This document shows positions 1 to 64,000 of a DNA stretch of 64,000 nucleotides, piece after piece. The stretch comes from an uncultured Candidatus Saccharibacteria bacterium (lineage in GTDB: Bacteria; Patescibacteriota; UBA1384; 2-12-FULL-50-11; DASWYB01), in the NCBI GenBank assembly GCA_964372935.1, contig CAYJRF010000001.1, positions 8,993 through 72,992 on the forward strand, in the 5' to 3' direction. A model generated the notes under the pieces. It had not been told where the DNA came from. It was given only the letters and a program-made list of their open reading frames with translations, and ran no database searches. The position numbers were made by a program, and so were the translations under genes. How positions within the stretch are numbered: position 1 is the stretch's first letter; the number at the start of each line of letters is the position of its first letter.

Positions 1-330
1 TTCGGCCGAACAGGCCAAGAAGGAGCACCAAAACTCAATGACCAGTGGCGGGTATCGTTTCGCGCTGCGGAGGATAGAGAACAGATTGGCCGGCGAATCT
101 GGTTGAGCAGGTCTGTCTTCCATCCTCCGCGGTCGCGGGACTCCCAAGATCCGCACTGTTGTTCTTTTTATCTCCACAGTCGGTCTTTGCCAAACGTCCG
201 CGTTTGGTAAACAACGCCGAGATTAGGTCTTCCCGCCGAGAATAAGCTTCTTTTGGGATCAGATCTGATTTCTGGAGGGGCACATGCCTGCTACTGGCCC
301 GAGTTTGGGTGAGACGACGAAACTGAAAAA

Positions 331-1221
331 ATGAGATCCCACATGCGTCACATTCCGGTTCTGGTTGATGAAGTGCTCGAGGTGCTGGCGCCGCGTCCCA
401 AAGCGGTGTTACTAGACGCCACGCTGGGGGATGGCGGACACGCTCAAGCTTGGCTGGAAGCCACCCAACCCCTTGGTCGCGTTTGGGGGGTGGAGCAAGA
501 TTATCAACAGCTGGTCGTGGCGAAAGCCAACCTGGCCTCCTTCGGTGGCCGAGTGGATGTCAGCCATGGACGGTTTGGCGATTTGGCCAAGTTGGCGGAC
601 AGCCTGGGTTTGAAAAAGTTTGACGCAGCTCTGTTTGACTTGGGAGTGTCTTCGCGCCAACTGGCTGATCTAAAGTACGGCTTAACGTTTGACGATGCCG
701 CGCCCCTTGACATGCGATTAGCCGGCCAAACGACCACCGCGGCCGATTTTCTCAACCAGACGGGCGAAAAGACGCTTGCCGACGCCCTGTATCGCTTCGG
801 TGATCGTCACGACAGTCGACGCCTGGCCCAAAAAATTGTCGTGGCGCGGCGCAACCAGCCCTTTAGAGTGGCTGGCGACCTGAAACGGGCGCTGAAAATA
901 TGTCGGCCAAACGAGCTCGCGCCAATCTTCCAGGCCTTGCGTATTTGGGTCAACGACGAGGCCGGTCAACTGGCAGGGGCGTTGCCTCAAGCGGTCGAAC
1001 TGCTTCGTCCGGGAGGACGGTTGGCGGTGATTTCGTTTCATTCGGGCGAAGATCGCGCGGTGAAACATTTTCTGGCCGCGGCTCCGGAGATCGAATCGCC
1101 CAAGGGCGTGATTCGTCCCACGTTGGATGAAATTCGGGCCAACCCCCGCGCCCGGAGCGCCAAATTGCGTTGGGGGGAGAAAGTCTCACGTTCTACCGCG
1201 AGGTCTGGCGAGTTCAATTGA
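331..1221 (+). CDS. rsmH: 16S rRNA (cytosine1402-N4)-methyltransferase RsmH/MraW
   Basis: N-terminal HIPVLVDEVL... and DATLGDGGH SAM-binding motif; sits at the head of the dcw cluster directly upstream of ftsL/ftsI. Confidence 0.9.
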   Translation: MRSHMRHIPVLVDEVLEVLAPRPKAVLLDATLGDGGHAQAWLEATQPLGRVWGVEQDYQQLVVAKANLASFGGRVDVSHGRFGDLAKLADSLGLKKFDAALFDLGVSSRQLADLKYGLTFDDAAPLDMRLAGQTTTAADFLNQTGEKTLADALYRFGDRHDSRRLAQKIVVARRNQPFRVAGDLKRALKICRPNELAPIFQALRIWVNDEAGQLAGALPQAVELLRPGGRLAVISFHSGEDRAVKHFLAAAPEIESPKGVIRPTLDEIRANPRARSAKLRWGEKVSRSTARSGEFN

Positions 1222-1254
1222 CGCCAAAAATCGCGAAAGCCCGGGAGGCATCAT

Positions 1255-1575
1255 ATGATACCCGTGAGTTATAATCAGCGTCTACTCGGCTATAAACCGA
1301 GCAAACGTTTGGGAAATCTTGGATTCATCACCAGTCGGCTGGCTGGGTTTGTTTTGTTGGCGTCGCTGGCTTTGCTGTATATCGCCCAGTCAAGTCAAGG
1401 AGCGGCCAAGCGGATAGAAGTTCAGTCGCTGCGAACGCAAGCCGAAAATTTGGTCACTCAAGAAGATCAGTTGCGATTAGAGGCGTTGCGTCTCCAGTCG
1501 CTCGACACGATTTCTCAAGCCATCGATCCCCTTGGCTTACAGGCGGTAACCGACGTCGAGGACTCGCGCCCTTAA
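1255..1575 (+). CDS. ftsL: FtsL-like small bitopic cell-division protein
   Basis: 106 aa with one N-terminal TM helix followed by a coiled-coil-like tail; lies between rsmH and ftsI, the conserved FtsL position. Confidence 0.6.
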   Translation: MIPVSYNQRLLGYKPSKRLGNLGFITSRLAGFVLLASLALLYIAQSSQGAAKRIEVQSLRTQAENLVTQEDQLRLEALRLQSLDTISQAIDPLGLQAVTDVEDSRP

Positions 1576-1581
1576 ATATGT

Positions 1582-3288
1582 ATGAATTCAAAGGAGTGGC
1601 AACAACGGCTGGGGTTTGTTTTCACTGTCAACGTCCTAGTTTTTGTGAGTGTGGTTAGTGGGTTGTATCAAAAGTCGGTAATCGATCATCCGCAGATTCT
1701 AGGTGAGGCCGAGAAACAATACGCTTATCGAAAAACTACCGCCGGAGAACGGGGCGAGGTTGTTGTTGCCGACTCCGACAAAAACTACTTTCCTCTGGCG
1801 ACCAATGAGTGGCGTTATCAGGCGTTAGTGATTCCGAATCGTTTGGCTGATCCCTCCGCCGCCGCCACAGCTCTCGCGCCGGTGCTGGGGCTTGGTCGGA
1901 TGGATATTTTTAACAAAATTAATAATAAAAAACCGTATATTCCGCCCCTGAAGCGCCGCTTAACATTGCCCGAGGCCGATCAAGTCGCCGCCCTTCGGCT
2001 CGACGGAGTTCTTCTAATTCCCGAGCTGGTGCGCTATTATCCGGAACAGGCGACGGCGGCCCATGTTTTGGGGTTTGTGAATTACGACGGCAACGGCAGC
2101 TATGGCGTCGAGGGCGCCTACGACGCGATTATGAAAGGGGCATCGGGTTATCTTGTGGGCGAAAAAGACAACCAAGGGCGTCCGATAAGTTTGGGCGAAG
2201 AAATTAAAGCCAAAAAAGGGGCGAGCTTGGTGTTGACGATTGACCGGCCAATTCAGGAGTTTGTCGAAAAATCGCTCGCTGACGCCGTAAAGGAATTCGA
2301 GGCCGACGGCGGCACGGCGATTGTGATGCAGCCTTCGACCGGCGACATTGTCGCGCTAAGTAATGTTCCGAATTTTAACCCGAACACTTTCAACAGCGTT
2401 GGGACCGATCAGCAAGGGGTGTTTCTTAATCCGGCAGTTTCGGCTGTATGGGAACCCGGGTCAATCGTCAAGCCGCTTATTATGGCCCTGGCGATAGAAA
2501 AAAAATTGTTCGAACCAGACACTAAAGGCGTCTTTGGGGCGTCGGTCCAAGTTCTCAATCACGTCATCTGGACCGCCGAAAAAAAGGCTTTCGGGGAAGA
2601 AACGATGACCCAAGTGCTGGAGAATTCCGACAATGTCGCCATGGTGTCGGTGGGCGACAAGCTGGGCAACGAGGCGGAATATGCCGGACTAAAACAATTC
2701 GGTTTTGGCAATGTCCCAAAACTCAAGCTTCAGGGTGTCATCTCGGGGGTTCTCCCGCCGGTCAAGAATTGGAACGATTTAACTCGGGCCACGCTGACTT
2801 TTGGTCAAGGGATGTCGGCCACGCCGCTCCAGATGATTATGGCCTACAGCGCGTTGGCCAATAAAGGGGTAATGATGCAACCGCGCTTAGTCTCGCGGAT
2901 TGTCGACGATAAAGGCGACTTGGCGGTTACGGCTCCGAGGGAAGTTGGTCGGGCGGTGAGCGAAGAAACGAGTCGAAAAGTTATCGGCATGCTCGAATCG
3001 GTGGTTATCAACGGCCATGGCAAGCGGGCGGCGGTTCCGGGTTATCGAATCGGCGGGAAAACTGGCACGGCGCAAGTCGCGAATCCAGCCGGAGGATACT
3101 TTGACGATCGTCATATCGGCTCGTTTGTCGGTTTTTTTCCGGCATCGGACCCTCAATACTCGGTGCTGGTAAAGCTCGACAACCCCAAAACTGTTCGGTT
3201 TGCCGAATCATCGGCGGCCCCGACGTTCGGTAAAATCGCCGCCTGGATACTCCACCAAAAGCAGATTAAGCCCGACAAGGTTCAATAG
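1582..3288 (+). CDS. ftsI: Class B penicillin-binding protein FtsI (transpeptidase)
   Basis: SIVK (SxxK), SDN and KTGT transpeptidase motifs; N-terminal TM; dcw synteny. Confidence 0.9.
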   Translation: MNSKEWQQRLGFVFTVNVLVFVSVVSGLYQKSVIDHPQILGEAEKQYAYRKTTAGERGEVVVADSDKNYFPLATNEWRYQALVIPNRLADPSAAATALAPVLGLGRMDIFNKINNKKPYIPPLKRRLTLPEADQVAALRLDGVLLIPELVRYYPEQATAAHVLGFVNYDGNGSYGVEGAYDAIMKGASGYLVGEKDNQGRPISLGEEIKAKKGASLVLTIDRPIQEFVEKSLADAVKEFEADGGTAIVMQPSTGDIVALSNVPNFNPNTFNSVGTDQQGVFLNPAVSAVWEPGSIVKPLIMALAIEKKLFEPDTKGVFGASVQVLNHVIWTAEKKAFGEETMTQVLENSDNVAMVSVGDKLGNEAEYAGLKQFGFGNVPKLKLQGVISGVLPPVKNWNDLTRATLTFGQGMSATPLQMIMAYSALANKGVMMQPRLVSRIVDDKGDLAVTAPREVGRAVSEETSRKVIGMLESVVINGHGKRAAVPGYRIGGKTGTAQVANPAGGYFDDRHIGSFVGFFPASDPQYSVLVKLDNPKTVRFAESSAAPTFGKIAAWILHQKQIKPDKVQ

Positions 3289-3320
3289 ACAAACCAGTCG
3301 GCTATGTTACACTGGGAACG

Positions 3321-4553
3321 ATGAAATCACCGCTCGCCAAATTGATCGCGGCAGTGCTGTATTGGGAAGCGATGTTTTTTCGCTCTCGCTACCGTGGGCC
3401 GGTGGTAACAATCTCCGGCAGTGTGGGCAAAACCAGTGTCAAGGAGGCGATCGGCCAGATGACACGACGCGCTTATGGCGAGTTCAGTCTCGTAACTCCC
3501 AAAAGTCTCAACACCGAGTTCGGCGTCCCCCTGACTTTGCTGGGATTTCAAAAAACACCCCACGGATTTGGTTGGCTGACGGCGATATTTCGGGGACTAT
3601 TGACCGCTTTTTTGGGCGCTTCTCCCAAGTGCATTGTGCTGGAACTGGGCGCTGACCGACCGGGCGACATGGCCTATTTAGGACGATTGGCGCGGCCGAC
3701 GCACGCCGTGATTACGAGCGCGAGCGAAGCCCATTCGGCGAATTTTTCGAGCGTCGCGGCCATGAAAGACGAGGAAGCCGCGATCACGCGATTTGTTGGC
3801 CTTGATGGCGTTGTGGTGGTTAACGCCGACGATCTTTTTTTGGCCAAGCTTTCCGTCGCGCCCGGTCAGACAAAGGTAACTTGCCGCCTTCACGTCCACG
3901 CCGATTATTTCGCTTCCGGTACGCGAGTAACGCTCGACGGCACGGCGGCGGTAATTCACCACCGGAACCGTACCCAGCGGGTGCAAGTGTCGCGCTATGG
4001 CGAGCATCAAATATACAGCGTGCTGTTCGCGGCGGCCATCGGCGACGCCTTGGGTATTTCCCGCGATATTCAGGTGGAAACCTTCAAGGGCTTAAAACCG
4101 GTCGCCGGTCGCGGCGCTCTCTTGCCCGGACTCAAGAACAGTTGGATTATTGACGAGTCTTATAACGCCCAGCCGGAAGCGATGCGTTTGGCGCTCCAAC
4201 TTTTGGGTCAGATGCCTGGGCGTAAACGAGTCGCCGTGCTGGGGGATATGCGCGAGCTAAAAACTCCCGAGCCGGTTCACCGCGCGATTGGGGCGATGGC
4301 CCGTCAGGTGTCGGATGTTGTCATCGGGATCGGGCCGCTGGCGCGCAGTTACAAAGCCGATTCCTGGTTTTTAACGGCCCAAGAAGCGGCGCCGGCGGTG
4401 TTGAGCCAGCTGGGGGACGGTGTTATAGTTCTGGTTAAAGGTTCGCAAAACACGATTAGGCTCGAACGGCTGGTGAAAGCGATCATGCGTCAACCCGAGC
4501 GAGCTAACGACCTCCTTGTTCGGCAGGAAAAGGAGTGGCAAAAAATCCCTTAG
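3321..4553 (+). CDS. murF: Mur ligase family protein, probably UDP-MurNAc-tripeptide--D-Ala-D-Ala ligase MurF
   Basis: Intact P-loop ISGSVGKTS; Mur ligase middle/C-terminal features; lies between ftsI and mraY where murE/murF sit. Confidence 0.7.
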   Translation: MKSPLAKLIAAVLYWEAMFFRSRYRGPVVTISGSVGKTSVKEAIGQMTRRAYGEFSLVTPKSLNTEFGVPLTLLGFQKTPHGFGWLTAIFRGLLTAFLGASPKCIVLELGADRPGDMAYLGRLARPTHAVITSASEAHSANFSSVAAMKDEEAAITRFVGLDGVVVVNADDLFLAKLSVAPGQTKVTCRLHVHADYFASGTRVTLDGTAAVIHHRNRTQRVQVSRYGEHQIYSVLFAAAIGDALGISRDIQVETFKGLKPVAGRGALLPGLKNSWIIDESYNAQPEAMRLALQLLGQMPGRKRVAVLGDMRELKTPEPVHRAIGAMARQVSDVVIGIGPLARSYKADSWFLTAQEAAPAVLSQLGDGVIVLVKGSQNTIRLERLVKAIMRQPERANDLLVRQEKEWQKIP

Positions 4554-4561
4554 CCGCGCCA

Positions 4562-5584
4562 ATGGAAACTTTATCAATTTACATCAGCGATCTCAAGTTT
4601 GTGTTTCTGTTAACGAGTCTAAGCTTTGTTGTCGCCATGCTTTGGACTCCGCTGTTCACCAATTTTTTGTTTAAGAACCGTTTAGGCAAGAGAATTAGGC
4701 AAACGGGATTTGACGCCAAAGCGGCCCCGATTTTCTTTCGTCTGCATAAGGGCAAGATGAACACCCCCACCATGGGCGGGTTGTTGATCTGGATCACGGT
4801 GGCCGTCATCACCCTCGTCTTCAATCTCAACCGCGCCGGCACATGGCTGCCGCTGTTCGTGTTGACGGCAACCGGAGTGATTGGGGCAATTGACGATTTA
4901 ATGAATATTTATGGCGTCGGTCCGCATAACGGCGGAATGCAGTTCAAGTTACGGCTCCTGCTGTACGTCTCAATCGCATCGGTTGGGGCGTGGTGGTTTT
5001 ACTACAAACTCGGATTTAGTATTTTTCATCTCCCGGGCATCGGTAATCTCGATCTTGGAATACTCTACCTGCCGTTATTTGTTGCCGTCTTAGTCTGGAC
5101 GGCGTTTTCAGCCAACCAAACCGACGGTCTGGACGGCCTTGCCGGTGGCGTCATGGCGATATCTTATGTGGCGTACGCTTTTATCGCTCTCTCGGAAGGT
5201 AAAGTCGAACTGGCGGCATTTTGCGGCTCGATTGTGGGCGCGACGCTGGCGTTCTTGTGGTTTAATATTTATCCGGCGCGATTTTTTATGGGCGACACCG
5301 GCATCATGCCACTGGGCATGACGCTGGGCGTGATCGCCTTTCTCACCAACAGCGTATTTGTCTTGCCGGTGATCGGGATTATTTTGATGGTCGAAGGGTT
5401 AAGCACGGTGATCCAACTCACCTCAAAAAAACTTTACCACCAAAAGGTCTTTCTGTCGGCGCCGATTCATCATCATTTCGAGGCTTTGGGCTGGCCGGAG
5501 ACCAAAGTTACGGCTCGATTTTGGATAATTTCGGCCGTGTTCGCGGTGATTGGTCTCATAGTGGCGCTTATCGGCAAAGGATAG
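4562..5584 (+). CDS. mraY: Phospho-N-acetylmuramoyl-pentapeptide transferase MraY
   Basis: Polytopic membrane protein matching the MraY family pattern (DD and HHH motifs); dcw synteny. Start taken at ATG 4562 (METLS...); the computed ORF starts earlier at 4535. Confidence 0.9.
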   Translation: METLSIYISDLKFVFLLTSLSFVVAMLWTPLFTNFLFKNRLGKRIRQTGFDAKAAPIFFRLHKGKMNTPTMGGLLIWITVAVITLVFNLNRAGTWLPLFVLTATGVIGAIDDLMNIYGVGPHNGGMQFKLRLLLYVSIASVGAWWFYYKLGFSIFHLPGIGNLDLGILYLPLFVAVLVWTAFSANQTDGLDGLAGGVMAISYVAYAFIALSEGKVELAAFCGSIVGATLAFLWFNIYPARFFMGDTGIMPLGMTLGVIAFLTNSVFVLPVIGIILMVEGLSTVIQLTSKKLYHQKVFLSAPIHHHFEALGWPETKVTARFWIISAVFAVIGLIVALIGKG

Positions 5585-5630
5585 TCGATTGTGGTTCTGG
5601 CCAAAATTTCCTGCTATACTTGACAGTGTT

Positions 5631-6338
5631 ATGCCGACAACCTTAGTTATCCCTCATCATGTTGGTTTTATTCTCGACGGCAATCGTCGCTTTGCCAAAC
5701 TGAAGGGGTTAAAACCGTGGCGCGGGCACGAGTATGGGCGCGAAACTGTCCGCCGCCTTGTGGGGTGGTGTCGAGAGTTTGGGGTTATCGAGCTGACACT
5801 GTATACATTTTCGATCCAAAATTTTTACCGCCCGGCGCGCGAAGTCAAAAAACTCATGGAACTGATTGAGCAAGAGCTGGATATCCTTGCCAGCGACCCC
5901 AAAGTGGCGGAGAATGGCGTGCGTATTAGAGTAATCGGTAAAGTTGATCTTTTGCCCGAACCGGTTCAGCGAGCGGTTGAGCGAGTCGAGACGGCGACGG
6001 CCGGTAACGACACCTTCTTTCTTAATTTTTGTATTGCGTACGGCGGCCGAGAAGAAATCCTTGAAGCGGTCCGAAAAATCGTTGCCAAAGTTAAAGCGAA
6101 AGTTATTGACGTCAAGGACGTTACTTTGGAAATGTTTGAATCGCACCTTGCCCTTCCTTCCGAACCGGATCTGATTATCCGTACCGGCGGAGAGCGACGG
6201 ACGAGTAATTTTTTGCCCTGGCAATCGAGTTATAGCGAATGGTTTTTCATTAAAAAATTGTTGCCGGAATTTCAACGCGAAGATCTTCGCGACATTTTGC
6301 GCCAGTTCGCGAGACGCGAGAGACGTTTCGGTCGATAG
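5631..6338 (+). CDS. uppS: Undecaprenyl-diphosphate synthase (cis-prenyltransferase) UppS
   Basis: HVGFILDGNRRFA motif and C-terminal RTGGERRTSNFLPWQ motif typical of UppS; start chosen at ATG 5631. Confidence 0.85.
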   Translation: MPTTLVIPHHVGFILDGNRRFAKLKGLKPWRGHEYGRETVRRLVGWCREFGVIELTLYTFSIQNFYRPAREVKKLMELIEQELDILASDPKVAENGVRIRVIGKVDLLPEPVQRAVERVETATAGNDTFFLNFCIAYGGREEILEAVRKIVAKVKAKVIDVKDVTLEMFESHLALPSEPDLIIRTGGERRTSNFLPWQSSYSEWFFIKKLLPEFQREDLRDILRQFARRERRFGR

Positions 6339-6386
6339 TCTGTCCAAAGGGGAGGGCGTGGGAGGGGTGTGATATGATGGCCTAAG

Positions 6387-7508
6387 ATGCCACTCGACCG
6401 TTTTCGCATCCACCGACTTTTGCCGGATTACGTGTATTTTAGTCTCGTTCTGGGGCTGTGTTTGTTTGGCTTGATCATGATTTCTTCCAGTTCGGCAGTA
6501 CTGTCAGTCGAAACGTACAGTCTAAGCTACGCCATTACCGTCAAACAGGCCGTAACCCTTGTTTTTGGCCTGATGGCGATGTCGGTCATCAGTCGTCTCG
6601 ATTATCACAAATGGCGGCCGTATGCCGCTTGGATGTTTGCCCTAAGCCTGGTCCTGTTGCTGGCGGTCTTTATTCCGGGTTTGGGAAAGACCGCGAACGG
6701 CGCGGCCCGTTGGATCGACCTCGGCGCGTTTCAAATTCAGCCGTCGGAGATACTCAAACTGACTGGGGTGATCTATTTTGCCGCTTGGCTGGAAGCCAAA
6801 GGTTCGGGGGTAAAATCTTTTCGCCACGGTCTGTTGCCGTTACTGCTGTTGTTATTGCCAATAGTCGTGTTAATGATGTGGCAGAGAGATCTGGGGACGT
6901 TGCTGGTGATGGTCGTGACGGCGATAGCGATGATTTTTGTTGCCGGTGGGACGATCAGTCATATCATCGCGAGCTGCGGGGCGGGATTGTCCCTCATCAC
7001 GGGTTTGATTTTAATTGAACCTTATCGCCTCAACCGCCTGACGACGTACCTTAATCCCACGGCCGACAAACTTGGCCTGGGTTATCATATTAATCAGTCA
7101 CTTATCGCCATCGGCTCGGGCGGGTTACTGGGACGCGGGTTCGGTCGCAGTCTCCAGAAATACCTCTATCTTCCCGAACCGCACACTGATTCGATTTTTG
7201 CCATTATTGTTGAGGAGCTGGGATTTTTTCGGACCCTAATTGTGCTAGCGGTTGTCGCGTTATTGATTTGGCGGGGCTATCGCATTGCGTTTCAGGCCGG
7301 CGATGATTTTGGCCGAATGATGGCGTTCGGCATCACAACTTGGTTCGCCTGTCAGTTCGCCATCAACATCAGCGCCATACTCGGGTTGGTGCCGTTAACG
7401 GGGGTAACATTGCCGTTTGTGAGTTATGGTGGCACGTCGCTGATTATGTCGCTTTGCGCCGCTGGCGTGGTGTTGAGCGTGTCGCGCTACGGATTTGGCA
7501 AGGCCTGA
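6387..7508 (+). CDS. ftsW: SEDS-family peptidoglycan polymerase FtsW
   Basis: About 10 TM helices and conserved SEDS segments (PEPHTDSIFA, VPLTGVTLPFVSYGG); location inside the dcw cluster. Confidence 0.85.
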   Translation: MPLDRFRIHRLLPDYVYFSLVLGLCLFGLIMISSSSAVLSVETYSLSYAITVKQAVTLVFGLMAMSVISRLDYHKWRPYAAWMFALSLVLLLAVFIPGLGKTANGAARWIDLGAFQIQPSEILKLTGVIYFAAWLEAKGSGVKSFRHGLLPLLLLLLPIVVLMMWQRDLGTLLVMVVTAIAMIFVAGGTISHIIASCGAGLSLITGLILIEPYRLNRLTTYLNPTADKLGLGYHINQSLIAIGSGGLLGRGFGRSLQKYLYLPEPHTDSIFAIIVEELGFFRTLIVLAVVALLIWRGYRIAFQAGDDFGRMMAFGITTWFACQFAINISAILGLVPLTGVTLPFVSYGGTSLIMSLCAAGVVLSVSRYGFGKA

Positions 7509-8634
7509 CGCGATGAGCCAGGTTTCTCAACGTGAACCGGCCGCGCGATTAATTTGGCTGGTGGGTGGTGGAACCGGAGGACATGTGATGCCCCTTTTGG
7601 CGGTGGCGGAAATTCTACGGCGCGACCCGAGAATTAAACTCCAGTTTATCGGCACCGCCGAGGGACCGGAGGTCGATTTAGCCCACGCCGCCGGTATTCC
7701 GTTTACGGCAATTCCCGCCGGCAAGTTGCGTCGGTACCTTACGCTTGAAAGCGTGGTGTTAAACGTGCGTGACTTGGCGCGTTTGGCTCGCGGCGTCTTC
7801 GTGGCGCGGAGACTGGTCCTTAAGCGAAGACCGGCAATAATTTTTACTAAAGGCGGGCCAGTCGCGCTACCGGCGGCGGTGGCGGCCTGGTGGACAAAAA
7901 CGCCATTGGTGATTCACGAATCCGACGCCGTGATGGGGGTGGCGAATCGGATTGTTGCCGGCGTTGCCAAACAGGTTTTTACGGCTTTTCCGGCGTCAGT
8001 CTATCCGCCGTCTCTGGCAAAAAAAATCATTCCCGTCGGCGTCCCTTTGAGGCGCGATTTTGGACGCCAGTCTCGCGTTCCCAAAAGTCGGCGGCCAATG
8101 GTTCTGATAACCGGCGGCAGTCAAGGGGCGGCGGCGATTAATCGGGCTATCGGCGCAATTTTGCCCCGCCTGCTCAATCGAGTGGCGGTGATGCACATCA
8201 CTGGCGCGGCGTCGTATCCAACGATGTTGCGGCTCAAAGAAGAGTTGCCGCCGCGTTTGGCGGAACATTACGGCGTGGTTGATTTTGCGAGCAATATTGC
8301 CGATTATATGCGCGAAGCCACGCTGGTAGTGTCTCGCGCCAGCTCGACGATCTTCGAGATCGCTACCCTTGGGAAGCCGATGATCCTGATTCCATTGCCT
8401 TCGTCGGCCAATGATCATCAAGTGAGAAACGCTGAAATATTCGTGGAAAATCGCGCCGCCTTAATGTTGCGACAGGAGAATTTGACGCCCGAACGGTTGT
8501 ATGAGACGATCAGCGAACTCCTCGGGGACTCGGTTTTGAGGAGACAGCTGGAGGAGGGGACGCGAGTATTTGGAAGCCGCGGGGCTGCCCAAGAGGTAGC
8601 CTCGTCGCTTAAACGGACAATTTTGATGGTATGA
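7495..8634 (+). CDS. murG: Undecaprenyldiphospho-muramoylpentapeptide beta-N-acetylglucosaminyltransferase MurG
   Basis: LVGGGTGGHVMP N-terminal motif and GT28 C-terminal domain; dcw synteny. Confidence 0.9.
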   Translation: MARPDAMSQVSQREPAARLIWLVGGGTGGHVMPLLAVAEILRRDPRIKLQFIGTAEGPEVDLAHAAGIPFTAIPAGKLRRYLTLESVVLNVRDLARLARGVFVARRLVLKRRPAIIFTKGGPVALPAAVAAWWTKTPLVIHESDAVMGVANRIVAGVAKQVFTAFPASVYPPSLAKKIIPVGVPLRRDFGRQSRVPKSRRPMVLITGGSQGAAAINRAIGAILPRLLNRVAVMHITGAASYPTMLRLKEELPPRLAEHYGVVDFASNIADYMREATLVVSRASSTIFEIATLGKPMILIPLPSSANDHQVRNAEIFVENRAALMLRQENLTPERLYETISELLGDSVLRRQLEEGTRVFGSRGAAQEVASSLKRTILMV

Positions 8635-10055
8635 CTTCTCCTCCCCACTCGCTTCACTTCATCGGCGTTCTTACGCCGGAAATGGCAAGTCTGGCCAGCT
8701 ACGCTCTCAAATCTGGGGCGTCGGCCAGCGGTTCTGACGACCATCGCGACTCGCTCTATTTGTCTTCGTTACTCGCGGCCGGACTGCGTTTTTGCGACAC
8801 GTTTAATCAGCATAATATTGCCTCAACAACCCAGGGCGTGGTGATTTCGCGCTATTATGACGCTCGCCACCCCGAATATCTGGCGGCGGCGAAGGCAAAA
8901 ATTCCGCTGATGACCGAGGCGGAGTACGGGCGGCAAATTACTCAAAACAGTCGCCGAGTGGCAGTTTTAGGTGAGTACGAGGGGCCGTTGGTGGCGACAT
9001 GGTTGCATCATGTTTGGCGCCAAGCTCATGTTTCGGTCCAAGCGTTGACTCATTCGGTGACGGAGAGTGATGATGGTTTGGCGTATCCGTCGGAAAGCGA
9101 GTGGTTTGTCGTGCCGTTTTCGGGCTTTAAACGCGACGCGACGGTATACGAGGCCGATTTTTTGTCAGCCGACGCCGAAATCGTCATCATGCCAAGCATC
9201 CGTTACGACTACCCGGAAATATATATGACGCTCGACGATGTTTATCACGCTTATTACACCTTTGCCCGACGAGTGCCGCGCCGCGGGTTAATAGTTGGTG
9301 ATAGCGACTACGCTCGAATGAAACGTTTGCGCACTCACTTGGTTGACCGGCATATCGAAACTTACGGGTTTGACCGCGATGCCGGCTGGCAGATTCGAGA
9401 TGTTGAAGAATCGGCCAACGAGGCGTCGTTTTCTCTCCTAAAAGGCAACCAGCTCTACGGGCCGTTTACCATCCCCTGTCACGGCCGCTGTTTTATCGCC
9501 GCGGCGGCGGCGGTGAGCGTGGTATCGCTCATGCTCGAGCTTAGTCCGGCAATCATCGCCCGCGGTCTGGCAACCGTGCCACGACTAAAACGATTCGGTT
9601 CAACCTACACCGACAGGGAGGGACGAGTCATCATTGACGACCGAGCCGATCACCCCGAAACGATTGAGGCGATTTTGACTTATTGCCGTCAAACATATCC
9701 ATCAAAAAAAATTTGGTGCTTGTACCAACCGGGATCTTTTTTAAGAACTAAAGCGGAAAACGACGGCCTGCAAAAGGCCCTGGGCTTGGCCGACAACATT
9801 TTTATCGCCGATATTAAGGGCTATCCGAAAGAAAAGTCGGAAGGTTTGCACGCCCGTCATTTTGTGGCCGAGTTCCGTCGGAAGCATCCCACAACTTACT
9901 ATCTTGAACCGGAATCGGACGTCAGTCGCTTGCTGTCCGATCGGGTTCCCCGTGATGATTGCATCGTCATACTGGGGGCGGACGGTCTGTTCGATCGCGC
10001 GGCGCGGCCGTTAATTAGGAGCGTTGCCAGCCAACCGGCTGGGTTGTCTTCGTAA
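8631..10055 (+). CDS. MurC-like Mur ligase homologue with degenerate nucleotide-binding motifs
   Basis: N-terminus LHFIGV...SGSD aligns to the MurC HFIGIGGxGMSGIA...SGSD Rossmann segment, but the glycines are replaced (LTPEMASLA). The position of the GTxGKTTT P-loop reads AVLGEYEGPLVAT. It lies between murG and murB, the canonical murC slot. Confidence 0.55.
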   Translation: MTSPPHSLHFIGVLTPEMASLASYALKSGASASGSDDHRDSLYLSSLLAAGLRFCDTFNQHNIASTTQGVVISRYYDARHPEYLAAAKAKIPLMTEAEYGRQITQNSRRVAVLGEYEGPLVATWLHHVWRQAHVSVQALTHSVTESDDGLAYPSESEWFVVPFSGFKRDATVYEADFLSADAEIVIMPSIRYDYPEIYMTLDDVYHAYYTFARRVPRRGLIVGDSDYARMKRLRTHLVDRHIETYGFDRDAGWQIRDVEESANEASFSLLKGNQLYGPFTIPCHGRCFIAAAAAVSVVSLMLELSPAIIARGLATVPRLKRFGSTYTDREGRVIIDDRADHPETIEAILTYCRQTYPSKKIWCLYQPGSFLRTKAENDGLQKALGLADNIFIADIKGYPKEKSEGLHARHFVAEFRRKHPTTYYLEPESDVSRLLSDRVPRDDCIVILGADGLFDRAARPLIRSVASQPAGLSS

Positions 10056-10062
10056 CGCCATC

Positions 10063-11031
10063 ATGGCCCTGCGAGACAACGTTGCTTTGCGGGATTCTGT
10101 TTGGTTTCATACCGGCGGTGTCGCCCAATACTTTGCTTTGGGCGAGTCGGTGGGGAAGATTGTCGAGGCCGTTGGCCAGGCCGTGAAAGAAGGGCTGGCT
10201 TATCAAGTGATTGGCGCCGGTTCCCACATTTTAGTTAGCGACGCCGGCTTTCCCGGCTTAATTATCAAAAATGTTACCCGTGGCTTTGTGTTCGTGCCCG
10301 AGCGATCGCAAATAATCGCCGACGCCGGACTGTCGCTCGGGGAGTTGGCAACTCAAACCGTATCACGCGGCTATGGGGGGTTGGAGTTTTTATTAGGTTT
10401 ACCCGGGACGGTGGGCGGAGCGATTTACAACAATGTTTCGGTTGGCTCGCGGGCGTTGGGCGACTACGTTCGGAGCGCGACCTTGCTCGACGCCGCGGAG
10501 CTCGGCGCGCCGCCGCGCGACTATCAACTTGGAGGGGCGATTCGCAAGGTTGATCGGGCGTGGTTTGACTTTGCCCATCGCATGAGCCGCCTAAAAAAGG
10601 AGCGACGGCAGTCACCGACTCCGCCGATTATCTTGTCGGCAACACTCCAACTCGCCCTCATGTCGCCGGACACGCTCAAGCGGAGATTGCAGTCGGCTCG
10701 TCCCGATCGCCGGAAAAGTCCAGACGGCGGGTTGCCTCAACTGGAGTGTTTTGACAATTTGGCGGCGCGCGAAACTTTTAGGCATCGCCAAGCGAGCGAC
10801 GTGGCGCGGTCGGTGGATCGGCCGGTCTATATCGTTGACCGAGCGACGGTCAAAAACTGGCGAGTTGGCGCGATTGGCTTCGCGCCGAGCAACCCGAACA
10901 TGCTGGTAAATTATGGCCAGGGCTCCAGCCGCGACGCCGCCGCGGCGATTGAATTAGCGCGAACCGCTCTGGAACCGATCGTCGGCCAGCGTCCAACACC
11001 CCTGATTGAATTTGCCGGCTATTGGGAGTAG
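10063..11031 (+). CDS. murB: UDP-N-acetylenolpyruvoylglucosamine reductase MurB
   Basis: FAD-binding N-terminus (GGVAQYF, IGAGSHILVSD) and MurB C-terminal domain; start taken at ATG 10063 just after the murC-like stop. Confidence 0.8.
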   Translation: MALRDNVALRDSVWFHTGGVAQYFALGESVGKIVEAVGQAVKEGLAYQVIGAGSHILVSDAGFPGLIIKNVTRGFVFVPERSQIIADAGLSLGELATQTVSRGYGGLEFLLGLPGTVGGAIYNNVSVGSRALGDYVRSATLLDAAELGAPPRDYQLGGAIRKVDRAWFDFAHRMSRLKKERRQSPTPPIILSATLQLALMSPDTLKRRLQSARPDRRKSPDGGLPQLECFDNLAARETFRHRQASDVARSVDRPVYIVDRATVKNWRVGAIGFAPSNPNMLVNYGQGSSRDAAAAIELARTALEPIVGQRPTPLIEFAGYWE

Positions 11032-11093
11032 CGCGATCGAGCGGGTGCCGCCTGACTTCGCCCACTTCCCGCGTTGGTTCGGTGGGGTATGTT

Positions 11094-11873
11094 ATGATGA
11101 AGGGCAGGAAGGAGTTTGTGGGTCGGCCTATTCACCGTTTGCCCGGGGTTATTCCTGCCGGGAAGGTTTTTTCATCGCCCCGCAAGCTGGCGCCTTATTG
11201 GAGCGTGGGTTTTGTTGTCTTAGGGGTGATTGTCGGCGGTTATTGGTTCGTGTTTCAAAGCGAGGTATTTCGGGTTACGTCGGTCGAGGTGGTGGGAATC
11301 GAGTCTAGCGCCGTTGTCGCGGTGACGGGACGATTTGTTGGGGAGAATATTTTTCGACTCAATAGCGCGGCGGTTGGACAGGATTTGCGTCAAGCATATC
11401 CCGCCATTGCCGACGTAACTATCATTCGCGGTCTGCCTCGAACGGTAAGACTTTCGGTTAGCTTGCGCGAACCGAAGGTACGCTGGCAGCGCGGCGGCAC
11501 TGTTTTTATTGTCGACGCCACGGGACAAATATTTGCCGCCGGCGAGCAGCCGGAACACGCCAATCTTCCCAAAATAGTCGATCTGTCCTCCGCGCCGGTC
11601 GCCGCCGGTCAGATGATTGTGACGCCGGTGTTCATTACGTTTGTTGAAAAGCTTCAAAATCAGCTGTCGGATTTTGGTCGGGACCACATCGCCAACGAAA
11701 TTACCGAAACCACCTACCATCTCGACGTGGTGCTATCTGGCGATTTGCGCTTGCGTTTGACAACCCAACGCCCCCTTGATGAACAACTGGCCGCGGCTCG
11801 GAGTATTTTTGCATCTCATCCCGAAGCGCGGGTGATTGACGTGCGGGTTCCGCGCTGGGGCTATTGGAAATAA
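11094..11873 (+). CDS. ftsQ: Cell-division protein FtsQ/DivIB (POTRA domain)
   Basis: N-terminal TM, then a POTRA-like segment (FRVTSVEVVG); last gene of the dcw block. Start at ATG 11094 preceded by GGTGGGG. Confidence 0.7.
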   Translation: MMKGRKEFVGRPIHRLPGVIPAGKVFSSPRKLAPYWSVGFVVLGVIVGGYWFVFQSEVFRVTSVEVVGIESSAVVAVTGRFVGENIFRLNSAAVGQDLRQAYPAIADVTIIRGLPRTVRLSVSLREPKVRWQRGGTVFIVDATGQIFAAGEQPEHANLPKIVDLSSAPVAAGQMIVTPVFITFVEKLQNQLSDFGRDHIANEITETTYHLDVVLSGDLRLRLTTQRPLDEQLAAARSIFASHPEARVIDVRVPRWGYWK

Positions 11874-11879
11874 ACGGTC

Positions 11880-13553
11880 TTGATGGTCATGGAAAAGTTT
11901 TGGCGCGATGGTCCCAGAGTAACAACAAGTCTGTTTGATCATATCGTGGCCGAGCGTCGGTTGAACAATATTGATCGTTTTTTGTCCCCGAATTGGCCTG
12001 ACGATCTCCATGATCCTAGCGCTCTTGATTCGCTCTCGACGGCAGTCGAGCGGCTTTGGCGCGCCGTGGAGGCCGACGAGACGATTGGGATTATGGGCGA
12101 TTACGATATGGACGGCACGCCGGCGGCGGCGCTGCTTTATGAGTTTTTTCGCCTGGTTGGCGCCAGTGTGGTGGTGGAACTGCCAACGCGGCAGGCCGGT
12201 TACGGTCTGACGACCGAATATGTCGAAAAGTTTGCCCGCCGCGGCGTTAGCCTAATCGTTACGGTTGACTGTGGTATTCGCGACAAAACCGCCGTTGACG
12301 CGGCGACGGCGTTGGGAATGGCGGTGATTATTACCGATCACCACGAACCGCCCGAAGAGGTCGTGGATGTCCCGTCGGCCTTCGCCATTGTTAATCCGAA
12401 CTTCGGACGACGGGCTTACCCCTTCTTGGGTTTAGCTGGCGCCGGCGTGGCGGCCAAGCTCGTTGACGGCCTTATTCGTCTTTCGCCACATAAGTATCAA
12501 GCTATGATACCCGCCAATTGGTTTGGCTGGGAGTTAGATTTGGTGGCTTTGGCGACGATTGCCGACATGGTGCCATTGATCGGGGAAAATCGTCTCTTTG
12601 CTTGCTGCGGATTAAAGATTATTCGCGCTGGCCGACGCCCCGGGCTACGTCGGTTAATCGAAACAGTCGGCTTAACTATCGAGGCGGTAACGTATCGTGA
12701 CGTTGCCTACAAAATTATTCCCCCGTGCAACGCGGCCGGACGGATTGATCGTATGGACGACGTTTTTACTCTTTTGGTCAGTCGAAGAGTTGATGAGATT
12801 GACGCGGCGATCGGCCGGATTATGACATGTTGGGAACGGAGCCAGAGTCTGACTGGGCGAATGGTTGACGAAGGCAGGCAAAAACTTGATCGGCTATCCG
12901 ACCGAGGGTGTTTAGTGGCCGACGCGGGCTGGCACGCCGGTTTGACTGGCGTAGTGGCCGGGCGACTGGCCGAGGAACGCCGAGGGATAGTCGCTGTTTT
13001 AGCTCCGGCCGGCGCGGGGGTGTACCGCGGGAGTATTCGAGGGATCGCCGGTAGTCATTTGCCGGAACTCTTGGGTCAATTTCGTCATTTGCTCGTGGCT
13101 TTTGGCGGTCACCCCCTAGCGGCCGGTTTAACGATTAAGGAAGAAAACATTCCCCAGCTGGCGGCCGGTTTGGCCGACAACGGTGCGATGGCGGCCGATG
13201 GCAGTCAGGCTATTTCCGACGGCTTGATTACACCCGGTCAGACCACCCTGGAGGCGTTGGGCTCGCTTGAGCGTCTCGAACCATGGGGAGTCGGCAACAT
13301 CGAGCCGACATGGAGTTTGCGCCAAGTCGTGTTGCGAGACGTTCGTTGGCTAAAAGACGGCGCCCACCTCCGCGCCGCGGCTCTCGGTGAAGGCATAGAA
13401 CAGGTGCCGATCATCTATTTTGGCGCCCACAAGGCCAAAACGCTGGTTGATGGTTCGCTTGACATCTACGGAACCCTTGGGATTAATGAGTTCAGAGGTA
13501 ATCGCTCGCCCCAAATGATCGTGAAAGGAATGGCGCGACATGGCCAAGATTAG
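11880..13553 (+). CDS. recJ: Single-stranded-DNA-specific exonuclease RecJ
   Basis: DHH motifs (GDYDMDG, ITDHH) and DHHA1 C-terminal region. Confidence 0.85.
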   Translation: MMVMEKFWRDGPRVTTSLFDHIVAERRLNNIDRFLSPNWPDDLHDPSALDSLSTAVERLWRAVEADETIGIMGDYDMDGTPAAALLYEFFRLVGASVVVELPTRQAGYGLTTEYVEKFARRGVSLIVTVDCGIRDKTAVDAATALGMAVIITDHHEPPEEVVDVPSAFAIVNPNFGRRAYPFLGLAGAGVAAKLVDGLIRLSPHKYQAMIPANWFGWELDLVALATIADMVPLIGENRLFACCGLKIIRAGRRPGLRRLIETVGLTIEAVTYRDVAYKIIPPCNAAGRIDRMDDVFTLLVSRRVDEIDAAIGRIMTCWERSQSLTGRMVDEGRQKLDRLSDRGCLVADAGWHAGLTGVVAGRLAEERRGIVAVLAPAGAGVYRGSIRGIAGSHLPELLGQFRHLLVAFGGHPLAAGLTIKEENIPQLAAGLADNGAMAADGSQAISDGLITPGQTTLEALGSLERLEPWGVGNIEPTWSLRQVVLRDVRWLKDGAHLRAAALGEGIEQVPIIYFGAHKAKTLVDGSLDIYGTLGINEFRGNRSPQMIVKGMARHGQD

Positions 13554-14892
13554 GACACGCTATGTGTGCGGCAGTTGCGGGGAAGAATCTATCGCCTGGC
13601 AAGGACGGTGTCCCGCGTGCCAGGAATGGAACACTCTTCAGCCGTTTACGCCCAAGAAGACGTCGGGTAATCAGCCGGCGGCTGTTTTGGCGTTGACGCC
13701 GCTGGACGTGAACGCGTCGTCGGGTCAGAGATTAGTCAGCCGGATTGGCGAGTTTGATCGGGTGGTCGGCGGCGGCATCGTCCCGGGAAGCGTGATCTTA
13801 CTGGCGGGAGAACCGGGAATCGGGAAATCAACGTTGCTTCTCCAAGTTGCCCAGGCGGTGTCGGAGCGAACGGTGATCTATTTTTCCGGCGAGGAATCAA
13901 CGGCCCAAGTGGCCGGTCGGGCTCGGCGGCTCGGCATAACGCCGACGTTTCTTTTTTCCAACGAGACGCATTTGCCGGCAATCCGCGCCGCGATCGAAGC
14001 GCGGTCGCCCGATGTCGTGATCATCGATTCGATTCAAACCATTTATGACGAAACTTATCCCAGCACGCCGGGCAGCTTAGTGCAGGTGAGGGAGTGCGCC
14101 CTGATCCTGCAAACATTGGCCAAGAGCCTGGGGGTGAGTATGATCCTTGTTGGCCACATTACGAAAGAGGGAACGGTGGCCGGGCCGAAAACTCTCGAGC
14201 ACATGGTGGACGTAGTTCTAACCTTGGAAGGCGACCCGCGCGGCGATACTCGTATTTTGCGCGGGATGAAGAATCGTTTTGGGGCGACGTACGAAACGGG
14301 CTTATTCCAGTTGGGCGAGAACGGCATGGTTGGGGTGGACGATCCATCGGTGTTATTCGTTGAGTCGCATCGCCAGGCGGCGCCGGGCACCGCCCTGACG
14401 GCCGTTATCGAGGGACAGCGCCCGATGTTGATCGAAATTCAGGCTTTGGTGGCGGCAACGCCGTTTGGTTACCCCAAACGCGCCAGTTCGGGATTCGATC
14501 CCCAACGGCTCCATCTCTTATTGGCAATTCTCGACAGTCGCGGCGGTGGCGCGTTCGCGTCGTCGGACGTATTTTGCAATGTTGTTGGGGGATATAGTGT
14601 TCAAGATCGCGGGGCTGATTTGGCGGCGTGTTTGGCATTACTGTCGGCGGCCAGCGGGGTGGCGTTGCCCGCGCGGTCAGTTTTTTGCGGAGAAGTTGGC
14701 TTAACCGGCGAAATTAGACCGGCAACTTATCAAAAGCGACGCCAAGACGAAATTAATCGCTTAGGTTACCATGTTGGCGCGCCGGCCAAGACGCTGGCTG
14801 AACTGGTGGCCGCATTGGGACTAAAGGTCGCCGGCCGTCCTCGCGGGCGGACGTCGGCGAGCGTTAGCGCCGCGGAGACGCCATGGCCCTAG
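13540..14892 (+). CDS. radA: DNA repair protein RadA/Sms
   Basis: N-terminal C4 zinc finger (CGSCGxxxxxWxGRCPAC), RecA-like Walker A GEPGIGKST and a Lon-like C-terminal domain. Confidence 0.9.
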   Translation: MAKIRTRYVCGSCGEESIAWQGRCPACQEWNTLQPFTPKKTSGNQPAAVLALTPLDVNASSGQRLVSRIGEFDRVVGGGIVPGSVILLAGEPGIGKSTLLLQVAQAVSERTVIYFSGEESTAQVAGRARRLGITPTFLFSNETHLPAIRAAIEARSPDVVIIDSIQTIYDETYPSTPGSLVQVRECALILQTLAKSLGVSMILVGHITKEGTVAGPKTLEHMVDVVLTLEGDPRGDTRILRGMKNRFGATYETGLFQLGENGMVGVDDPSVLFVESHRQAAPGTALTAVIEGQRPMLIEIQALVAATPFGYPKRASSGFDPQRLHLLLAILDSRGGGAFASSDVFCNVVGGYSVQDRGADLAACLALLSAASGVALPARSVFCGEVGLTGEIRPATYQKRRQDEINRLGYHVGAPAKTLAELVAALGLKVAGRPRGRTSASVSAAETPWP

Positions 14893-15833
14893 AGAGTCAG
14901 CCGGATCTGGTTTTTCTGCTGATCGCCCTGATAGTTGCCCTGTCGGCCTACCTGATTTTTCGCCGACTGATTCACGTCTCTTTTCCATATTTTTTTCTGG
15001 GCTTGACGGGCCTGATTATCGGCTTGATCATCGGTTCGTTGGTGGGGCGACTGCTGGCGAATTTACCGGGCATTTTTGGCCGGTGGCTGCCGATTATCGT
15101 CAATGTCATTATTGCCGTGGGGGTGTTCGATCTTTTTCTGGCTCAAGCCCAAGCGGCGAGCGATTTTATCCGCGCCCTGATTAAGCGGGAGGATCGCGGC
15201 AGTCACGAATCCATCATCGACACTTCGGTCCTGATTGACGGGCGGATTGAAAGCATTGTCGAAACCGGTTTCTTGCCCGGGGGACTAATTGTGCCGCAGG
15301 TCGTGTTGAAGGAGTTGCAAAAACTGGCTGATGCCCGCGATCCGGTGAAGCGGGCGCGGGGCAAGCGGGGCTTGGATCGCTTGGCGTCAATTCGAAATCA
15401 GCCACGGCTGAAAATTACCGTGATGCAAGAACCCCAAGTCGAGGACACCGTTGACGGCGAATTGATCCGCCTCGCCCAGAAGCATAATACTTCTCTCTTG
15501 ACCCTGGATTATAACCTCAATCAAATTGCCCAAATTCGCGGTGTCCGTGTCCTGAATATTAACGCTCTGGCCAGTTCGCTTCGACCGGTCCTGCTTCCCG
15601 GGGAGGCAATTATGGTCAAAGTGATTCAAAAAGGCAAAGAATCCGGACAAGGGGTTGGCTATTTGCCGGACGGCACAATGATTATCGTCGAGGGCGGCGA
15701 CAGGGCGGTGGATCAGGAAATCGAGTGCGAAGTCGCCCGCATCTATCAAACGGTGAGTGGAAAAATCGTGTTCGTTACCCCGAAAAAAACTTCCCTTAGG
15801 GTCAAATTAGACCAAGGGCGCGGGGTGCGTTAA
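14883..15833 (+). CDS. Membrane-anchored PIN and TRAM domain protein (YacL-like)
   Basis: N-terminal TM helices, a PIN domain (IIDTSVLIDGR...) and a C-terminal TRAM-like beta domain. YacL-like genes follow radA in Firmicutes. Confidence 0.7.
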   Translation: MALESQPDLVFLLIALIVALSAYLIFRRLIHVSFPYFFLGLTGLIIGLIIGSLVGRLLANLPGIFGRWLPIIVNVIIAVGVFDLFLAQAQAASDFIRALIKREDRGSHESIIDTSVLIDGRIESIVETGFLPGGLIVPQVVLKELQKLADARDPVKRARGKRGLDRLASIRNQPRLKITVMQEPQVEDTVDGELIRLAQKHNTSLLTLDYNLNQIAQIRGVRVLNINALASSLRPVLLPGEAIMVKVIQKGKESGQGVGYLPDGTMIIVEGGDRAVDQEIECEVARIYQTVSGKIVFVTPKKTSLRVKLDQGRGVR

Positions 15834-15854
15834 CCGGTCGTAGCTTAGCCGATG

Positions 15855-18725
15855 CTACAGCGGCACGACAGAATATTGGATGGTTGTAGCCCGAGCGTTG
15901 CCGTTTTTGTCGCTGGGGACGAAAGTCACGTAGTTGGCCACTCCACTTGCCAGGCCAATCAGGGGGGTTGATTGATTAACGCCCGGAGTGGCGACATAAA
16001 CGCTGTTTTTGGCGCCTTTGACATTAGGCGATTGAGATACGTACACTGTTACACTCGCCAGATCGCTGTCGGCGGGGTTAGTCCAGGTGGCGATGGCCGC
16101 GCCCTTGGCGCTGGAGACGACGAGGGTGACGTTGGTAACTTCACCGGGCGCTGTAACGTCGCCGGCGACCGTGATTGATGCCGTCGCCGCGGCCGACGTA
16201 TTTAAGGTTGTTTCGGCTACGGCCTTGAGCTCGTGGGGGCCGGGAGTAAGGCTGCCGGCGTCAATCGTCGCGGTGTACGGCTCGATAGCGTCGGTGGATT
16301 GGGGCGCGCCATCTACCAAAAACCGGACTGTTCCAGCCGCGTTGGGTGGCCAGGTTACGTCGGCTTCCACCGTAAAAACTCCGCTCACCGTCGCCCCGCT
16401 GTCGGGCGCGGCGATGGCAATTTTGGGGTCGCGAAAAACAATCGAGCATTTGGTGGTTGGCGGCTCGCTGGTCAAATTCTGGCCACTGGCCCACGCCTGA
16501 ACCGGGCCTTCCCAGGCGGGATTATCGGGTTTTTCCGAGTGAACGCGGGTGAATGTTCGAGTTTCGATCTCATCGCTCGGGGTGGCGTCGGTGGCGAGGA
16601 GGCCGTTGCTTTTGCAGACGTTGACGATTCGATGGACGTCATCGTTTTGGGTGGGTATTTGCCATGGCGCGAACACGTCCGAGATGAGCTGGCCGGACGC
16701 CGGGGTGGGGTTTTTCCCGGAAAACTGATCAACGGTGTGATCGGTAATGGTTGAGGGTCGGAAAAAAGCTTCATTGGGAGATTTGGCAAGGGCCTTCACC
16801 ATAAAAGCGTGCCAAATCGGCGCCGCGGCGGTTGATCCGCCGCCGCGATCCATTTCGCGACCGTCATTATTGCCGGCCCAAACGCCGGCAGTCAAGCTGG
16901 GGGTAAAACCGACGGTCCAGGCATCTTTAAAGTTGTTGGTCGTGCCGGTTTTTACCGCCACGGTCTTGCCCGAGACGGTGAGGATGCCCAACGTATTGGC
17001 GAAGGTGGGGCGCTTGGCGTCAACGTCGGACAGGACGTCGCTTATCTGGTAGGCGATCTCTGGCGCGAGGACCGATTTGGTTTCCGGCTTCCACTCGTCG
17101 ATAATTTTATTGCTGCTGTCGGCGATCTTGAGAATGGAAGTGAGGGGAGCCCGATCGCCATGGTTGGCAATTACCCCGTAGGCGGCGGTTAGATCAATTA
17201 ACTTGACCTCTCCGGCGCCTAAGGCCAAGGCCAAACCGCCGCTCGCCGCCTTGCCCTCGAGCGTGGTAATGCCCATCTCGCCCGCGGTTTTGATAAATTT
17301 CGGGACACCGGTGACCGCCAAGGCCTTGACGGCTGGAATATTGAGCGAGTTTCCCAAAGCCTGGCGCATTGTTACCGGTCCGCGGAATTTGCCGTCGTAG
17401 TTGTTTGGTTGATAACCGTTAAAGTTGGTTTCCAGGTCCCATAGCAACGACGCCGGCGACCAATTCTCTTTGAGTAAGGTTGAATAGACAATCGGTTTAA
17501 TGGCCGAACCGGGCTGGCGCTGGCCGGTGGTGGTGTTAAAGTTGCCTTCGTTGGCTTGATTAAAGTAATCGAGCGATCCCACCATGGCGAGAATTTGGCC
17601 GGTTTTAGGGTCTAAGGCAACCAGGCCGGCATTGGAGGCGTGAACCTTGGGGAGAGTTTTAGCGCCTTGGTCTTTGATCGCCGAGTCGGCGATGGTTTGG
17701 AGGTCCAAATCCAAGGTGGTGGTAACGCGCAAACCGCCGCGCTGGACCATATCCTCGCCATATTTTTTGACCAATTGCTCCCGAACATACATCACGAAAT
17801 GAGGCGCGGGAAAGTTTTGGCTTTTTTGGGCGAAATCTTTCGCCTCGAGCGGCGGGTCTTTTTTCGCCTGATCGGCCTCGTCTTGAGTGATAGCGCCCGA
17901 CTTGACCATCGCCTCCAGAACGAGATTTTTTCGCGCCACCAGGAGGTTGATATTGTTGCCGTAAGGGGAGTAGCGTGTCGGCGCTTGGGGAAGAGCCGCC
18001 AAAGTTGCGGCTTGCGCCAAGGTTAATCCGTCCTTGGCCGATTTGCCGAAGAAGGCTTGACTGGCGGACTCAACGCCGTAAATGCTCGACCCGTACGGGA
18101 TTTCGTTCAAATACAAGGTTAGGATATCGTCTTTGGAATAGATCGCCTCGATTTCGATGGCTAAGATAACTTCTTTAATTTTCCGCGCTAGGGTGCGTTT
18201 GGGCGACAGAATGGCGTTTTTAATATACTGCTGGGTAATCGTGCTTCCGCCCTGAAACCCCCTGCCAGTGATGGGTTTTAATATTGCCCCCCTGATCAAG
18301 CCGCGAAAATCGAGACCGCGATGTTGGTAAAAGCTCTTGTCTTCGATCGCGACGGTCGCGTGCTTCATCACGTTAGGGATGTCGCCGGATTTCAGCAAAA
18401 TTCGGCGCTCGTCCCCCGAGATATCGTAAATTTGTTTTCCATTGCGATCGTAGAGAATCGTCGATTCGCTCGTCGAACGAGTCCGCAACTCGCCCGGCCG
18501 GGGCAAATCTTTGAAATACCAGCCAAAAACCAGGCCGGCCGACACCAGGCCGACCAGACATACCATAATCATCCCACGCAAAACGCGGCGCCAGGTAAAA
18601 AAGCGACGCCAGTGGCGGAGGTTAAAACTTCGCAACCGCGCGCCGCTCTGATCTAGCATCAGGCGGCGGAGACGCTCCAGCCGTTTGCGATCAATCCCAA
18701 AATCAGGCCGTCTCGGGTGGGGCAT
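15855..18725 (-). CDS. Class A penicillin-binding protein (PBP1A; glycosyltransferase plus transpeptidase) with a long C-terminal beta-rich extension
   Basis: GT51 motifs (EDKSFYQHRGLD, GGSTITQQ) and transpeptidase motifs (SAIK, KTGTTNN). The final ~250 aa are Ser/Thr/Ala/Val-rich Ig/FN3-like repeats. Confidence 0.9.
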   Translation of the reverse strand: MPHPRRPDFGIDRKRLERLRRLMLDQSGARLRSFNLRHWRRFFTWRRVLRGMIMVCLVGLVSAGLVFGWYFKDLPRPGELRTRSTSESTILYDRNGKQIYDISGDERRILLKSGDIPNVMKHATVAIEDKSFYQHRGLDFRGLIRGAILKPITGRGFQGGSTITQQYIKNAILSPKRTLARKIKEVILAIEIEAIYSKDDILTLYLNEIPYGSSIYGVESASQAFFGKSAKDGLTLAQAATLAALPQAPTRYSPYGNNINLLVARKNLVLEAMVKSGAITQDEADQAKKDPPLEAKDFAQKSQNFPAPHFVMYVREQLVKKYGEDMVQRGGLRVTTTLDLDLQTIADSAIKDQGAKTLPKVHASNAGLVALDPKTGQILAMVGSLDYFNQANEGNFNTTTGQRQPGSAIKPIVYSTLLKENWSPASLLWDLETNFNGYQPNNYDGKFRGPVTMRQALGNSLNIPAVKALAVTGVPKFIKTAGEMGITTLEGKAASGGLALALGAGEVKLIDLTAAYGVIANHGDRAPLTSILKIADSSNKIIDEWKPETKSVLAPEIAYQISDVLSDVDAKRPTFANTLGILTVSGKTVAVKTGTTNNFKDAWTVGFTPSLTAGVWAGNNDGREMDRGGGSTAAAPIWHAFMVKALAKSPNEAFFRPSTITDHTVDQFSGKNPTPASGQLISDVFAPWQIPTQNDDVHRIVNVCKSNGLLATDATPSDEIETRTFTRVHSEKPDNPAWEGPVQAWASGQNLTSEPPTTKCSIVFRDPKIAIAAPDSGATVSGVFTVEADVTWPPNAAGTVRFLVDGAPQSTDAIEPYTATIDAGSLTPGPHELKAVAETTLNTSAAATASITVAGDVTAPGEVTNVTLVVSSAKGAAIATWTNPADSDLASVTVYVSQSPNVKGAKNSVYVATPGVNQSTPLIGLASGVANYVTFVPSDKNGNARATTIQYSVVPL

Positions 18726-18835
18726 AACTAGTAGTATTGTATGTCAGAACCAATAAGAGCGCAACCGAGAGGCGGATTGGCGGTTTGACGAGCGCGTTTT
18801 TGCACTATCACGGGCCGATCGGGTATAATTTCTTT

Positions 18836-20065
18836 ATGGAACGGACAGTTTTGACTGCCGATGCCGACGACTTGCTGTCGCGCGGGGTGGCGGAAATAAT
18901 TGACGCCGACAAGCTGCGCCACCGCCTCAAAACCGGGGGGCGTTTGCGCGTGAAGTTGGGTATCGACCCAAGTAAACCGGCTTTGCATATCGGTCATGCC
19001 TTAACCCTGCGCAAGCTCCGACAGTTTCAGGACGCCGGTCATACCGCCGTGGTGATTATGGGCGACATCACAGCCCAACTTGGCGATCCGACCGATCGGG
19101 AAACGGCTCGCCCGCGCCTGTCTGCGGCCGAAGTTAAGGCGAATAGCGATGCCCTGATAGGTCAGATCGGCGGCTTGATTGATGTCGCCTCGGCCGAAAT
19201 TCACGCCAATTCAGAATGGTTCGGAGAATTCGATCTTGTCCGAGTGGTGGAGTTGATGGCCAAAACAACCTTAAATCACTTGCTGTCTCACGAAACTTTC
19301 GTTCACCGTCTCGAAAAAAATCAGCCGCTATATTTTCATGAGGCGTTGTACCCTCTTCTCCAAGGGTATGATTCGACAATGGTACGCTCCGATGTCGAGC
19401 TGGGCGGGATTGATCAGAAATTCAACGTCCTGATGGGCCGACACCTTCAAAGAACATTGGGTCAAGCCGAGCAGGATGTCTTGCTGGTGCGCTATTTGCC
19501 CGGCACCGACGGTCGGGAAAAAATGTCGAAAAGCTTGGGCAATTCGATAGACCTAACAGACTCGCCCGACGACATATTCGGTAAAACCATGGCTATTCCG
19601 GATCGGCTGATTTTACCTTATTTCGTTCTGGCGACACAAGTATCGTCAAACGTCATAGAGACCTATCGCAACGCCTTGGCGAAGCAAGAAAATCCGCGGG
19701 AGATAAAGTTCGCTTTGGCCAAAACAATCGTGGGCGAATTGAAGGGAGCGGCCGCCGCCGAGGCCGCCGCCGAACGGTTCAATGCCGTGTTTCGAGATAA
19801 GACCGTGCCGGCTGACGCCGAAATTTTAACCTTGCCCGCCGGTCAGTATAGCTTGCTTGAAGTCTTGACTCGGCGGACCACTTTGGCGCCGAGTAACAGC
19901 GCGGCGCGCCGTTTGGTGGCGCAGCGCGGGGTAAAAAAGAACGGACGGGTTGTCGAGGACGTTGAAGACGTCATCGCCCCAAATGACGGAGACACGGTGG
20001 TGATCCAAGTCGGCTCGCGGCGCTTCGTGAAAATTACCTGGAAGACGCCTCATGAAGCCGCTTGA
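18836..20065 (+). CDS. tyrS: Tyrosyl-tRNA synthetase (with C-terminal S4-like domain)
   Basis: HIGH-type motif LHIGH, KMSKS motif and a C-terminal S4 fold (RRLVAQRGVKKNGRVV). Start at ATG 18836 with TATAAT only 8 nt upstream. Confidence 0.85.
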   Translation: MERTVLTADADDLLSRGVAEIIDADKLRHRLKTGGRLRVKLGIDPSKPALHIGHALTLRKLRQFQDAGHTAVVIMGDITAQLGDPTDRETARPRLSAAEVKANSDALIGQIGGLIDVASAEIHANSEWFGEFDLVRVVELMAKTTLNHLLSHETFVHRLEKNQPLYFHEALYPLLQGYDSTMVRSDVELGGIDQKFNVLMGRHLQRTLGQAEQDVLLVRYLPGTDGREKMSKSLGNSIDLTDSPDDIFGKTMAIPDRLILPYFVLATQVSSNVIETYRNALAKQENPREIKFALAKTIVGELKGAAAAEAAAERFNAVFRDKTVPADAEILTLPAGQYSLLEVLTRRTTLAPSNSAARRLVAQRGVKKNGRVVEDVEDVIAPNDGDTVVIQVGSRRFVKITWKTPHEAA

Positions 20066-21662
20066 AACCTTAAACCGCGCTTTGCGGGCGGCGGTGGAGA
20101 AGCATTTTCCTCAATTCACGGACGCGGTTGAGTTTGAGCCGGCGGCCAATATTCGCCACGGCGACTGGGCCTCGGTGGCGGCGTTCAATATCGGCCGAGG
20201 TTTGGGTCTGTCGCCTCACGCCGTGGCAACGACTTTAGCCGCCGAGCTGAACGATCGTCTGGCAAAACGTGCCAGCTTTAGCGTTTTGCCGAACGCGCCG
20301 TATATCAACGCTCGTCTCGCCAACAGCATGTGGCGAGACGTCCTCGCGGCGGCGCGAGAGACGAGTGAACAGCTGACCGACCATTCGCGGCTCTTTGGCT
20401 ACGTGGTCGTGGAATTCATCTCGGCCAACCCCACCGGGCCGCTGACTCTCGCCAATGGCCGCGGCGGGTTTTACGGCGACGCTTTAGCCAACATTCTTGA
20501 AGCGGTGGGGGCGAAAGTGGAGCGAGAATATTACTTTAACGATTCCGGCAACCAAATTATGGCCCTTGGCCGTTCGGTGGAGGCGGCGCGCCTAAAGTCG
20601 CCACCGGTGGCCGACGGTTACACCGGACCGTATATTCAAGAAATAGCCGCTCGAATCCCGACCTTCGGCGACCCTTACGATGTCGGTCGTCAGGCGGCGG
20701 ACATGATCTTTAACGACTGGATCAAACCGGCAATTACTCGCATGGGGGTAACTTTTACCCGCTACACCTCCGAGCAAAGCTTGGTGGACACCGGCCAGGT
20801 GGCAGGGCTCCTGCAAGACCTTAAGCGGGCAAAATTGGTTTACGAAAAAGACGGCGCCGCTTGGCTCAAAACAACCGAGTTGGGCGACGACAAGGATCGC
20901 GTCATCCGTCGCTCCGACGGCGCCGAAACTTACCTGTTGAAAGATTTGGCCTATCATCGGGAAAAAATCGCTCGGCGACCAAGCCACATCGTGACCTTGG
21001 TGGGCGCCGATCATTTTGCCGAGGCGAAAGTTTTAGCTATGATCATTCGGTCGGTAATCGCGCCTCAAAACGATTGGGACGGCGAGTTTGTCCAGCCGAT
21101 CATTCAATTCGTTCGATTAATTCGCGATGGTCAAGAGGTGTCGATGTCTAAGCGCGCCGGCGCCTACGTGACCATTGACGATTTGTTTGACGAGATCAAC
21201 CCCGATGTGGCGCGATTCTTTTTTTTGTTGCGTGATTTGGACAGCCACATGGATTTCGACCTTAGCTTGGCGAAAGAACAGAGCGAAAAAAATCCCGTGT
21301 TCTACGTTCAGTACGCCTATGTTCGAGCCAAGCATATCATGGAAAAACACTCGGCCGATATCAATCTCACCACGGTGGAATTGAGCGACGATGAACGGTT
21401 ACTGGCCGTCAAACTGCTCTGTTTTCCCCTTGTTATCGACGCGATATTAAAAACTTGGTCGGTCCATCAGTTGGCCCACTACGCAATCGAAGTGTCACGG
21501 CTGTTTCACCGGTTTTACGCTCGCTATCCCGTCCTCCAAGCCGCGGCGCCTTATCGGGATCAGCGGCTGGTCCTAACGGCCATGACTTCGGCGGTGCTTA
21601 CCCGCACTCTGTCTCTTATGGGGATCTCCAGGCCCGATCGGATGGTGGCGTCGGAGAAATAA
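20052..21662 (+). CDS. argS: Arginyl-tRNA synthetase
   Basis: Class I catalytic core and the DALR anticodon-binding C-terminal domain. Confidence 0.85.
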   Translation: MKPLETLNRALRAAVEKHFPQFTDAVEFEPAANIRHGDWASVAAFNIGRGLGLSPHAVATTLAAELNDRLAKRASFSVLPNAPYINARLANSMWRDVLAAARETSEQLTDHSRLFGYVVVEFISANPTGPLTLANGRGGFYGDALANILEAVGAKVEREYYFNDSGNQIMALGRSVEAARLKSPPVADGYTGPYIQEIAARIPTFGDPYDVGRQAADMIFNDWIKPAITRMGVTFTRYTSEQSLVDTGQVAGLLQDLKRAKLVYEKDGAAWLKTTELGDDKDRVIRRSDGAETYLLKDLAYHREKIARRPSHIVTLVGADHFAEAKVLAMIIRSVIAPQNDWDGEFVQPIIQFVRLIRDGQEVSMSKRAGAYVTIDDLFDEINPDVARFFFLLRDLDSHMDFDLSLAKEQSEKNPVFYVQYAYVRAKHIMEKHSADINLTTVELSDDERLLAVKLLCFPLVIDAILKTWSVHQLAHYAIEVSRLFHRFYARYPVLQAAAPYRDQRLVLTAMTSAVLTRTLSLMGISRPDRMVASEK

Positions 21663-21724
21663 TTCCGGATACTTATATGTCGTTTAGCGATTAAGTATCA
21701 TGAACAATGGGTGATCTGCTGTCT

Positions 21725-23896
21725 TTAATGTTTTGAAAATGTCTGAACGGCGTTAGACTCGGTGAGGCACACGAATCCATCGGCGGTTTTGTCGCAATCG
21801 GTGACTTGCTGATCTCCAAAGGTGAACTGACCACGATAGGCTCCGTCGGGGGAAATTTCTAAAACCCGCTGTTGTTCGCGGTCAAAAAGATAGAGCGTGC
21901 CTTCGACCCCCGAGATGATTCGGCTGTATTTGGCTGGTAAAAATTCTTTCGGCACTTCGGTGATGGCGATAGCCGATTTGGGAGTGTTGGCGGAAATGCG
22001 CCACAAGGTTGAATTGTTTTCAATCGCATAGAAGGCCGTGCCGTTATTGACGATGGACGAAATGTTGCTGGTTGACTCGGCGCTGGCGTATGGCACAACT
22101 CGGTACGCTTCGCCCTTCGGAATGGCTTTTTCCATAGCGTCGCCGACAAGGTAGAGATTGGTCTGATAACTGGCCAGGGCGCGCGTTTCCGGCCACGCTT
22201 GGCCGTCGAGACGGGTGAGTGATTTTACGGCGCGGTCGGGGGTGATGGCATTAAGCGTTGGCGTGCCGTTCGCCGCTCGGCCGTAAACCGCCAGCCGTTG
22301 GCCGGAATCGTAGACGACAGCGGCAACAGTGGTCCAGTTGTCGGGCAGGCCTTGAACCGTCGTCGCGGTGGCGTTGTCAATACTGACAACCAAATTGTTG
22401 GCTGTCAGGACATAAGTGATTTTACCGGCGGCCACAATGGCTTTCGGGGCGGACAAAATGCCAACGGGCGGCGCGCTAGCGACTAACGGAACGCTGTTCA
22501 CTAAGGCGTTAAGCGTCGAGTCAAGGCGTTTGTCGAGCGCCCGGCTGGCTTCGTTGCGATTTTTTTCGTTCAGGCGGGTGAGAAAATCTTTCGCTTTCAA
22601 AATTTCCACTATCGCCGTGGGGTTGTCGTCTTTGGCTTGGGCGGCATCGGCGGTGCGAGCGGCATCAAGCGACTGGGCGATCAGACTGTCGCGCTCACTT
22701 GCCGACTGGGTGGTAGTTTCGCTCCGCGACATCAACCGATTGACGAGTCGCGCCGTGAGGCCGATAACGATAAGCGCCCCGACTAATAGGTAAACGGCTC
22801 GGAAGGACGGCAGACTTTGGGGCAATTTAAGCCGACTGATCGGGCGTGAAATCGGCGCGGCCGGCGCCGTGGCTCGGCGGTCTTGGGGGGTTGGTTTTGG
22901 TTCGTGCGGCGCTGCCGCAGACGGGTGCCAATACTGGTGAACGGCGAAAGCTTTGGGTTGATGTCGGTCATTGGTTGGCGTCGGAACCGGAGGCGGAAGC
23001 GGCTCGGCTTCTTCGGGTGGCCTAACCGGCGCGACTTCCGCCGAAGAGTCCGGTACGTCAACTGCCGCTTGCTCGGGTGGCGGACGTTTTATTCGTCCCC
23101 ACGCGCTTTGTCCCAGTTTTGATATTCGGCCGGCCACGAACCCCGCGCCGCCGCCTACTTGGGAGAGATGTTTGGCCAGGATTCGTTGGACTCGCTCCAA
23201 CCGTTCGGCTGTCGTTTCGAGCGAGCGATCGACGAAGATTTGATATGTCGCTTCGGACTCCGGTTCAATCCGGACAAATATCGCTTCCGCGGTGCGCTCG
23301 AGTCGTTGTTTGATCGTTCGGGCGTAGGCGCGTCCCGATTCGTAGAGAGGTTGGTGTGTCAAGGCGAGTGCCACCGCCCGTTCGGTGGCCGCCGGTGTCT
23401 CGATCGTCGTGGCCAGAACTAGAATGTCGCCGGAGTGAATTTCGCCCGAAGTAATCACCGAAAACCGATGCGGCAAGTCTTCGTTCTGGCGGTGTTCAAT
23501 AAGTGGAAGCATATCGTCGTCGCGCTTAAGGAAAGCCGACGGGTGGCCAATTGACGTTATATGTATTTCGCTGCCGCACACCAGCACGAATACGCCGTCC
23601 AGTATTATTGGATCGCTCGTGCCGTCGGCGTAGGTTTTTAGTTGCCCGTTGACCCGTTGGAGCGCGATTTCGAGGCACTCCAACCGGTCGGCCTTATCCT
23701 GTCGGTAATACTCGCGGATAAGGGTATTAATGAGCGAAGCAACAAAACTTCCGCTGGCGGTGTTGGTCTGTTGAAAGAGAATAAAAAAATTTCCCCGTAG
23801 GCTATGATCGTCGTCAACCGGATGATAAACCTGGTTGGAGATAAAACAATTAGGAACGCTTTGGGCGTGGGTTAGACGGACATATTCGAGCTTCAT
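21725..23896 (-). CDS. Membrane protein with an N-terminal PP2C/SpoIIE-like phosphatase domain, one TM helix and an extracytoplasmic beta-rich domain
   Basis: PP2C-like segments (DGVFVLVCGSE, SGDILVLATT), a Pro-rich linker, a TM helix (AVYLLVGALIVIGL) and a C-terminal repeat-like beta region. Start at ATG 23896 with GGAGG upstream; the longer computed ORF runs into tRNA-Pro. Confidence 0.5.
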   Translation of the reverse strand: MKLEYVRLTHAQSVPNCFISNQVYHPVDDDHSLRGNFFILFQQTNTASGSFVASLINTLIREYYRQDKADRLECLEIALQRVNGQLKTYADGTSDPIILDGVFVLVCGSEIHITSIGHPSAFLKRDDDMLPLIEHRQNEDLPHRFSVITSGEIHSGDILVLATTIETPAATERAVALALTHQPLYESGRAYARTIKQRLERTAEAIFVRIEPESEATYQIFVDRSLETTAERLERVQRILAKHLSQVGGGAGFVAGRISKLGQSAWGRIKRPPPEQAAVDVPDSSAEVAPVRPPEEAEPLPPPVPTPTNDRHQPKAFAVHQYWHPSAAAPHEPKPTPQDRRATAPAAPISRPISRLKLPQSLPSFRAVYLLVGALIVIGLTARLVNRLMSRSETTTQSASERDSLIAQSLDAARTADAAQAKDDNPTAIVEILKAKDFLTRLNEKNRNEASRALDKRLDSTLNALVNSVPLVASAPPVGILSAPKAIVAAGKITYVLTANNLVVSIDNATATTVQGLPDNWTTVAAVVYDSGQRLAVYGRAANGTPTLNAITPDRAVKSLTRLDGQAWPETRALASYQTNLYLVGDAMEKAIPKGEAYRVVPYASAESTSNISSIVNNGTAFYAIENNSTLWRISANTPKSAIAITEVPKEFLPAKYSRIISGVEGTLYLFDREQQRVLEISPDGAYRGQFTFGDQQVTDCDKTADGFVCLTESNAVQTFSKH

Positions 23897-23937
23897 TTTC
23901 CCGATTCCTCCTTCAGCGCGAGTTTGGGGCGATGGTC

Positions 23938-24013
23938 TGGTCAGGGTGGTGGGACTCGAACCCACGACCACCAGACCCCCAGCCTGGTGCGCTACCAACT
24001 GCGCTACACCCTG
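23938..24013 (-). tRNA. tRNA-Pro (anticodon GGG)
   Basis: The reverse complement folds as a cloverleaf: acceptor CAGGGTG/CACCCTG, D-arm GCGC-AGTTGGTA-GCGC, anticodon loop CTGGGGG, T-arm GTGGG-TTCGAGT-CCCAC, discriminator A and an encoded CCA. Confidence 0.85.
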
Positions 24014-24304
24014 ACGTTGACGGCACTGGAGCTCCCCGCCCGGCTACGGGATTGGTCACAACTTCAAGTGGGAGTCCTGTCGCCTCGTCCTCGGACGAGG
24101 CGAACGCCCGCTCCCAGCTTCTTCAAGATTTAAGTCAGATAAACCTGGAAGGAGCTGGGGACGGGGCCGTTTGGCCGGACCGATACATGCGTCATGACAT
24201 GTTTCGGCATGAGAACATGCCGAACCCAAAAACACACGTAGGCCAATTCGTAACCGAGCAAAAGAGCCCAGTATCATGATACCACACTCTGACTAATGCC
24301 ATTT

Positions 24305-24925
24305 TCACCATAACGCCGGTTGACCGGTCAAGAGAAAAAACAGCCTACCGACGGCTCCGCCCAAAGCGCTCCCCAATCCCACGTTGCCGACTCTCAGGAA
24401 TAACAACAACACAATCAAAATAATGAAGCTGAATTGATCGAGCGTTGCCATGATGGCGTCGGGTAAAAACAGCCGCAACACTTTAGAGCCGTCGAGCGGT
24501 GGCAGGGGAATGAGATTGAAAATCATCAGCGCGAGGTTGATATAAACAAAGGGAGACAAAACATCACTTACCGCCCCGAGAACGCTGAAGCGAATCGGCA
24601 GGGCCAGGGCTATCGCCAAAAGGAGATTACTCGCTGGTCCCGCCAGAGCCACATAGATGACGTCATAACGACTGCGAAGCCGGTGCTCGTTCACCGGCAC
24701 CGGCTTACCCCAACCAAAGCCGGCGATTAGAAAGAGGAGAGAACCGATCAAATCCAGATGAACCAAGGGATTGATGTTGGCGCGTCCGAGCAACTTAGCG
24801 GTGTTGTCGCCAAGCTTGTCGGCCGTCCAGGCGTGGGCGGCCTCGTGAACGCCAACGGCCAAACCGATCGCCAGTAAAAATATTAAACCGGCGGCGGGAT
24901 GGGCGATTAAATCGTTCAGGATCAT
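24305..24925 (-). CDS. Site-2 protease family (M50) membrane zinc metalloprotease
   Basis: HEAAH (HExxH) motif within a polytopic membrane protein of about 200 aa. Confidence 0.6.
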   Translation of the reverse strand: MILNDLIAHPAAGLIFLLAIGLAVGVHEAAHAWTADKLGDNTAKLLGRANINPLVHLDLIGSLLFLIAGFGWGKPVPVNEHRLRSRYDVIYVALAGPASNLLLAIALALPIRFSVLGAVSDVLSPFVYINLALMIFNLIPLPPLDGSKVLRLFLPDAIMATLDQFSFIILIVLLLFLRVGNVGLGSALGGAVGRLFFLLTGQPALW

Positions 24926-24988
24926 ACGGTTGGTTTATATCGGCTGGTGTGTTACTATAATTTATAATGATTTGCCCGAGGACACAAC

Positions 24989-25195
24989 ATGAACAGAACA
25001 TTTGACCGAACCCAACTGGGCCGAAGTTGTTTAGTGTGCTCAAAACGAAGCGCCACGCGCCTAAACCGGCCGCACTCCTTAAAACGCACTCGGGGGGTGG
25101 TGAAAGCGAACATCCAGACCCGTTTTGGGGTACCGGTGTGCACGCGCTGTCTCCGAACCATGAATCGGACAACGGCACCGGTCGAGCGAAGTTGA
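24989..25195 (+). CDS. rpmB: 50S ribosomal protein L28
   Basis: CLVCSKRSATRLNRPHSLKRTRGVVKANIQTRF matches the L28 consensus C-x-V-C-G/S-K-R...N.VSHS..KTKRR..PN.Q..RF; a second Cys pair indicates a zinc-binding type. Confidence 0.75.
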   Translation: MNRTFDRTQLGRSCLVCSKRSATRLNRPHSLKRTRGVVKANIQTRFGVPVCTRCLRTMNRTTAPVERS

Positions 25196-25224
25196 AGATT
25201 TTTTTTGCGGGCGATTGAGCGAGG

Positions 25225-25572
25225 TCAGGTGTGGGTCGCCTTGGAGTCTAGACCCAGCGGCGCGGCGGTCTTGCCAATGCCGTTCTTTGCCTGCCACTCC
25301 TCGTAAAAACAGCCGGCGCAATAAACATCGTCCGGTTTGCGCGGCTCGGTGGCCATTTCGCCAACTTTACCGCACTTCTTGCAGGTTATTTTGTGGAGGA
25401 TTCGGTTTTCTTTGGCCTCGATGTTGCGCTTTTTATTCGCGCGACACTCCCGACAGCGCGTGGGCGCGTTGGTAAAGCCTTTCTGGGCAAAGAAATCCTG
25501 ATCACGCGCTGTGAACACAAACTGTTTACCGCAGTCCCGACAAGTGATAGTTTGATCTTGATAAACGCTCAT
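25225..25572 (-). CDS. Zinc-ribbon (zf-trcl-like) protein
   Basis: TCRDCGKQFVFTARDQDFFAQKGFTNAPTRCRECR plus a second CxxC...CxxC pair, the hallmark of the probable zinc-ribbon zf-trcl family. Start at ATG 25572; it is divergent from the holB-like gene. Confidence 0.6.
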   Translation of the reverse strand: MSVYQDQTITCRDCGKQFVFTARDQDFFAQKGFTNAPTRCRECRANKKRNIEAKENRILHKITCKKCGKVGEMATEPRKPDDVYCAGCFYEEWQAKNGIGKTAAPLGLDSKATHT

Positions 25573-25635
25573 GTTTTCGCTACTAATAATATTGTACACT
25601 ATCGTACCGATAAGGCAAAGGGGGGGATTAAAGGC

Positions 25636-26265
25636 ATGAAATACCTTGACTGCGTCGCTAATTTGACCCACGCCACATTGATAATCGGTTGGAACGACGG
25701 GCAAGTCGGTGAGCGACTGGGCGTCTCGCCGTTTGACGTTGTCTCGATGCGAGCCGATGACGGCGGGGGCATTCAAGCGGCGCGCGCGTTTTGCAATCAA
25801 ATGATGCTCTCGCCCCAATTCGACGATTGTCGGCTTGGAGTGGTCCATCAAGCCGATTTGCTTACCCCCGAGGCTCAAAACGCCCTTCTCAAAATATTGG
25901 AAGAGCCGCCGTCTCGAGCCAAAATTATTCTTCTAGCTGAACGAGAAGCCAGTATCCTGCCGACGATACGATCCCGCTGTCGCGTGGTTTATGTTCCAAG
26001 AGACGGGCCGCGAGAGTTGATCGAGCCGTACGGAGAGAATGATTTGGGACGATTCAAGGCGATGGAAGCTCTGGCGGCCGGCGACAATGTTCGTCTGGTA
26101 GTACAGTCGTGGCTGACGGAAAAATATCGCGCTTGGTGCGCCACTGGTCGGCCGGCTGACGGAATTGACGAGGTGGAAAGATTTTGGACCTGCTACCTAA
26201 ATATTGGCCCCAATGTGAGCAAACGGTTGATTTTAGAACGGCTTGTGGTATCTTCACTACAGTAG
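25636..26265 (+). CDS. holB: DNA polymerase III delta-prime subunit-like clamp-loader protein (short form)
   Basis: LLKILEEPP...LPTIRSRC box typical of delta-prime/gamma clamp-loader subunits with a degenerate Walker A. Start at ATG 25636 preceded by AAGGGGGGG. Confidence 0.65.
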   Translation: MKYLDCVANLTHATLIIGWNDGQVGERLGVSPFDVVSMRADDGGGIQAARAFCNQMMLSPQFDDCRLGVVHQADLLTPEAQNALLKILEEPPSRAKIILLAEREASILPTIRSRCRVVYVPRDGPRELIEPYGENDLGRFKAMEALAAGDNVRLVVQSWLTEKYRAWCATGRPADGIDEVERFWTCYLNIGPNVSKRLILERLVVSSLQ

Positions 26266-26273
26266 GGAGGATA

Positions 26274-27080
26274 ATGTTTTTTCTAGGTATCAGCATATTC
26301 GCCGCGGTTGTTTTGGTGGGGATTGCGATTCGTCGCTTGCCTGATCTTCGGCCTAGCCGAATTGGCTTGGAAATCAACCCCCCGCGGTCCATCATGACGC
26401 CAGTTTCGCCTTTGGGTCGTTGGTGGCAACGCGTTAGCGCTTTTGCCTCGCGGCTTTGGTTTAATCCGGCGCGGGCGATCATGTCCTCCCGGACACCTTC
26501 AGTGGCGTTATTGCGGCAAACCCTCCATCGAACCGAAAATAAAGTTTCGATCGAATCAGTCTTCCACGAGGAAACTTTGACGACGGCTTATCCGTTGTCG
26601 GCGTCGACTGCGAGCGAATCGCCAGCCACGCAAGAATTTTGGCAAGAATCGGCGCCCAAGCCCTTGAACACTTATGAGCTTCCCACTCAAGGTTTGATCA
26701 CCAGACGGGGCGAGGCCCAAAAGCTGGCCCAAGTATTGATGACTCAAGCCGATGCGGCTTTTCGAAAAAAGGATTATAAGGTCGCGGAAAAGTATTATCT
26801 TCAGTCGGCGGTAAAAGACCCCGACAATCCCCGAATCTACAGCCGTCTGGGCGTGATCTATTTGCAGACAAGAAATTATCGCGATGCCGTCGAAGCTTTT
26901 CGCGGGGCAATAAAATTTGACGATCGCGTGGCTAGTCGCCACTATAATTTATCCCTGGCCTACTTGGGAAAGCGCGATTATCGTTTAGCCGAAAAAGGTC
27001 TCCGTGAGGCGATTCGGCTCGATCCGACCAACGACAAATATCGCAAAACTCTGGTGGCCGTCGGCGACCAAAAGTCCTAG
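26274..27080 (+). CDS. TPR-repeat protein with N-terminal TM anchor
   Basis: N-terminal hydrophobic helix and C-terminal tandem TPR-like repeats (AEKYYLQSAVKDPDN...AVEAFRGAIKFDD...AEKGLREAIRLDP). Confidence 0.55.
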   Translation: MFFLGISIFAAVVLVGIAIRRLPDLRPSRIGLEINPPRSIMTPVSPLGRWWQRVSAFASRLWFNPARAIMSSRTPSVALLRQTLHRTENKVSIESVFHEETLTTAYPLSASTASESPATQEFWQESAPKPLNTYELPTQGLITRRGEAQKLAQVLMTQADAAFRKKDYKVAEKYYLQSAVKDPDNPRIYSRLGVIYLQTRNYRDAVEAFRGAIKFDDRVASRHYNLSLAYLGKRDYRLAEKGLREAIRLDPTNDKYRKTLVAVGDQKS

Positions 27081-27158
27081 ACGCGCCGTCTTATTCGATC
27101 CGAAGCGTTGGAGACGCTCGGAGGTTGTAGTATACTTTAGGGTGGCTTGTTTTCTCCC

Positions 27159-27233
27159 GCCACCTTAGCTCAGCGGAAGAGCAGCACTTTTGTAAAGTGA
27201 CGGTCGTCGGTTCGAATCCGACAGGTGGCTCCA
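27159..27233 (+). tRNA. tRNA-Thr (anticodon UGU)
   Basis: Cloverleaf with acceptor GCCACCT/AGGTGGC, D-arm GCTC-AGCGGAA-GAGC, anticodon loop TTTGTAA, T-arm GTCGG-TTCGAAT-CCGAC and an encoded CCA. The G27/A43 mismatch is also found in E. coli tRNA-Thr. Confidence 0.85.
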
Positions 27234-27330
27234 TAATTAGACTTTCCGATTTTTGACCGACGAACTGCTGGGCGGCACGAAGTGCCACCCGGTGGTTTTG
27301 TGGGGAAAATCCTCTTAGCTCGAACTTACT

Positions 27331-29094
27331 TTATGCCCCAACTCTATTTAAGTAATCCAAGCGATTTTTCTTGACGATCAAATTTTGTTGGGCCTTTATT
27401 AGCTCATCCTCAACCTTCCAAGGGCTCCCGGTTTTGTATGACTTCACCAGCTTTCCCAAGTAATCTTTCTCGCCATTATACCCGGTAAGTTCGTGGTCTA
27501 TTCTTAATATTTCATTCCTCAATTCCTTTTTCCGCCTGAATGAGAGCGCGCCGAGCTCATTAAGTTCTTCTTCGGCTTGAGCGCGTCGTGGTTCTAGATT
27601 TGCAATGGTGTTGTTTACTTCAGCAAGTCTCCTTTGGGCTTCATTTTCGCTATAAATATTTCCCCGTAGCGCTTGTTCTATAAAGACGTTCGCATCTTTT
27701 GCTTCAGATAATTTGACTTGAAGTTCTTGCGCTTCTGCCGCTACCTTAAAAATCTCGGCATTTAACTGGGCCTTTTCCTGTTCAATGGTCGCTTTTTCCC
27801 AATCTTGAATCGCTTTCATATCTTTTCGAAACTGTGCTTGTGCTCTGTCTTTTGTGTTTTTATCAGCATCACGGGAAACTATTGCGCTACCCTCATAAGC
27901 GTTCAGTTCATACCTGCCCATGTCCTGGTCAAATGATCGCCGTGAGTCCTTACTAAACCGTTGACCCAAAATGGTATCGCGGGAAAATGTAAGTCCTGAA
28001 GCGCTGGCACGCAAAAAGTTTAAGGTCCCTAAATGTTGGCGGATATAGTCGCCAACTGCGGCATCATTTTGGGGGCTACCACCAAATTCCCGATCACCGC
28101 TCGCAAGTCCTAAAAATCCTGCGGTGCCAGCCATAGTGCCGTGTTTGCCGACCAAATTTTTTAACAAAACTCCGACATACTCGTCTCTTTTAAGACCAGC
28201 CAAACTCAAAGGACCGCTTTCCGCTCCACCACCAGCTTGAGATGCAACGGCTTGAGTAACTTCTCGCATAGCTCGTTCTCTTTCCTTGGGATCTTTGATT
28301 TTATTGAATCCGCGAGCTTCAAATTCCTCTGTCAAAAAACTCTGCACCACTTGCGACATTATTTCCGTCTCTTTTGGGTCTCTCCGAACTCCCCACATCG
28401 CACATTCAACCACATTATCCCTCATCTCGTTCTCCGCTTTAGCTTCAGCAAACAGGCGTTCAATCATGTAGGGGTTAGCTTCTATATCAGCAACTTGCGC
28501 GTTAAGGTCACCCATTCCCTCTAAAAGCTTTTGGTATCTTTGAATTTGCACATCGGAAATAGATTCGGCCTTCATTGTTTCGAGTTCTTGGGTTAGTTCT
28601 CGCAGAATTTTTTCCACCTCCGACTTTTTCCCTTGAGCCTGCTTGAAAGCCCCTTTTACTTCTTCGGCAATCTCTCGTTCTTCTCTGCTTGCCATTAGGG
28701 ATTGGATTTCTGTGAGTTGGCGTTCAATCTGACCAAATTCGCCTTGCGCTTTTTGGAGTTCTGCTTCTTTAGCCGTTTGACTTTCTCTGAGTTTTTCAGA
28801 GTTAGCAATTCTTTCCTCAATGTGATACGCTCTAAGTCTGTCAACTTCAGATTGAGACGATCTTAACCCCGCCAAAGCTGATTCTCTCGGCGCTATATCT
28901 TCCTTGGCGCGAGCTTGTAGCTCTTTTTGGTGTTGTTCTTCCGCCTCCTGTTCTCTTTTCGTTTCAACTGTTTCGGCGTCTTTTCTGGCTTGTGCCGCTC
29001 TTAATTCTTCTAAGCTCAATGTCTCTGGCTCAGTTTTTTCTTGCTCTGGTGGCGCCGCCTGCGGTGGTTGGTTGAATGGATTTTCCGTGCTCAT
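27331..29094 (-). CDS. Large acidic coiled-coil protein (hypothetical)
   Basis: 587 aa, extremely E/K/Q/R-rich with heptad-like periodicity throughout and no enzymatic motifs. The gene is visibly lower in GC than its flanks. Confidence 0.6.
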   Translation of the reverse strand: MSTENPFNQPPQAAPPEQEKTEPETLSLEELRAAQARKDAETVETKREQEAEEQHQKELQARAKEDIAPRESALAGLRSSQSEVDRLRAYHIEERIANSEKLRESQTAKEAELQKAQGEFGQIERQLTEIQSLMASREEREIAEEVKGAFKQAQGKKSEVEKILRELTQELETMKAESISDVQIQRYQKLLEGMGDLNAQVADIEANPYMIERLFAEAKAENEMRDNVVECAMWGVRRDPKETEIMSQVVQSFLTEEFEARGFNKIKDPKERERAMREVTQAVASQAGGGAESGPLSLAGLKRDEYVGVLLKNLVGKHGTMAGTAGFLGLASGDREFGGSPQNDAAVGDYIRQHLGTLNFLRASASGLTFSRDTILGQRFSKDSRRSFDQDMGRYELNAYEGSAIVSRDADKNTKDRAQAQFRKDMKAIQDWEKATIEQEKAQLNAEIFKVAAEAQELQVKLSEAKDANVFIEQALRGNIYSENEAQRRLAEVNNTIANLEPRRAQAEEELNELGALSFRRKKELRNEILRIDHELTGYNGEKDYLGKLVKSYKTGSPWKVEDELIKAQQNLIVKKNRLDYLNRVGA

Positions 29095-29233
29095 ATTTAT
29101 ATGGTTTATTAATTGACTTTTTTATACTAGCATAAAACAAAGTCAACAAGCTACTTGTTAACAATTTCCGTCACAGCAAAAAAGCGAGGACGGCTCGGCA
29201 TACCTCCCCCTAACCCCCTCCTGTCGAGCCGTT

Positions 29234-29521
29234 GTGAAAATTTTGGGAGGGGTTCATGTGTCAACAGAAACAGCTCAACCAGTCGAATTGCCATCGGAAT
29301 CTCCTGAAGAAAACCCTCCTGCGACGGAAGTAAAAAAGGAGTTGCCTCAATTAAGTCCGCCTGATAATAAAGGGTGGTGGTTTCACCATTTGCCAGACGG
29401 TGGTAAGCATTCTGACAAATTAAGCAGGATGGATAGGCGCAATTATGATGCCGGAGAGCGAATCAACGTTCATTGTCAGTCATGTCCCGACAATCCGTTG
29501 GTTGGTTATTTACAAAAATAA
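29234..29521 (+). CDS. Small hypothetical protein
   Basis: 95-aa ORF in a low-GC intergenic stretch with no recognisable motifs; coding status uncertain. Confidence 0.25.
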   Translation: MKILGGVHVSTETAQPVELPSESPEENPPATEVKKELPQLSPPDNKGWWFHHLPDGGKHSDKLSRMDRRNYDAGERINVHCQSCPDNPLVGYLQK

Positions 29522-29724
29522 TTAATATATATATGTATCGACGAATTACCAGAACAATATAAAAAGGATAATTGACGCTGAGGGCAGATTTAGAAGAAAA
29601 AATCGGGTGGGAGCAAAATCAGAATCGCAGACAAGACTTTTCTGTAGTGGGGCAGCTTCCGTAGGACAGGAATTTTTGATAAAGTAAGGTTCGAGCGAAG
29701 TCATAAAGATACTCCATAAGACCG

Positions 29725-29812
29725 GCTGGGGTAGTCTAAGCGGTCAAAAGCGGTAGACTGTAAATCTACTGGCATTATGCCTTCGGGGGTTCGAATCCCT
29801 CCCCCAGCACCA
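29725..29812 (+). tRNA. tRNA-Tyr (anticodon GUA), long variable arm, anomalous D-arm
   Basis: Acceptor GCTGGGG/CCCCAGC, perfect anticodon arm GTAGA-CTGTAAA-TCTAC, variable arm GGCA-TTA-TGCC, T-arm GGGGG-TTCGAAT-CCCTC and an encoded CCA. The D region (GTCTAAGCGGTCAAAAGCG) does not form a canonical stem and contains a direct AGCGGT repeat. Confidence 0.7.
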
Positions 29813-30031
29813 CGTAGTAACTTTATCGGAATTGACTGCTCCGCGCGGGCTGGCAAATTTTTGAGCGGCGACTTATCAAAAATGATGTAAGGAAGGCGTC
29901 GCCAATCGCAGTGGCCCCATCTGCCGATTTATTTATTGAGAAACCAAGTAACAAGTTTTTGATTCACAGATAAATGGTAGTTAATTTTGCCTAATTTGGC
30001 CAGCGTTCTTTGACCGCAGAATGCCCGTTAA

Positions 30032-32227
30032 TTATAACTTCTGCTTTTTCAGCATCAGGGCGTTTAACGCCACAATGACCGTGGATAGCGACATCAATAC
30101 AGCGGCAAGGGCCGGTTGAAGAAAAATACCTTTGAACGCCAGCACGCCCGCGGCGAGGGGAATGGCGACAACATTGTAGCCCGTAGCCCAAAAAAGATTC
30201 TGAATCATTTTGCCGTAAGTCAGGCGAGACAAGCGGATGATTTTGGGAATATCGCGCGGATCGTTTTTGACCAAAACAATGCCCGCCGATTCAATCGCCA
30301 CGTTAGTCCCCGCGCCGATTGCGATGCCCAGATCGGCTTGAGTCAGCGCCGGAGCGTCATTTATGCCGTCGCCCACCATGGCAACTTTTCGGCCTTTTGA
30401 TTGGAGCATTTTTACTTTCTGCGATTTTTGGCCGGGCAATACCTTGGCATAGTACTCATCAATGTCAAGCTCTTTCGCCACCCACTGAGCAACGTCTCGG
30501 CTGTCGCCGGTAATCATGGCAGTTTTAATGCCCATGTTGCGGAGCGATTTAATGGTCTCGCGCGATTCTTCGCGAATAATGTCGGCGAGAGCGATCGCGC
30601 CGAGGAGGGATTTTCCCTTGACGGCGAATATGATCGTTTTCCCTTGCGCCGAAAGCTGGTCAATTTTAGTTTTCGTTTGATCGTCAAGAGGCAATCCCAA
30701 GTCGGTTAGCAACGTTTGGCTGCCAACTAAAACCTCCAACCCGTCTACATTGGCTCGCGCCCCTTTTCCGGCTATCCGCTGAAAATTTCTTGCCGCGGAA
30801 AGTTTGAGATTTTGTTTGTTGGCTTCGGCAACGATGGCGCGGGCGATAGGGTGTTCCGACTGACGATCCACCGAAGCGGTATACCGCAGCACAGTCGCCT
30901 CGCTTTCTTTGCCCATGGGGATAATCGCCTCGACGCCGAACTCTCCCTTGGTGAGCGTTCCGGTTTTATCAAACAGCACGATGTCAATATTGCGTGCCGC
31001 TTCAAGCGCCAACCGTTGTTTGACCAAAAAACCGTTCTGGGCCGCTTTAGTGGTCGAGATTGAAGCCACTAAGGGAATTGCCAACCCGAGGGCGTGAGGG
31101 CAAGCAATCACCAGCACGGCCACCATCCGCTCGATGGCAAACACCGGGTCCGCCAAGATAAGCCAGCTGGCTAATGTGATTGCGCCAACGGCGACGGCGA
31201 CGACAGTAAGGTAAAAGGCGGCTCTGTCGGACAATATTTGCAAGCGCGATTTGGAACTTTGGGCTTCGGCAACAAGACGCATTACCCCCGCCAAAAAAGT
31301 TTTCTCGCCAATGTTGGTGACTTTTATTTTGAGGGTGCCATCGCCGTTTATCGCTCCGGCGATCACGGCGCTCTCTGGTTTTTTGGGCACCGGTTTGGAT
31401 TCACCGGTGGCGATTGACTCGTTAACGTCGGAGATACCCTCCACCACAACTCCATCTGTCGGAATTTTTCCCCCGGGTTTTACCATCACTATGTCGCCAC
31501 TTTTAACATCAGCAAGGGGAATAATTCGCGTCTTGTCGCCTTGGATAATCTCCGCTTGATCGGGCAAGATCTTTGACAGCTCTTTTAAGGCGCCTTGGGC
31601 GTTCGAGACTGCCCGCATTTCCATCCAGTGTCCAAGAAGCATGATTGTGATCAGCGTCGCCAGTTCCCAAAAAAGAGTTTCCGTGCCTCCCGAAAGAATA
31701 GTGTAAACGCTGTAAATGTAGGCAACGGAGATGGCCAAGGAAATGAGCGTCATCATGCCGGGCAGTTTGGCTTGTAATTCCCGTCCGGCCGCGGCGATGA
31801 ACATCCAACCGCCATAGAAAAAAATGACCGAAGCGAGGATAAACGGCACATAGGTCGAGCCGGGAAATGTTGGCGCGGTAAAGTTCACCAGCTCGCGGAC
31901 GATGTTCGAGTAAAGAATCACCGGAACGGAGAGAATCAAACTGACCCAAAACTTTGTCTTGAATATATTGGTCGAATGTCCCTTGTGTTTGTCAAAGTCG
32001 TCATGATGATGACGCGTCTGTGGTTTGGCGGCAGGTACAAGCTGCATGCCACATTCCGGGCACTGCCCGTGGCTTTGACGACGAATTTCGGGATGCATGG
32101 GGCAGATGTATGTTTGCACTGGTTCGGGCATAATATCTTTCAGCGACTGGCTAGCCGCGACATTGAGCGTCGCGCGACGTTTTCCGGTGAAGCCGTTGGT
32201 TTGTTGAATTTGAGCCGCATCAACCAT
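30032..32227 (-). CDS. Heavy-metal P1B-type ATPase, CopB-like (CPH motif)
   Basis: DKTGTLT phosphorylation motif, TGES and GDGINDAP motifs and a CPH motif in TM6. The N-terminal His-rich stretch and CPMHPE...CPECGM metal-binding domain are also present. The true start may be internal, at MPEPVQ... Confidence 0.85.
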   Translation of the reverse strand: MVDAAQIQQTNGFTGKRRATLNVAASQSLKDIMPEPVQTYICPMHPEIRRQSHGQCPECGMQLVPAAKPQTRHHHDDFDKHKGHSTNIFKTKFWVSLILSVPVILYSNIVRELVNFTAPTFPGSTYVPFILASVIFFYGGWMFIAAAGRELQAKLPGMMTLISLAISVAYIYSVYTILSGGTETLFWELATLITIMLLGHWMEMRAVSNAQGALKELSKILPDQAEIIQGDKTRIIPLADVKSGDIVMVKPGGKIPTDGVVVEGISDVNESIATGESKPVPKKPESAVIAGAINGDGTLKIKVTNIGEKTFLAGVMRLVAEAQSSKSRLQILSDRAAFYLTVVAVAVGAITLASWLILADPVFAIERMVAVLVIACPHALGLAIPLVASISTTKAAQNGFLVKQRLALEAARNIDIVLFDKTGTLTKGEFGVEAIIPMGKESEATVLRYTASVDRQSEHPIARAIVAEANKQNLKLSAARNFQRIAGKGARANVDGLEVLVGSQTLLTDLGLPLDDQTKTKIDQLSAQGKTIIFAVKGKSLLGAIALADIIREESRETIKSLRNMGIKTAMITGDSRDVAQWVAKELDIDEYYAKVLPGQKSQKVKMLQSKGRKVAMVGDGINDAPALTQADLGIAIGAGTNVAIESAGIVLVKNDPRDIPKIIRLSRLTYGKMIQNLFWATGYNVVAIPLAAGVLAFKGIFLQPALAAVLMSLSTVIVALNALMLKKQKL

Positions 32228-32409
32228 AATTGTACCATCAACCTAGTCTTTTATCCCTTTTAACTGGCAACAGTGGCGTCGGCCGCGTCCGACTGGGCGC
32301 CAGCCTTTTTTTTTGGTACAATTTCCGTGATAATCGCTCTAGGTTGGCTTAATATGTCGAGCGATAAAAAATCGCCGGTTGACGACAGGCCGATGGAGCG
32401 ACCGCCCGC

Positions 32410-32484
32410 GCCCACGTAGCTCAGCGGTAGAGCAACTCCATGGTAAGGAGTAGGTCGGCGATTCAAATTCGCCCGTGGGCTCCA
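32410..32484 (+). tRNA. tRNA-Thr (anticodon GGU)
   Basis: Acceptor GCCCACG/CGTGGGC, D-arm GCTC-AGCGGTA-GAGC, anticodon arm ACTCC-ATGGTAA-GGAGT, T-arm GGCGA-TTCAAAT-TCGCC, discriminator T and an encoded CCA. Confidence 0.85.
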
Positions 32485-32503
32485 CAGAAAGGAAATACTT
32501 CTT

Positions 32504-32665
32504 ATGGCCAAAACTAAAGTTCATCAAGCGATTATGGAGTGCTCGGTTTGCGGCGAGCGTAATTATCACACCAAACGCAACGTCAACAATATTAAGGAGC
32601 GTTTGGTGTTAAAAAAACATTGCCCAAAATGCCGCAAACATACCGAACACGCCGAAACTAAGTAA
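32504..32665 (+). CDS. rpmG: 50S ribosomal protein L33
   Basis: 53-aa ORF not in the supplied track: MAKTKVHQAIMECSVCGERNYHTKRNVNNIKERLVLKKHCPKCRKHTEHAETK, matching the L33 pattern with two CxxC pairs. RBS AGAAAGGAAA lies upstream. Confidence 0.8.
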   Translation: MAKTKVHQAIMECSVCGERNYHTKRNVNNIKERLVLKKHCPKCRKHTEHAETK

Positions 32666-32714
32666 CTGGCGATTCGGCGTTGGGCAAGGTTTGCCGTTTG
32701 TGATTGTGATTCAC

Positions 32715-32785
32715 GGGGGGTGCGCTGGGCGCGGGAGGGTCTCCAAAACCCACCTCGAAGCGTTCGATCCGCTTACCCCCTGCCA
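32715..32785 (+). tRNA. tRNA-Trp-like (anticodon CCA) with truncated D-arm; possibly a pseudogene or non-canonical tRNA
   Basis: Acceptor GGGGGGT/ACCCCCT (one G-U pair), canonical Trp anticodon loop CTCCAAA on a GGGT/ACCC stem, T-arm AAGCG-TTCGATC-CGCTT, discriminator G and an encoded CCA. Only 14 nt (GCGCTGGGCGCGGG) lie between the acceptor and anticodon stems, so the gene is 71 nt. The 3' end overlaps the start of repeat R1. Confidence 0.45.
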
Positions 32786-32830
32786 AAGAAACCTAGGAAT
32801 CGAACCATAAAAAGAGAACCGTCCCCAATT
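32780..32830 (+). repeat. 51-bp intergenic direct repeat R1, copy a
   Basis: ctgccaaagaaaCctaggaatcgaaccataaaaagagaaccgtccccaatt, repeated at 33374..33424 with a single mismatch. Confidence 0.9.
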
Positions 32831-32878
32831 CGAGAACAATTCGAGAAGCCATGTTCGAACATCCTCGACAATGGCCCC

Positions 32879-32917
32879 TAACCCAGTAAGCAGCAGAGCG
32901 GCTACTTTTTTGGTATA
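32879..32917 (+). repeat. 39-bp direct repeat R2 (hairpin plus T-run plus TATA-like box), copy a
   Basis: taacccagtaagcagcagagcggctacttttttggtata is identical at 34435..34473 and degenerate at 33519..33552. In all three copies it sits 20-25 bp upstream of an ORF start. It contains an imperfect hairpin AGCAGC-AGA-GCGGCT followed by T6 and GGTATA. Confidence 0.85.
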
Positions 32918-32937
32918 GTTGTTGAAACGGAGGTTGT

Positions 32938-33357
32938 ATGTCAGAGCATCTATCACCGAACGATGAATACGCAAATTGGACAGCTCCAGACCCTTCTCCA
33001 CAAAGCGAGCGTCCTGGCGGTGAATTACATACCCGGCCAATTCAAGGATCGGACGGACAGTGGCAGGATGGGTATGGCAATAGAATATCGGAAACAGAAG
33101 CTAGGGATATTGATTACGCAACCCGATTCTGGCGCCAGCAACCCGCAGGACAAAAGCAAGCAATGCAAGAAATAATTCAAAATCAGGTAGAATTGGGCAA
33201 ATTTAGCTTATTTGTTAGCCCATCGGGGATAAGCGAGGGAGATGAGGAAAAACTTTCTGCTTATCGTCTGTTAGCACGAGAAATGGGGTATGAGATTGGT
33301 TCGTTTCATTTTAACCCAAACGCTCACACAGTCACTGCCGAAATAAAAACATTCTAG
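32938..33357 (+). CDS. Hypothetical protein (cassette ORF 1)
   Basis: 139-aa acidic ORF with a good RBS (ACGGAGG) and no recognisable motif; followed by motif R3 (ctccacgatggcc) and repeat R1b. Confidence 0.45.
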   Translation: MSEHLSPNDEYANWTAPDPSPQSERPGGELHTRPIQGSDGQWQDGYGNRISETEARDIDYATRFWRQQPAGQKQAMQEIIQNQVELGKFSLFVSPSGISEGDEEKLSAYRLLAREMGYEIGSFHFNPNAHTVTAEIKTF

Positions 33358-33373
33358 CGTTCTCCACGATGGC

Positions 33374-33424
33374 CTGCCAAAGAAATCTAGGAATCGAACC
33401 ATAAAAAGAGAACCGTCCCCAATT
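33374..33424 (+). repeat. 51-bp direct repeat R1, copy b
   Basis: ctgccaaagaaaTctaggaatcgaaccataaaaagagaaccgtccccaatt; 50 of 51 bp identical to copy a. Confidence 0.9.
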
Positions 33425-33452
33425 GCCTTGCAATTGCCTTGCAATTGCCTTG
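33420..33452 (+). repeat. Tandem repeat, 3 x 11 bp (caattgccttg)
   Basis: Three perfect head-to-tail copies immediately after R1b. Confidence 0.9.
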
Positions 33453-33560
33453 GATTGGCGGTAACCGAATTACTATCTAACCGATACCCTTGCGGTAACC
33501 TTCTTTTCTATCTAATGCGAGTAAGCAGCATAGCGGTTGCTTTTTTGGTATTGTGCAAGA

Positions 33561-34376
33561 ATGATAAAAATTCAAGCGAGTGGTGAAATTCAACCATTAG
33601 ACATTGATGGCTATATTATTAATACCAGCTCTCTGGATAAGATAGTTCCACCTTGGAAAGAAGCAATTGAAGACGTTTGCCAGACATATATCAAAAAGTT
33701 TGGTGAGGGGCTACATAGCATTTATTTGCGTGGTTCGGTTCCTAGTGGAAAAGCAATAGATGGAATCTCGGATTTAGATTCAATTGTGATTATTAAAGCT
33801 GATCATTCAGACTCGGTTGACCTTTCGTGGTTTAATGATTTTGCTGAGACGCTCATTATTAAATATCCATACGTGAGCGAACTTGAATTACTATGGGTAA
33901 ACTATGCTAGCTTACTCAACCCGGATAAGTTAACAAATGTACGTATCCAGCTGGCTATCTATGGCTTGTGCATCTATGGCGAAGACATTATTCCACAGTT
34001 ACCAAAATTTAAACCAGGACGCGACACTATTATTCATGCGCCATGTATTGATAAACAGATTGATGAAGCGATCGAAAAGATTAAACTGCGCGACACATCG
34101 GATGGGGTAAAGGGAGCTTGTACTTGGATCATGAAATCATTTCTACGAGTGGGTTGTGAGCTGGTGATGGAACGCGAACATGTATATACGCGCGACCTTT
34201 ATTGGTGTTATAAGTTATTCGCTCAATACTATCCAGGTACAGCAGATGCTATGTATCAGGTGCTCGATTATGCACTTAACCCAATTGACGATCGAGAAAA
34301 GTTAAGCTCATTTGTAAAAGATTTTGGATTTTGGCTTAGTCAAGAAGTAAAAGCACAAGGATTGGTTAGAAAATAG
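33561..34376 (+). CDS. AadA/ANT(3'')-ANT(9)-like nucleotidyltransferase (Pol-beta NTase domain plus DUF4111-like C-terminal domain)
   Basis: N-terminal NTase motif LRGSVPSGKAIDGISDLDSIVII (G[GS]...DhD). The C-terminal region (VKGACTWIMKSFLRVG...DLYWCYKLFAQYYP) parallels the AadA C-terminus (VVLTLSRIWYSAVTG...ADWAMERLPAQYQP). The gene is strongly low-GC and begins at ATG 33561; the computed ORF begins at an upstream TTG. Confidence 0.6.
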   Translation: MIKIQASGEIQPLDIDGYIINTSSLDKIVPPWKEAIEDVCQTYIKKFGEGLHSIYLRGSVPSGKAIDGISDLDSIVIIKADHSDSVDLSWFNDFAETLIIKYPYVSELELLWVNYASLLNPDKLTNVRIQLAIYGLCIYGEDIIPQLPKFKPGRDTIIHAPCIDKQIDEAIEKIKLRDTSDGVKGACTWIMKSFLRVGCELVMEREHVYTRDLYWCYKLFAQYYPGTADAMYQVLDYALNPIDDREKLSSFVKDFGFWLSQEVKAQGLVRK

Positions 34377-34434
34377 GTTCGAACATTGTCGGCGATCCTC
34401 CGCCGTTAAAACTTCGGAAGGACAAGTGGTCTGA

Positions 34435-34473
34435 TAACCCAGTAAGCAGCAGAGCGGCTACTTTTTTGGTATA
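34435..34473 (+). repeat. 39-bp direct repeat R2, copy c
   Basis: Identical to 32879..32917; ends 8 bp before the ATG of the next ORF. Confidence 0.9.
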
Positions 34474-34481
34474 ACACGGAC

Positions 34482-34949
34482 ATGGAAGGTGATCCCAAAA
34501 AACCGATTCCAATTTTATATGACACGTATCTTGCGGTTATTAAAAATGGCGTCGAATCAAAAATGTTCCGTCATTTTTATGCTTATGTCGACGGCAACAA
34601 GGTGGATATTGTAAAGGGCGGGGAGTTAGCTTGTGGTTTTTTTGTTTCGTTCGTCCTCCACAATTTTAAGCTAATAGGCGAGCCTCATTTAACTGTGGCC
34701 GGCACAGAGAAAGATCTCCAAGAATTGGGTTGGCAAGAAATTGGTAGAGATAATCTTAAAGAAGGATGTGTCTTAATCTGGCAGAGTGAGGCCTCTGATG
34801 CCGACGCCCACAAACATATTGGATTCTATATCGGGAACGACCGAGCAGTGAGTACAGATTCCAAGCTGGGAGTTGTTTCCGAGCATCACTTTACTTTTAA
34901 TAACAGCCGACCAATCGAAAAGGCGTATTGGTTCGAACAATTGAAATAA
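34482..34949 (+). CDS. Putative papain-fold hydrolase, NlpC/P60-like (cassette ORF 3)
   Basis: Cys in GGELACGFFVSFV, then about 60 aa later HIGFYIGNDRAVS...EHH, resembling the NlpC/P60 Cys...H(V/I)GIY(I/V)GNG...H arrangement. Low GC; followed by motif R3 (ctccacgatggcc). Confidence 0.35.
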   Translation: MEGDPKKPIPILYDTYLAVIKNGVESKMFRHFYAYVDGNKVDIVKGGELACGFFVSFVLHNFKLIGEPHLTVAGTEKDLQELGWQEIGRDNLKEGCVLIWQSEASDADAHKHIGFYIGNDRAVSTDSKLGVVSEHHFTFNNSRPIEKAYWFEQLK

Positions 34950-35077
34950 GAATCGTCCTAGCGGCCTCCACGATGGCCCGGTAAAGAAAAAAGCGGCTCA
35001 TGGCCTTAGGGGGCTTGCCGAGATGATGATTCAAGAATTACGCTAAAAACTAATGACATCCCACCAAAAGAAGCAAA

Positions 35078-35109
35078 TTACAATTAATACTTATTACAAT
35101 TAATACTTA
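35078..35109 (+). repeat. Tandem repeat, 2 x 16 bp (ttacaattaatactta)
   Basis: Two perfect copies in the AT-rich spacer after the cassette array. Confidence 0.85.
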
Positions 35110-35128
35110 CAATGCCGCCGCGACGGCG

Positions 35129-35404
35129 TTGGCAAAAAAATATCGCGCTATCGGTTCTCGCCGACAAGACGTCGAACGGGTGATGAATTACGTCAGCGCG
35201 ACCAATCCGAAAGTAGTCGAGTTGGGCAGTGCAGGTCAAGTGGTTGATGGGGCTCGGCATTGTTCCGAATGCGGGATGCTCCTCGCCTTCGGAAGAGACT
35301 TTTTTCCGCTAGGCGAGTCGGTGCCGCTTGCGCGCAGCAGTCCTCCGGCGGGAAAGCGACGGGCGAAGGCAGAAAAGAATATGCCCACGGACGACGACGA
35401 CTGA
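35129..35404 (+). CDS. Hypothetical protein (TTG start), doubtful
   Basis: 91-aa ORF with a non-ATG start and a single CxxC pair. GC jumps sharply here; coding status uncertain. Confidence 0.2.
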   Translation: MAKKYRAIGSRRQDVERVMNYVSATNPKVVELGSAGQVVDGARHCSECGMLLAFGRDFFPLGESVPLARSSPPAGKRRAKAEKNMPTDDDD

Positions 35405-35690
35405 TGCCGCGCCCGTAACAACCGACAGCCTGCGGCTCGCTCGCGCCCGCTATTCATCAAACAAGAATATTGGGCGTTTTTTTAAATTTTTAGGAAAGTG
35501 ATTGTCGAAAACGAGGCGGGAGGCACTCGCCTATCTGTTCATGACTCCCCCCTTTCGCCTAAAGGTTACCAAAACGAGGGGAGTTTGTCATGGTAGAGTT
35601 GCGGTCTTTCCCCTTTGCTCGTGGGGCGTGTCTTGCTTCTCGGTTGACGACAATCCGGACTTAAAAAGTCCTTGCCGGGCGACGGGCAAG

Positions 35691-35712
35691 AAAAAAGGAG
35701 CCGATTGGCTCC
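35691..35712 (-). terminator. Rho-independent terminator for the 35730..36170 minus-strand gene
   Basis: On the minus strand: ggagcc-aatc-ggctcc followed by TTTTTT, about 20 nt after the stop codon. Further small hairpins lie beyond (ggactt-aaaa-agtcc, cttgccg-ggcga-cgggcaag). Confidence 0.6.
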
Positions 35713-35729
35713 AAAGTGCCGTATGTCCT

Positions 35730-36170
35730 TTACGGAGCGGGGCGTAGGGCGCGGATCGCCGCAGTTACGTCTCTCACTCCCCGCCGAAACCACGGTTGAC
35801 CGAAGAAGGGCGGTCGGAAGCGTCCTTTCCGGTAAAGAAAGCGAACAGGTGATCCGCCATTGCCGGCGATCAGGATCGGCCCGGTTCCTCCCGCGACGGG
35901 ATAGACATCGATAACATTGCCCATCGCGGTGCGCATCCACGAGTGTTGGTAGTTGGGATAATAGTAGCCGTCAACTACCTCAAGGTTGTGGTCTCGATAC
36001 ACGCGAGCGATGGCGCGAACAAGCATATGGCACGAAACTTCTTGAGGGTATCCCCACTGATCGCGCTTTATGCTTATTTCCGGAAGCTGCTCTAAGATTG
36101 CAGCCAATTCCGTGACTAACTCACGTTCAGCAGCGGTTACCGCCCCCTCACGGACAGCGTAGGGTACCAT
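35730..36170 (-). CDS. Hypothetical protein
   Basis: 146 aa with GAGGAGA RBS upstream of the ATG, GC-rich, no recognisable motif (contains GNGGSP and YYYPNYQHSW). Confidence 0.5.
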   Translation of the reverse strand: MVPYAVREGAVTAAERELVTELAAILEQLPEISIKRDQWGYPQEVSCHMLVRAIARVYRDHNLEVVDGYYYPNYQHSWMRTAMGNVIDVYPVAGGTGPILIAGNGGSPVRFLYRKGRFRPPFFGQPWFRRGVRDVTAAIRALRPAP

Positions 36171-36430
36171 GACTTTCTCCTCGTAAAGATCGTGCGATAA
36201 AGATCGCCTGCAGTATACATCGACACGACTGCTAGTGAAAACATGCGGTAGGTGGGGGAACTTGCCGATTGGCAGAGGAGGATATTTGCTGGTCAGGCAG
36301 TCTAACTGGAGGATACGGAAAATTATCTGGCCGCTCTCCGCTCTATCTCGACACCGAAATAATTCTGAACCGAGAAAAGCGGCGGTTCCATCAGATAGTC
36401 ATCCACCTGATGGAACCGGCTGATTAACAT

Positions 36431-36727
36431 CTAGCCGCCGCTGGGGTGGCGAGATGTCAAGAGGTAGTTGTGGGCGGTTTTCAACGCCCACACGCCGAGA
36501 ATCGGTGTCACCAAAAACATCCAGGCCACGAACATGATGCACGGCACTGGTGGGGGCGTGATCCCACCGAACACCGCCTGCTTCGCCAGCATCGCCGCCT
36601 GCCATGAGGCGGCGAGAACGGTGAACATACTGGCCGCCAGGATACCATCATCCTTTCGTGCCACCCCGCATATCAGCAGGGCGCCGAAGGACAACACCAC
36701 GAGGTGCATGGCCAGAAGGCCGAACAT
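36431..36727 (-). CDS. Small membrane protein (3 predicted TM helices)
   Basis: Start at ATG 36727 preceded by GAGGAGGAGGGG; hydrophobic helices MFGLLAMHLVVLSFGALLICGV, ILAASMFTVLAASWQAAML and IMFVAWMFLVTPILGVWAL. Confidence 0.5.
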   Translation of the reverse strand: MFGLLAMHLVVLSFGALLICGVARKDDGILAASMFTVLAASWQAAMLAKQAVFGGITPPPVPCIMFVAWMFLVTPILGVWALKTAHNYLLTSRHPSGG

Positions 36728-37024
36728 TTCCCCTCCTCCTCTCATCACACCGACCGATTTAGACCGGACTGCAGACAACATAGCATAAAAGGTATATTTT
36801 GTCAAGTGTCTGCATGCGTCCATAACATATGAGATTTTTGGTCATACACATGAACGGCAGTACTCGCTCCGGTTCGCACGCGGTGTTGTACTGCGCCGCG
36901 ATGTGCGCTAGAGTTTAGGCATGATTTCAAATCATAAATTAATGACTTGGTCGAGTTTTATCAAAGCGTTGTTTTATTTTTCTGTCTGAGAGGGCAGATT
37001 TTTTGTTTGAAAAAGGGGGAAGGG

Positions 37025-37624
37025 ATGAGTGATATGCTTGTTGAGCTGCTCGGGGTTGAACGAGAACAGGCAAGACAACGACTGCGTTGCGACGGCGTAG
37101 TGGTCGTGCGAAACGTCTTTAGTCAAGACGCCGCGACGGCGTTGGCCCACGAAGCGCAACGGCTGAAGTTTGAGCTTCAGCCGGCAGTTTACGGCTCGCG
37201 CAGTGTGCAGCAGGCGGTGGCCTGCGCCGATATCGCCCCGAGGGGTCGGCTGTGGGAGTTTGCCGACGCCGTGGAGATAGCTATGCAGAACATGGTTGGA
37301 GACGAAGCGATGACTGTGCCGCTCGGCTTCAACCGCCGCGTCGTTCAATGGTATCGCCCCGAGACTATCGGTATTGGGTCTCATCGCGACGAGAGTCGCT
37401 ATCGCAACCTTGTTGTCCTGTGCGGTTTGAGTGGCTATGGTCGGTTCAAGCTCTTCAGGGGGTCAAGCGGGGCGCTTTACCTCACCAGAAAGGTGGGTCC
37501 GGGCGACGTCGTGGTAATGATCGCGCCCGGATTTAACGGCCGTGACGATCGTCCGGTGCATGCCGTCGATCAAATTCAAGGAGAACGCTATGTTCTGGCG
37601 TTGCGTCGGGACGATCGGGCGTGA
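37025..37624 (+). CDS. Putative 2-oxoglutarate/Fe(II)-dependent oxygenase superfamily protein
   Basis: HxD...H arrangement (IGSHRDE ... PVHAVD) in a predicted beta-rich protein of about 200 aa; assignment by motif pattern only. Start at ATG 37025 with GGGGGAAGGG upstream. Confidence 0.3.
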   Translation: MSDMLVELLGVEREQARQRLRCDGVVVVRNVFSQDAATALAHEAQRLKFELQPAVYGSRSVQQAVACADIAPRGRLWEFADAVEIAMQNMVGDEAMTVPLGFNRRVVQWYRPETIGIGSHRDESRYRNLVVLCGLSGYGRFKLFRGSSGALYLTRKVGPGDVVVMIAPGFNGRDDRPVHAVDQIQGERYVLALRRDDRA

Positions 37625-37677
37625 GGAGAGTAATCATGGACCGGATCACAAACCGAGCCGTAACACCTTTATTTTTA

Positions 37678-37711
37678 CCACCCGTGGCGGTCGTCGGCGG
37701 GTGGTTTTTTT
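37678..37711 (+). terminator. Rho-independent terminator
   Basis: ccacccg-(13-nt loop)-cgggtgg followed by TTTTTTT, 55 nt after the stop of the oxygenase-like gene. Confidence 0.6.
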
Positions 37712-37814
37712 CTGGTTTACTAACCCACCTCGGGCGACGTTGGACGGCGGCCGTAACGCCCGGTGAGTTCGCCACTTGACGGCGGTGGGCGATGAAGAGT
37801 TACAATGAAAGCTG

Positions 37815-39398
37815 ATGAATCCCGAAAGCTCACCAAGCCCCGAAGACATATTAGCCCAGCAGGCCCGCTATGCCGAAGAGCGACGGTCGGAGGTCGCGAA
37901 TCAGGAGTTAACGCGCCGCTTTGACGACATGAAGTCCCAGCCGCGGCCCCCAGTTTCAACCGATAGGGAGTGGCAAAACCGCCACGCTCCGCCAAGTGAC
38001 GAAAGAAGCCGTACTGTTGCCGCCTTAGAGAACGTCCGGGCCAGCATTGCCGATCTGCCCGAGGGTTTAATCAACCCGGCAACACGCCAATATATTAAAA
38101 GTTTGGAGACTCGATTGGCCGAACTGCCCGAGCCAACGGTGGCGAGTCCGGCGCGGGAGGGTGAGCCGTATCCGCAGCATCCCTTGAAAGAAGAAGCCGA
38201 AATTGGCGCCGACAAGCTGAACGAATTATACCAGCGCGAGAGAGAGGTGATCGAGCAATTCGGTACGGATCTGGCCCGATCCACTGACTTGGAGTCTCGA
38301 CAGCGAGATCGCCCCCGCTACGATTGGCGTAAGAATTTGATACTCGAGTATCTTTTACCCGACTTTATTCTTAGTTGCGAGCGGCGGGCGATGGAAGAAC
38401 GGGGGGATGATGTTCCCTCGTCGGCCACCCATGCTCTGGAGACGGTGGAGCAGACGCTCAGGAAGTTATCTGACCAACTCGATGAATCGCGTAGGTCCCC
38501 AACCTCAAGTGGTGATTATGTTCCCTATCTCTCCGACAGATTAGGGTCGCAGGAAGGTTCGCAGGCGTACGACGTCTTCCTGCTGACTCTGTTATGCGAC
38601 AATCGTGGGTCCAAGGGGAGTCATGTCCCTACCTACCGCGAGGGCGATCAGAAAAATCGGGTTCGTTATTATCGTCCCAGGGAAAGGGAGCATAGCGGCT
38701 ACTTTCGCCCAGAGGAGCATTTAGGATCGCTTACGCCTCTCTTTACCAGGCACCCGGAAGTGGGGCGGCTGGTGGCGCTTGTCCAAGAAGCGGAACGCCG
38801 GACGGGCGAGCGAGATTCGTTCTTCGCGCCCTCTGTTGAGCCCCGCTATGCCATAGTGGAAGATGACGCCGTAATGCTCGATAATCTGGTGAGGCGTTTT
38901 CAAGCCATGAACGCCGAACGGCTGGAGGAAATAGCCCGCCAAAGGGACCGCGTAACGACCCTGAAAGACGGTATCTTGCGCCTGGGAGAACTGTATCACT
39001 ACCTCCAGGAATTCGGACAAGCCCTCGAGAACAATCAACAGACTTTAGCCCAAGCTACGAGGGGTAGGCGGGAGATGGAGCTTGACTTCAACCACCTTTC
39101 TTTGCGCCGCCCAGAATTTTGGCAGTTTGCCAGGCGTCGGGAGTTAAACGTGGCGGAGGCGAATCTGGAAGAAAGTCGGCGTTGGGAAAACCAGTGTGCG
39201 GAAACGGTTCAAACCACCCAGGAGAAATCGGAAGCCATACGCCAAGAGTTCAATGACCTCCACGGTATGATAAAAAGAGAGTATGGGCTGTATTATTCGC
39301 GAAACGAGGTAGGGAAGGCCGATGATTTTTTGGAAACCGAAAACAGACGATTGACTGAGCTTGAAGGGTTTGTGGCGCATCCAATCGAGTCGGGCTGA
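37815..39398 (+). CDS. Large charged hypothetical protein
   Basis: 527 aa, R/E/D-rich, predicted mostly alpha-helical, no P-loop or other catalytic motif; GC-rich. Confidence 0.5.
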   Translation: MNPESSPSPEDILAQQARYAEERRSEVANQELTRRFDDMKSQPRPPVSTDREWQNRHAPPSDERSRTVAALENVRASIADLPEGLINPATRQYIKSLETRLAELPEPTVASPAREGEPYPQHPLKEEAEIGADKLNELYQREREVIEQFGTDLARSTDLESRQRDRPRYDWRKNLILEYLLPDFILSCERRAMEERGDDVPSSATHALETVEQTLRKLSDQLDESRRSPTSSGDYVPYLSDRLGSQEGSQAYDVFLLTLLCDNRGSKGSHVPTYREGDQKNRVRYYRPREREHSGYFRPEEHLGSLTPLFTRHPEVGRLVALVQEAERRTGERDSFFAPSVEPRYAIVEDDAVMLDNLVRRFQAMNAERLEEIARQRDRVTTLKDGILRLGELYHYLQEFGQALENNQQTLAQATRGRREMELDFNHLSLRRPEFWQFARRRELNVAEANLEESRRWENQCAETVQTTQEKSEAIRQEFNDLHGMIKREYGLYYSRNEVGKADDFLETENRRLTELEGFVAHPIESG

Positions 39399-39460
39399 AC
39401 CAAGGGGTGACGCGACACGGCCTAGAGGAGTTAAGAAACGTTCGCCGATCGTTTGAACCG

Positions 39461-39736
39461 ATGAAGAAAGGGAAAATGAAAATAGTTATCGGTTGGGCGT
39501 CGTCGATTTTTGTGATCACACTCTTTATGGGGACGCTCTATGTTGTTGTTTGGCAAGTGTGGCGACAGAGCGCCAACGACCCTCAAATTACTTTGGCCGA
39601 GAGACGAGTGGCGACTTTGGGCTGGATGATCGCCGGTTCGTGGTTGGTCGGAATTGTTGGCGTCTTGATCTGGGACGGGCTGTTGGCCCTCGCGAGACAA
39701 AACAGCTCCACGACTCCAGAGCGGCGCTTGGAGTAA
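39461..39736 (+). CDS. Small membrane protein (2 TM)
   Basis: MKKGKMKIVIGWASSIFVITLFMGTLYVVVW... and a second helix LGWMIAGSWLVGIVGVLIW; immediately downstream of the 527-aa gene. Confidence 0.4.
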   Translation: MKKGKMKIVIGWASSIFVITLFMGTLYVVVWQVWRQSANDPQITLAERRVATLGWMIAGSWLVGIVGVLIWDGLLALARQNSSTTPERRLE

Positions 39737-39821
39737 TGACGCGTCCTCATGCCACCAGTTATGACTGGCGAGCCGGAAACTTAAGTTGACACGGAGTGAT
39801 GTTTCGAGCCTAATTAAGGTA

Positions 39822-40664
39822 ATGTCGCGCTCCGATATTCTTTGCCGAAACCTGCTGGCCACCGCGGCGTTTTTGGGAATTGCCACGCTGTTGGCCGGGT
39901 CGGCGCGGGCCAGCGTAAACATCACTCTGAACACCAAAGCATGGCTAAACGGGATTAGCAGTATCGCTAACGTTAACCTCGGACCGTTGGGAGTGTTGGT
40001 AACGGATCAATCGGCGCCCGCGCCTGTTGCCGGCGTTATCGCCAACTATCGTCCACCAACAGCCGGCCAGGCGGTTTGGGCCGGTGAGACTCAATGGAAC
40101 GCGGTTACCAACTTGCTGGCGCGTCGAGCCGAGGAGGCAACGGCCGCGAGATACGCTCGAGAGATTGTCGGCAAAAGCATAGCCGGGGCGGCCTGTTTTA
40201 CCAACCTTAATTTGCAAAGCGGGCCGTGCCGGGCCGATTGGCCGGCGGTGTGGTATTTTGACACCGCGGCTGGTCTCTGTCCGGCGAGCGGATTCCTCCT
40301 TAGCGACCTGACATTTTATTCCACCGGTACGATTATCAACTCGACAGGCTGCAACCTAAAACTGTCGGGGGAGATTAAAAGTCACGACGGCACACAAACC
40401 TTGGCGATTATTGATTTAGCCAAAAGCGGGGCGTTGACGATTGACGACTCGGCGATTCTCACTAATGTCGCGGTATTTTCCCGACGCCGAGTAATCATTG
40501 CGCCGCGAACAGGCGCTGTAACTCATCGCGCGAGCATTGTGGCGCAAGAGATTCAGTTTCCAGCGAGCGGCCAGGTGACGTTCGACAGTTCCCCAGCCCT
40601 GTTATTGAGTCCGCCGCCATTGTTGTCGGCGCCGCTCGGTGTTGCCGTTCGCGATGTTTGGTGA
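39822..40664 (+). CDS. Secreted hypothetical protein (signal peptide)
   Basis: N-terminus MSRSDILCRNLLATAAFLGIATLLAGSARA-SVN has a signal-peptide shape. The mature part is Cys-containing, Ala/Thr/Ser-rich and beta-like. It directly precedes the pilus locus. Confidence 0.45.
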   Translation: MSRSDILCRNLLATAAFLGIATLLAGSARASVNITLNTKAWLNGISSIANVNLGPLGVLVTDQSAPAPVAGVIANYRPPTAGQAVWAGETQWNAVTNLLARRAEEATAARYAREIVGKSIAGAACFTNLNLQSGPCRADWPAVWYFDTAAGLCPASGFLLSDLTFYSTGTIINSTGCNLKLSGEIKSHDGTQTLAIIDLAKSGALTIDDSAILTNVAVFSRRRVIIAPRTGAVTHRASIVAQEIQFPASGQVTFDSSPALLLSPPPLLSAPLGVAVRDVW

Positions 40665-40786
40665 ATTATTCCACCACGGTTAATTGACAAGGTTTTTCTC
40701 CATATGGCATGATGGAACGGAGGTAAGGAGGGTGTATCGAAGCGCCGCTGCGGGTAGATTCTCAAAGCGAGCCGGAAGAGAGTCGA

Positions 40787-41308
40787 ATGACGACGATCCG
40801 CGCCCGAGACCCCGTGTTTATTACGGGTGTTTTGACGTGCGCTCTCGTCTTGGCGGTCTGGTTGCTCTTGATGGTTTTGGGAGCAATTAGGGGTCGCGAA
40901 ATTTCCGCGGCCCAAGCCAGTTTGGACACCTTTGACCAAAAATTAAATTCCGATCCGTCGCTCAAACAGGCCTATCAAACGTATGTCGCCCTCGAATCGG
41001 TGGCGAATCAACTGACCGGGTTGCGTCAAGCGCGCGTTCTGTTCTTGCCGACGTGGAAAAAAATCAAATCGAGCGTGCCGAAGGATGTTAAACTAACGAG
41101 CGTGATGATGAGCGAGGGTAATCAATTTCTGGTGAGCGGCCGCGCGGCATCTCTTGGATCGGTGGCGGCATTCGTGACGGCATTGGACAGCGCCGGCAAT
41201 TTTGATTCATCTCAAACTCAAAACATCGCTTATCAGGAAGAAACGAAAGAGTATACTTTCACCTTGTCTTTCGCCTCGGTAATTCCCCCGCGGGCGGGAG
41301 CGTCATGA
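40787..41308 (+). CDS. pilN: Type IV pilus assembly protein PilN-like
   Basis: Bitopic: short cytoplasmic N-terminus, a TM helix (VFITGVLTCALVLAVWLLLMVL), then a periplasmic coiled-coil/ferredoxin-like region. Lies upstream of the pilO-like gene and pilB. Confidence 0.5.
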   Translation: MTTIRARDPVFITGVLTCALVLAVWLLLMVLGAIRGREISAAQASLDTFDQKLNSDPSLKQAYQTYVALESVANQLTGLRQARVLFLPTWKKIKSSVPKDVKLTSVMMSEGNQFLVSGRAASLGSVAAFVTALDSAGNFDSSQTQNIAYQEETKEYTFTLSFASVIPPRAGAS

Positions 41309-41841
41309 CCCGGAGCGTCGTTAGTTTTCTCCTGTTGCTGGCCGCGGCGGTGTTTGGCGTGACCCTGCTGTTACCAAAAATGCGTCAAGTGCGCGCCCTA
41401 ACATTAGAAAAGAACGCGTTGGTTTCGCTAGCGGAAACGCGGGCCCAACAGAAACGCAATTTGGATAGTTTGCAGGCAACATTTATCTCTCGCCGGGCCG
41501 AAATTTCTCAGATATTGGCCACTTTGCCCGATTCATCCAATCTGCCGGAATTGCTTGTTACCATCGAAGCCATGGGAAAAGAGAGCGGCGCGACATTCGA
41601 GTCGCTTGTTCCAAACACCGAGGCGCGAGACCACGTGATGCTTAACCTTACTGGCCGCGCTTCGCTGGCGTCATACGAGGCGCTGATGAACGCCGTGGCG
41701 GCCAATCATCGGCCCATGTCGGTCGAGAGTTATTCTCTCTCGGCCGGTAGCGACGTTAATTCGTTGACGTTTTCCGTGGCGCTGGCGGTACCGTTTCGCG
41801 CCGCCATTGACGCCGCCCCGCCAACCGAGGCGGCGCCGTGA
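41305..41841 (+). CDS. pilO: Type IV pilus assembly protein PilO-like
   Basis: N-terminal TM helix followed by a coiled-coil and an alpha/beta periplasmic domain; overlaps pilN by 4 nt. Confidence 0.45.
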   Translation: MTRSVVSFLLLLAAAVFGVTLLLPKMRQVRALTLEKNALVSLAETRAQQKRNLDSLQATFISRRAEISQILATLPDSSNLPELLVTIEAMGKESGATFESLVPNTEARDHVMLNLTGRASLASYEALMNAVAANHRPMSVESYSLSAGSDVNSLTFSVALAVPFRAAIDAAPPTEAAP

Positions 41842-42092
41842 AGCAATCGGATATGATTTCCGCAATAACTTTTGTTGTTTGCGTCGTTGGCTTGTTGGGC
41901 TACGTCGTGTATTACGCTTCGCCGCGCGAGCCGGGGAGCGTGGCCGAAGAAGCGAATGTGCCGTTTGGGACGATTGACACCGGCATTCTCGACAGTCGGC
42001 TGATTAAGGAAGTGCAGAGTTATCGGACATTTGGCCAACCACCGATTGTCGGCAATACTCCTTCCCAACGCGATAACCCCTTCGGGCCGTAA
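41838..42092 (+). CDS. Small membrane protein of the pilus locus (PilP-like?)
   Basis: 84 aa with one TM helix (ISAITFVVCVVGLLGYVVYY) and a 4-nt overlap with the pilO-like gene. Confidence 0.3.
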   Translation: MKQSDMISAITFVVCVVGLLGYVVYYASPREPGSVAEEANVPFGTIDTGILDSRLIKEVQSYRTFGQPPIVGNTPSQRDNPFGP

Positions 42093-42105
42093 TATTTCCC
42101 ACGTT

Positions 42106-43701
42106 ATGACACATTCTTCGCAGACAGCAACTTTGGCCAAGCCGTCAGTTCAGGGACGGGTTGATTTGGATAACGAAACTATCTCACTGGCTACCCTGCT
42201 GGAGTTGCCTCAAGAGACGGCGAGTGGTTATCGGGCGGTGTTGTTTCGCGAGCGGACAGACAAGAAAACGAAAGAGCGCGTTATATCGCTGGCGGTGGAC
42301 GACCCGTCAAGCGAAGCGATTGGCCGATTGGTCGGTTTTCTCGAGCACAATAATAAAGTTAAGGTTGAATTATACGAGGCGTCTCGCGATGCCATTGACG
42401 CGCAGTTGGCGCGATATCTCGGAGCCGAAACATCGCCGGATGCCAACGAGAGTTCTTCAATCGCCTCGCGCCAGTCGGCGGTTGAATCGGTGGGCGAGCT
42501 GGAAGCGGTCGTCCAGTCGGCCGTTGTGCCCAACATTATCAACGCGATTATTTTCTTTGCTCGGTCGCGCAAAGCGTCCGATATTCACATCGAACCGATG
42601 GCTGAAACGGTTCAAGTGCGTTATCGTATCGACGGAAGCCTAACGACGGTGTTGGCGATTCCGCGCTATTTTCGCCACGCCTTGATTTCGCGGATCAAGA
42701 TTCTCGCGGGGATGAAAATTGACGAACAGCGAATTCCCCAAGACGGGCGCTTTGAATTCGATCACCAGGGTCACAGCATTGACATTCGCGTCGCGACGTT
42801 ACCGACGGTTCACGGCGAAAAAGTGGAAATGCGGCTCTTGGATAAAGATGCCGGGATTCTTACTCTGGAACAACTGGGCATTACCGGAAACAGTTACGAC
42901 GCGGTCGTGCGGGCGATATCTAAACCGTACGGGATTATTTTTGCCACTGGCCCGACCGGCAGCGGCAAATCAACCACCCTTTACGCCATCTTGAATCGAA
43001 TTGCCAAGCCCAACACCAACGTCGTTACTCTCGAAGATCCGGTGGAGTACGAAATTGCCGGCGCCAACCAAAGTCAGGTCAATCCCAATATCGGCTACAC
43101 CTTTGCCGAGGGATTGCGGGCGGTGTTGCGCCAAGACCCGAATATTATCATGGTGGGCGAGGTGCGCGATCAGGAAACGGCTGGCATGGTGACCCACGCC
43201 GCTTTAACCGGCCACTTGGTGCTGACAACCCTTCACACCAACGACTCGGCCGGCGCCTTGCCTCGTTTGACTAACATGGGAGTAGAGCCCTATCTGCTCA
43301 CATCGTCCATTAACGCCATCATCGCCCAAAGGTTGGCGCGCAAGTTGTGCATCGCCTGTCGCCAGCAGGTGGAATTGCCCCCGGCATTAATCGACAACGT
43401 TCGTTCCGAACTGGGACAACTGAAAAATTTTCCCCAACGAGATCAGTCAAGTTTCACTTTCTACCAAGCTGTCGGTTGCGGTGAGTGTACCGACGGCTAT
43501 GCCGGCAGGATTGGATTGTTTGAAGTTCTCGTTCCCGACGAGACGATTGAACAACTTGCCCTGGTCAAACAGTCGGCCAGCGCCATCGCTCAAGCGGCCC
43601 GCGTCGCTGGCATGATCACCTTAAAACAAGACGGCATCCTCAAAGCCCTGAAGGGGATTACTTCAATCGACGAGGTCTTGCGCGTGACGACCGAAGAGTA
43701 A
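42106..43701 (+). CDS. pilB: Type IV pilus assembly ATPase PilB (GspE family)
   Basis: Walker A GPTGSGKST, Asp and His boxes, a tetracysteine CxxC...CxxC motif and an N-terminal GSPII_E N-domain. Confidence 0.85.
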   Translation: MTHSSQTATLAKPSVQGRVDLDNETISLATLLELPQETASGYRAVLFRERTDKKTKERVISLAVDDPSSEAIGRLVGFLEHNNKVKVELYEASRDAIDAQLARYLGAETSPDANESSSIASRQSAVESVGELEAVVQSAVVPNIINAIIFFARSRKASDIHIEPMAETVQVRYRIDGSLTTVLAIPRYFRHALISRIKILAGMKIDEQRIPQDGRFEFDHQGHSIDIRVATLPTVHGEKVEMRLLDKDAGILTLEQLGITGNSYDAVVRAISKPYGIIFATGPTGSGKSTTLYAILNRIAKPNTNVVTLEDPVEYEIAGANQSQVNPNIGYTFAEGLRAVLRQDPNIIMVGEVRDQETAGMVTHAALTGHLVLTTLHTNDSAGALPRLTNMGVEPYLLTSSINAIIAQRLARKLCIACRQQVELPPALIDNVRSELGQLKNFPQRDQSSFTFYQAVGCGECTDGYAGRIGLFEVLVPDETIEQLALVKQSASAIAQAARVAGMITLKQDGILKALKGITSIDEVLRVTTEE

Positions 43702-43707
43702 CCGACA

Positions 43708-44769
43708 ATGGCAAACCCCCAAGAATATTTTCGCGACCTAGTTGCCACCGCCCAGAACCAGCGGGCAAGCGACATTCATTTGATTAGCGATTCTCCGCCG
43801 ATTATTCGCCGCGATGGCCGCTTGTATTCGGTTGGTCAGCCGTTGCATTCCCAGCACGTGGCCGAAATTTTAAGCGCCATTCTCCCGCCGGAGCGTTACG
43901 CCCAGCTGGTTCAAAAGCGCGAGCTGGACTTTTCTTTTGCCTATAACGGTTTGCGTGTCCGGGGCAACGCCTATTTCGAAAAGAATAATCCGGCAACGTC
44001 GTTGCGCCTGATTTCGCCCGAGGTGCCCACGCCGGACAATCTTGGGTTGCCCGAGGTTCTGTTGAATTTCACCAACACTTCTCAAGGCTTGGTCTTAATT
44101 ACCGGTCCGACGGGACACGGCAAGTCTACCACCATGGCGGCCTTAGTTGAGCGGATTAATGCCAGTCAAACCAAGCACATCATTACTCTGGAAGACCCGA
44201 TTGAGTTTGTGTTTAAGCCTCAAAAGTCGATTATTTCTCAGCGCGAAGTTGGGAGCGACACGCTTAGCTTTTCGGCTGGTCTGCGCGCCGCCTTGCGCGA
44301 AGATCCAGACATTATCATGGTGGGCGAAATGCGCGACCTCGAAACGATCGAAACCGCCCTCACTTTGGCGGAAACCGGGCATTTGGTGATGGCGACCATG
44401 CATACCAACTCGGCCGCTCAAACCGCCGATCGGATTATCGACGTCTTCCCCGGCCACAAGCAGCCCCAGATTCGTCTCCAGCTCGCCAGCGTGTTGGTCG
44501 GCGTTATTTCTCAGCGGCTTCTGCCGCGGATTGGTGGTGGGCGGGTGCTGGCGGCCGAGATTTTGGTGGCGACACCGGCGGTGCGTAATCTGATTCGCGA
44601 AGGCAATATCTTCCAAATCCCAAACGTCATTCAAACCAGCGCCGCCGACGGCATGGTGGGCTTGGACGGCAAGTTGTCCCAATTGGTTAGCCAAGGGATG
44701 ATAACTCTCGATGAAGCCCTAATTTGGTCTCTCGACCCGAAAAGTCTCAAAATGCAACTGTACCATTAG
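43708..44769 (+). CDS. pilT: Twitching-motility/retraction ATPase PilT
   Basis: Walker A GPTGHGKST, about 350 aa and no N-terminal extension; PilT-type AIRNLIRE motif. Confidence 0.85.
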   Translation: MANPQEYFRDLVATAQNQRASDIHLISDSPPIIRRDGRLYSVGQPLHSQHVAEILSAILPPERYAQLVQKRELDFSFAYNGLRVRGNAYFEKNNPATSLRLISPEVPTPDNLGLPEVLLNFTNTSQGLVLITGPTGHGKSTTMAALVERINASQTKHIITLEDPIEFVFKPQKSIISQREVGSDTLSFSAGLRAALREDPDIIMVGEMRDLETIETALTLAETGHLVMATMHTNSAAQTADRIIDVFPGHKQPQIRLQLASVLVGVISQRLLPRIGGGRVLAAEILVATPAVRNLIREGNIFQIPNVIQTSAADGMVGLDGKLSQLVSQGMITLDEALIWSLDPKSLKMQLYH

Positions 44770-44772
44770 CCC

Positions 44773-45834
44773 ATGTCGTTTTCCAGTTTGTCGCTATTTG
44801 GCCGTGTCAGCCCGCGATCGCGGGCGAATTTGACGCGACAACTGGCGATTATTATTTCGAGCGGCTTGCCGGTGGCGACGGCGCTCCAAATGGTGTCCCA
44901 ACAGACTGGGGAACCTCGGCTAAAGGCGGCCCTAATCGTGATGACCCGCGACGTGGAACAAGGTCAGGCGTTTTCCGCCGCCGCCGCCCGATTTCCCGAG
45001 TTGTTCAGCGAGGTGATGATCGCCATGTTACGGAGCGGCGAGGCCTCCGGCCAGCTGGAGACTGTCTTTCCCCAGATTGCCGAAATCGCCGAAAAACAGC
45101 TCGATCTCCTTACAAGACTGCGCAACGCCTTAATCTATCCGGCGTTCGTGGCAGTAGTGGTGGTTATCGTGGCGATTATTACCACCGTGGTGATCATCCC
45201 GCGACTTACCGAGGTGTTTGACGCCTTGGCGGGTGATTTGCCCTGGAGCACGCGTATTTTGATCGCTTCAAGCCGGATTGTTCTTAACTATTGGTACATA
45301 ATTCTGGCGGTAGGTGGGGCGACGATCTTTTTTCTTCAGGCTTATTTGCGAACGGACGATGGGCGGGAGGTAATCTATCTGTTAGAGCGACAGGTGCCCC
45401 TCGTTCGGGACTATGCCGCGAACGTTCAATTGGTCCGATTTGCCATGATTTTCTCGATGTTAATCCGAGCCGGAGTAACTTTGCCCGAGGCCCTGCGCTT
45501 GGTTGGCACCACCGCGACCACTCCCGCCTGGTCGAGGGCTTTTGGCAATGTTCGCCGCGAGGTGGAGCGCGGTGTCGGGTTGGCGGCGGCGATGAGTCGT
45601 CATGACGTCTTCCCCAAGAATCTGACGCAAATGGTGGCCGTTGGCGAGCAAACCGGCACGCTGGTTAAAGTTTTGGAAACCCTTGCCGTGGCTTACGAGG
45701 AACAAATGAATAACGACCTCAAGGCATTAACCTCACTCCTCGAGCCAACGATAATTCTCATCGTCGCGATGGGCGTCGGTTTTGTGGTGATTTCGATTAT
45801 TTTGCCGATTTATCGCGTGGCCCAATATTTGTGA
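44773..45834 (+). CDS. pilC: Type IV pilus platform protein PilC (GspF family)
   Basis: Two GspF repeats with 3 TM helices; typical position after pilB/pilT. Confidence 0.8.
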   Translation: MSFSSLSLFGRVSPRSRANLTRQLAIIISSGLPVATALQMVSQQTGEPRLKAALIVMTRDVEQGQAFSAAAARFPELFSEVMIAMLRSGEASGQLETVFPQIAEIAEKQLDLLTRLRNALIYPAFVAVVVVIVAIITTVVIIPRLTEVFDALAGDLPWSTRILIASSRIVLNYWYIILAVGGATIFFLQAYLRTDDGREVIYLLERQVPLVRDYAANVQLVRFAMIFSMLIRAGVTLPEALRLVGTTATTPAWSRAFGNVRREVERGVGLAAAMSRHDVFPKNLTQMVAVGEQTGTLVKVLETLAVAYEEQMNNDLKALTSLLEPTIILIVAMGVGFVVISIILPIYRVAQYL

Positions 45835-45882
45835 CTCACCGAGACCGATTGACAGACCAACAATAATTGCTACGATGAAAAC

Positions 45883-46383
45883 ATGACCAAACCGCTCCCT
45901 CGCTTTGCCGGCTTCACGCTAATTGAGTTATTGGCGGTGATTGCCATTATCGGCGTCCTTGCGACTGTGACGATTACCGGAATCTCCAGCGCCAGTAAGA
46001 GCGCTCGTGACGCGAGACGGAAGAGTGATTTGGCTTCCTACAAGCAGGCCTTAGTGCTTTATTACAGCGCTAATGGCACGTTCCCCGCCGCCAGTTCCGG
46101 GAGCGTTAACACGAACGACGCCAAAACTTTTTTGAGCGGCAAATTGCGTACTTACATGAAGAGTTTTCCCAACGATCCATTGGCGGGACGAAAGTATCAC
46201 TATCGTACCGATAGCAACGACTTTGTGCTTTATGCCGTTCTCGAAGATAATAACGCCAAAACCGATCCGGGGGTTAACTGCGCTACGGCCACTGCCGACG
46301 GCGGCTCTTTCCGAATGCCTAACGGCGTTGGTCAAATTACCGGTACGCCGGCCGGCCGGTGCTTTGTTTTGGTTAATGATTAG
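45883..46383 (+). CDS. Type IV pilin (prepilin with class III signal)
   Basis: N-terminal ...RFAGFTLIELLAVIAIIGVLA prepilin cleavage/methylation motif (G|FTLIEL). Confidence 0.8.
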   Translation: MTKPLPRFAGFTLIELLAVIAIIGVLATVTITGISSASKSARDARRKSDLASYKQALVLYYSANGTFPAASSGSVNTNDAKTFLSGKLRTYMKSFPNDPLAGRKYHYRTDSNDFVLYAVLEDNNAKTDPGVNCATATADGGSFRMPNGVGQITGTPAGRCFVLVND

Positions 46384-46404
46384 AAACAGAGCGGCCTAGG
46401 TCCC

Positions 46405-47238
46405 ATGATTTTAGAGCTAATCTGGTTCGGGGGCTTGGGTTTGGCCATGGGATCGTTTTTGACTTTGGTAGTCGAGCGATTCGATACCATCGAATCTATT
46501 TGGCGCGGGCGTTCCCACTGCAACTTCTGTAAAAAACCCTTGGGCTGGCGAGAGTTGGTGCCATTTCTGGGTTATTTTTTAATTCGAGGGCAGTGTCGCC
46601 AGTGCCAGCGAGCGATCCCGAAGATTTACCCCGTGTTCGAGTTGATCACGGCGGCGGTGTTTATGGTCACGCGGGCCGTGGCGACCAGTCCGACTAACTA
46701 TGGTCTCTTGGCGTTAGAGCTAGGTGTGATGTCGGTATTGTTGGCTCTGGTGTTTTATGACTGGCTCAACCAAGCCTTTCCGAGCTGGTTTCTGGCCACG
46801 GCCGCCGTGATGGTGGTCGGCTTGGTGGTCTACCGACACTTGACGGGCCAAATACCGCCCAAAATTGGCTTCAATCCAGTTTTTAGTTGGCTGGCCCCGC
46901 CGGACAACTTTTGGTTCTCCCGCATTTTGGGGGCGTCTGTTGGCGCCGGATGGCTTGGACTACTGGCGTTTCCGTCCCGCGGTCGCTGGATGGGCTACGG
47001 CGACGTCATCCTAATTACTATTTTAGGTTTTTGGCTCGGCTACCCCGATATTATCATCTGCCTACTGCTGGCGTTTTACGCCGGGGCGTTAGCCGGTCTG
47101 GCGCTAATGGCAATAAAAAAAGTTCCGCGCGATCATCGGGTGGCGTTTGGGCCGTTTCTGATTTTTGCCGCAATTGCCACCGACATTTGGAGACCGTTTT
47201 TCTTTTCGATTATAATTAGGCTGTGGGGCGCGGCATAG
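46405..47238 (+). CDS. pilD: Prepilin peptidase PilD (A24 family)
   Basis: N-terminal zinc-binding CxxC...CxxC (CNFCKK...CRQCQR) and a polytopic membrane domain. Confidence 0.8.
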   Translation: MILELIWFGGLGLAMGSFLTLVVERFDTIESIWRGRSHCNFCKKPLGWRELVPFLGYFLIRGQCRQCQRAIPKIYPVFELITAAVFMVTRAVATSPTNYGLLALELGVMSVLLALVFYDWLNQAFPSWFLATAAVMVVGLVVYRHLTGQIPPKIGFNPVFSWLAPPDNFWFSRILGASVGAGWLGLLAFPSRGRWMGYGDVILITILGFWLGYPDIIICLLLAFYAGALAGLALMAIKKVPRDHRVAFGPFLIFAAIATDIWRPFFFSIIIRLWGAA

Positions 47239-47309
47239 ATGGTGGCGTGACTGATTGTTGGCCGCGTCTCAAGCCGCCAAGGTAAGTGTGAATTTGAAAC
47301 TATGGAGGG

Positions 47310-48056
47310 TTGATGCCAAAGCGTTGGCCGGGGAAAAAAAAGGCGGTTGTTCATCGAGCGTCGGGGAATTATTCTGGCCTGACGCTTCTTGAGCTGGTCG
47401 CGACGATGACAATTATCGGCACGATAGCGGCGTTGGGGTTGCCCAGTATGAGTCGGTTGGCGGGCGGTTGGTCGGTGCGCAACGCCCAAGAGCGCGTGGG
47501 CCAGCTGGCCACGCGGGCGGCGCAGTTAGCTCAAGCTCCGGAAGACACTTTAGGTCGGACGACGATTGCCTACGGTATCCTCGCCTTCAACGCCCGCGAT
47601 GACTTGTCCCCGCACAATACCGTGGATGCTTCAGGGAACATCTTGGAGTGCAATGTTACCTTGTATGCCGGAAGACACAGGAGCTTTGTGGCAATCGTGG
47701 CCTACGATTACGACGCCGCTACGGGCAGTGTTAATTCAAGACTATTGGAGGGTTCAAAGCCGTGCGATATCAGACCACGAGATTTCTTCGTCCTGCCCGA
47801 GTCGGTGGACATTTATACTCCGCTGGGTCAGCCAGCCGCTTGGCTTTTGCCATTGGTAACGCCATCGGCCGCCACCCGTTGGGGCGCCACCGGTCACAAA
47901 CTGCCCACGCCATATCCCAATCCTCTGGAGGAGGGTGTCGAGCGACTCCAACTATACGAGACGGCATCGCCCGACAATTGTCTGTCGATTAACCTGCCGA
48001 CTCCTGACGGCGCGCGGACTTTCGAGGTGATTAATCGGACTGGCGTATGTCGATGA
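47310..48056 (+). CDS. Pseudopilin/minor pilin
   Basis: N-terminal ...SGLTLLELVATMTIIG prepilin motif. Confidence 0.65.
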   Translation: MMPKRWPGKKKAVVHRASGNYSGLTLLELVATMTIIGTIAALGLPSMSRLAGGWSVRNAQERVGQLATRAAQLAQAPEDTLGRTTIAYGILAFNARDDLSPHNTVDASGNILECNVTLYAGRHRSFVAIVAYDYDAATGSVNSRLLEGSKPCDIRPRDFFVLPESVDIYTPLGQPAAWLLPLVTPSAATRWGATGHKLPTPYPNPLEEGVERLQLYETASPDNCLSINLPTPDGARTFEVINRTGVCR

Positions 48057-48625
48057 ACCCCCGTTTGGGCTTTAGTATTATTGAAGTTTTAGCCGCGACG
48101 GTGATGGTGGCAACCTTAACTGGCGGGGTGTTGGCCGTGGTAACGGGTGTCACTCGCGCCACGGCCATGGCCGAACGACGGGTGGTGGCGGCTCAACTGG
48201 CTCGCGAGGGGATAGAAGCGGCGCGTCAAATTCGCGATCATAACATCACTCTTGACGCGGCGTGCGCCAGAAGCGATAACGCGTGCGCCAGCTGGGACGC
48301 CGGTATTTTAGGTCCTGACCAATCTAGCCAGTTTCGGGTGGTAACGGAGACCGATTTCGGCTTTCTGTTATCCGAACCGGCCAATGAGGGGGGGTGCCTA
48401 ATGGCGGCGGCGATTGAGTTGAATCGCGTCATTTATTGTCGGCGGCTGTTTGTTGAGCTCACGGCGCCGTCGTCTGGAAGAGTTCGTGTTCGATCTCAAG
48501 TTGTTTGGCTCGGCGACAACCGAAACGTCTTTCAGTGGCCGCAGGCGACTTGCCGACCCGACAATCAGGCGACTGAATGGTGCCTCGAAAACACGGGCAT
48601 TCTGACTGATTGGGCGGCGCCGTGA
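48047..48625 (+). CDS. Pseudopilin/minor pilin
   Basis: N-terminal ...LGFSIIEVLAATVMVA prepilin motif. Confidence 0.65.
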   Translation: MSMNPRLGFSIIEVLAATVMVATLTGGVLAVVTGVTRATAMAERRVVAAQLAREGIEAARQIRDHNITLDAACARSDNACASWDAGILGPDQSSQFRVVTETDFGFLLSEPANEGGCLMAAAIELNRVIYCRRLFVELTAPSSGRVRVRSQVVWLGDNRNVFQWPQATCRPDNQATEWCLENTGILTDWAAP

Positions 48626-49380
48626 AACGACGACTTTCGGGGTACACCCTTATTGAGCTTCTGGCGGCGCTGGCGATTTTTTCTGGTCTGATGGTGGCGG
48701 TGTTGTCTGTGCTTCCGCCATTGGCAAAATCCAATCGGCAAAGTCGCGCCACCGCTGGCGGTGTGGCCGCGGCGCAAACGACGCTGGAAACCATGGCGCG
48801 GGCGATTGCGCGGTCCGAGGTGGTGGACGGCGTTTGGCAAGACAACCAATGTTATTATCTTCGCGGCTTTTACCTTATGAACGCTAACGATCAGCCAGTC
48901 ATTTTGCCCGTTGGTCGGGTGGTGGTGGCGGCGGCGGATCGCGCTTTGGTAACTATGACGCGAGAAACCGCCTTCGACCCCGACCTTGGGGGGGAATATC
49001 CCCGCTGGATACGGCGTACGTACCGAATTGACCGCAAGGCGATGGTCGAGGAAACGCAAATTATGACCCAGCCGCCAACGGCCTGCCAGCAGGTCGGCGT
49101 GGCCACCAATTGGGGCAAAAAAACGTCTCGGTCGCTCACGGCTGCTGATGTTATTGTGCGGTCGTTTACAGTCAGAATGGCGCCGCCATTCCTGGGACAG
49201 GTAAAGCGGCGAAGTTCGTCAACGGGATATGTCTTTGAGCCGGTAGCTCGTTTGGCGCCGTTCGCCACCATTCGACTGACGGTAGGCATCAAACCATCGG
49301 CGGCGATTTTGGCCGAACCGATCACCCTGCAAACCACAATAACCCCTCTGGTAACATTAGGCGGGACAAATGACTTTTAA
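48610..49380 (+). CDS. Pseudopilin/minor pilin
   Basis: N-terminal ...SGYTLIELLAALAIFSG prepilin motif. Confidence 0.65.
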   Translation: MGGAVKRRLSGYTLIELLAALAIFSGLMVAVLSVLPPLAKSNRQSRATAGGVAAAQTTLETMARAIARSEVVDGVWQDNQCYYLRGFYLMNANDQPVILPVGRVVVAAADRALVTMTRETAFDPDLGGEYPRWIRRTYRIDRKAMVEETQIMTQPPTACQQVGVATNWGKKTSRSLTAADVIVRSFTVRMAPPFLGQVKRRSSSTGYVFEPVARLAPFATIRLTVGIKPSAAILAEPITLQTTITPLVTLGGTNDF

Positions 49381-50317
49381 GGCTTCAGCCGTTCTGTTTA
49401 TGGTCTTAATTGTCGCCGGAGTAACCGCTCTGGCGTTGGGGATGGCTCAATTATTGCCGGGCGACTTGCGACAAAGTTTGAGCGCCGAATCGGCCCTGCG
49501 GGCCGAAGAGGCGGCGCGTTCCGGGCTTGAGATTGGATTGCAACACCTCCGAACGGCGGGGAAGACTGAATGGCAGGCCAGTCGTGAGCCGGACAACGTT
49601 AACGGGGTGAATTGCGTCATAGTCAGAACCGCCGGGGAGTGTCGAGGGGTTGACCGATTGACTGGATTGGCCGACGATGTGACGCCAAACTTGGTTGATG
49701 ACTTGGCGGACGACAAACTAACCGTCGAGCTGGCGGAATGGTTTCAGCCGTTGACGGGGAATTATCCAGGCGCGATGCTAGGCGATTATCTCGACGCCGC
49801 CACTAACGCTTTCCCGTGGGCGGCCAATCGCAATCCCCGTTTAGAGCGCGACGACACTCGCGTGCTGGCCGTGCCGTTATCGGCGAGTTTAGTGCTCTAT
49901 TGGCAGCCCGAGCCGTCGTCTTGCCGGATGAGTGACGTCGCAATCAAAACGCAAGCGGTACTACTGGTGTCCCAATTCGATCAAGATGGTGTGGTTCTTA
50001 GCCGCGATATCAGTCACGCGACCACCGCAGACGTCCAAACTTACTCTTTTACAACTGATTCCCGGGCCGTTTATCTGACGGTGAGTTTTCTGGCGACACG
50101 TCCCGACGAACCAACTCTAAGTGGCTGTTTTGCTCGATACGCCCTTGCCCCGACCGCTGGGCGGCTCCCGCTTAACACCGGCGCGATGATCATCCGCTCG
50201 AAGGGTAAATATCTCGACACGACGCGGCAATGGCAACTCATTGTCGAGCGAGAGATTCCGACGGTGTTACCGATTTTTTCCTATGGTTTAGTTTGTCAAA
50301 CGTGCGCAGGGTTATGA
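49370..50317 (+). CDS. PilX-like minor pilin (no canonical cleavage motif)
   Basis: N-terminal hydrophobic helix MTFKASAVLFMVLIVAGVTALALG, then a Cys-containing beta domain; last gene of the pilin block. Confidence 0.4.
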   Translation: MTFKASAVLFMVLIVAGVTALALGMAQLLPGDLRQSLSAESALRAEEAARSGLEIGLQHLRTAGKTEWQASREPDNVNGVNCVIVRTAGECRGVDRLTGLADDVTPNLVDDLADDKLTVELAEWFQPLTGNYPGAMLGDYLDAATNAFPWAANRNPRLERDDTRVLAVPLSASLVLYWQPEPSSCRMSDVAIKTQAVLLVSQFDQDGVVLSRDISHATTADVQTYSFTTDSRAVYLTVSFLATRPDEPTLSGCFARYALAPTAGRLPLNTGAMIIRSKGKYLDTTRQWQLIVEREIPTVLPIFSYGLVCQTCAGL

Positions 50318-50387
50318 TATCTCTGTTCAAACATCGGGGAAACAGCGAGTTGTCCCTGATGGCGTTTTGTTTTATACTGGCGTGGTA

Positions 50388-50822
50388 ATGAATGCGCCAT
50401 CTTCTTACGTCGTGTTCGCCGACGGTGGCTCGCGCGGCAACCCGGGTCCGGCGGCGTATGGATATGTTGTTTTCCATCCTGATGGCCGGGTCGTGGCCGA
50501 AAAAAGCTGTTATTTGGGCGTCCTGACCAACAATCAAGCGGAATATCGGGGAATCGTCGCCGCTCTCGAAGAACTGGCCAATCTGGAAGTTAATCAGCCG
50601 GTGATTTGCAAACTTGACAGCGAGTTGGTCGTCCGTCAGATTACCGGCGTTTACAAAACCAAAAACGCCGCTCTGCGTCCCTGGCTGGATCGCATTCGTA
50701 TAGCAGTCCGATCGTTAGGTGTCGCAGTTCAATTTGTTCATGTGCCGCGGCGCGACAATCGTTACGCCGATAAATTAGTTAACGACGCTCTCGATGGCCA
50801 GGAAAGGATCGCCGGTGATTGA
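50388..50822 (+). CDS. rnhA: Ribonuclease HI
   Basis: VVFADGGSRGNPGPAAYGYV and NNQAEYRGIVAALEEL motifs of RNase H type 1; start at ATG 50388. Confidence 0.8.
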   Translation: MNAPSSYVVFADGGSRGNPGPAAYGYVVFHPDGRVVAEKSCYLGVLTNNQAEYRGIVAALEELANLEVNQPVICKLDSELVVRQITGVYKTKNAALRPWLDRIRIAVRSLGVAVQFVHVPRRDNRYADKLVNDALDGQERIAGD

Positions 50823-53721
50823 CTTAGCCCGTGAGCTTCCGCAAATCGAAGCCGACATTCTGGAGTTTTGGCGCCGACGGAACATCCCCTCAAAAGTGAT
50901 GGCGGCCCGACACGGTGGCCCGCCATTTGTGTTTTACGACGGCCCGCCGTTCGCCACCGGTCTGCCGCACTACGGCCACATTCTTCAGATGGCGATTAAA
51001 GACGCTGTTTTGCGCTATAAGACGATGGAGGGCTTTGCGGTGCCGAGGAAAATCGGTTGGGACACCCACGGCTTGCCGGTGGAATACGAGCTCGAAAAAG
51101 AATTAGGTCTCGCTGGGAAAGGAGCAATCGAGGCCTACGGTATTGACCGGTTTGTGACGGCGGCGCGGGCGATTGTCTTGCGTTACACCGATCAATGGCA
51201 AAAAACCATGGAACGGATGGGGCGGTTGGTTGACACCGCCAAACCATATACGACGATGGATAACGATTACATCGAGTCGGTCTGGTGGGGTTTTGCCACC
51301 CTCTACGATAAGGGGCTGATTTATCAAGATTATCGGGTCGGCCCGTACTGCCCAAGGTGCGGCACGGTCTTGTCTAATTTTGAAGTCAATTTGGGGTACA
51401 AAGAGACCGAGGCGGAAAGTATCACCATTAGTGTCCCGATTACCACGGCTGGCCGGTTTAAGGATGCTCGCCTTGTGGCGTGGACCACGACGCCCTGGAC
51501 TTTGCCGGCCAATGTCGCTTTGGCCGTGGCGGCCGAGGCCTGGTATGTGGTGTGCGCGGCGGCGGGTCGTCGCTATATTATGGCCGAAGGACGAAAATCG
51601 GCTGTTCTGGACAATGCCGTGATCGAAGGGAAGTTTCGGGGGCATGAACTGGTTGGTCTCAATTACGCTCCAATTTATGACCTTGCCAACGACTCGACGG
51701 CGTATCGCGTCGTGGCCGGTCACCATGTTGATATTGACGAAGGCACCGGGATTGTCCATATCGCCCCGGCTTATGGCGAGGACGATGCCGAGCTGGCGAA
51801 AAATGCCGGTCTGCCCATGATCCAAACGGTTGAATCGGACGGCACAATTACTGTTGGACGGCACATTCCCGGCGAAGGAGAGTTTGTCAAACGGGCGGAT
51901 AAGGCAATCATTGCCGACTTGAGCCAGCGGCAGTTGTTGGTTCAACAGTCAAAACTGCGCCACACCTATCCGTTTTGCTGGCGGTGCGACTCGCCCCTGT
52001 TGTATTATCCGGCCGCTTCGTGGTACCTTCGCGTCTCGGAATTAAAAGACACCTTGGTGGCAGAGAACGGCAAAATTAATTGGCAGCCGGAGCATCTCGG
52101 CACTGGCCGGTTTGGCCGCTGGCTTGAAGGCGCGCGCGATTGGGCCATCTCCCGCGAGCGTTATTGGGGCGCGCCGTTGCCGGTGTGGGAGTGCTCAAAT
52201 AAGGCACACCCCCTCCCGGTGCGTCAAGTAATTGGCTCGCGGGCCGCGCTGGCCCAAGCGGCCGTCAATCCCAAAGATCTGCCGAGCGATCTCCATCGGC
52301 CGTATATTGACGCCGTCCGCTTGACTTGTCCCGACTGCCGGCAGCCAATGGAGCGCGTGCCGCAGGTGTTTGACTGTTGGTTCGAGAGCGGTTCGATGCC
52401 GTACGCCCAGCACCACTATCCTTTCGAATCAGACGAGCGATTTGACCCAAAATCGGGCCGCGGCTATCCGGCTGACTTCATTGCCGAAGCCCTCGACCAA
52501 ACCCGCGGCTGGTTTTATACCCTTCACGTTCTTGGGGTGGCGCTGTTCCGGCAACGGGCATTCAACAACGTGGTGGTGAGCGGGTTGATTTTGGCGGCCG
52601 ACGGCCGCAAATTGGCCAAGCGTCTCCGTAATTATACCGACCCGGAAGTTATGTTCGACCAGCAAGGTTCCGACGCTCTGCGACTGTTTTTCTTCACCAA
52701 CACCGCTCTCGGCGAGGATTACCGTTTTTCCGATTCCGCCGTTCATGAAGGTCGCCGACGCTGGATCGCCCCCCTGTTGCATTGTCTCGCCTACTACCAC
52801 ATGAGTTTGTCGTCGCGAGATCAAAAGACGGAAACGGTGCCGGCCCATAGCGCCCTCGACGCGTGGATCAAAGCTCGGGTAGCCGAAGCACGCGCCTCAA
52901 TCGCTCGGGCAATGTCGTCTTATGGCCATCATAGTCCGTTCGATCTCGTTGCCGCTTGTCGGACGTTCGGGCCGTTGGTTGAAGATCTGTCGACTTGGTA
53001 TATTCGTCTCTCGCGTGGACGGCGCGACCCGGCGTTCACCGCCACCCTTCAAGATTGTTTTATCATGATGGCGCGCTCTTTTGCCCCGTTCTTGCCATTC
53101 CTGTCCGAGGCTGTCTACCAGAGCGTCAACAAAGACGGACTCGAATCGGTCCATTTGGAGCTGGCGCCGGACCTGTCTTCCTGGGAAAATGCGGCGATAT
53201 TAGATGCGATGCGTCAAGCTCGCGGCATTGTCGCCGTCGGACGGGAGTTGCGCTCCGGGGCCGGAATCCCTCTCCGTCAGCCTCTTGATTGTGTGACGAT
53301 TGTCAGTCCGACACCGATTGACTCGGCGATTTTAGGCCTGATTGGTCAGGAATTGCAGGTGACTCGGGTTGTTCCCGCTCGCCAGCTCGCGGACGGGTCG
53401 CTTAGGGGTAAAACAGGCAATATCGCGGTCGGACTAGACCCGACAATCACCCCGTCGCTTCGCGCTAAAGGCGCGGCCAACTTGGCGCGTCGGGCCATTC
53501 AAGACCTGCGCAAACAACTTCAATTACATCCCGACGATGTTGTCTCGGTGTATGTTACCGGCTTGACGAAGACGGCGCGCGACTGTCTTGCCCAGCAGCT
53601 TCACCACACGCGACTCCTTGCCGTCATGCCCGATGTCCCCGTTTTAGGCCAAACGCGGGCTACGGACAACGACGCCGTTTACGAGATTCAACTTTATCGC
53701 TCCAACGATGTCCCGTCTTAA
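50794..53721 (+). CDS. ileS: Isoleucyl-tRNA synthetase, eukaryote/archaea-like type 2
   Basis: PPFATGLPHYGH (HIGH-type), WTTTPWTLPAN editing-domain hallmark and a zinc-binding CxxC region. The start overlaps the rnhA 3' end; alternative GTG at 50815. Confidence 0.85.
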   Translation: MARKGSPVIDLARELPQIEADILEFWRRRNIPSKVMAARHGGPPFVFYDGPPFATGLPHYGHILQMAIKDAVLRYKTMEGFAVPRKIGWDTHGLPVEYELEKELGLAGKGAIEAYGIDRFVTAARAIVLRYTDQWQKTMERMGRLVDTAKPYTTMDNDYIESVWWGFATLYDKGLIYQDYRVGPYCPRCGTVLSNFEVNLGYKETEAESITISVPITTAGRFKDARLVAWTTTPWTLPANVALAVAAEAWYVVCAAAGRRYIMAEGRKSAVLDNAVIEGKFRGHELVGLNYAPIYDLANDSTAYRVVAGHHVDIDEGTGIVHIAPAYGEDDAELAKNAGLPMIQTVESDGTITVGRHIPGEGEFVKRADKAIIADLSQRQLLVQQSKLRHTYPFCWRCDSPLLYYPAASWYLRVSELKDTLVAENGKINWQPEHLGTGRFGRWLEGARDWAISRERYWGAPLPVWECSNKAHPLPVRQVIGSRAALAQAAVNPKDLPSDLHRPYIDAVRLTCPDCRQPMERVPQVFDCWFESGSMPYAQHHYPFESDERFDPKSGRGYPADFIAEALDQTRGWFYTLHVLGVALFRQRAFNNVVVSGLILAADGRKLAKRLRNYTDPEVMFDQQGSDALRLFFFTNTALGEDYRFSDSAVHEGRRRWIAPLLHCLAYYHMSLSSRDQKTETVPAHSALDAWIKARVAEARASIARAMSSYGHHSPFDLVAACRTFGPLVEDLSTWYIRLSRGRRDPAFTATLQDCFIMMARSFAPFLPFLSEAVYQSVNKDGLESVHLELAPDLSSWENAAILDAMRQARGIVAVGRELRSGAGIPLRQPLDCVTIVSPTPIDSAILGLIGQELQVTRVVPARQLADGSLRGKTGNIAVGLDPTITPSLRAKGAANLARRAIQDLRKQLQLHPDDVVSVYVTGLTKTARDCLAQQLHHTRLLAVMPDVPVLGQTRATDNDAVYEIQLYRSNDVPS

Positions 53722-54814
53722 GACGTTTGATTGGTCGTTCGTCGTCGTGCCTTTCATCCTGTCGGTTATCAGCGTTGCGACCATATATACGATTACTTAC
53801 GCCGGCGTGGGCGCCCGCTTGGCCATCAGTCAAACCGTCTTCGTTGCCATTGGATTTGTTCTCATGGGCCTGTTCACTTTGATGGACTACCGCCGAGTAA
53901 AAATCATCGCCTGGCCGATGTTTGTCGTCGGCTTGATTTTGCTTCTCCCGCTCCTGCCGTTTTGGTCGAGCCGCCTGCCATTCGTGGTCTGTTCCTTCAA
54001 CGCCTGTCGTTGGTTGGATTTTAAGATATTCCATTTTCAAACAGGCGAATCATTCAAGCTATTGGTGACGATTCTTTTTGCGGCTTTCCTGTCCGAGCGG
54101 GCGGGTCGGGCGGTATGGTGGCACGCCCTGATTTATCTGACGATTCTTGTAATACCGGTGGCAATGATTGCCGAACAACCCGATCTCGGAACGGCCGTGG
54201 TGGTGTTGGTGTGCGGCTTAACGGTGTTGCTTCTTAGCCGCTTTCCGTGGTGGTTGTGGGCCGGATTATTGACCCTAGCCCTGATTGTCGCGCCGGTTGG
54301 TTGGCAACGCCTTAAGAGTTACCAGCGTCAGCGGGTGGAAGTGTTTTTGAACCCCCGCCACGATTTGAGTAAAACGGGTTACAATGTCCGTCAAGCCGAA
54401 ATCGCCGTGGGGAGTGGCGGACTGTTCGGTCGCGGCTTTGGGCAGGGGAGTCAAAGCCAGCTCAATTTTTTGCCAGTTGCCCACACAGATTTTATTTTTT
54501 CCGGTTACGCCGAAGCCACCGGTTATGTCGGTACGACGTTTCTCATCGGCGCCTATGTTTTCTTGGTTTGGCGCGCCCTGCGCGTTGCCGAGTTGGCGAA
54601 AGATGCCTTCGGACGTTATCTCGCCGTCGGTATCGCGGCGATGATCGGGGTTCAGGTTCTGGTCAATATCGGCATGAATATTCGGCTGGTGCCGGTGACG
54701 GGCATTCCGTTGCCGTTCATGTCTTACGGCGGCACGGCGCTGTTTGTCGCTATGCTGTCGGTGGGGCTGCTCCAAAGTATCGCTATTCGGCATAAAAAGA
54801 TCAGTTTTGGTTGA
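53708..54814 (+). CDS. rodA: SEDS-family protein RodA-like
   Basis: Second SEDS paralogue with 10 TM helices and conserved FLPVAHTDFIFS and IPLPFMSYGGT segments; lies outside the dcw cluster. Confidence 0.75.
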   Translation: MSRLKTFDWSFVVVPFILSVISVATIYTITYAGVGARLAISQTVFVAIGFVLMGLFTLMDYRRVKIIAWPMFVVGLILLLPLLPFWSSRLPFVVCSFNACRWLDFKIFHFQTGESFKLLVTILFAAFLSERAGRAVWWHALIYLTILVIPVAMIAEQPDLGTAVVVLVCGLTVLLLSRFPWWLWAGLLTLALIVAPVGWQRLKSYQRQRVEVFLNPRHDLSKTGYNVRQAEIAVGSGGLFGRGFGQGSQSQLNFLPVAHTDFIFSGYAEATGYVGTTFLIGAYVFLVWRALRVAELAKDAFGRYLAVGIAAMIGVQVLVNIGMNIRLVPVTGIPLPFMSYGGTALFVAMLSVGLLQSIAIRHKKISFG

Positions 54815-54868
54815 CGAGCGGCATGGATGTTGGTACAATTTACATGATTAAATGAGGTGGTGAATAAT

Positions 54869-55198
54869 ATGATTGCCGTGATTGAATCGGGCGGAAAGCA
54901 GTTCTGCGTCCAGCCGGGCGCGACCGTAAAAATCGATCGGATCGTCGCGCCAGCCGGGGAAACGATAACGTTTCCCGATCTTTTGGGCGGCGGCGTGATC
55001 ACTGCCACCGTCGTGGAGTCGCGCCTTGCCCCGAAAGTGCGCGTCGCGAAATTTCGTCCCAAAACCCGCTATCGTCGTTGGCGGGGTCATCGCCAGCCCA
55101 TAACCTTAATTCGGATTAGCGACCCAACGCCCGATACCTCGGCAAAGCGACAACCGACTCGGCGCGTTCCCCCCAAAACTGTCAAGGAGTTGAAGTAA
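54869..55198 (+). CDS. rplU: 50S ribosomal protein L21
   Basis: MIAVIESGGKQFCVQPGATVKIDRI... matches the L21 N-terminus (MYAVIxxGGKQ); start at ATG 54869. Confidence 0.75.
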   Translation: MIAVIESGGKQFCVQPGATVKIDRIVAPAGETITFPDLLGGGVITATVVESRLAPKVRVAKFRPKTRYRRWRGHRQPITLIRISDPTPDTSAKRQPTRRVPPKTVKELK

Positions 55199-55405
55199 AT
55201 GCGGTTTGTTGCCACGGGATTGAATTTCGTAGTAAATTATCTTCAGACAGCTTATCGCGAGTTTCGCCAAGTAACTTGGCCGACCCGCGACGCGGTCATG
55301 CGCTACACGGTTTTAGTTGTCGTGGCGGTTGTTGTCAGCGTCCTGATTTTAATCGCGTTTGATTACGGCATGCAGCAGTTGTCCAATCGTTATATTCTGA
55401 AATAA
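55199..55405 (+). CDS. secE: Preprotein translocase subunit SecE
   Basis: 68 aa with a single C-terminal TM helix and KVTWPT-like motif (VTWPTRDAV); immediately upstream of nusG. Confidence 0.75.
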   Translation: MRFVATGLNFVVNYLQTAYREFRQVTWPTRDAVMRYTVLVVVAVVVSVLILIAFDYGMQQLSNRYILK

Positions 55406-55415
55406 AAGGAGCTTC

Positions 55416-56033
55416 ATGGGTTCTTTTTTGACGGATCACGAATCTTTAGACCAATCAGACCAAGAATTGGTCACGGTTTCGTCATCGGAGAAACTGCTCA
55501 AACAAACTGGCCAGCGCGGATGGTACGCCATCCACACTAACACTGGCTACGAGGATCAGGTGGCCCAAAATCTGAAACAGCGAATAGAATCGTTCGAAAT
55601 GCAGGCGAAAATTTTTAATGTCATCGTGCCAAAAGAAAAAGAGATCGAAATCAAAAATGGCAAGCGTCGCGTGGTGGAAAAAAAAATCTTCCCTAGCTAT
55701 GTTTTGGTCGAGATGATCGTCACCGACGACTCGTGGTATGTCGTTCGCAATACCCCGAATGTGACGGGATTTATCGGTATGGGAGTTCGTCCGACGCCAA
55801 TGTCGGGGCCGGAAATTGACCGAATTTTTAAGCGAATGGGGGTAGAAGAGCCAAAATACAAAGTTGAACTGGCGATCGACGACCTTGTGCGCATCAAGGA
55901 CGGTCCGCTGAAGGGATTCGAAGGGAAAATTACTGAAGTTGATCAAGACAAGGGACGAGTGAAAGTCTTGGTCTCGATGTTTGGTCGAGAAACGCCCGTA
56001 ACCCTCGACTTTCTCCAGGTTGTCAAACTGTAG
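55416..56033 (+). CDS. nusG: Transcription termination/antitermination factor NusG
   Basis: NGN domain (WYAIHTNTGYE) and a C-terminal KOW motif (KDGPLKGFEGKITEV). Confidence 0.85.
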   Translation: MGSFLTDHESLDQSDQELVTVSSSEKLLKQTGQRGWYAIHTNTGYEDQVAQNLKQRIESFEMQAKIFNVIVPKEKEIEIKNGKRRVVEKKIFPSYVLVEMIVTDDSWYVVRNTPNVTGFIGMGVRPTPMSGPEIDRIFKRMGVEEPKYKVELAIDDLVRIKDGPLKGFEGKITEVDQDKGRVKVLVSMFGRETPVTLDFLQVVKL

Positions 56034-56057
56034 GCGCGGGAAGGCGGAGAATATTTT

Positions 56058-56480
56058 ATGGCAAAAGCGATCAAGCAAATTATTAAAGTTCAGGCTCCGG
56101 CTGGCCGAGCGGTGCCCGGCCAATCTCTTGGTCCCGTTCTTGGCGGGGCGGGAATTAATATTATGGAGTTTATCAGTCAGTTCAACGAACGCACCCGTGA
56201 AATGGGCGACACGGTCATCCCGGCCGTGATTACCGTATTTGAAGACAAAACGTGGCGCTTCGTAACTAAAACGCCACCGACTGCCGAGTTAATAAAAAAG
56301 TGTCTCGGCTTAGAGAAAGGGAGTTCTTCGGTCAAGAAACAGAAAATTGGTCGTCTCACCGCGGCTCAAGTGCGGGCGATCGCCGAAACCAAACTGCCCG
56401 ATGTCAACGCCCGCTCGCTTGAGGCGACAGAGGCAATGGTGCGAGGCACCGCCCGTTCCATGGGCGTGGATGTCGAGTAA
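56058..56480 (+). CDS. rplK: 50S ribosomal protein L11
   Basis: IKVQAPAGRAVPGQSLGPVLGGAGINIMEF matches the L11 consensus; follows nusG. Confidence 0.9.
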   Translation: MAKAIKQIIKVQAPAGRAVPGQSLGPVLGGAGINIMEFISQFNERTREMGDTVIPAVITVFEDKTWRFVTKTPPTAELIKKCLGLEKGSSSVKKQKIGRLTAAQVRAIAETKLPDVNARSLEATEAMVRGTARSMGVDVE

Positions 56481-56488
56481 GCTGGCGG

Positions 56489-57739
56489 CTAAACCCAGCT
56501 CTTGAGCCACATATGTTGTCGGTAGAACCACTCGGGAATGGCGAGACCCATGAGCAAGGGGAGAAAATAAATAAAAAACAGTGTCGCGGCGAAAAGTACC
56601 GCCCAAGCCACGACGCGCCATTGCTTGTGCGGCAATAAATAGCGATCAAACATGATACCTAACAGGATCATGAGCGTCAAAGCCGGCACAAAATAGTGAT
56701 AGATAAATTTCACTCGGCTGATAAACGCCCACGGCAAATATAACACCAGGTAGGTAATCGCCAGATAGACATAGGGCTGAAGGTTTCTGTCATGCCGCTT
56801 GGACGAAACAACCGACCGACCGATTAGGCCAAGGGTAAAAATCAGGGCCACCAGCCCGGTGGTCCAGGTGATAATGTTGCCTAGCTCCAAAATGCCAATC
56901 ACCGATTTGCTCTCCGACAACAATTGGAAGTAAAGCCAAATCGGGCGAATCATGAACGCCCAGGTCCACCAGGCCGAGCCGTACGGGTGGGTCGCTTGGA
57001 GAGTGGCGTGATAATTGTAGGCGCTGGTGTGCCACCAAACAATATTTTGCCCCCGCAGAATGTCGGGAATAAATGTCGCCAGATAAACGCAGACCGGCAA
57101 AACCAGAACCCACCATTGCCGCCAGTTAAGCGATTTTCGCTCGAGACGGGGACTGATCCACGACCAAATCACGAAGATCGCCATGACGGCGCCGACGCCA
57201 ACGCCAACCCACTTGACGCTAATGGCCGCGCCATAGGCAATGGCGGCGATGGCGAGTTGGGTTGTTGCTCGGTCCGGCCGCCGCCACCAGCGCCAAAAAA
57301 ACCATAGACTGACGAGAGAAAACAGGGCGAGGTAGATGTTAATCAATCCAATGCGAGATTCTACCAGCGCCATTGGCTCAATGGCCGCGAAATAAAGGGC
57401 GATGATTCCGGCAGACGGTCGCGAAACCAGGTCGGTGGTGAAGGCGTAAATTACCCACAATAACAGCGTGCCGGCGAGGGCGTTCATAATCCGCCAACCG
57501 ATTGGCGAATTGCCGAAAATGGCAATACCGCCGGCAATTATTAGCTTTCCGAGCGGCGGATGGGCGTCATAAAAATCTGTGCCGGAAAGATAGTCGTGGG
57601 CGAAGACAGGGAAGTATATTTCGTCGAACACTTTTTCGTTTGGATGAGTTAAGCCGACCAGGCGAATGGTTAAGGAAATGACCAGAATCGCCCAAGCGAT
57701 TAAATGATACTTTTTCGTCCGGAACAACCGCGTGATCAC
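56489..57739 (-). CDS. GT-C superfamily glycosyltransferase (PMT/ArnT-like, GT39/GT83-type)
   Basis: First extracytoplasmic loop carries FDEIYF (DE motif); about 11 TM helices; convergent on rplK. Confidence 0.65.
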   Translation of the reverse strand: MITRLFRTKKYHLIAWAILVISLTIRLVGLTHPNEKVFDEIYFPVFAHDYLSGTDFYDAHPPLGKLIIAGGIAIFGNSPIGWRIMNALAGTLLLWVIYAFTTDLVSRPSAGIIALYFAAIEPMALVESRIGLINIYLALFSLVSLWFFWRWWRRPDRATTQLAIAAIAYGAAISVKWVGVGVGAVMAIFVIWSWISPRLERKSLNWRQWWVLVLPVCVYLATFIPDILRGQNIVWWHTSAYNYHATLQATHPYGSAWWTWAFMIRPIWLYFQLLSESKSVIGILELGNIITWTTGLVALIFTLGLIGRSVVSSKRHDRNLQPYVYLAITYLVLYLPWAFISRVKFIYHYFVPALTLMILLGIMFDRYLLPHKQWRVVAWAVLFAATLFFIYFLPLLMGLAIPEWFYRQHMWLKSWV

Positions 57740-57786
57740 ACTCTGTATTTAAGCAATGATTGGTTAATTAAACAATGGACAGTTAC

Positions 57787-57821
57787 AAAACCACCCCCGA
57801 GTGAACGGGGGTGGTTTTGTT
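57787..57821. terminator. Symmetric hairpin flanked by A-run and T-run (bidirectional-terminator-like)
   Basis: aaaa-ccacccccg-agtgaa-cgggggtgg-ttttgtt: a 9-bp GC-rich stem with A4 upstream and T4GTT downstream. It sits upstream of the minus-strand GT-C gene and about 370 nt upstream of dprA. Confidence 0.5.
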
Positions 57822-57935
57822 CCCCTCCATTACTTCCTTGCCTCCATAAATGGATTTTTTCGTCCCGAGGTATTTTAACGGGGACGGGCCGTAGGTGTAA
57901 CAGAGAGGGTTCTCGGCCTAAGACAACGCCGAAGG

Positions 57936-58005
57936 AGGGGCACAGCGTTTTCGCCCAAATGAGCGCTTAGGACCGAGAACTCTCTCTCTTACAATCCGGA
58001 TTATA
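57936..58005. ncRNA. Candidate structured RNA: long imperfect hairpin (about 22-bp stem) enclosing a roughly 45-nt internal segment
   Basis: cagagagggttctcggcctaag ... cttaggaccgagaactctctct are near-perfect inverted repeats. The enclosed segment, acaacgccgaaggaggggcacagcgttttcgcccaaatgagcg, is itself self-complementary (aacgc/gcgtt). No ORF is present and identity is unknown. Confidence 0.25.
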
Positions 58006-58189
58006 AGAGAAACATTTTAGGCTGTCAATACCTCAATGTGCGCGCGACAAATAAGGTACTGCATGTTAGGGGAATAATCACGAGCTTGTTACGCTTGAGA
58101 CTACTAAGTATTCAACGAACCAGATTCTAGCATGTTATATCCGATTTGTCAAGGTACCGCCGAGAATAATCATGGTGTAATATAATTTT

Positions 58190-59248
58190 ATGGAACTAGT
58201 CTTAGCCGCGGCGTTGTCGCGGGCAACCGGCTGGTACGACGAGAAGCTTCGTTTATTGGCCGCAGTTGTCGGTTCACTCGAAAAACTCCATCGTATGCCC
58301 GCTTCGGAGCGTAGTCATTTACTCCCACCGGCGGCTCACAGCGCTGTGCGTCAAGCCTGGTCGTCCCGCGAGCTAAAATTAACCGGCGATCTTTTACAGC
58401 AGTATGACATTAAGGGAGTATGTCTCCGGTCGCCTGATTATCCCCAACGATTGGGAGCCATCGATGACCCTCCCTATGTTTTGTACTATCGCGGAGATTT
58501 AGCGGTTTTGCATCGGCCAATGGTTGTGAGCTGCGTTGGAACTCGCGCGATGACGGTTTATGGCAAGCGAGTAGTTGTTGATTTAATAACCGGCTTGAGG
58601 GGACTCGAATGCTGCGTCGTTTCGGGTCTCGCCTTGGGCATTGACGGCCAGGTCCATCAATCAGCGCTGGCGTGTCAGGTGGCGACAGCGGCGGTGTTGG
58701 GCGGGGGACTGGATCGCTTTGAGCCCGTAACCAACGCCAGACTTGGGCGAAAAATCGCCGATCAGTATGTTGTCGTAAGCGAGTATCCGCCCGGGGTACG
58801 ACCCCAAAAACATCATTTCTTATCTCGTAATCGTATTATCGCCGGGCTGTCCCAAGCAACAGTGGTAATAGAAGGCCGAGAAAACTCCGGCGCCCTGGTG
58901 ACCGCCCGGGCCGCCGGGCGTTACGGCCGCGATGTCGGGGCGGTGCCCGGGGATATTTTTTTACCGGGGAGCCAAGGCCCTCATCAACTACTGGCCGACG
59001 GCGCGACGCCGGTAATTGGCCGTGACAGCTTTCTTTTGTTGTGCGGGTTGGAGCCGCGGTCACGCCCTGTTTCGGACTCGTCGAATCCGATAGTTAGCGT
59101 TTTACGCGCCGGGCCGTTAACCTTAGATAAACTTCACTCTACTCTAGACGTTGAATTGTCGGATCTCCAGCGACGGCTAACATTATTGGAGATGGACGGG
59201 GCGATAGGCACTACCGCCCAAGGTCAATACTACCTCGTGGATCCATGA
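58190..59248 (+). CDS. dprA: DNA processing protein DprA/Smf
   Basis: Rossmann-like DprA core (VVSGLALGIDGQVHQSAL, GALVTARAAGRYGRDVGAVPG) and a C-terminal winged-helix-like tail; classic dprA-topA linkage. Confidence 0.8.
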   Translation: MELVLAAALSRATGWYDEKLRLLAAVVGSLEKLHRMPASERSHLLPPAAHSAVRQAWSSRELKLTGDLLQQYDIKGVCLRSPDYPQRLGAIDDPPYVLYYRGDLAVLHRPMVVSCVGTRAMTVYGKRVVVDLITGLRGLECCVVSGLALGIDGQVHQSALACQVATAAVLGGGLDRFEPVTNARLGRKIADQYVVVSEYPPGVRPQKHHFLSRNRIIAGLSQATVVIEGRENSGALVTARAAGRYGRDVGAVPGDIFLPGSQGPHQLLADGATPVIGRDSFLLLCGLEPRSRPVSDSSNPIVSVLRAGPLTLDKLHSTLDVELSDLQRRLTLLEMDGAIGTTAQGQYYLVDP

Positions 59249-59327
59249 CATTACTTATCGCGCTAAATTACCGCCTCTCTTGCGGCATGGCTGTATCAAA
59301 CGCGCGTGTTCTGGTATAAATTAGCTT

Positions 59328-61640
59328 ATGGCAACCTCAAAATTAGTTCTTGTGGAATCGCCGGCCAAGGCCAAAACTATCCAACGCTTCTTGGCTGATG
59401 GCACATTGGTTAAAGCGACCTTTGGACATATCCGCGACTTGCCGAAAAGTCGTCTTGGGGTTGATGTTGCCGACAACTTTAAGCCCGAATACGTGATTCC
59501 GAAAAAAGCCGGCCCGATCGTCCGCGAGCTAAAAGCCTTAGCTCGACGGGCGCAATCAGTCTATTTAGCGACCGATCCGGACCGAGAAGGCGAGGCAATC
59601 GCTTGGCACGCCTCGCTGGCCCTGGACCTTCCGAAAGAAAAAATTCACCGTATCTTATTTCACGAAATTACCCCGGCGGCGATCACGCGTGCCCTGGAAA
59701 AGCCGTCAACCATCAACGAAGGATTAGTCCACGCCCAACAGGCGAGGCGGGTGCTAGACCGTCTCGTGGGCTATAGCTTGAGCCCGTTGCTCTGGAAAAA
59801 AATCTATCGCGGACTGTCCGCCGGCCGCGTCCAGTCGGTGGCGTTGCGATTGATTACCGATCGAGAGTCAGATATCGTAGCGTTTAAGGCAAAAGAATAT
59901 TGGTCTATCTGGGCAGTCTTTACTACCGTTCGGCAGGCGTCATTTTCCGCCAAGCTGACGTCAATTGCCGGCAAAGACGTGTCCAAACAGCCCTCTCACG
60001 CCCAAATTGCTCCAGCCGAAAAGCTGGGCCCGAGCGACGGTTGGGTAATTCTTGATCGGGCGGTCGAGCAAAAGCAGCGTCACCCCAAGCCGCCGTTCAC
60101 GACCTCGACACTCCAACAAGTAGCCGGCCGTCAACTTCGCTTCTCTGTTAAACAGACGATGATGTTGGCCCAAGCGTTGTACGAAGGCGTTGACATTGGC
60201 GGTGAAACGGCGGGGTTGATTACCTACATGCGAACCGATTCTTTTAACCTTGCCGCGACGGCGGTTGAAGAGGTGAGAAAACGCATCGTCAAGAGTTTTG
60301 GGGCGGAGTATCTTCCCGAGAGTCCGCGACGGTACAAAACAAAAAGCAAAGGGGCTCAAGAAGCCCACGAGGCGATCCGACCGACGAGTGTTAATTATCT
60401 CCCCGAGAATGTGAAGCGTTATTTAACGCCACAGCAATATAAGCTCTATGACTTGATCTGGCGGCGGACAATGGCTTGCCAAATGGCCTCGGCCGATCTG
60501 GAAGCCACGCGATTATCGGTGAGCTTAGAGCGAGATCACGCCGCCGTGGTGTACACCGCCCACGGAATTCGAGTCCTTTTTCCCGGTTTTACCCGGATTT
60601 ATGAGGAAGAACGGGATGAAAGCTCTTCTCACGGCGAATCATCCGAGGGCGACGACTCAACCCAGATACTGCCGGAAGTGGCCATTGGCGATCCAGTTGT
60701 TCTGGATAAAATGGCACCGAAACAACACTTCACCCAACCGCCGCCACGATATACCGAAGCAAGCTTGGTACAAGAACTCGAACGGCTGGGAATCGGTCGA
60801 CCGTCAACTTATGCCCCAACAATCAGCACGATCCAAGATCGGGGCTATGTAACCAAGGATCAAGGCAAGTTTATGCCTCAAGAGGTCGGCGGGATAGTCA
60901 TCAAACTACTGCGGGAACATTTTCCCGACATCATTGATTATGATTTTACGGCTGGGATGGAGAAAGATCTCGACAAAATCGCCGCCGGTCAAAAAAAATG
61001 GGTTGAAGTAGTTCGAGCTTTCTACCAGCCATTCTCCGCGCTGGTCGAGAAGGCCCAGAAGACGGTTGATAAAAAATCGCTCGTCGAAACCGCCACCGAT
61101 GAAAAATGTCCCGAGTGCGGTAAACAGTTGATGAACAAATTTGGTCGCTACGGTCGGTTTTTGGCCTGCACAGGATTTCCCGAATGCCGCTATACGCGCC
61201 CGGTGAATATGGACGAAAAAACGCGCGAAAAACAAGAGGCTCTGGTTGAGGGCCGACACTGTCCCAATGACAAGGGAGAACTGATTATCCGAACTGGTCG
61301 TTTCGGGAGCTTTATTGGCTGTATTAATTACCCGAAGTGCGATTATGTCGAAACAATTATAAAAGAGATCGGTGTGGTATGTCCCGACGACGGTGGGCAA
61401 ATAATTGAGCGTCGCTCGCGACGAGGCAAGATATTTTGGGGGTGTAGCAACTACCCAAAATGTCATTTCGCATCGTGGGACAAGCCGCTGAATCAAACGT
61501 GCCCGACTTGTCACAAAATGATGGTTGAGCGTCGGGGCCAAGCCGTCTGCCGACAATGCGCTCAATCTCTCGGCGATACAGAGGCGCCAAAGAAGCGACG
61601 TTCTGTTCCCGTTGGTCGCCGACAACGGAGTCAGAAATGA
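59328..61640 (+). CDS. topA: DNA topoisomerase I
   Basis: TOPRIM N-terminus (LVLVESPAKAKTIQRFL, DPDREGEAIAWH), type IA core and three C-terminal C4 zinc-ribbon repeats. Confidence 0.9.
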   Translation: MATSKLVLVESPAKAKTIQRFLADGTLVKATFGHIRDLPKSRLGVDVADNFKPEYVIPKKAGPIVRELKALARRAQSVYLATDPDREGEAIAWHASLALDLPKEKIHRILFHEITPAAITRALEKPSTINEGLVHAQQARRVLDRLVGYSLSPLLWKKIYRGLSAGRVQSVALRLITDRESDIVAFKAKEYWSIWAVFTTVRQASFSAKLTSIAGKDVSKQPSHAQIAPAEKLGPSDGWVILDRAVEQKQRHPKPPFTTSTLQQVAGRQLRFSVKQTMMLAQALYEGVDIGGETAGLITYMRTDSFNLAATAVEEVRKRIVKSFGAEYLPESPRRYKTKSKGAQEAHEAIRPTSVNYLPENVKRYLTPQQYKLYDLIWRRTMACQMASADLEATRLSVSLERDHAAVVYTAHGIRVLFPGFTRIYEEERDESSSHGESSEGDDSTQILPEVAIGDPVVLDKMAPKQHFTQPPPRYTEASLVQELERLGIGRPSTYAPTISTIQDRGYVTKDQGKFMPQEVGGIVIKLLREHFPDIIDYDFTAGMEKDLDKIAAGQKKWVEVVRAFYQPFSALVEKAQKTVDKKSLVETATDEKCPECGKQLMNKFGRYGRFLACTGFPECRYTRPVNMDEKTREKQEALVEGRHCPNDKGELIIRTGRFGSFIGCINYPKCDYVETIIKEIGVVCPDDGGQIIERRSRRGKIFWGCSNYPKCHFASWDKPLNQTCPTCHKMMVERRGQAVCRQCAQSLGDTEAPKKRRSVPVGRRQRSQK

Positions 61641-62260
61641 GACCGAAACAATTCCTGCCCCAATCGGTCCAAAATCTTAGCCGCGCGCTGTGTCGTTTGC
61701 CGGGGATCGGCCCCAAAACGGCCAATCGGCTAACTTTCTACCTCCTTAACCGACCGACAGATGAGGTAGAGGAAATTGGCCGAGCTTTCAATCAACTAAA
61801 GCTCAACCTCAAAACATGCGGCGTTTGTTATACGATAAGTGAGTCCGATCCATGCCTTGTCTGCGCGGATGCCGAGCGCGACGGCGCGAAAATAATGATA
61901 GTAGAGGAGCCGCTCGATATGCTGGCGATGGAACGCACCGGCTTTGACGGCGTTTACCACGTTCTAGGCGGCGTGATTTCGCCAATTAATGGCGTTGGCC
62001 CGCGTGATTTAAAAATTGCCGAGCTCGTTTTACGCGCGACTAATAAGGTGGTTGTGGAAGTAATTCTCGCCACAGACCCCAGCCTAGAGGGGGAGGCGAC
62101 GGCATCGTATATCACGGAAAGTTTGGGTGTTATCGATCGTAAGGATCTACACATATCGCGGCTGGCTCGCGGACTTCCGGTAGGCGGCGACTTGGAATAC
62201 GCCGATGAAATGACCCTACGACGCGCTCTGGAAGGTCGCCAAAATTATCGAGTAAGTTAA
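61637..62260 (+). CDS. recR: Recombination protein RecR
   Basis: HhH N-terminus (LPGIGPKTANRL), C4 zinc finger (CGVCYTISESDPCLVC) and Toprim domain; start ATG overlaps the topA stop (ATGA). Confidence 0.85.
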   Translation: MRPKQFLPQSVQNLSRALCRLPGIGPKTANRLTFYLLNRPTDEVEEIGRAFNQLKLNLKTCGVCYTISESDPCLVCADAERDGAKIMIVEEPLDMLAMERTGFDGVYHVLGGVISPINGVGPRDLKIAELVLRATNKVVVEVILATDPSLEGEATASYITESLGVIDRKDLHISRLARGLPVGGDLEYADEMTLRRALEGRQNYRVS

Positions 62261-62262
62261 GT

Positions 62263-63627
62263 ATGCCGTCGCCAATCACGTTATTTAATACTCTGGGGCG
62301 GAGACCTGAAACGTTTCAGCCGATTAGTGACGAGGCAGTTCGAATATACGTCTGTGGCCCGACGGTGTATGACGATGTTCACATTGGGAATTTACGGACA
62401 TATATATTTAACGATGTTCTCCGACGAACGCTCGAATACTTTGGTTGTCGAGTTATTCAGGCGATGAATATTACCGACGTTGGCCATCTGACCGACAATG
62501 CAATCGCCGAAGACAAGATGGAAACGACTGCTCGCCGAGCGGGACGTCATCCGCTCGAAATTGCAAAACTTCACACTGAACGATTTTTTGCCGATTTGAC
62601 TAAGCTCAATATCCTCGCGCCACATAAGGTGCTTAGCGCTTCGGAAACAGTCGCGGACCAAATCGAACTTCTCCGAGAATTGGAAAGTAATGGTTTTACG
62701 TACCAAACGAGTTATGGAGTCTATTTTGATACGGCAAAATTTTCGACATATGGCCAACTGACTCGTCAGTCTCCCGACGAGATGCGCGTGGGGGCACGCT
62801 CCGAAGTCGTTGTCGATAGCGAAAAAAAACATCCGCGCGATTTTGCTCTGTGGTTATTTGTTGTTGGACGTCATGCCCGCCATACGATGCGCTGGCCGTC
62901 GCCGTGGGGTGAAGGATTCCCGGGATGGCACTTGGAATGCTCGGCAATCTCGCGACGGTTACTTGGTCAGCCGTTTGACATCCATACCGGAGGGGTTGAT
63001 CTGATTGGGACTCATCATACCAACGAAATGGCCCAAAGCGAGGCGGCCTACAAAAGCCCGTTGGCTAATTTCTGGCTTCACGGCGAGCATTTGCTGGTAG
63101 ACGGGGAGAAAATGAGTAAAAGTCGCGGCAATGTTTATGGACTGGATGATTTGAAAAAACGCGGATTTGATCCCTTGGATTATCGTTATCTCACCTTAAC
63201 TGTCCATTATCGCAGTAGGCTGAATTTTACCTGGTCCGCCTTGGCCGCGGCGGCAAAAGCCCGAGACCATATTCGACGCGATTGTCTGAAGTTGCCGCAG
63301 CAGCCACCGGATCAGACCTCTGTTGCCAGCGTGGAAGCGGCGCTACGGGACGATTTGAACCTGCCCCAAGTTCTGGGAATTTTGCATCAGTCGCGCTCGG
63401 CGGCGGCGTGGCGGCGGTTCGAGCCGATATTAGCCCTTGGACTAACCGCGCCGGCGGCGCGCCCCGTTGCCCCATCGCCCAAAATCGCTCTGCTTCTCGA
63501 AGAAAGAAGTCTCGCCCGTGCCGCGGGAAAATGGGCACGAGCCGACGATATTCGCCGTCAATTGGAACAATTCGGCTATGCGATTATTGATACGCCCGAC
63601 GGCAGTCGTCTGGAGGCCAAAGATTAG
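62263..63627 (+). CDS. cysS: Cysteinyl-tRNA synthetase
   Basis: CGPTVYDDVHIGNLRT (HIGH-type), KMSKSRGN and zinc-ligand residues typical of CysRS. Confidence 0.85.
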   Translation: MPSPITLFNTLGRRPETFQPISDEAVRIYVCGPTVYDDVHIGNLRTYIFNDVLRRTLEYFGCRVIQAMNITDVGHLTDNAIAEDKMETTARRAGRHPLEIAKLHTERFFADLTKLNILAPHKVLSASETVADQIELLRELESNGFTYQTSYGVYFDTAKFSTYGQLTRQSPDEMRVGARSEVVVDSEKKHPRDFALWLFVVGRHARHTMRWPSPWGEGFPGWHLECSAISRRLLGQPFDIHTGGVDLIGTHHTNEMAQSEAAYKSPLANFWLHGEHLLVDGEKMSKSRGNVYGLDDLKKRGFDPLDYRYLTLTVHYRSRLNFTWSALAAAAKARDHIRRDCLKLPQQPPDQTSVASVEAALRDDLNLPQVLGILHQSRSAAAWRRFEPILALGLTAPAARPVAPSPKIALLLEERSLARAAGKWARADDIRRQLEQFGYAIIDTPDGSRLEAKD

Positions 63628-63757
63628 GTTGCGGTAATTTTTTACCGAACCTGTGACACATATACCCAATAGTTTTATATTTGACGCGGACGCTTCACTG
63701 CTAGAGTTTGCTTCGGTTAGAAGGACATTAACAAGGCACCGATGAGAGGAGACGGTT

Positions 63758-64000
63758 TTGAGACGATTGAACGTGGTTTGGACGACAGTCGTATTGGGGC
63801 TGTTGGTGATGACAGCGCCGAGTGCGGCCGGACCGTTTGTTGGGTCGAAAACGGTTCGACCCTTTGGACCGAACGGAAATGTCGCGGTCATGATTGATGG
63901 CCGGGACCTGGCGGTCGGACTCCAAGGGCCGCCCGGGGAGACGAAGGTTTATTTCGTCTCTTCGCCTTTGGAAATCCGGCCAACCGGCCACTATCCGGCC
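63758..64000 (+). CDS. Secreted hypothetical protein, 5' partial (runs off the window end)
   Basis: TTG start preceded by GAGGAGA; N-terminus ...VVWTTVVLGLLVMTAPSAAGP has a signal-peptide shape; open to the end of the window. Confidence 0.3.
   Translation, partial: MRRLNVVWTTVVLGLLVMTAPSAAGPFVGSKTVRPFGPNGNVAVMIDGRDLAVGLQGPPGETKVYFVSSPLEIRPTGHYPA

Follow-up and report, generated by a model that had tools for sequence, protein, structure and literature searches.

The window, the whole 64,000-nt stretch of DNA that was analysed, comes from a CPR/Patescibacteria bacterium. This host assignment is based on divergent housekeeping genes and on best matches in Patescibacteria. Beside a tRNA/rpmG cluster, the window carries a low-GC islet made up of three small genes that are unrelated to each other. 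The second of these genes encodes a two-domain nucleotidyltransferase, referred to below as the window NTase. The genes and repeats of the islet are:

32779..32830, + strand, 52-nt direct repeat, copy 1, beginning in the final 7 nt of the ARAGORN tRNA-Trp call and extending 45 nt beyond it
32879..32917, + strand, 39-nt upstream module before ORF1 (TGGTATAGT, GGAGG, ATG), from the repeat search
32938..33357, + strand, ORF1, first islet gene, 139 aa, GC3 0.371, no family match
33373..33424, + strand, 52-nt direct repeat, copy 2 (98%), between ORF1 and the window NTase, from the repeat search
33514..33552, + strand, diverged copy (79%) of the 39-nt upstream module, before the window NTase, from the repeat search
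33561..34376, + strand, window NTase, 271 aa, two-domain nucleotidyltransferase, from the ORF list, homologues, AF2 model and Foldseek
34435..34473, + strand, 39-nt upstream module before ORF3, 100% identical to 32879-32917, from the repeat search
34482..34949, + strand, ORF3, third islet gene, 155 aa, GC3 0.417, weakly similar to NlpC/P60 and Amidase_5-like cysteine peptidases
34951..34989, + strand, degenerate copy (79%) of 33347-33385, the 39-nt stretch following ORF1, marking the 3' side of the islet

The reading frame of the window NTase on the + strand (33561-34376) starts with ATG, ends with TAG and is well above chance; the gene is real. A word-index search retrieved 43 homologues, with E-values as low as 1e-56 beyond its own cluster, and the identical protein sequence was assembled independently from two sequencing runs. 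A longer version starting from TTG at 33537 is unsupported, because the homologues start at the ATG and database entry P0001 comprises 271 aa.

The coding sequence has a GC content of 0.388 and a GC3 of 0.335, compared to 0.548±0.030 and 0.618±0.043 for the 37 other ORFs of the window. The GC3 values of the three islet ORFs lie between 0.34 and 0.42. The sliding GC content was 0.37–0.46 from about 33050 to 35150 and reached at least 0.5 from about 35150 onwards. ORF3 was matched by Amidase_5 (E 7e-4) and NLPC_P60 (E 3e-3) of Pfam, both below the cut-off, and by PRK10838 of NCBIfam (E 8e-5). It contains the motif ACGFF...HIGFY and has no signal peptide.

Each of the three ORFs is preceded by a copy of the 39-nt module, and the copy at 34435-34473 forms the 3' boundary of the NTase gene. 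The chance expectation for the 33-nt core of the module in the window is zero. No further copy of the module was detected elsewhere in the window, in the 90 loci that were fetched, or in viral contigs. A separate -10-like element of the TGGTATA type precedes each islet ORF. In the copy at 33514-33552, a 7-bp hairpin and a T-run are found together with the extended -10-like element TGGTATTGT, which ends 6 nt before the ATG; the same 6-nt spacing was seen for ORF3. Judged from the consensus alone, the module appears promoter-like, and the window NTase would have a leaderless start. Folding yielded the hairpin (7-bp) in the diverged copy only, with insignificant z-scores, and the module was therefore rejected as a structured RNA, an attC site, or a terminator. 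An 11-nt tandem repeat (33420-33459) comes after the second copy of the 52-nt repeat. All of these repeats are confined to the islet. The palindrome GTTCGAAC, located near three cassette junctions, was discarded, since its four occurrences in the window do not differ significantly from the 1.9 expected.

The first-pass annotation had reported an NTase ORF of low GC content with flanking repeats, and these observations were confirmed. Its description of the gene as bracketed by repeats is borne out by the 39-nt module, the 52-nt repeat, and the pair 33347-33385/34951-34989. The GC3 values, the sliding GC profile, and the repeats likewise support its view of a compositionally foreign, repeat-flanked patch acquired horizontally. 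The flanking Cu-ATPase has 70–81% identical homologues in many CPR lineages; as their contexts are non-syntenic, an empty-site comparison for the islet was not available. A scan of genome contigs for close relatives gave sequences of at most 41% identity, and exact look-ups gave two Logan contigs of roughly 1 kb.

The strongly foreign codon usage would also suit a passenger gene without a role in its host, recently transferred and either unexpressed or decaying. The islet resembles a patchwork of duplicated flanks, functionally linked neighbours are absent, and no gene next to the NTase in the window was informative on function. Against this stand the full-length frame with all invariant and near-invariant family residues kept, the promoter-like element directly upstream with the spacing shared with ORF3, and the independent assembly of the same protein from two runs. 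We therefore consider a mere passenger quite improbable.

Integron cassettes are promoterless and are the usual carriers of aadA genes. The gene had been proposed to be such a cassette, and this proposal failed. No attC site was detected: the segments between the ORFs gave z-scores from -1.9 to +1.1, and a scan for inverted repeats returned nothing attC-like after the ORFs. Among the scanned ORFs between 21.7 and 41.8 kb (small ORFs scanned in part), no integrase, IntI, or recombinase was found, and each islet ORF has a promoter-like element of its own.

The AlphaFold (AF2) model of the window NTase has a mean pLDDT of 96.2 and a pTM of 0.90. It shows the alpha-beta-alpha-beta-alpha-beta NTase fold of the Pol-beta superfamily, followed by a helical domain. 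Conservation was assessed among 145 family representatives, and the following features were assigned:

33729..33779, + strand, Pol-beta NTase signature R57-G58-S59 ... S70-D71-L-D73, metal and triphosphate ligands, from family conservation
33885..33887, + strand, E109, third catalytic carboxylate or general base, positional equivalent of AadA E87, from low-stringency hhalign
34038..34355, + strand, C-terminal five-helix domain, residues 160-265, from AF2 secondary structure and conservation

The motif quoted in the first-pass annotation, LRGSVPSGKAIDGISDLDS, is present as residues 56-74. Within it, G58 is invariant, and R57, S59, S70, D71, and D73 are kept in at least 94% of the representatives; in hhalign the signature aligns with G35-S36...S46-D47-x-D49 of AadA. 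Position 109, on strand 108-114 of the model, is E or D in 141 of the 145 members and lies opposite AadA E87, a catalytic residue (PMC6065190), in a low-stringency hhalign alignment. The window NTase thus has the superfamily motif hG[GS]x9-13Dh[DE]h as well as the third carboxylate on a later strand. The C-terminal domain bears the family motifs CxWIMK, RxGFELVMERE, YTRDLY, and FxxYYP and is covered by no Pfam model in the window NTase or the 41 homologues scanned. All family-conserved positions are kept. PF01909 (NTP_transf_2) was matched by 27 of these homologues and PF18765 (Polbeta) by nine, with the window NTase itself below detection. The enzyme is accordingly, as had been claimed, a nucleotidyltransferase of the Pol-beta type to which a helical domain is appended at the C-terminus, and its catalytic residues are intact.

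In AadA, R192, K205, and Tyr-231 of the C-terminal domain are ligands of the ATP phosphates (PMC6065190). The low-stringency, low-confidence hhalign alignment places R196, invariant in the family representatives, opposite R192, and R211-D212 (R in 113/145, D in 135/145) opposite K205-D206. No conserved Tyr was found opposite Y231 among the 145 representatives.

An exhaustive profile search returned 739 representative clusters (50% identity) at E≤1e-30. The family of the window NTase is therefore no smaller than this number of clusters, and it has neither a curated model nor a characterised member; the literature search found no paper on the family, nor any on pairs of an NTase with JmjC or CmlA. 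The closest homologue, 67% identical, is likewise low in GC and lies in a different context. The remaining homologues are at most 42% identical and stem from Cyanobacteria, Bacteroidota, Bacillota, Proteobacteria, and Acidobacteria. Fusions with GNAT, Pkinase (three clusters), and HxlR domains occur in some members of the family, and a stand-alone copy is carried by the 8.9-kb MOBV plasmid pBwiPL1-6 of Bacillus wiedmannii. Viral or phage relatives were found neither in IMG/VR nor among GenBank phages or PHROGs; PHROGs scans of the window NTase gave nothing, or weak matches to the NTase core. A phage origin was rejected, as viral relatives were lacking and the BFVD fold matches were weaker than those in the PDB.

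In a Foldseek search of the PDB, the top 12 matches were all ANT(9) or AadA structures, matched over the full length (E 6e-7 to 5e-5, TM 0.50–0.57). The alignments to 6XZ0, 5G4A, and 6FZB spanned 273–285 columns, and the TM score to AadA was ~0.55 with an rmsd of 6–7 Å. ANT(4') kanamycin nucleotidyltransferase and LinB came next (E 2e-4 to 9e-4). The structural part of the proposed likeness hence holds: among all solved structures, AadA and ANT(9) give the top full-length matches.

Membership of the AadA/ANT(3'')/ANT(9) family did not stand up. The window NTase matched no Pfam or NCBIfam family at E≤1, the NCBIfam ANT resistance models included. PF13427 (DUF4111), the model of the AadA C-terminal domain, present in 120 of the 120 AadA-family matches listed, is absent from the window NTase and from 41/41 homologues. 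When hhalign was run against AadA alignments of three and then 40 sequences, 47–55 columns were aligned with probabilities of 42–67%, confined to the NTase motif; the comparison of 145 family with 40 AadA sequences accounted for the 55 columns around GS...DxD at 67% probability. Forced global and low-mact alignments to AadA were suggestive and of low confidence. The segment WCYKLFAQYYP, which had been read as parallel to AadA, is present at residues 215-225, but no statistically detectable parallel was found; W215 is unconserved and replaced by P in 87/145 family representatives.

The substrate determinants of AadA are the W112 loop, W173, the 177-178 insertion, D182, and H/N185 (PMC6065190). 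A check of these residues, suggested along with the AadA assignment, found the W112 loop, W173, D182, and H/N185 absent from the window NTase. The W112 segment is missing because strand 108-114 of the AF2 model passes into helix 125-134 within ~10 residues; the region matching AadA 92-125 is shrunk to ~10 residues in both the model and hhalign. In the low-confidence C-terminal alignment, A186 and W189 stand opposite D182 and H185, position 186 being variable in the family, and neither W173 nor the 177-178 insertion was found.

Adenylylation of streptomycin and/or spectinomycin by an aminoglycoside ANT(3'')/ANT(9)-type enzyme, as proposed in the first-pass annotation, would be in keeping with the top Foldseek matches, the intact catalytic triad, the homologue on a small mobilisable plasmid, and the GNAT fusion of one family member, which parallels bifunctional ANT/AAC enzymes. 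Nevertheless, given the unmatched ANT models, the absence of PF13427, the restriction of hhalign to the NTase motif, and the missing or replaced AadA pocket residues, we regard this activity as very unlikely. The window NTase is shaped like AadA but lies outside the AadA family, in a separate family with a different substrate pocket. As such, and as part of a small foreign insert, it is neither a recognisable antibiotic-resistance gene nor an integron cassette; of the earlier interpretation, the NTase fold and the foreign patch stand, and AadA family membership and the cassette do not.

The neighbourhoods of 76 non-identical loci of the family were surveyed. In 31 of them an iron hydroxylase gene adjoins the NTase (JmjC in 16, CmlA-like diiron hydroxylase in 15). 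A phosphoesterase gene follows in nine of the 15 CmlA-like loci, and in seven an NRPS gene is located two genes upstream; the scanned NRPS has the domains C-A-T-TE. The genes of the NRPS/CmlA-like cluster are co-directional with short gaps. A CotH gene adjoins the NTase in 13/76 loci, with signal peptides on the CotH neighbours and none on the NTase. No recurrent neighbour was seen in 32/76 loci. ORF1 and ORF3 showed no similarity to any neighbour across the related loci and were therefore rejected as cognate partners.

A role in a toxin-antitoxin or anti-phage system (the MNT of a HEPN-MNT pair, AbiEii, or a CBASS cyclase) was considered, as the gene lies within a variable islet, PADLOC gave weak matches to PDC-S09 (E 2.8e-4) and CD-NTase (E 0.057), and the best PDB sequence match, 9xbd, is a 120-aa minimal NTase. 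The PADLOC and 9xbd matches, however, span just the ~70-residue NTase core, and the window NTase has a second domain and twice the size of an MNT. PF08843 (AbiEii) and HEPN matched neither the window NTase nor its neighbours; genes for HEPN, AbiEi, or effectors are absent beside the NTase both in the window and in the 76 related loci, which also lack a conserved small partner gene. In Foldseek, the MNT and CD-NTase structures reached TM scores of 0.2–0.3 (CdnE and CdnC 0.22–0.27, with no effector gene adjacent), and viral or phage relatives were not found. Such a role is, in our judgement, highly improbable. The two cases that had been named as speaking against an AadA-like enzyme, an AbiEii/MNT toxin NTase with a partner gene and a conserved housekeeping locus, were not found.

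Nucleotidylylation of a protein, by an AMPylase like DrrA/SidM or GlnE acting on Ser/Thr/Tyr or on a hydroxylated residue, is suggested by several matches. The AMPylation domain of DrrA was detected beside ANT(4') in the family-profile search of the PDB (E 0.015–0.03), two family members touch SidM_N of Pfam, and DrrA and GlnE are among the Foldseek matches. The recurrent neighbours and fusions JmjC_2, CotH kinase, and Hanks-type Pkinase are protein-modifying types. On the other hand, small-molecule ANTs give the top structural matches over the full length (TM 0.50–0.57, versus 0.35 for DrrA), and the location of one large subgroup in the NRPS/CmlA-like cluster suggests an amino-acid or peptide metabolite. 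Moreover, signal peptides occur on the CotH neighbours and not on the NTase, and no candidate target protein is linked within the window. An AMPylase is therefore a minority reading, which we hold to be unlikely.

We consider it somewhat probable that the window NTase is an active stand-alone O-nucleotidylyltransferase, acquired horizontally, with an acceptor other than streptomycin or spectinomycin. The nucleotide donor would most likely be ATP, with AMP transferred. The N-terminal Pol-beta alpha/beta domain would supply the two-metal site (D71, D73, and E109) and the GS loop, and the C-terminal helical bundle may close over the nucleotide, with R196 and R211/D212 probably binding the triphosphate like R192 and K205 of AadA. 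Streptomycin and spectinomycin are not predicted as acceptors because the acceptor pocket of the family differs from that of AadA. The hydroxylase neighbours, the NRPS cluster, the GNAT and kinase fusions, and the plasmid copy suggest that a hydroxyl group of a small molecule or peptide is nucleotidylylated; the identity of the acceptor itself is a guess. The family contexts are heterogeneous, and JmjC, CotH, and Pkinase are typically protein-modifying. A protein substrate would fit these contexts as well as a small molecule does.

Such a modification would serve to render a harmful compound inactive, or else as a tailoring or masking step. In the CPR host, the window NTase would most likely be a lone protective modifying enzyme. 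Its gene was probably gained as one of the three unrelated small genes of the low-GC islet, each behind its own copy of the common promoter-like module.

More speculatively, and with doubts of our own, the family may represent a new class of AadA-fold NTases that work with iron-dependent hydroxylases, the newly formed hydroxyl group being nucleotidylylated on an amino-acid or peptide metabolite. The partner would be JmjC in Cyanobacteria and Betaproteobacteria, and a CmlA-type diiron beta-hydroxylase within NRPS clusters in Acidobacteria-type loci. The modification could serve as masking or self-resistance that is undone by the adjacent phosphoesterase, or as leaving-group activation. The CPR bacterium may have captured a stand-alone copy against a compound from its neighbours or host.

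Annotation pipelines and resistome surveys could label the gene 'AadA-like' by fold or motif, which is wrong according to the evidence presented here. The repeated pairing with two unrelated kinds of hydroxylases and the occurrence in an NRPS cluster offer a concrete, testable starting point for finding a new chemistry in which hydroxylated amino acids or peptides are nucleotidylylated. The islet is also instructive for CPR biology, as it illustrates how single accessory genes, each with a promoter-like element of its own, enter a reduced genome beside tRNA and ribosomal-protein genes. Should the enzyme prove to inactivate an antibiotic, a new resistance determinant would already be present on a mobilisable Bacillus plasmid.

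Among known systems, integron cassettes resemble the islet: a small gene of foreign composition stands in tandem with other, unrelated small genes, and repeats lie between them. They differ in that the islet repeats lie upstream of each gene and are promoter-like, and in that the host is a CPR bacterium.

The MNT antitoxins (9XBD chain E, 7AE9, 6M6W) and the AMPylation domain of DrrA/SidM (3NKU, 6YX5) have the NTase core motif in common with the window NTase and are its best raw sequence matches. The MNTs, however, are single-domain proteins of 100–140 aa with a HEPN partner, whereas the window NTase has two domains and no partner gene. DrrA has other flanking domains, and the full-length TM scores of both groups are low (0.26–0.35).

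ANT(4') (1KAN/1KNY, 6P01), which functions as a domain-swapped dimer, and LinB/Lnu(B) (3JYY) combine an NTase with a helical C-terminal domain, as does the window NTase. They were among the few PDB sequences detected by the family profile (E 0.013–0.2), by the N-terminal domain alone. Their TM scores (0.46 and 0.34) are below that of AadA, and there was no sequence-model match.

AadA (4CS6, 5G4A, 6FZB) and the ANT(9) AAD(9) (6SXJ, 6XZ0) share the two-domain layout with the window NTase. They are of similar size (about 260–270 aa), with an NTase domain and a five-helix C-terminal domain, and have the catalytic set GS...DxD...E. By the low-stringency alignment, the C-terminal Arg (R192 in AadA; here R196) and the basic-Asp pair (K205-D206 in AadA; here R211-D212) are probably employed alike at the triphosphate. 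The identity is as low as 15–17%, and the window NTase differs from both by an extra conserved N-terminal extension of ~30 residues with invariant G8 and G17 and by strongly conserved C-terminal motifs of its family's own.

The nucleotidyltransferase (NTase) gene is the middle one of three small ORFs that form a low-GC islet at ~32.8–35.1 kb:

32938–33357: ORF1, 139 aa, no family match, GC3 0.37
33561–34376, + strand: NTase CDS, ATG start, 271 aa, TAG stop
34482–34949: ORF3, 155 aa, weakly NlpC/P60- and Amidase_5-like, GC3 0.42

The first-pass annotation of this ORF was borne out: the ORF is real, its GC content is low, and both quoted motifs are present, namely LRGSVPSGKAIDGISDLDS (residues 56–74) and WCYKLFAQYYP (residues 215–225). 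An alternative upstream TTG start exists at 33537, but the ATG at 33561 was preferred because the homologues begin at ATG and the public database protein comprises 271 aa. A word-indexed search returned 43 homologues. In an exhaustive profile search, the number of representative clusters was 739 at E ≤ 1e-30 and rose to 1484 at E ≤ 1e-10. The base composition of the gene is foreign, with a GC of 0.388 and a GC3 of 0.335 compared to 0.548 ± 0.030 and 0.618 ± 0.043 for the 37 other ORFs of the window, a deviation in GC3 of more than six standard deviations.

Scans of the NTase protein against Pfam and NCBIfam gave no model match even at E ≤ 1, and PADLOC weakly recognized the NTase core only (PDC-S09, 2.8e-4; CD-NTase, 0.057). 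Among 41 homologues, PF01909 (NTP_transf_2) was reached by 27 and PF18765 by nine. Across 145 representatives of the family, the residues G58, G140, and R196 are invariant, and G8, G17, Y55, R57, S59, G63, S70, D71, D73, G198, D212, L213, F220, P225, M231, L235, and P241 are conserved in at least 90%. An acidic residue, E or D, occupies the position of E109 in 141 of the 145. The NTase of the window retains every one of these residues, and its two-metal site is thus intact.

An AlphaFold2 model built from the 41 homologues was very confident (mean pLDDT 96.2, pTM 0.90). The predicted layout consists of a conserved extension of ~30 residues, an N-terminal alpha/beta domain, and a five-helix C-terminal domain (160–265). 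When the model was compared to the PDB with Foldseek, places 1–12 were taken by E. faecalis ANT(9) and by the AadA enzymes of S. enterica and E. coli, all in full-length alignments (E 6e-7 to 5e-5, TM 0.50–0.57, identity 13–17%). ANT(4') (TM 0.46) and LinB (0.34) came next, while DrrA, GlnE, CD-NTases, and MNT antitoxins scored well below ANT(9) and AadA. Viral predicted structures were poorer fold matches than PDB entries.

A 39-nt module stands in front of every islet ORF (32879–32917, 33514–33552, and 34435–34473). Two copies are identical, and the one before the NTase gene matches them at 79%. The last nucleotides of the module read T6-GG-TATAgt, T6-GG-TATTgt, or T6-GG-TATAac, an extended −10-like sequence; this pattern was counted five times in the window, compared to an expected 1.0. 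A similar sequence, TTTTGGTACAAT, is located at 32311 and precedes the tRNA-Thr at 32410 by ~90 nt. Judged by this consensus, the modules are putative promoters. For the NTase (33549–33563) and ORF3 (34470–34484), the ATG follows 7 nt after the −10-like hexamer (TATTGT and TATAAC, respectively; 6-nt spacer), with TGG and a T6 run before the hexamer and no Shine-Dalgarno sequence there, which suggests that both transcripts are leaderless. In the case of ORF1, the module is followed by a GGAGG leader instead.

The proposed analogy to an integron cassette did not stand: no attC-like structure was found in the islet, and the ORFs scanned between 21.7 and 41.8 kb included no member of a recombinase family. 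The module was not found beyond the islet in any sequence searched. On these grounds, the term cassette is fair only loosely, in the sense of a modular self-promoted unit. The sequence downstream of ORF1 reappears in degenerate form after ORF3. Furthermore, a tandem repeat, CAATTGCCTTG, in about three copies, lies between ORF1 and the NTase gene (33420–33459), and a perfect tandem of two ATTACAATTAATACTT units (35077–35108) lies at the right edge of the islet.

The window comes from a CPR/Patescibacteria bacterium. The dcw/mur genes, PBPs, type IV pilus genes, IleRS, and TopA fell well below the equivalog cut-offs of several models, and the flanking Cu-ATPase found its best matches in Nealsonbacteria, Wolfebacteria, and other Parcubacteria. 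The features concerned are:

27159–32785: tRNA-Thr / tRNA-Tyr / tRNA-Thr / rpmG / tRNA-Trp cluster, interrupted by accessory genes
27331–29094, − strand: 587-aa ORF, no family match, foreign GC3 (0.396), accessory gene in the cluster
30032–32227, − strand: Cu-type P-type ATPase, accessory gene in the cluster
32715–32785: tRNA-Trp(CCA) called by ARAGORN, 71 nt, shortened D arm, anticodon at position 29, encoded CCA
36947–37624, + strand: 225-aa ORF, host-like GC, weak 2OG-Fe(II) oxygenase match (E 0.002), H-x-D...H pattern

The tRNA/rpmG cluster resembles a hot spot for insertions. The Rfam tRNA model detected the other four tRNAs but missed the tRNA-Trp call, both at the gathering score and at E ≤ 5 in a 2.6-kb search; this call may represent an unusual tRNA or the remnant of one. 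Its final 7 nt together with 45 nt downstream form a 52-nt repeat that recurs after ORF1 (33373–33424) with 98% identity. Homologues of the ATPase (70–81% identical) are found in Nealsonbacteria, Wolfebacteria, Niyogibacteria, Sungbacteria, Doudnabacteria, and other CPR lineages, and its neighbourhoods are non-syntenic in the three contexts inspected (loci L085–L088); this suggests that the transporter has spread laterally among CPR bacteria.

The nearest homologue of the NTase (P0002, 67% identity) is encoded on a different contig (L036), which we read as CPR-like. Its gene and those around it, a Peptidase_S51 gene and three ORFs that match no family, are tightly packed, and an rpoA-like gene adjoins. 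The surrounding ~4 kb (2000–6000) have a GC of 0.37–0.43 compared to ~0.49 in the flanks and are another compositionally foreign patch.

Loci of the NTase family were fetched from GTDB species genomes (33; Cyanobacteria, Saprospiraceae, Salimicrobium, Betaproteobacteria, and Solibacteraceae) and metagenomes (46). ORFs were called and clustered, recurrent neighbours were named by Pfam, and counts were made over 76 non-identical members. A JmjC_2 protein directly adjoins the NTase gene in 16 loci, convergently in Cyanobacteria and, in most loci of the Betaproteobacteria type, upstream on the same strand with gaps of 3–12 nt. In 15 loci, a CmlA-like diiron beta-hydroxylase lies directly upstream; a PF04185 phosphoesterase then follows in nine of these, and an NRPS gene is located two genes upstream in seven. 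The single NRPS protein scanned has C-A-T-TE domains. An iron hydroxylase therefore stands beside the NTase gene in 31/76 loci, and the two hydroxylase folds are unrelated. This family-wide association is the lead most worth pursuing. Secreted CotH proteins are found downstream in 13 loci, and 32 loci have none of these three neighbours. ORF1 and ORF3 resembled no neighbour in the 76 loci and were thus ruled out as cognate partners of the NTase.

Seven soil/peat metagenome contigs (L045, L054, L059, L061, L064, L068, and L079; ~8001–8800 in the 16.8-kb loci) share a conserved operon in the order NRPS, NRPS (C-A-T-TE), CmlA-like hydroxylase, NTase, PF04185 phosphoesterase, and DUF6072. It looks like an uncharacterised biosynthetic cluster. 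A Solibacteraceae MAG (L017) carries a shorter variant (CmlA-like / NTase / phosphoesterase). In the window, the 225-aa oxygenase-like ORF is found downstream of the NTase gene, at a distance of 2.5 kb and with unrelated ORFs between; it showed no BLAST similarity to the JmjC neighbours of the relatives.

The longer proteins of the family are fused to another domain, namely GNAT at the C-terminus, a Hanks-type kinase at the N-terminus (three clusters), or an HxlR DNA-binding domain. A tblastn search against plasmids gave 28 records. A stand-alone copy (37% identity) resides on the 8.9-kb, MOBV-mobilisable Bacillus wiedmannii plasmid pBwiPL1-6 (L089, AP022649.1, 7282–8124), near a gene for a 335-aa 'penicillin-binding protein', so the family is already carried by small mobile plasmids. 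Two further copies are on megaplasmids of B. thuringiensis and B. toyonensis. No relatives were found in viral and phage sequence searches or PHROGs.

The intact two-metal site, the C-terminal helical lid with its invariant arginine, and the AadA-like architecture outline a possible mechanism. ATP or another NTP would be bound between the domains and, with E109 as general base, a hydroxyl group of the acceptor would receive the NMP. The acceptor-side surface of the family is distinct and strongly conserved. By analogy to the small-molecule ANT fold neighbours, and given the hydroxylase/NRPS contexts and plasmid carriage, a hydroxylated small molecule or peptide is the probable acceptor. A protein acceptor is a serious rival, as JmjC, CotH, and Pkinase proteins are usually protein-modifying. 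In the CPR host, the NTase would act alone and, most plausibly, modify and neutralise an exogenous compound.

For the comparison with AadA, the AadA1 sequence used was checked against the PDB (near-identity to 7UY4); it aligns without gaps to residues 12–256 of S. enterica AadA, so the residue numbering is transferable. In AadA, ATP and Mg are bound by S36, S46, D47, D49, and E87, and the C-terminal domain supplies the phosphate ligands R192, K205, and Y231. W112, D182, and H/N185 are the determinants for spectinomycin and ring C of streptomycin, and W173 and a 177–178 insertion those for streptomycin (Stern et al., 2018, PMC6065190). In a low-stringency alignment, R196 of the NTase is opposite R192 and R211-D212 opposite K205-D206, whereas the segment bearing W112 is deleted and A186 and W189 are opposite D182 and H185. 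Family conservation is consistent with this alignment (R196, R211, and D212 constrained, position 186 variable), and the NTase probably holds ATP in the AadA manner. Profile-profile comparisons matched the NTase motif only (41 family versus 3 AadA sequences: 47 columns, 42% probability; 145 versus 40: 55 columns, 67%). PF13427, the AadA C-terminal domain, is present in 120/120 true AadA-family proteins among the matches listed and in 0/41 NTase homologues. The suggested parallel of the 'W...LFAQYYP' segment to AadA lacks statistical support, and W215 varies across the family. Thus, the AadA-like fold and horizontal acquisition proposed initially hold, while AadA family membership and resistance specificity are not supported. 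The NTase family is an undescribed one within the ANT-type two-domain Pol-beta nucleotidyltransferases. It shares its architecture with AadA, yet by sequence it lies outside ANT(3'')(9)/ANT(9), whose acceptor pocket is absent according to the sequence comparison and the predicted model.
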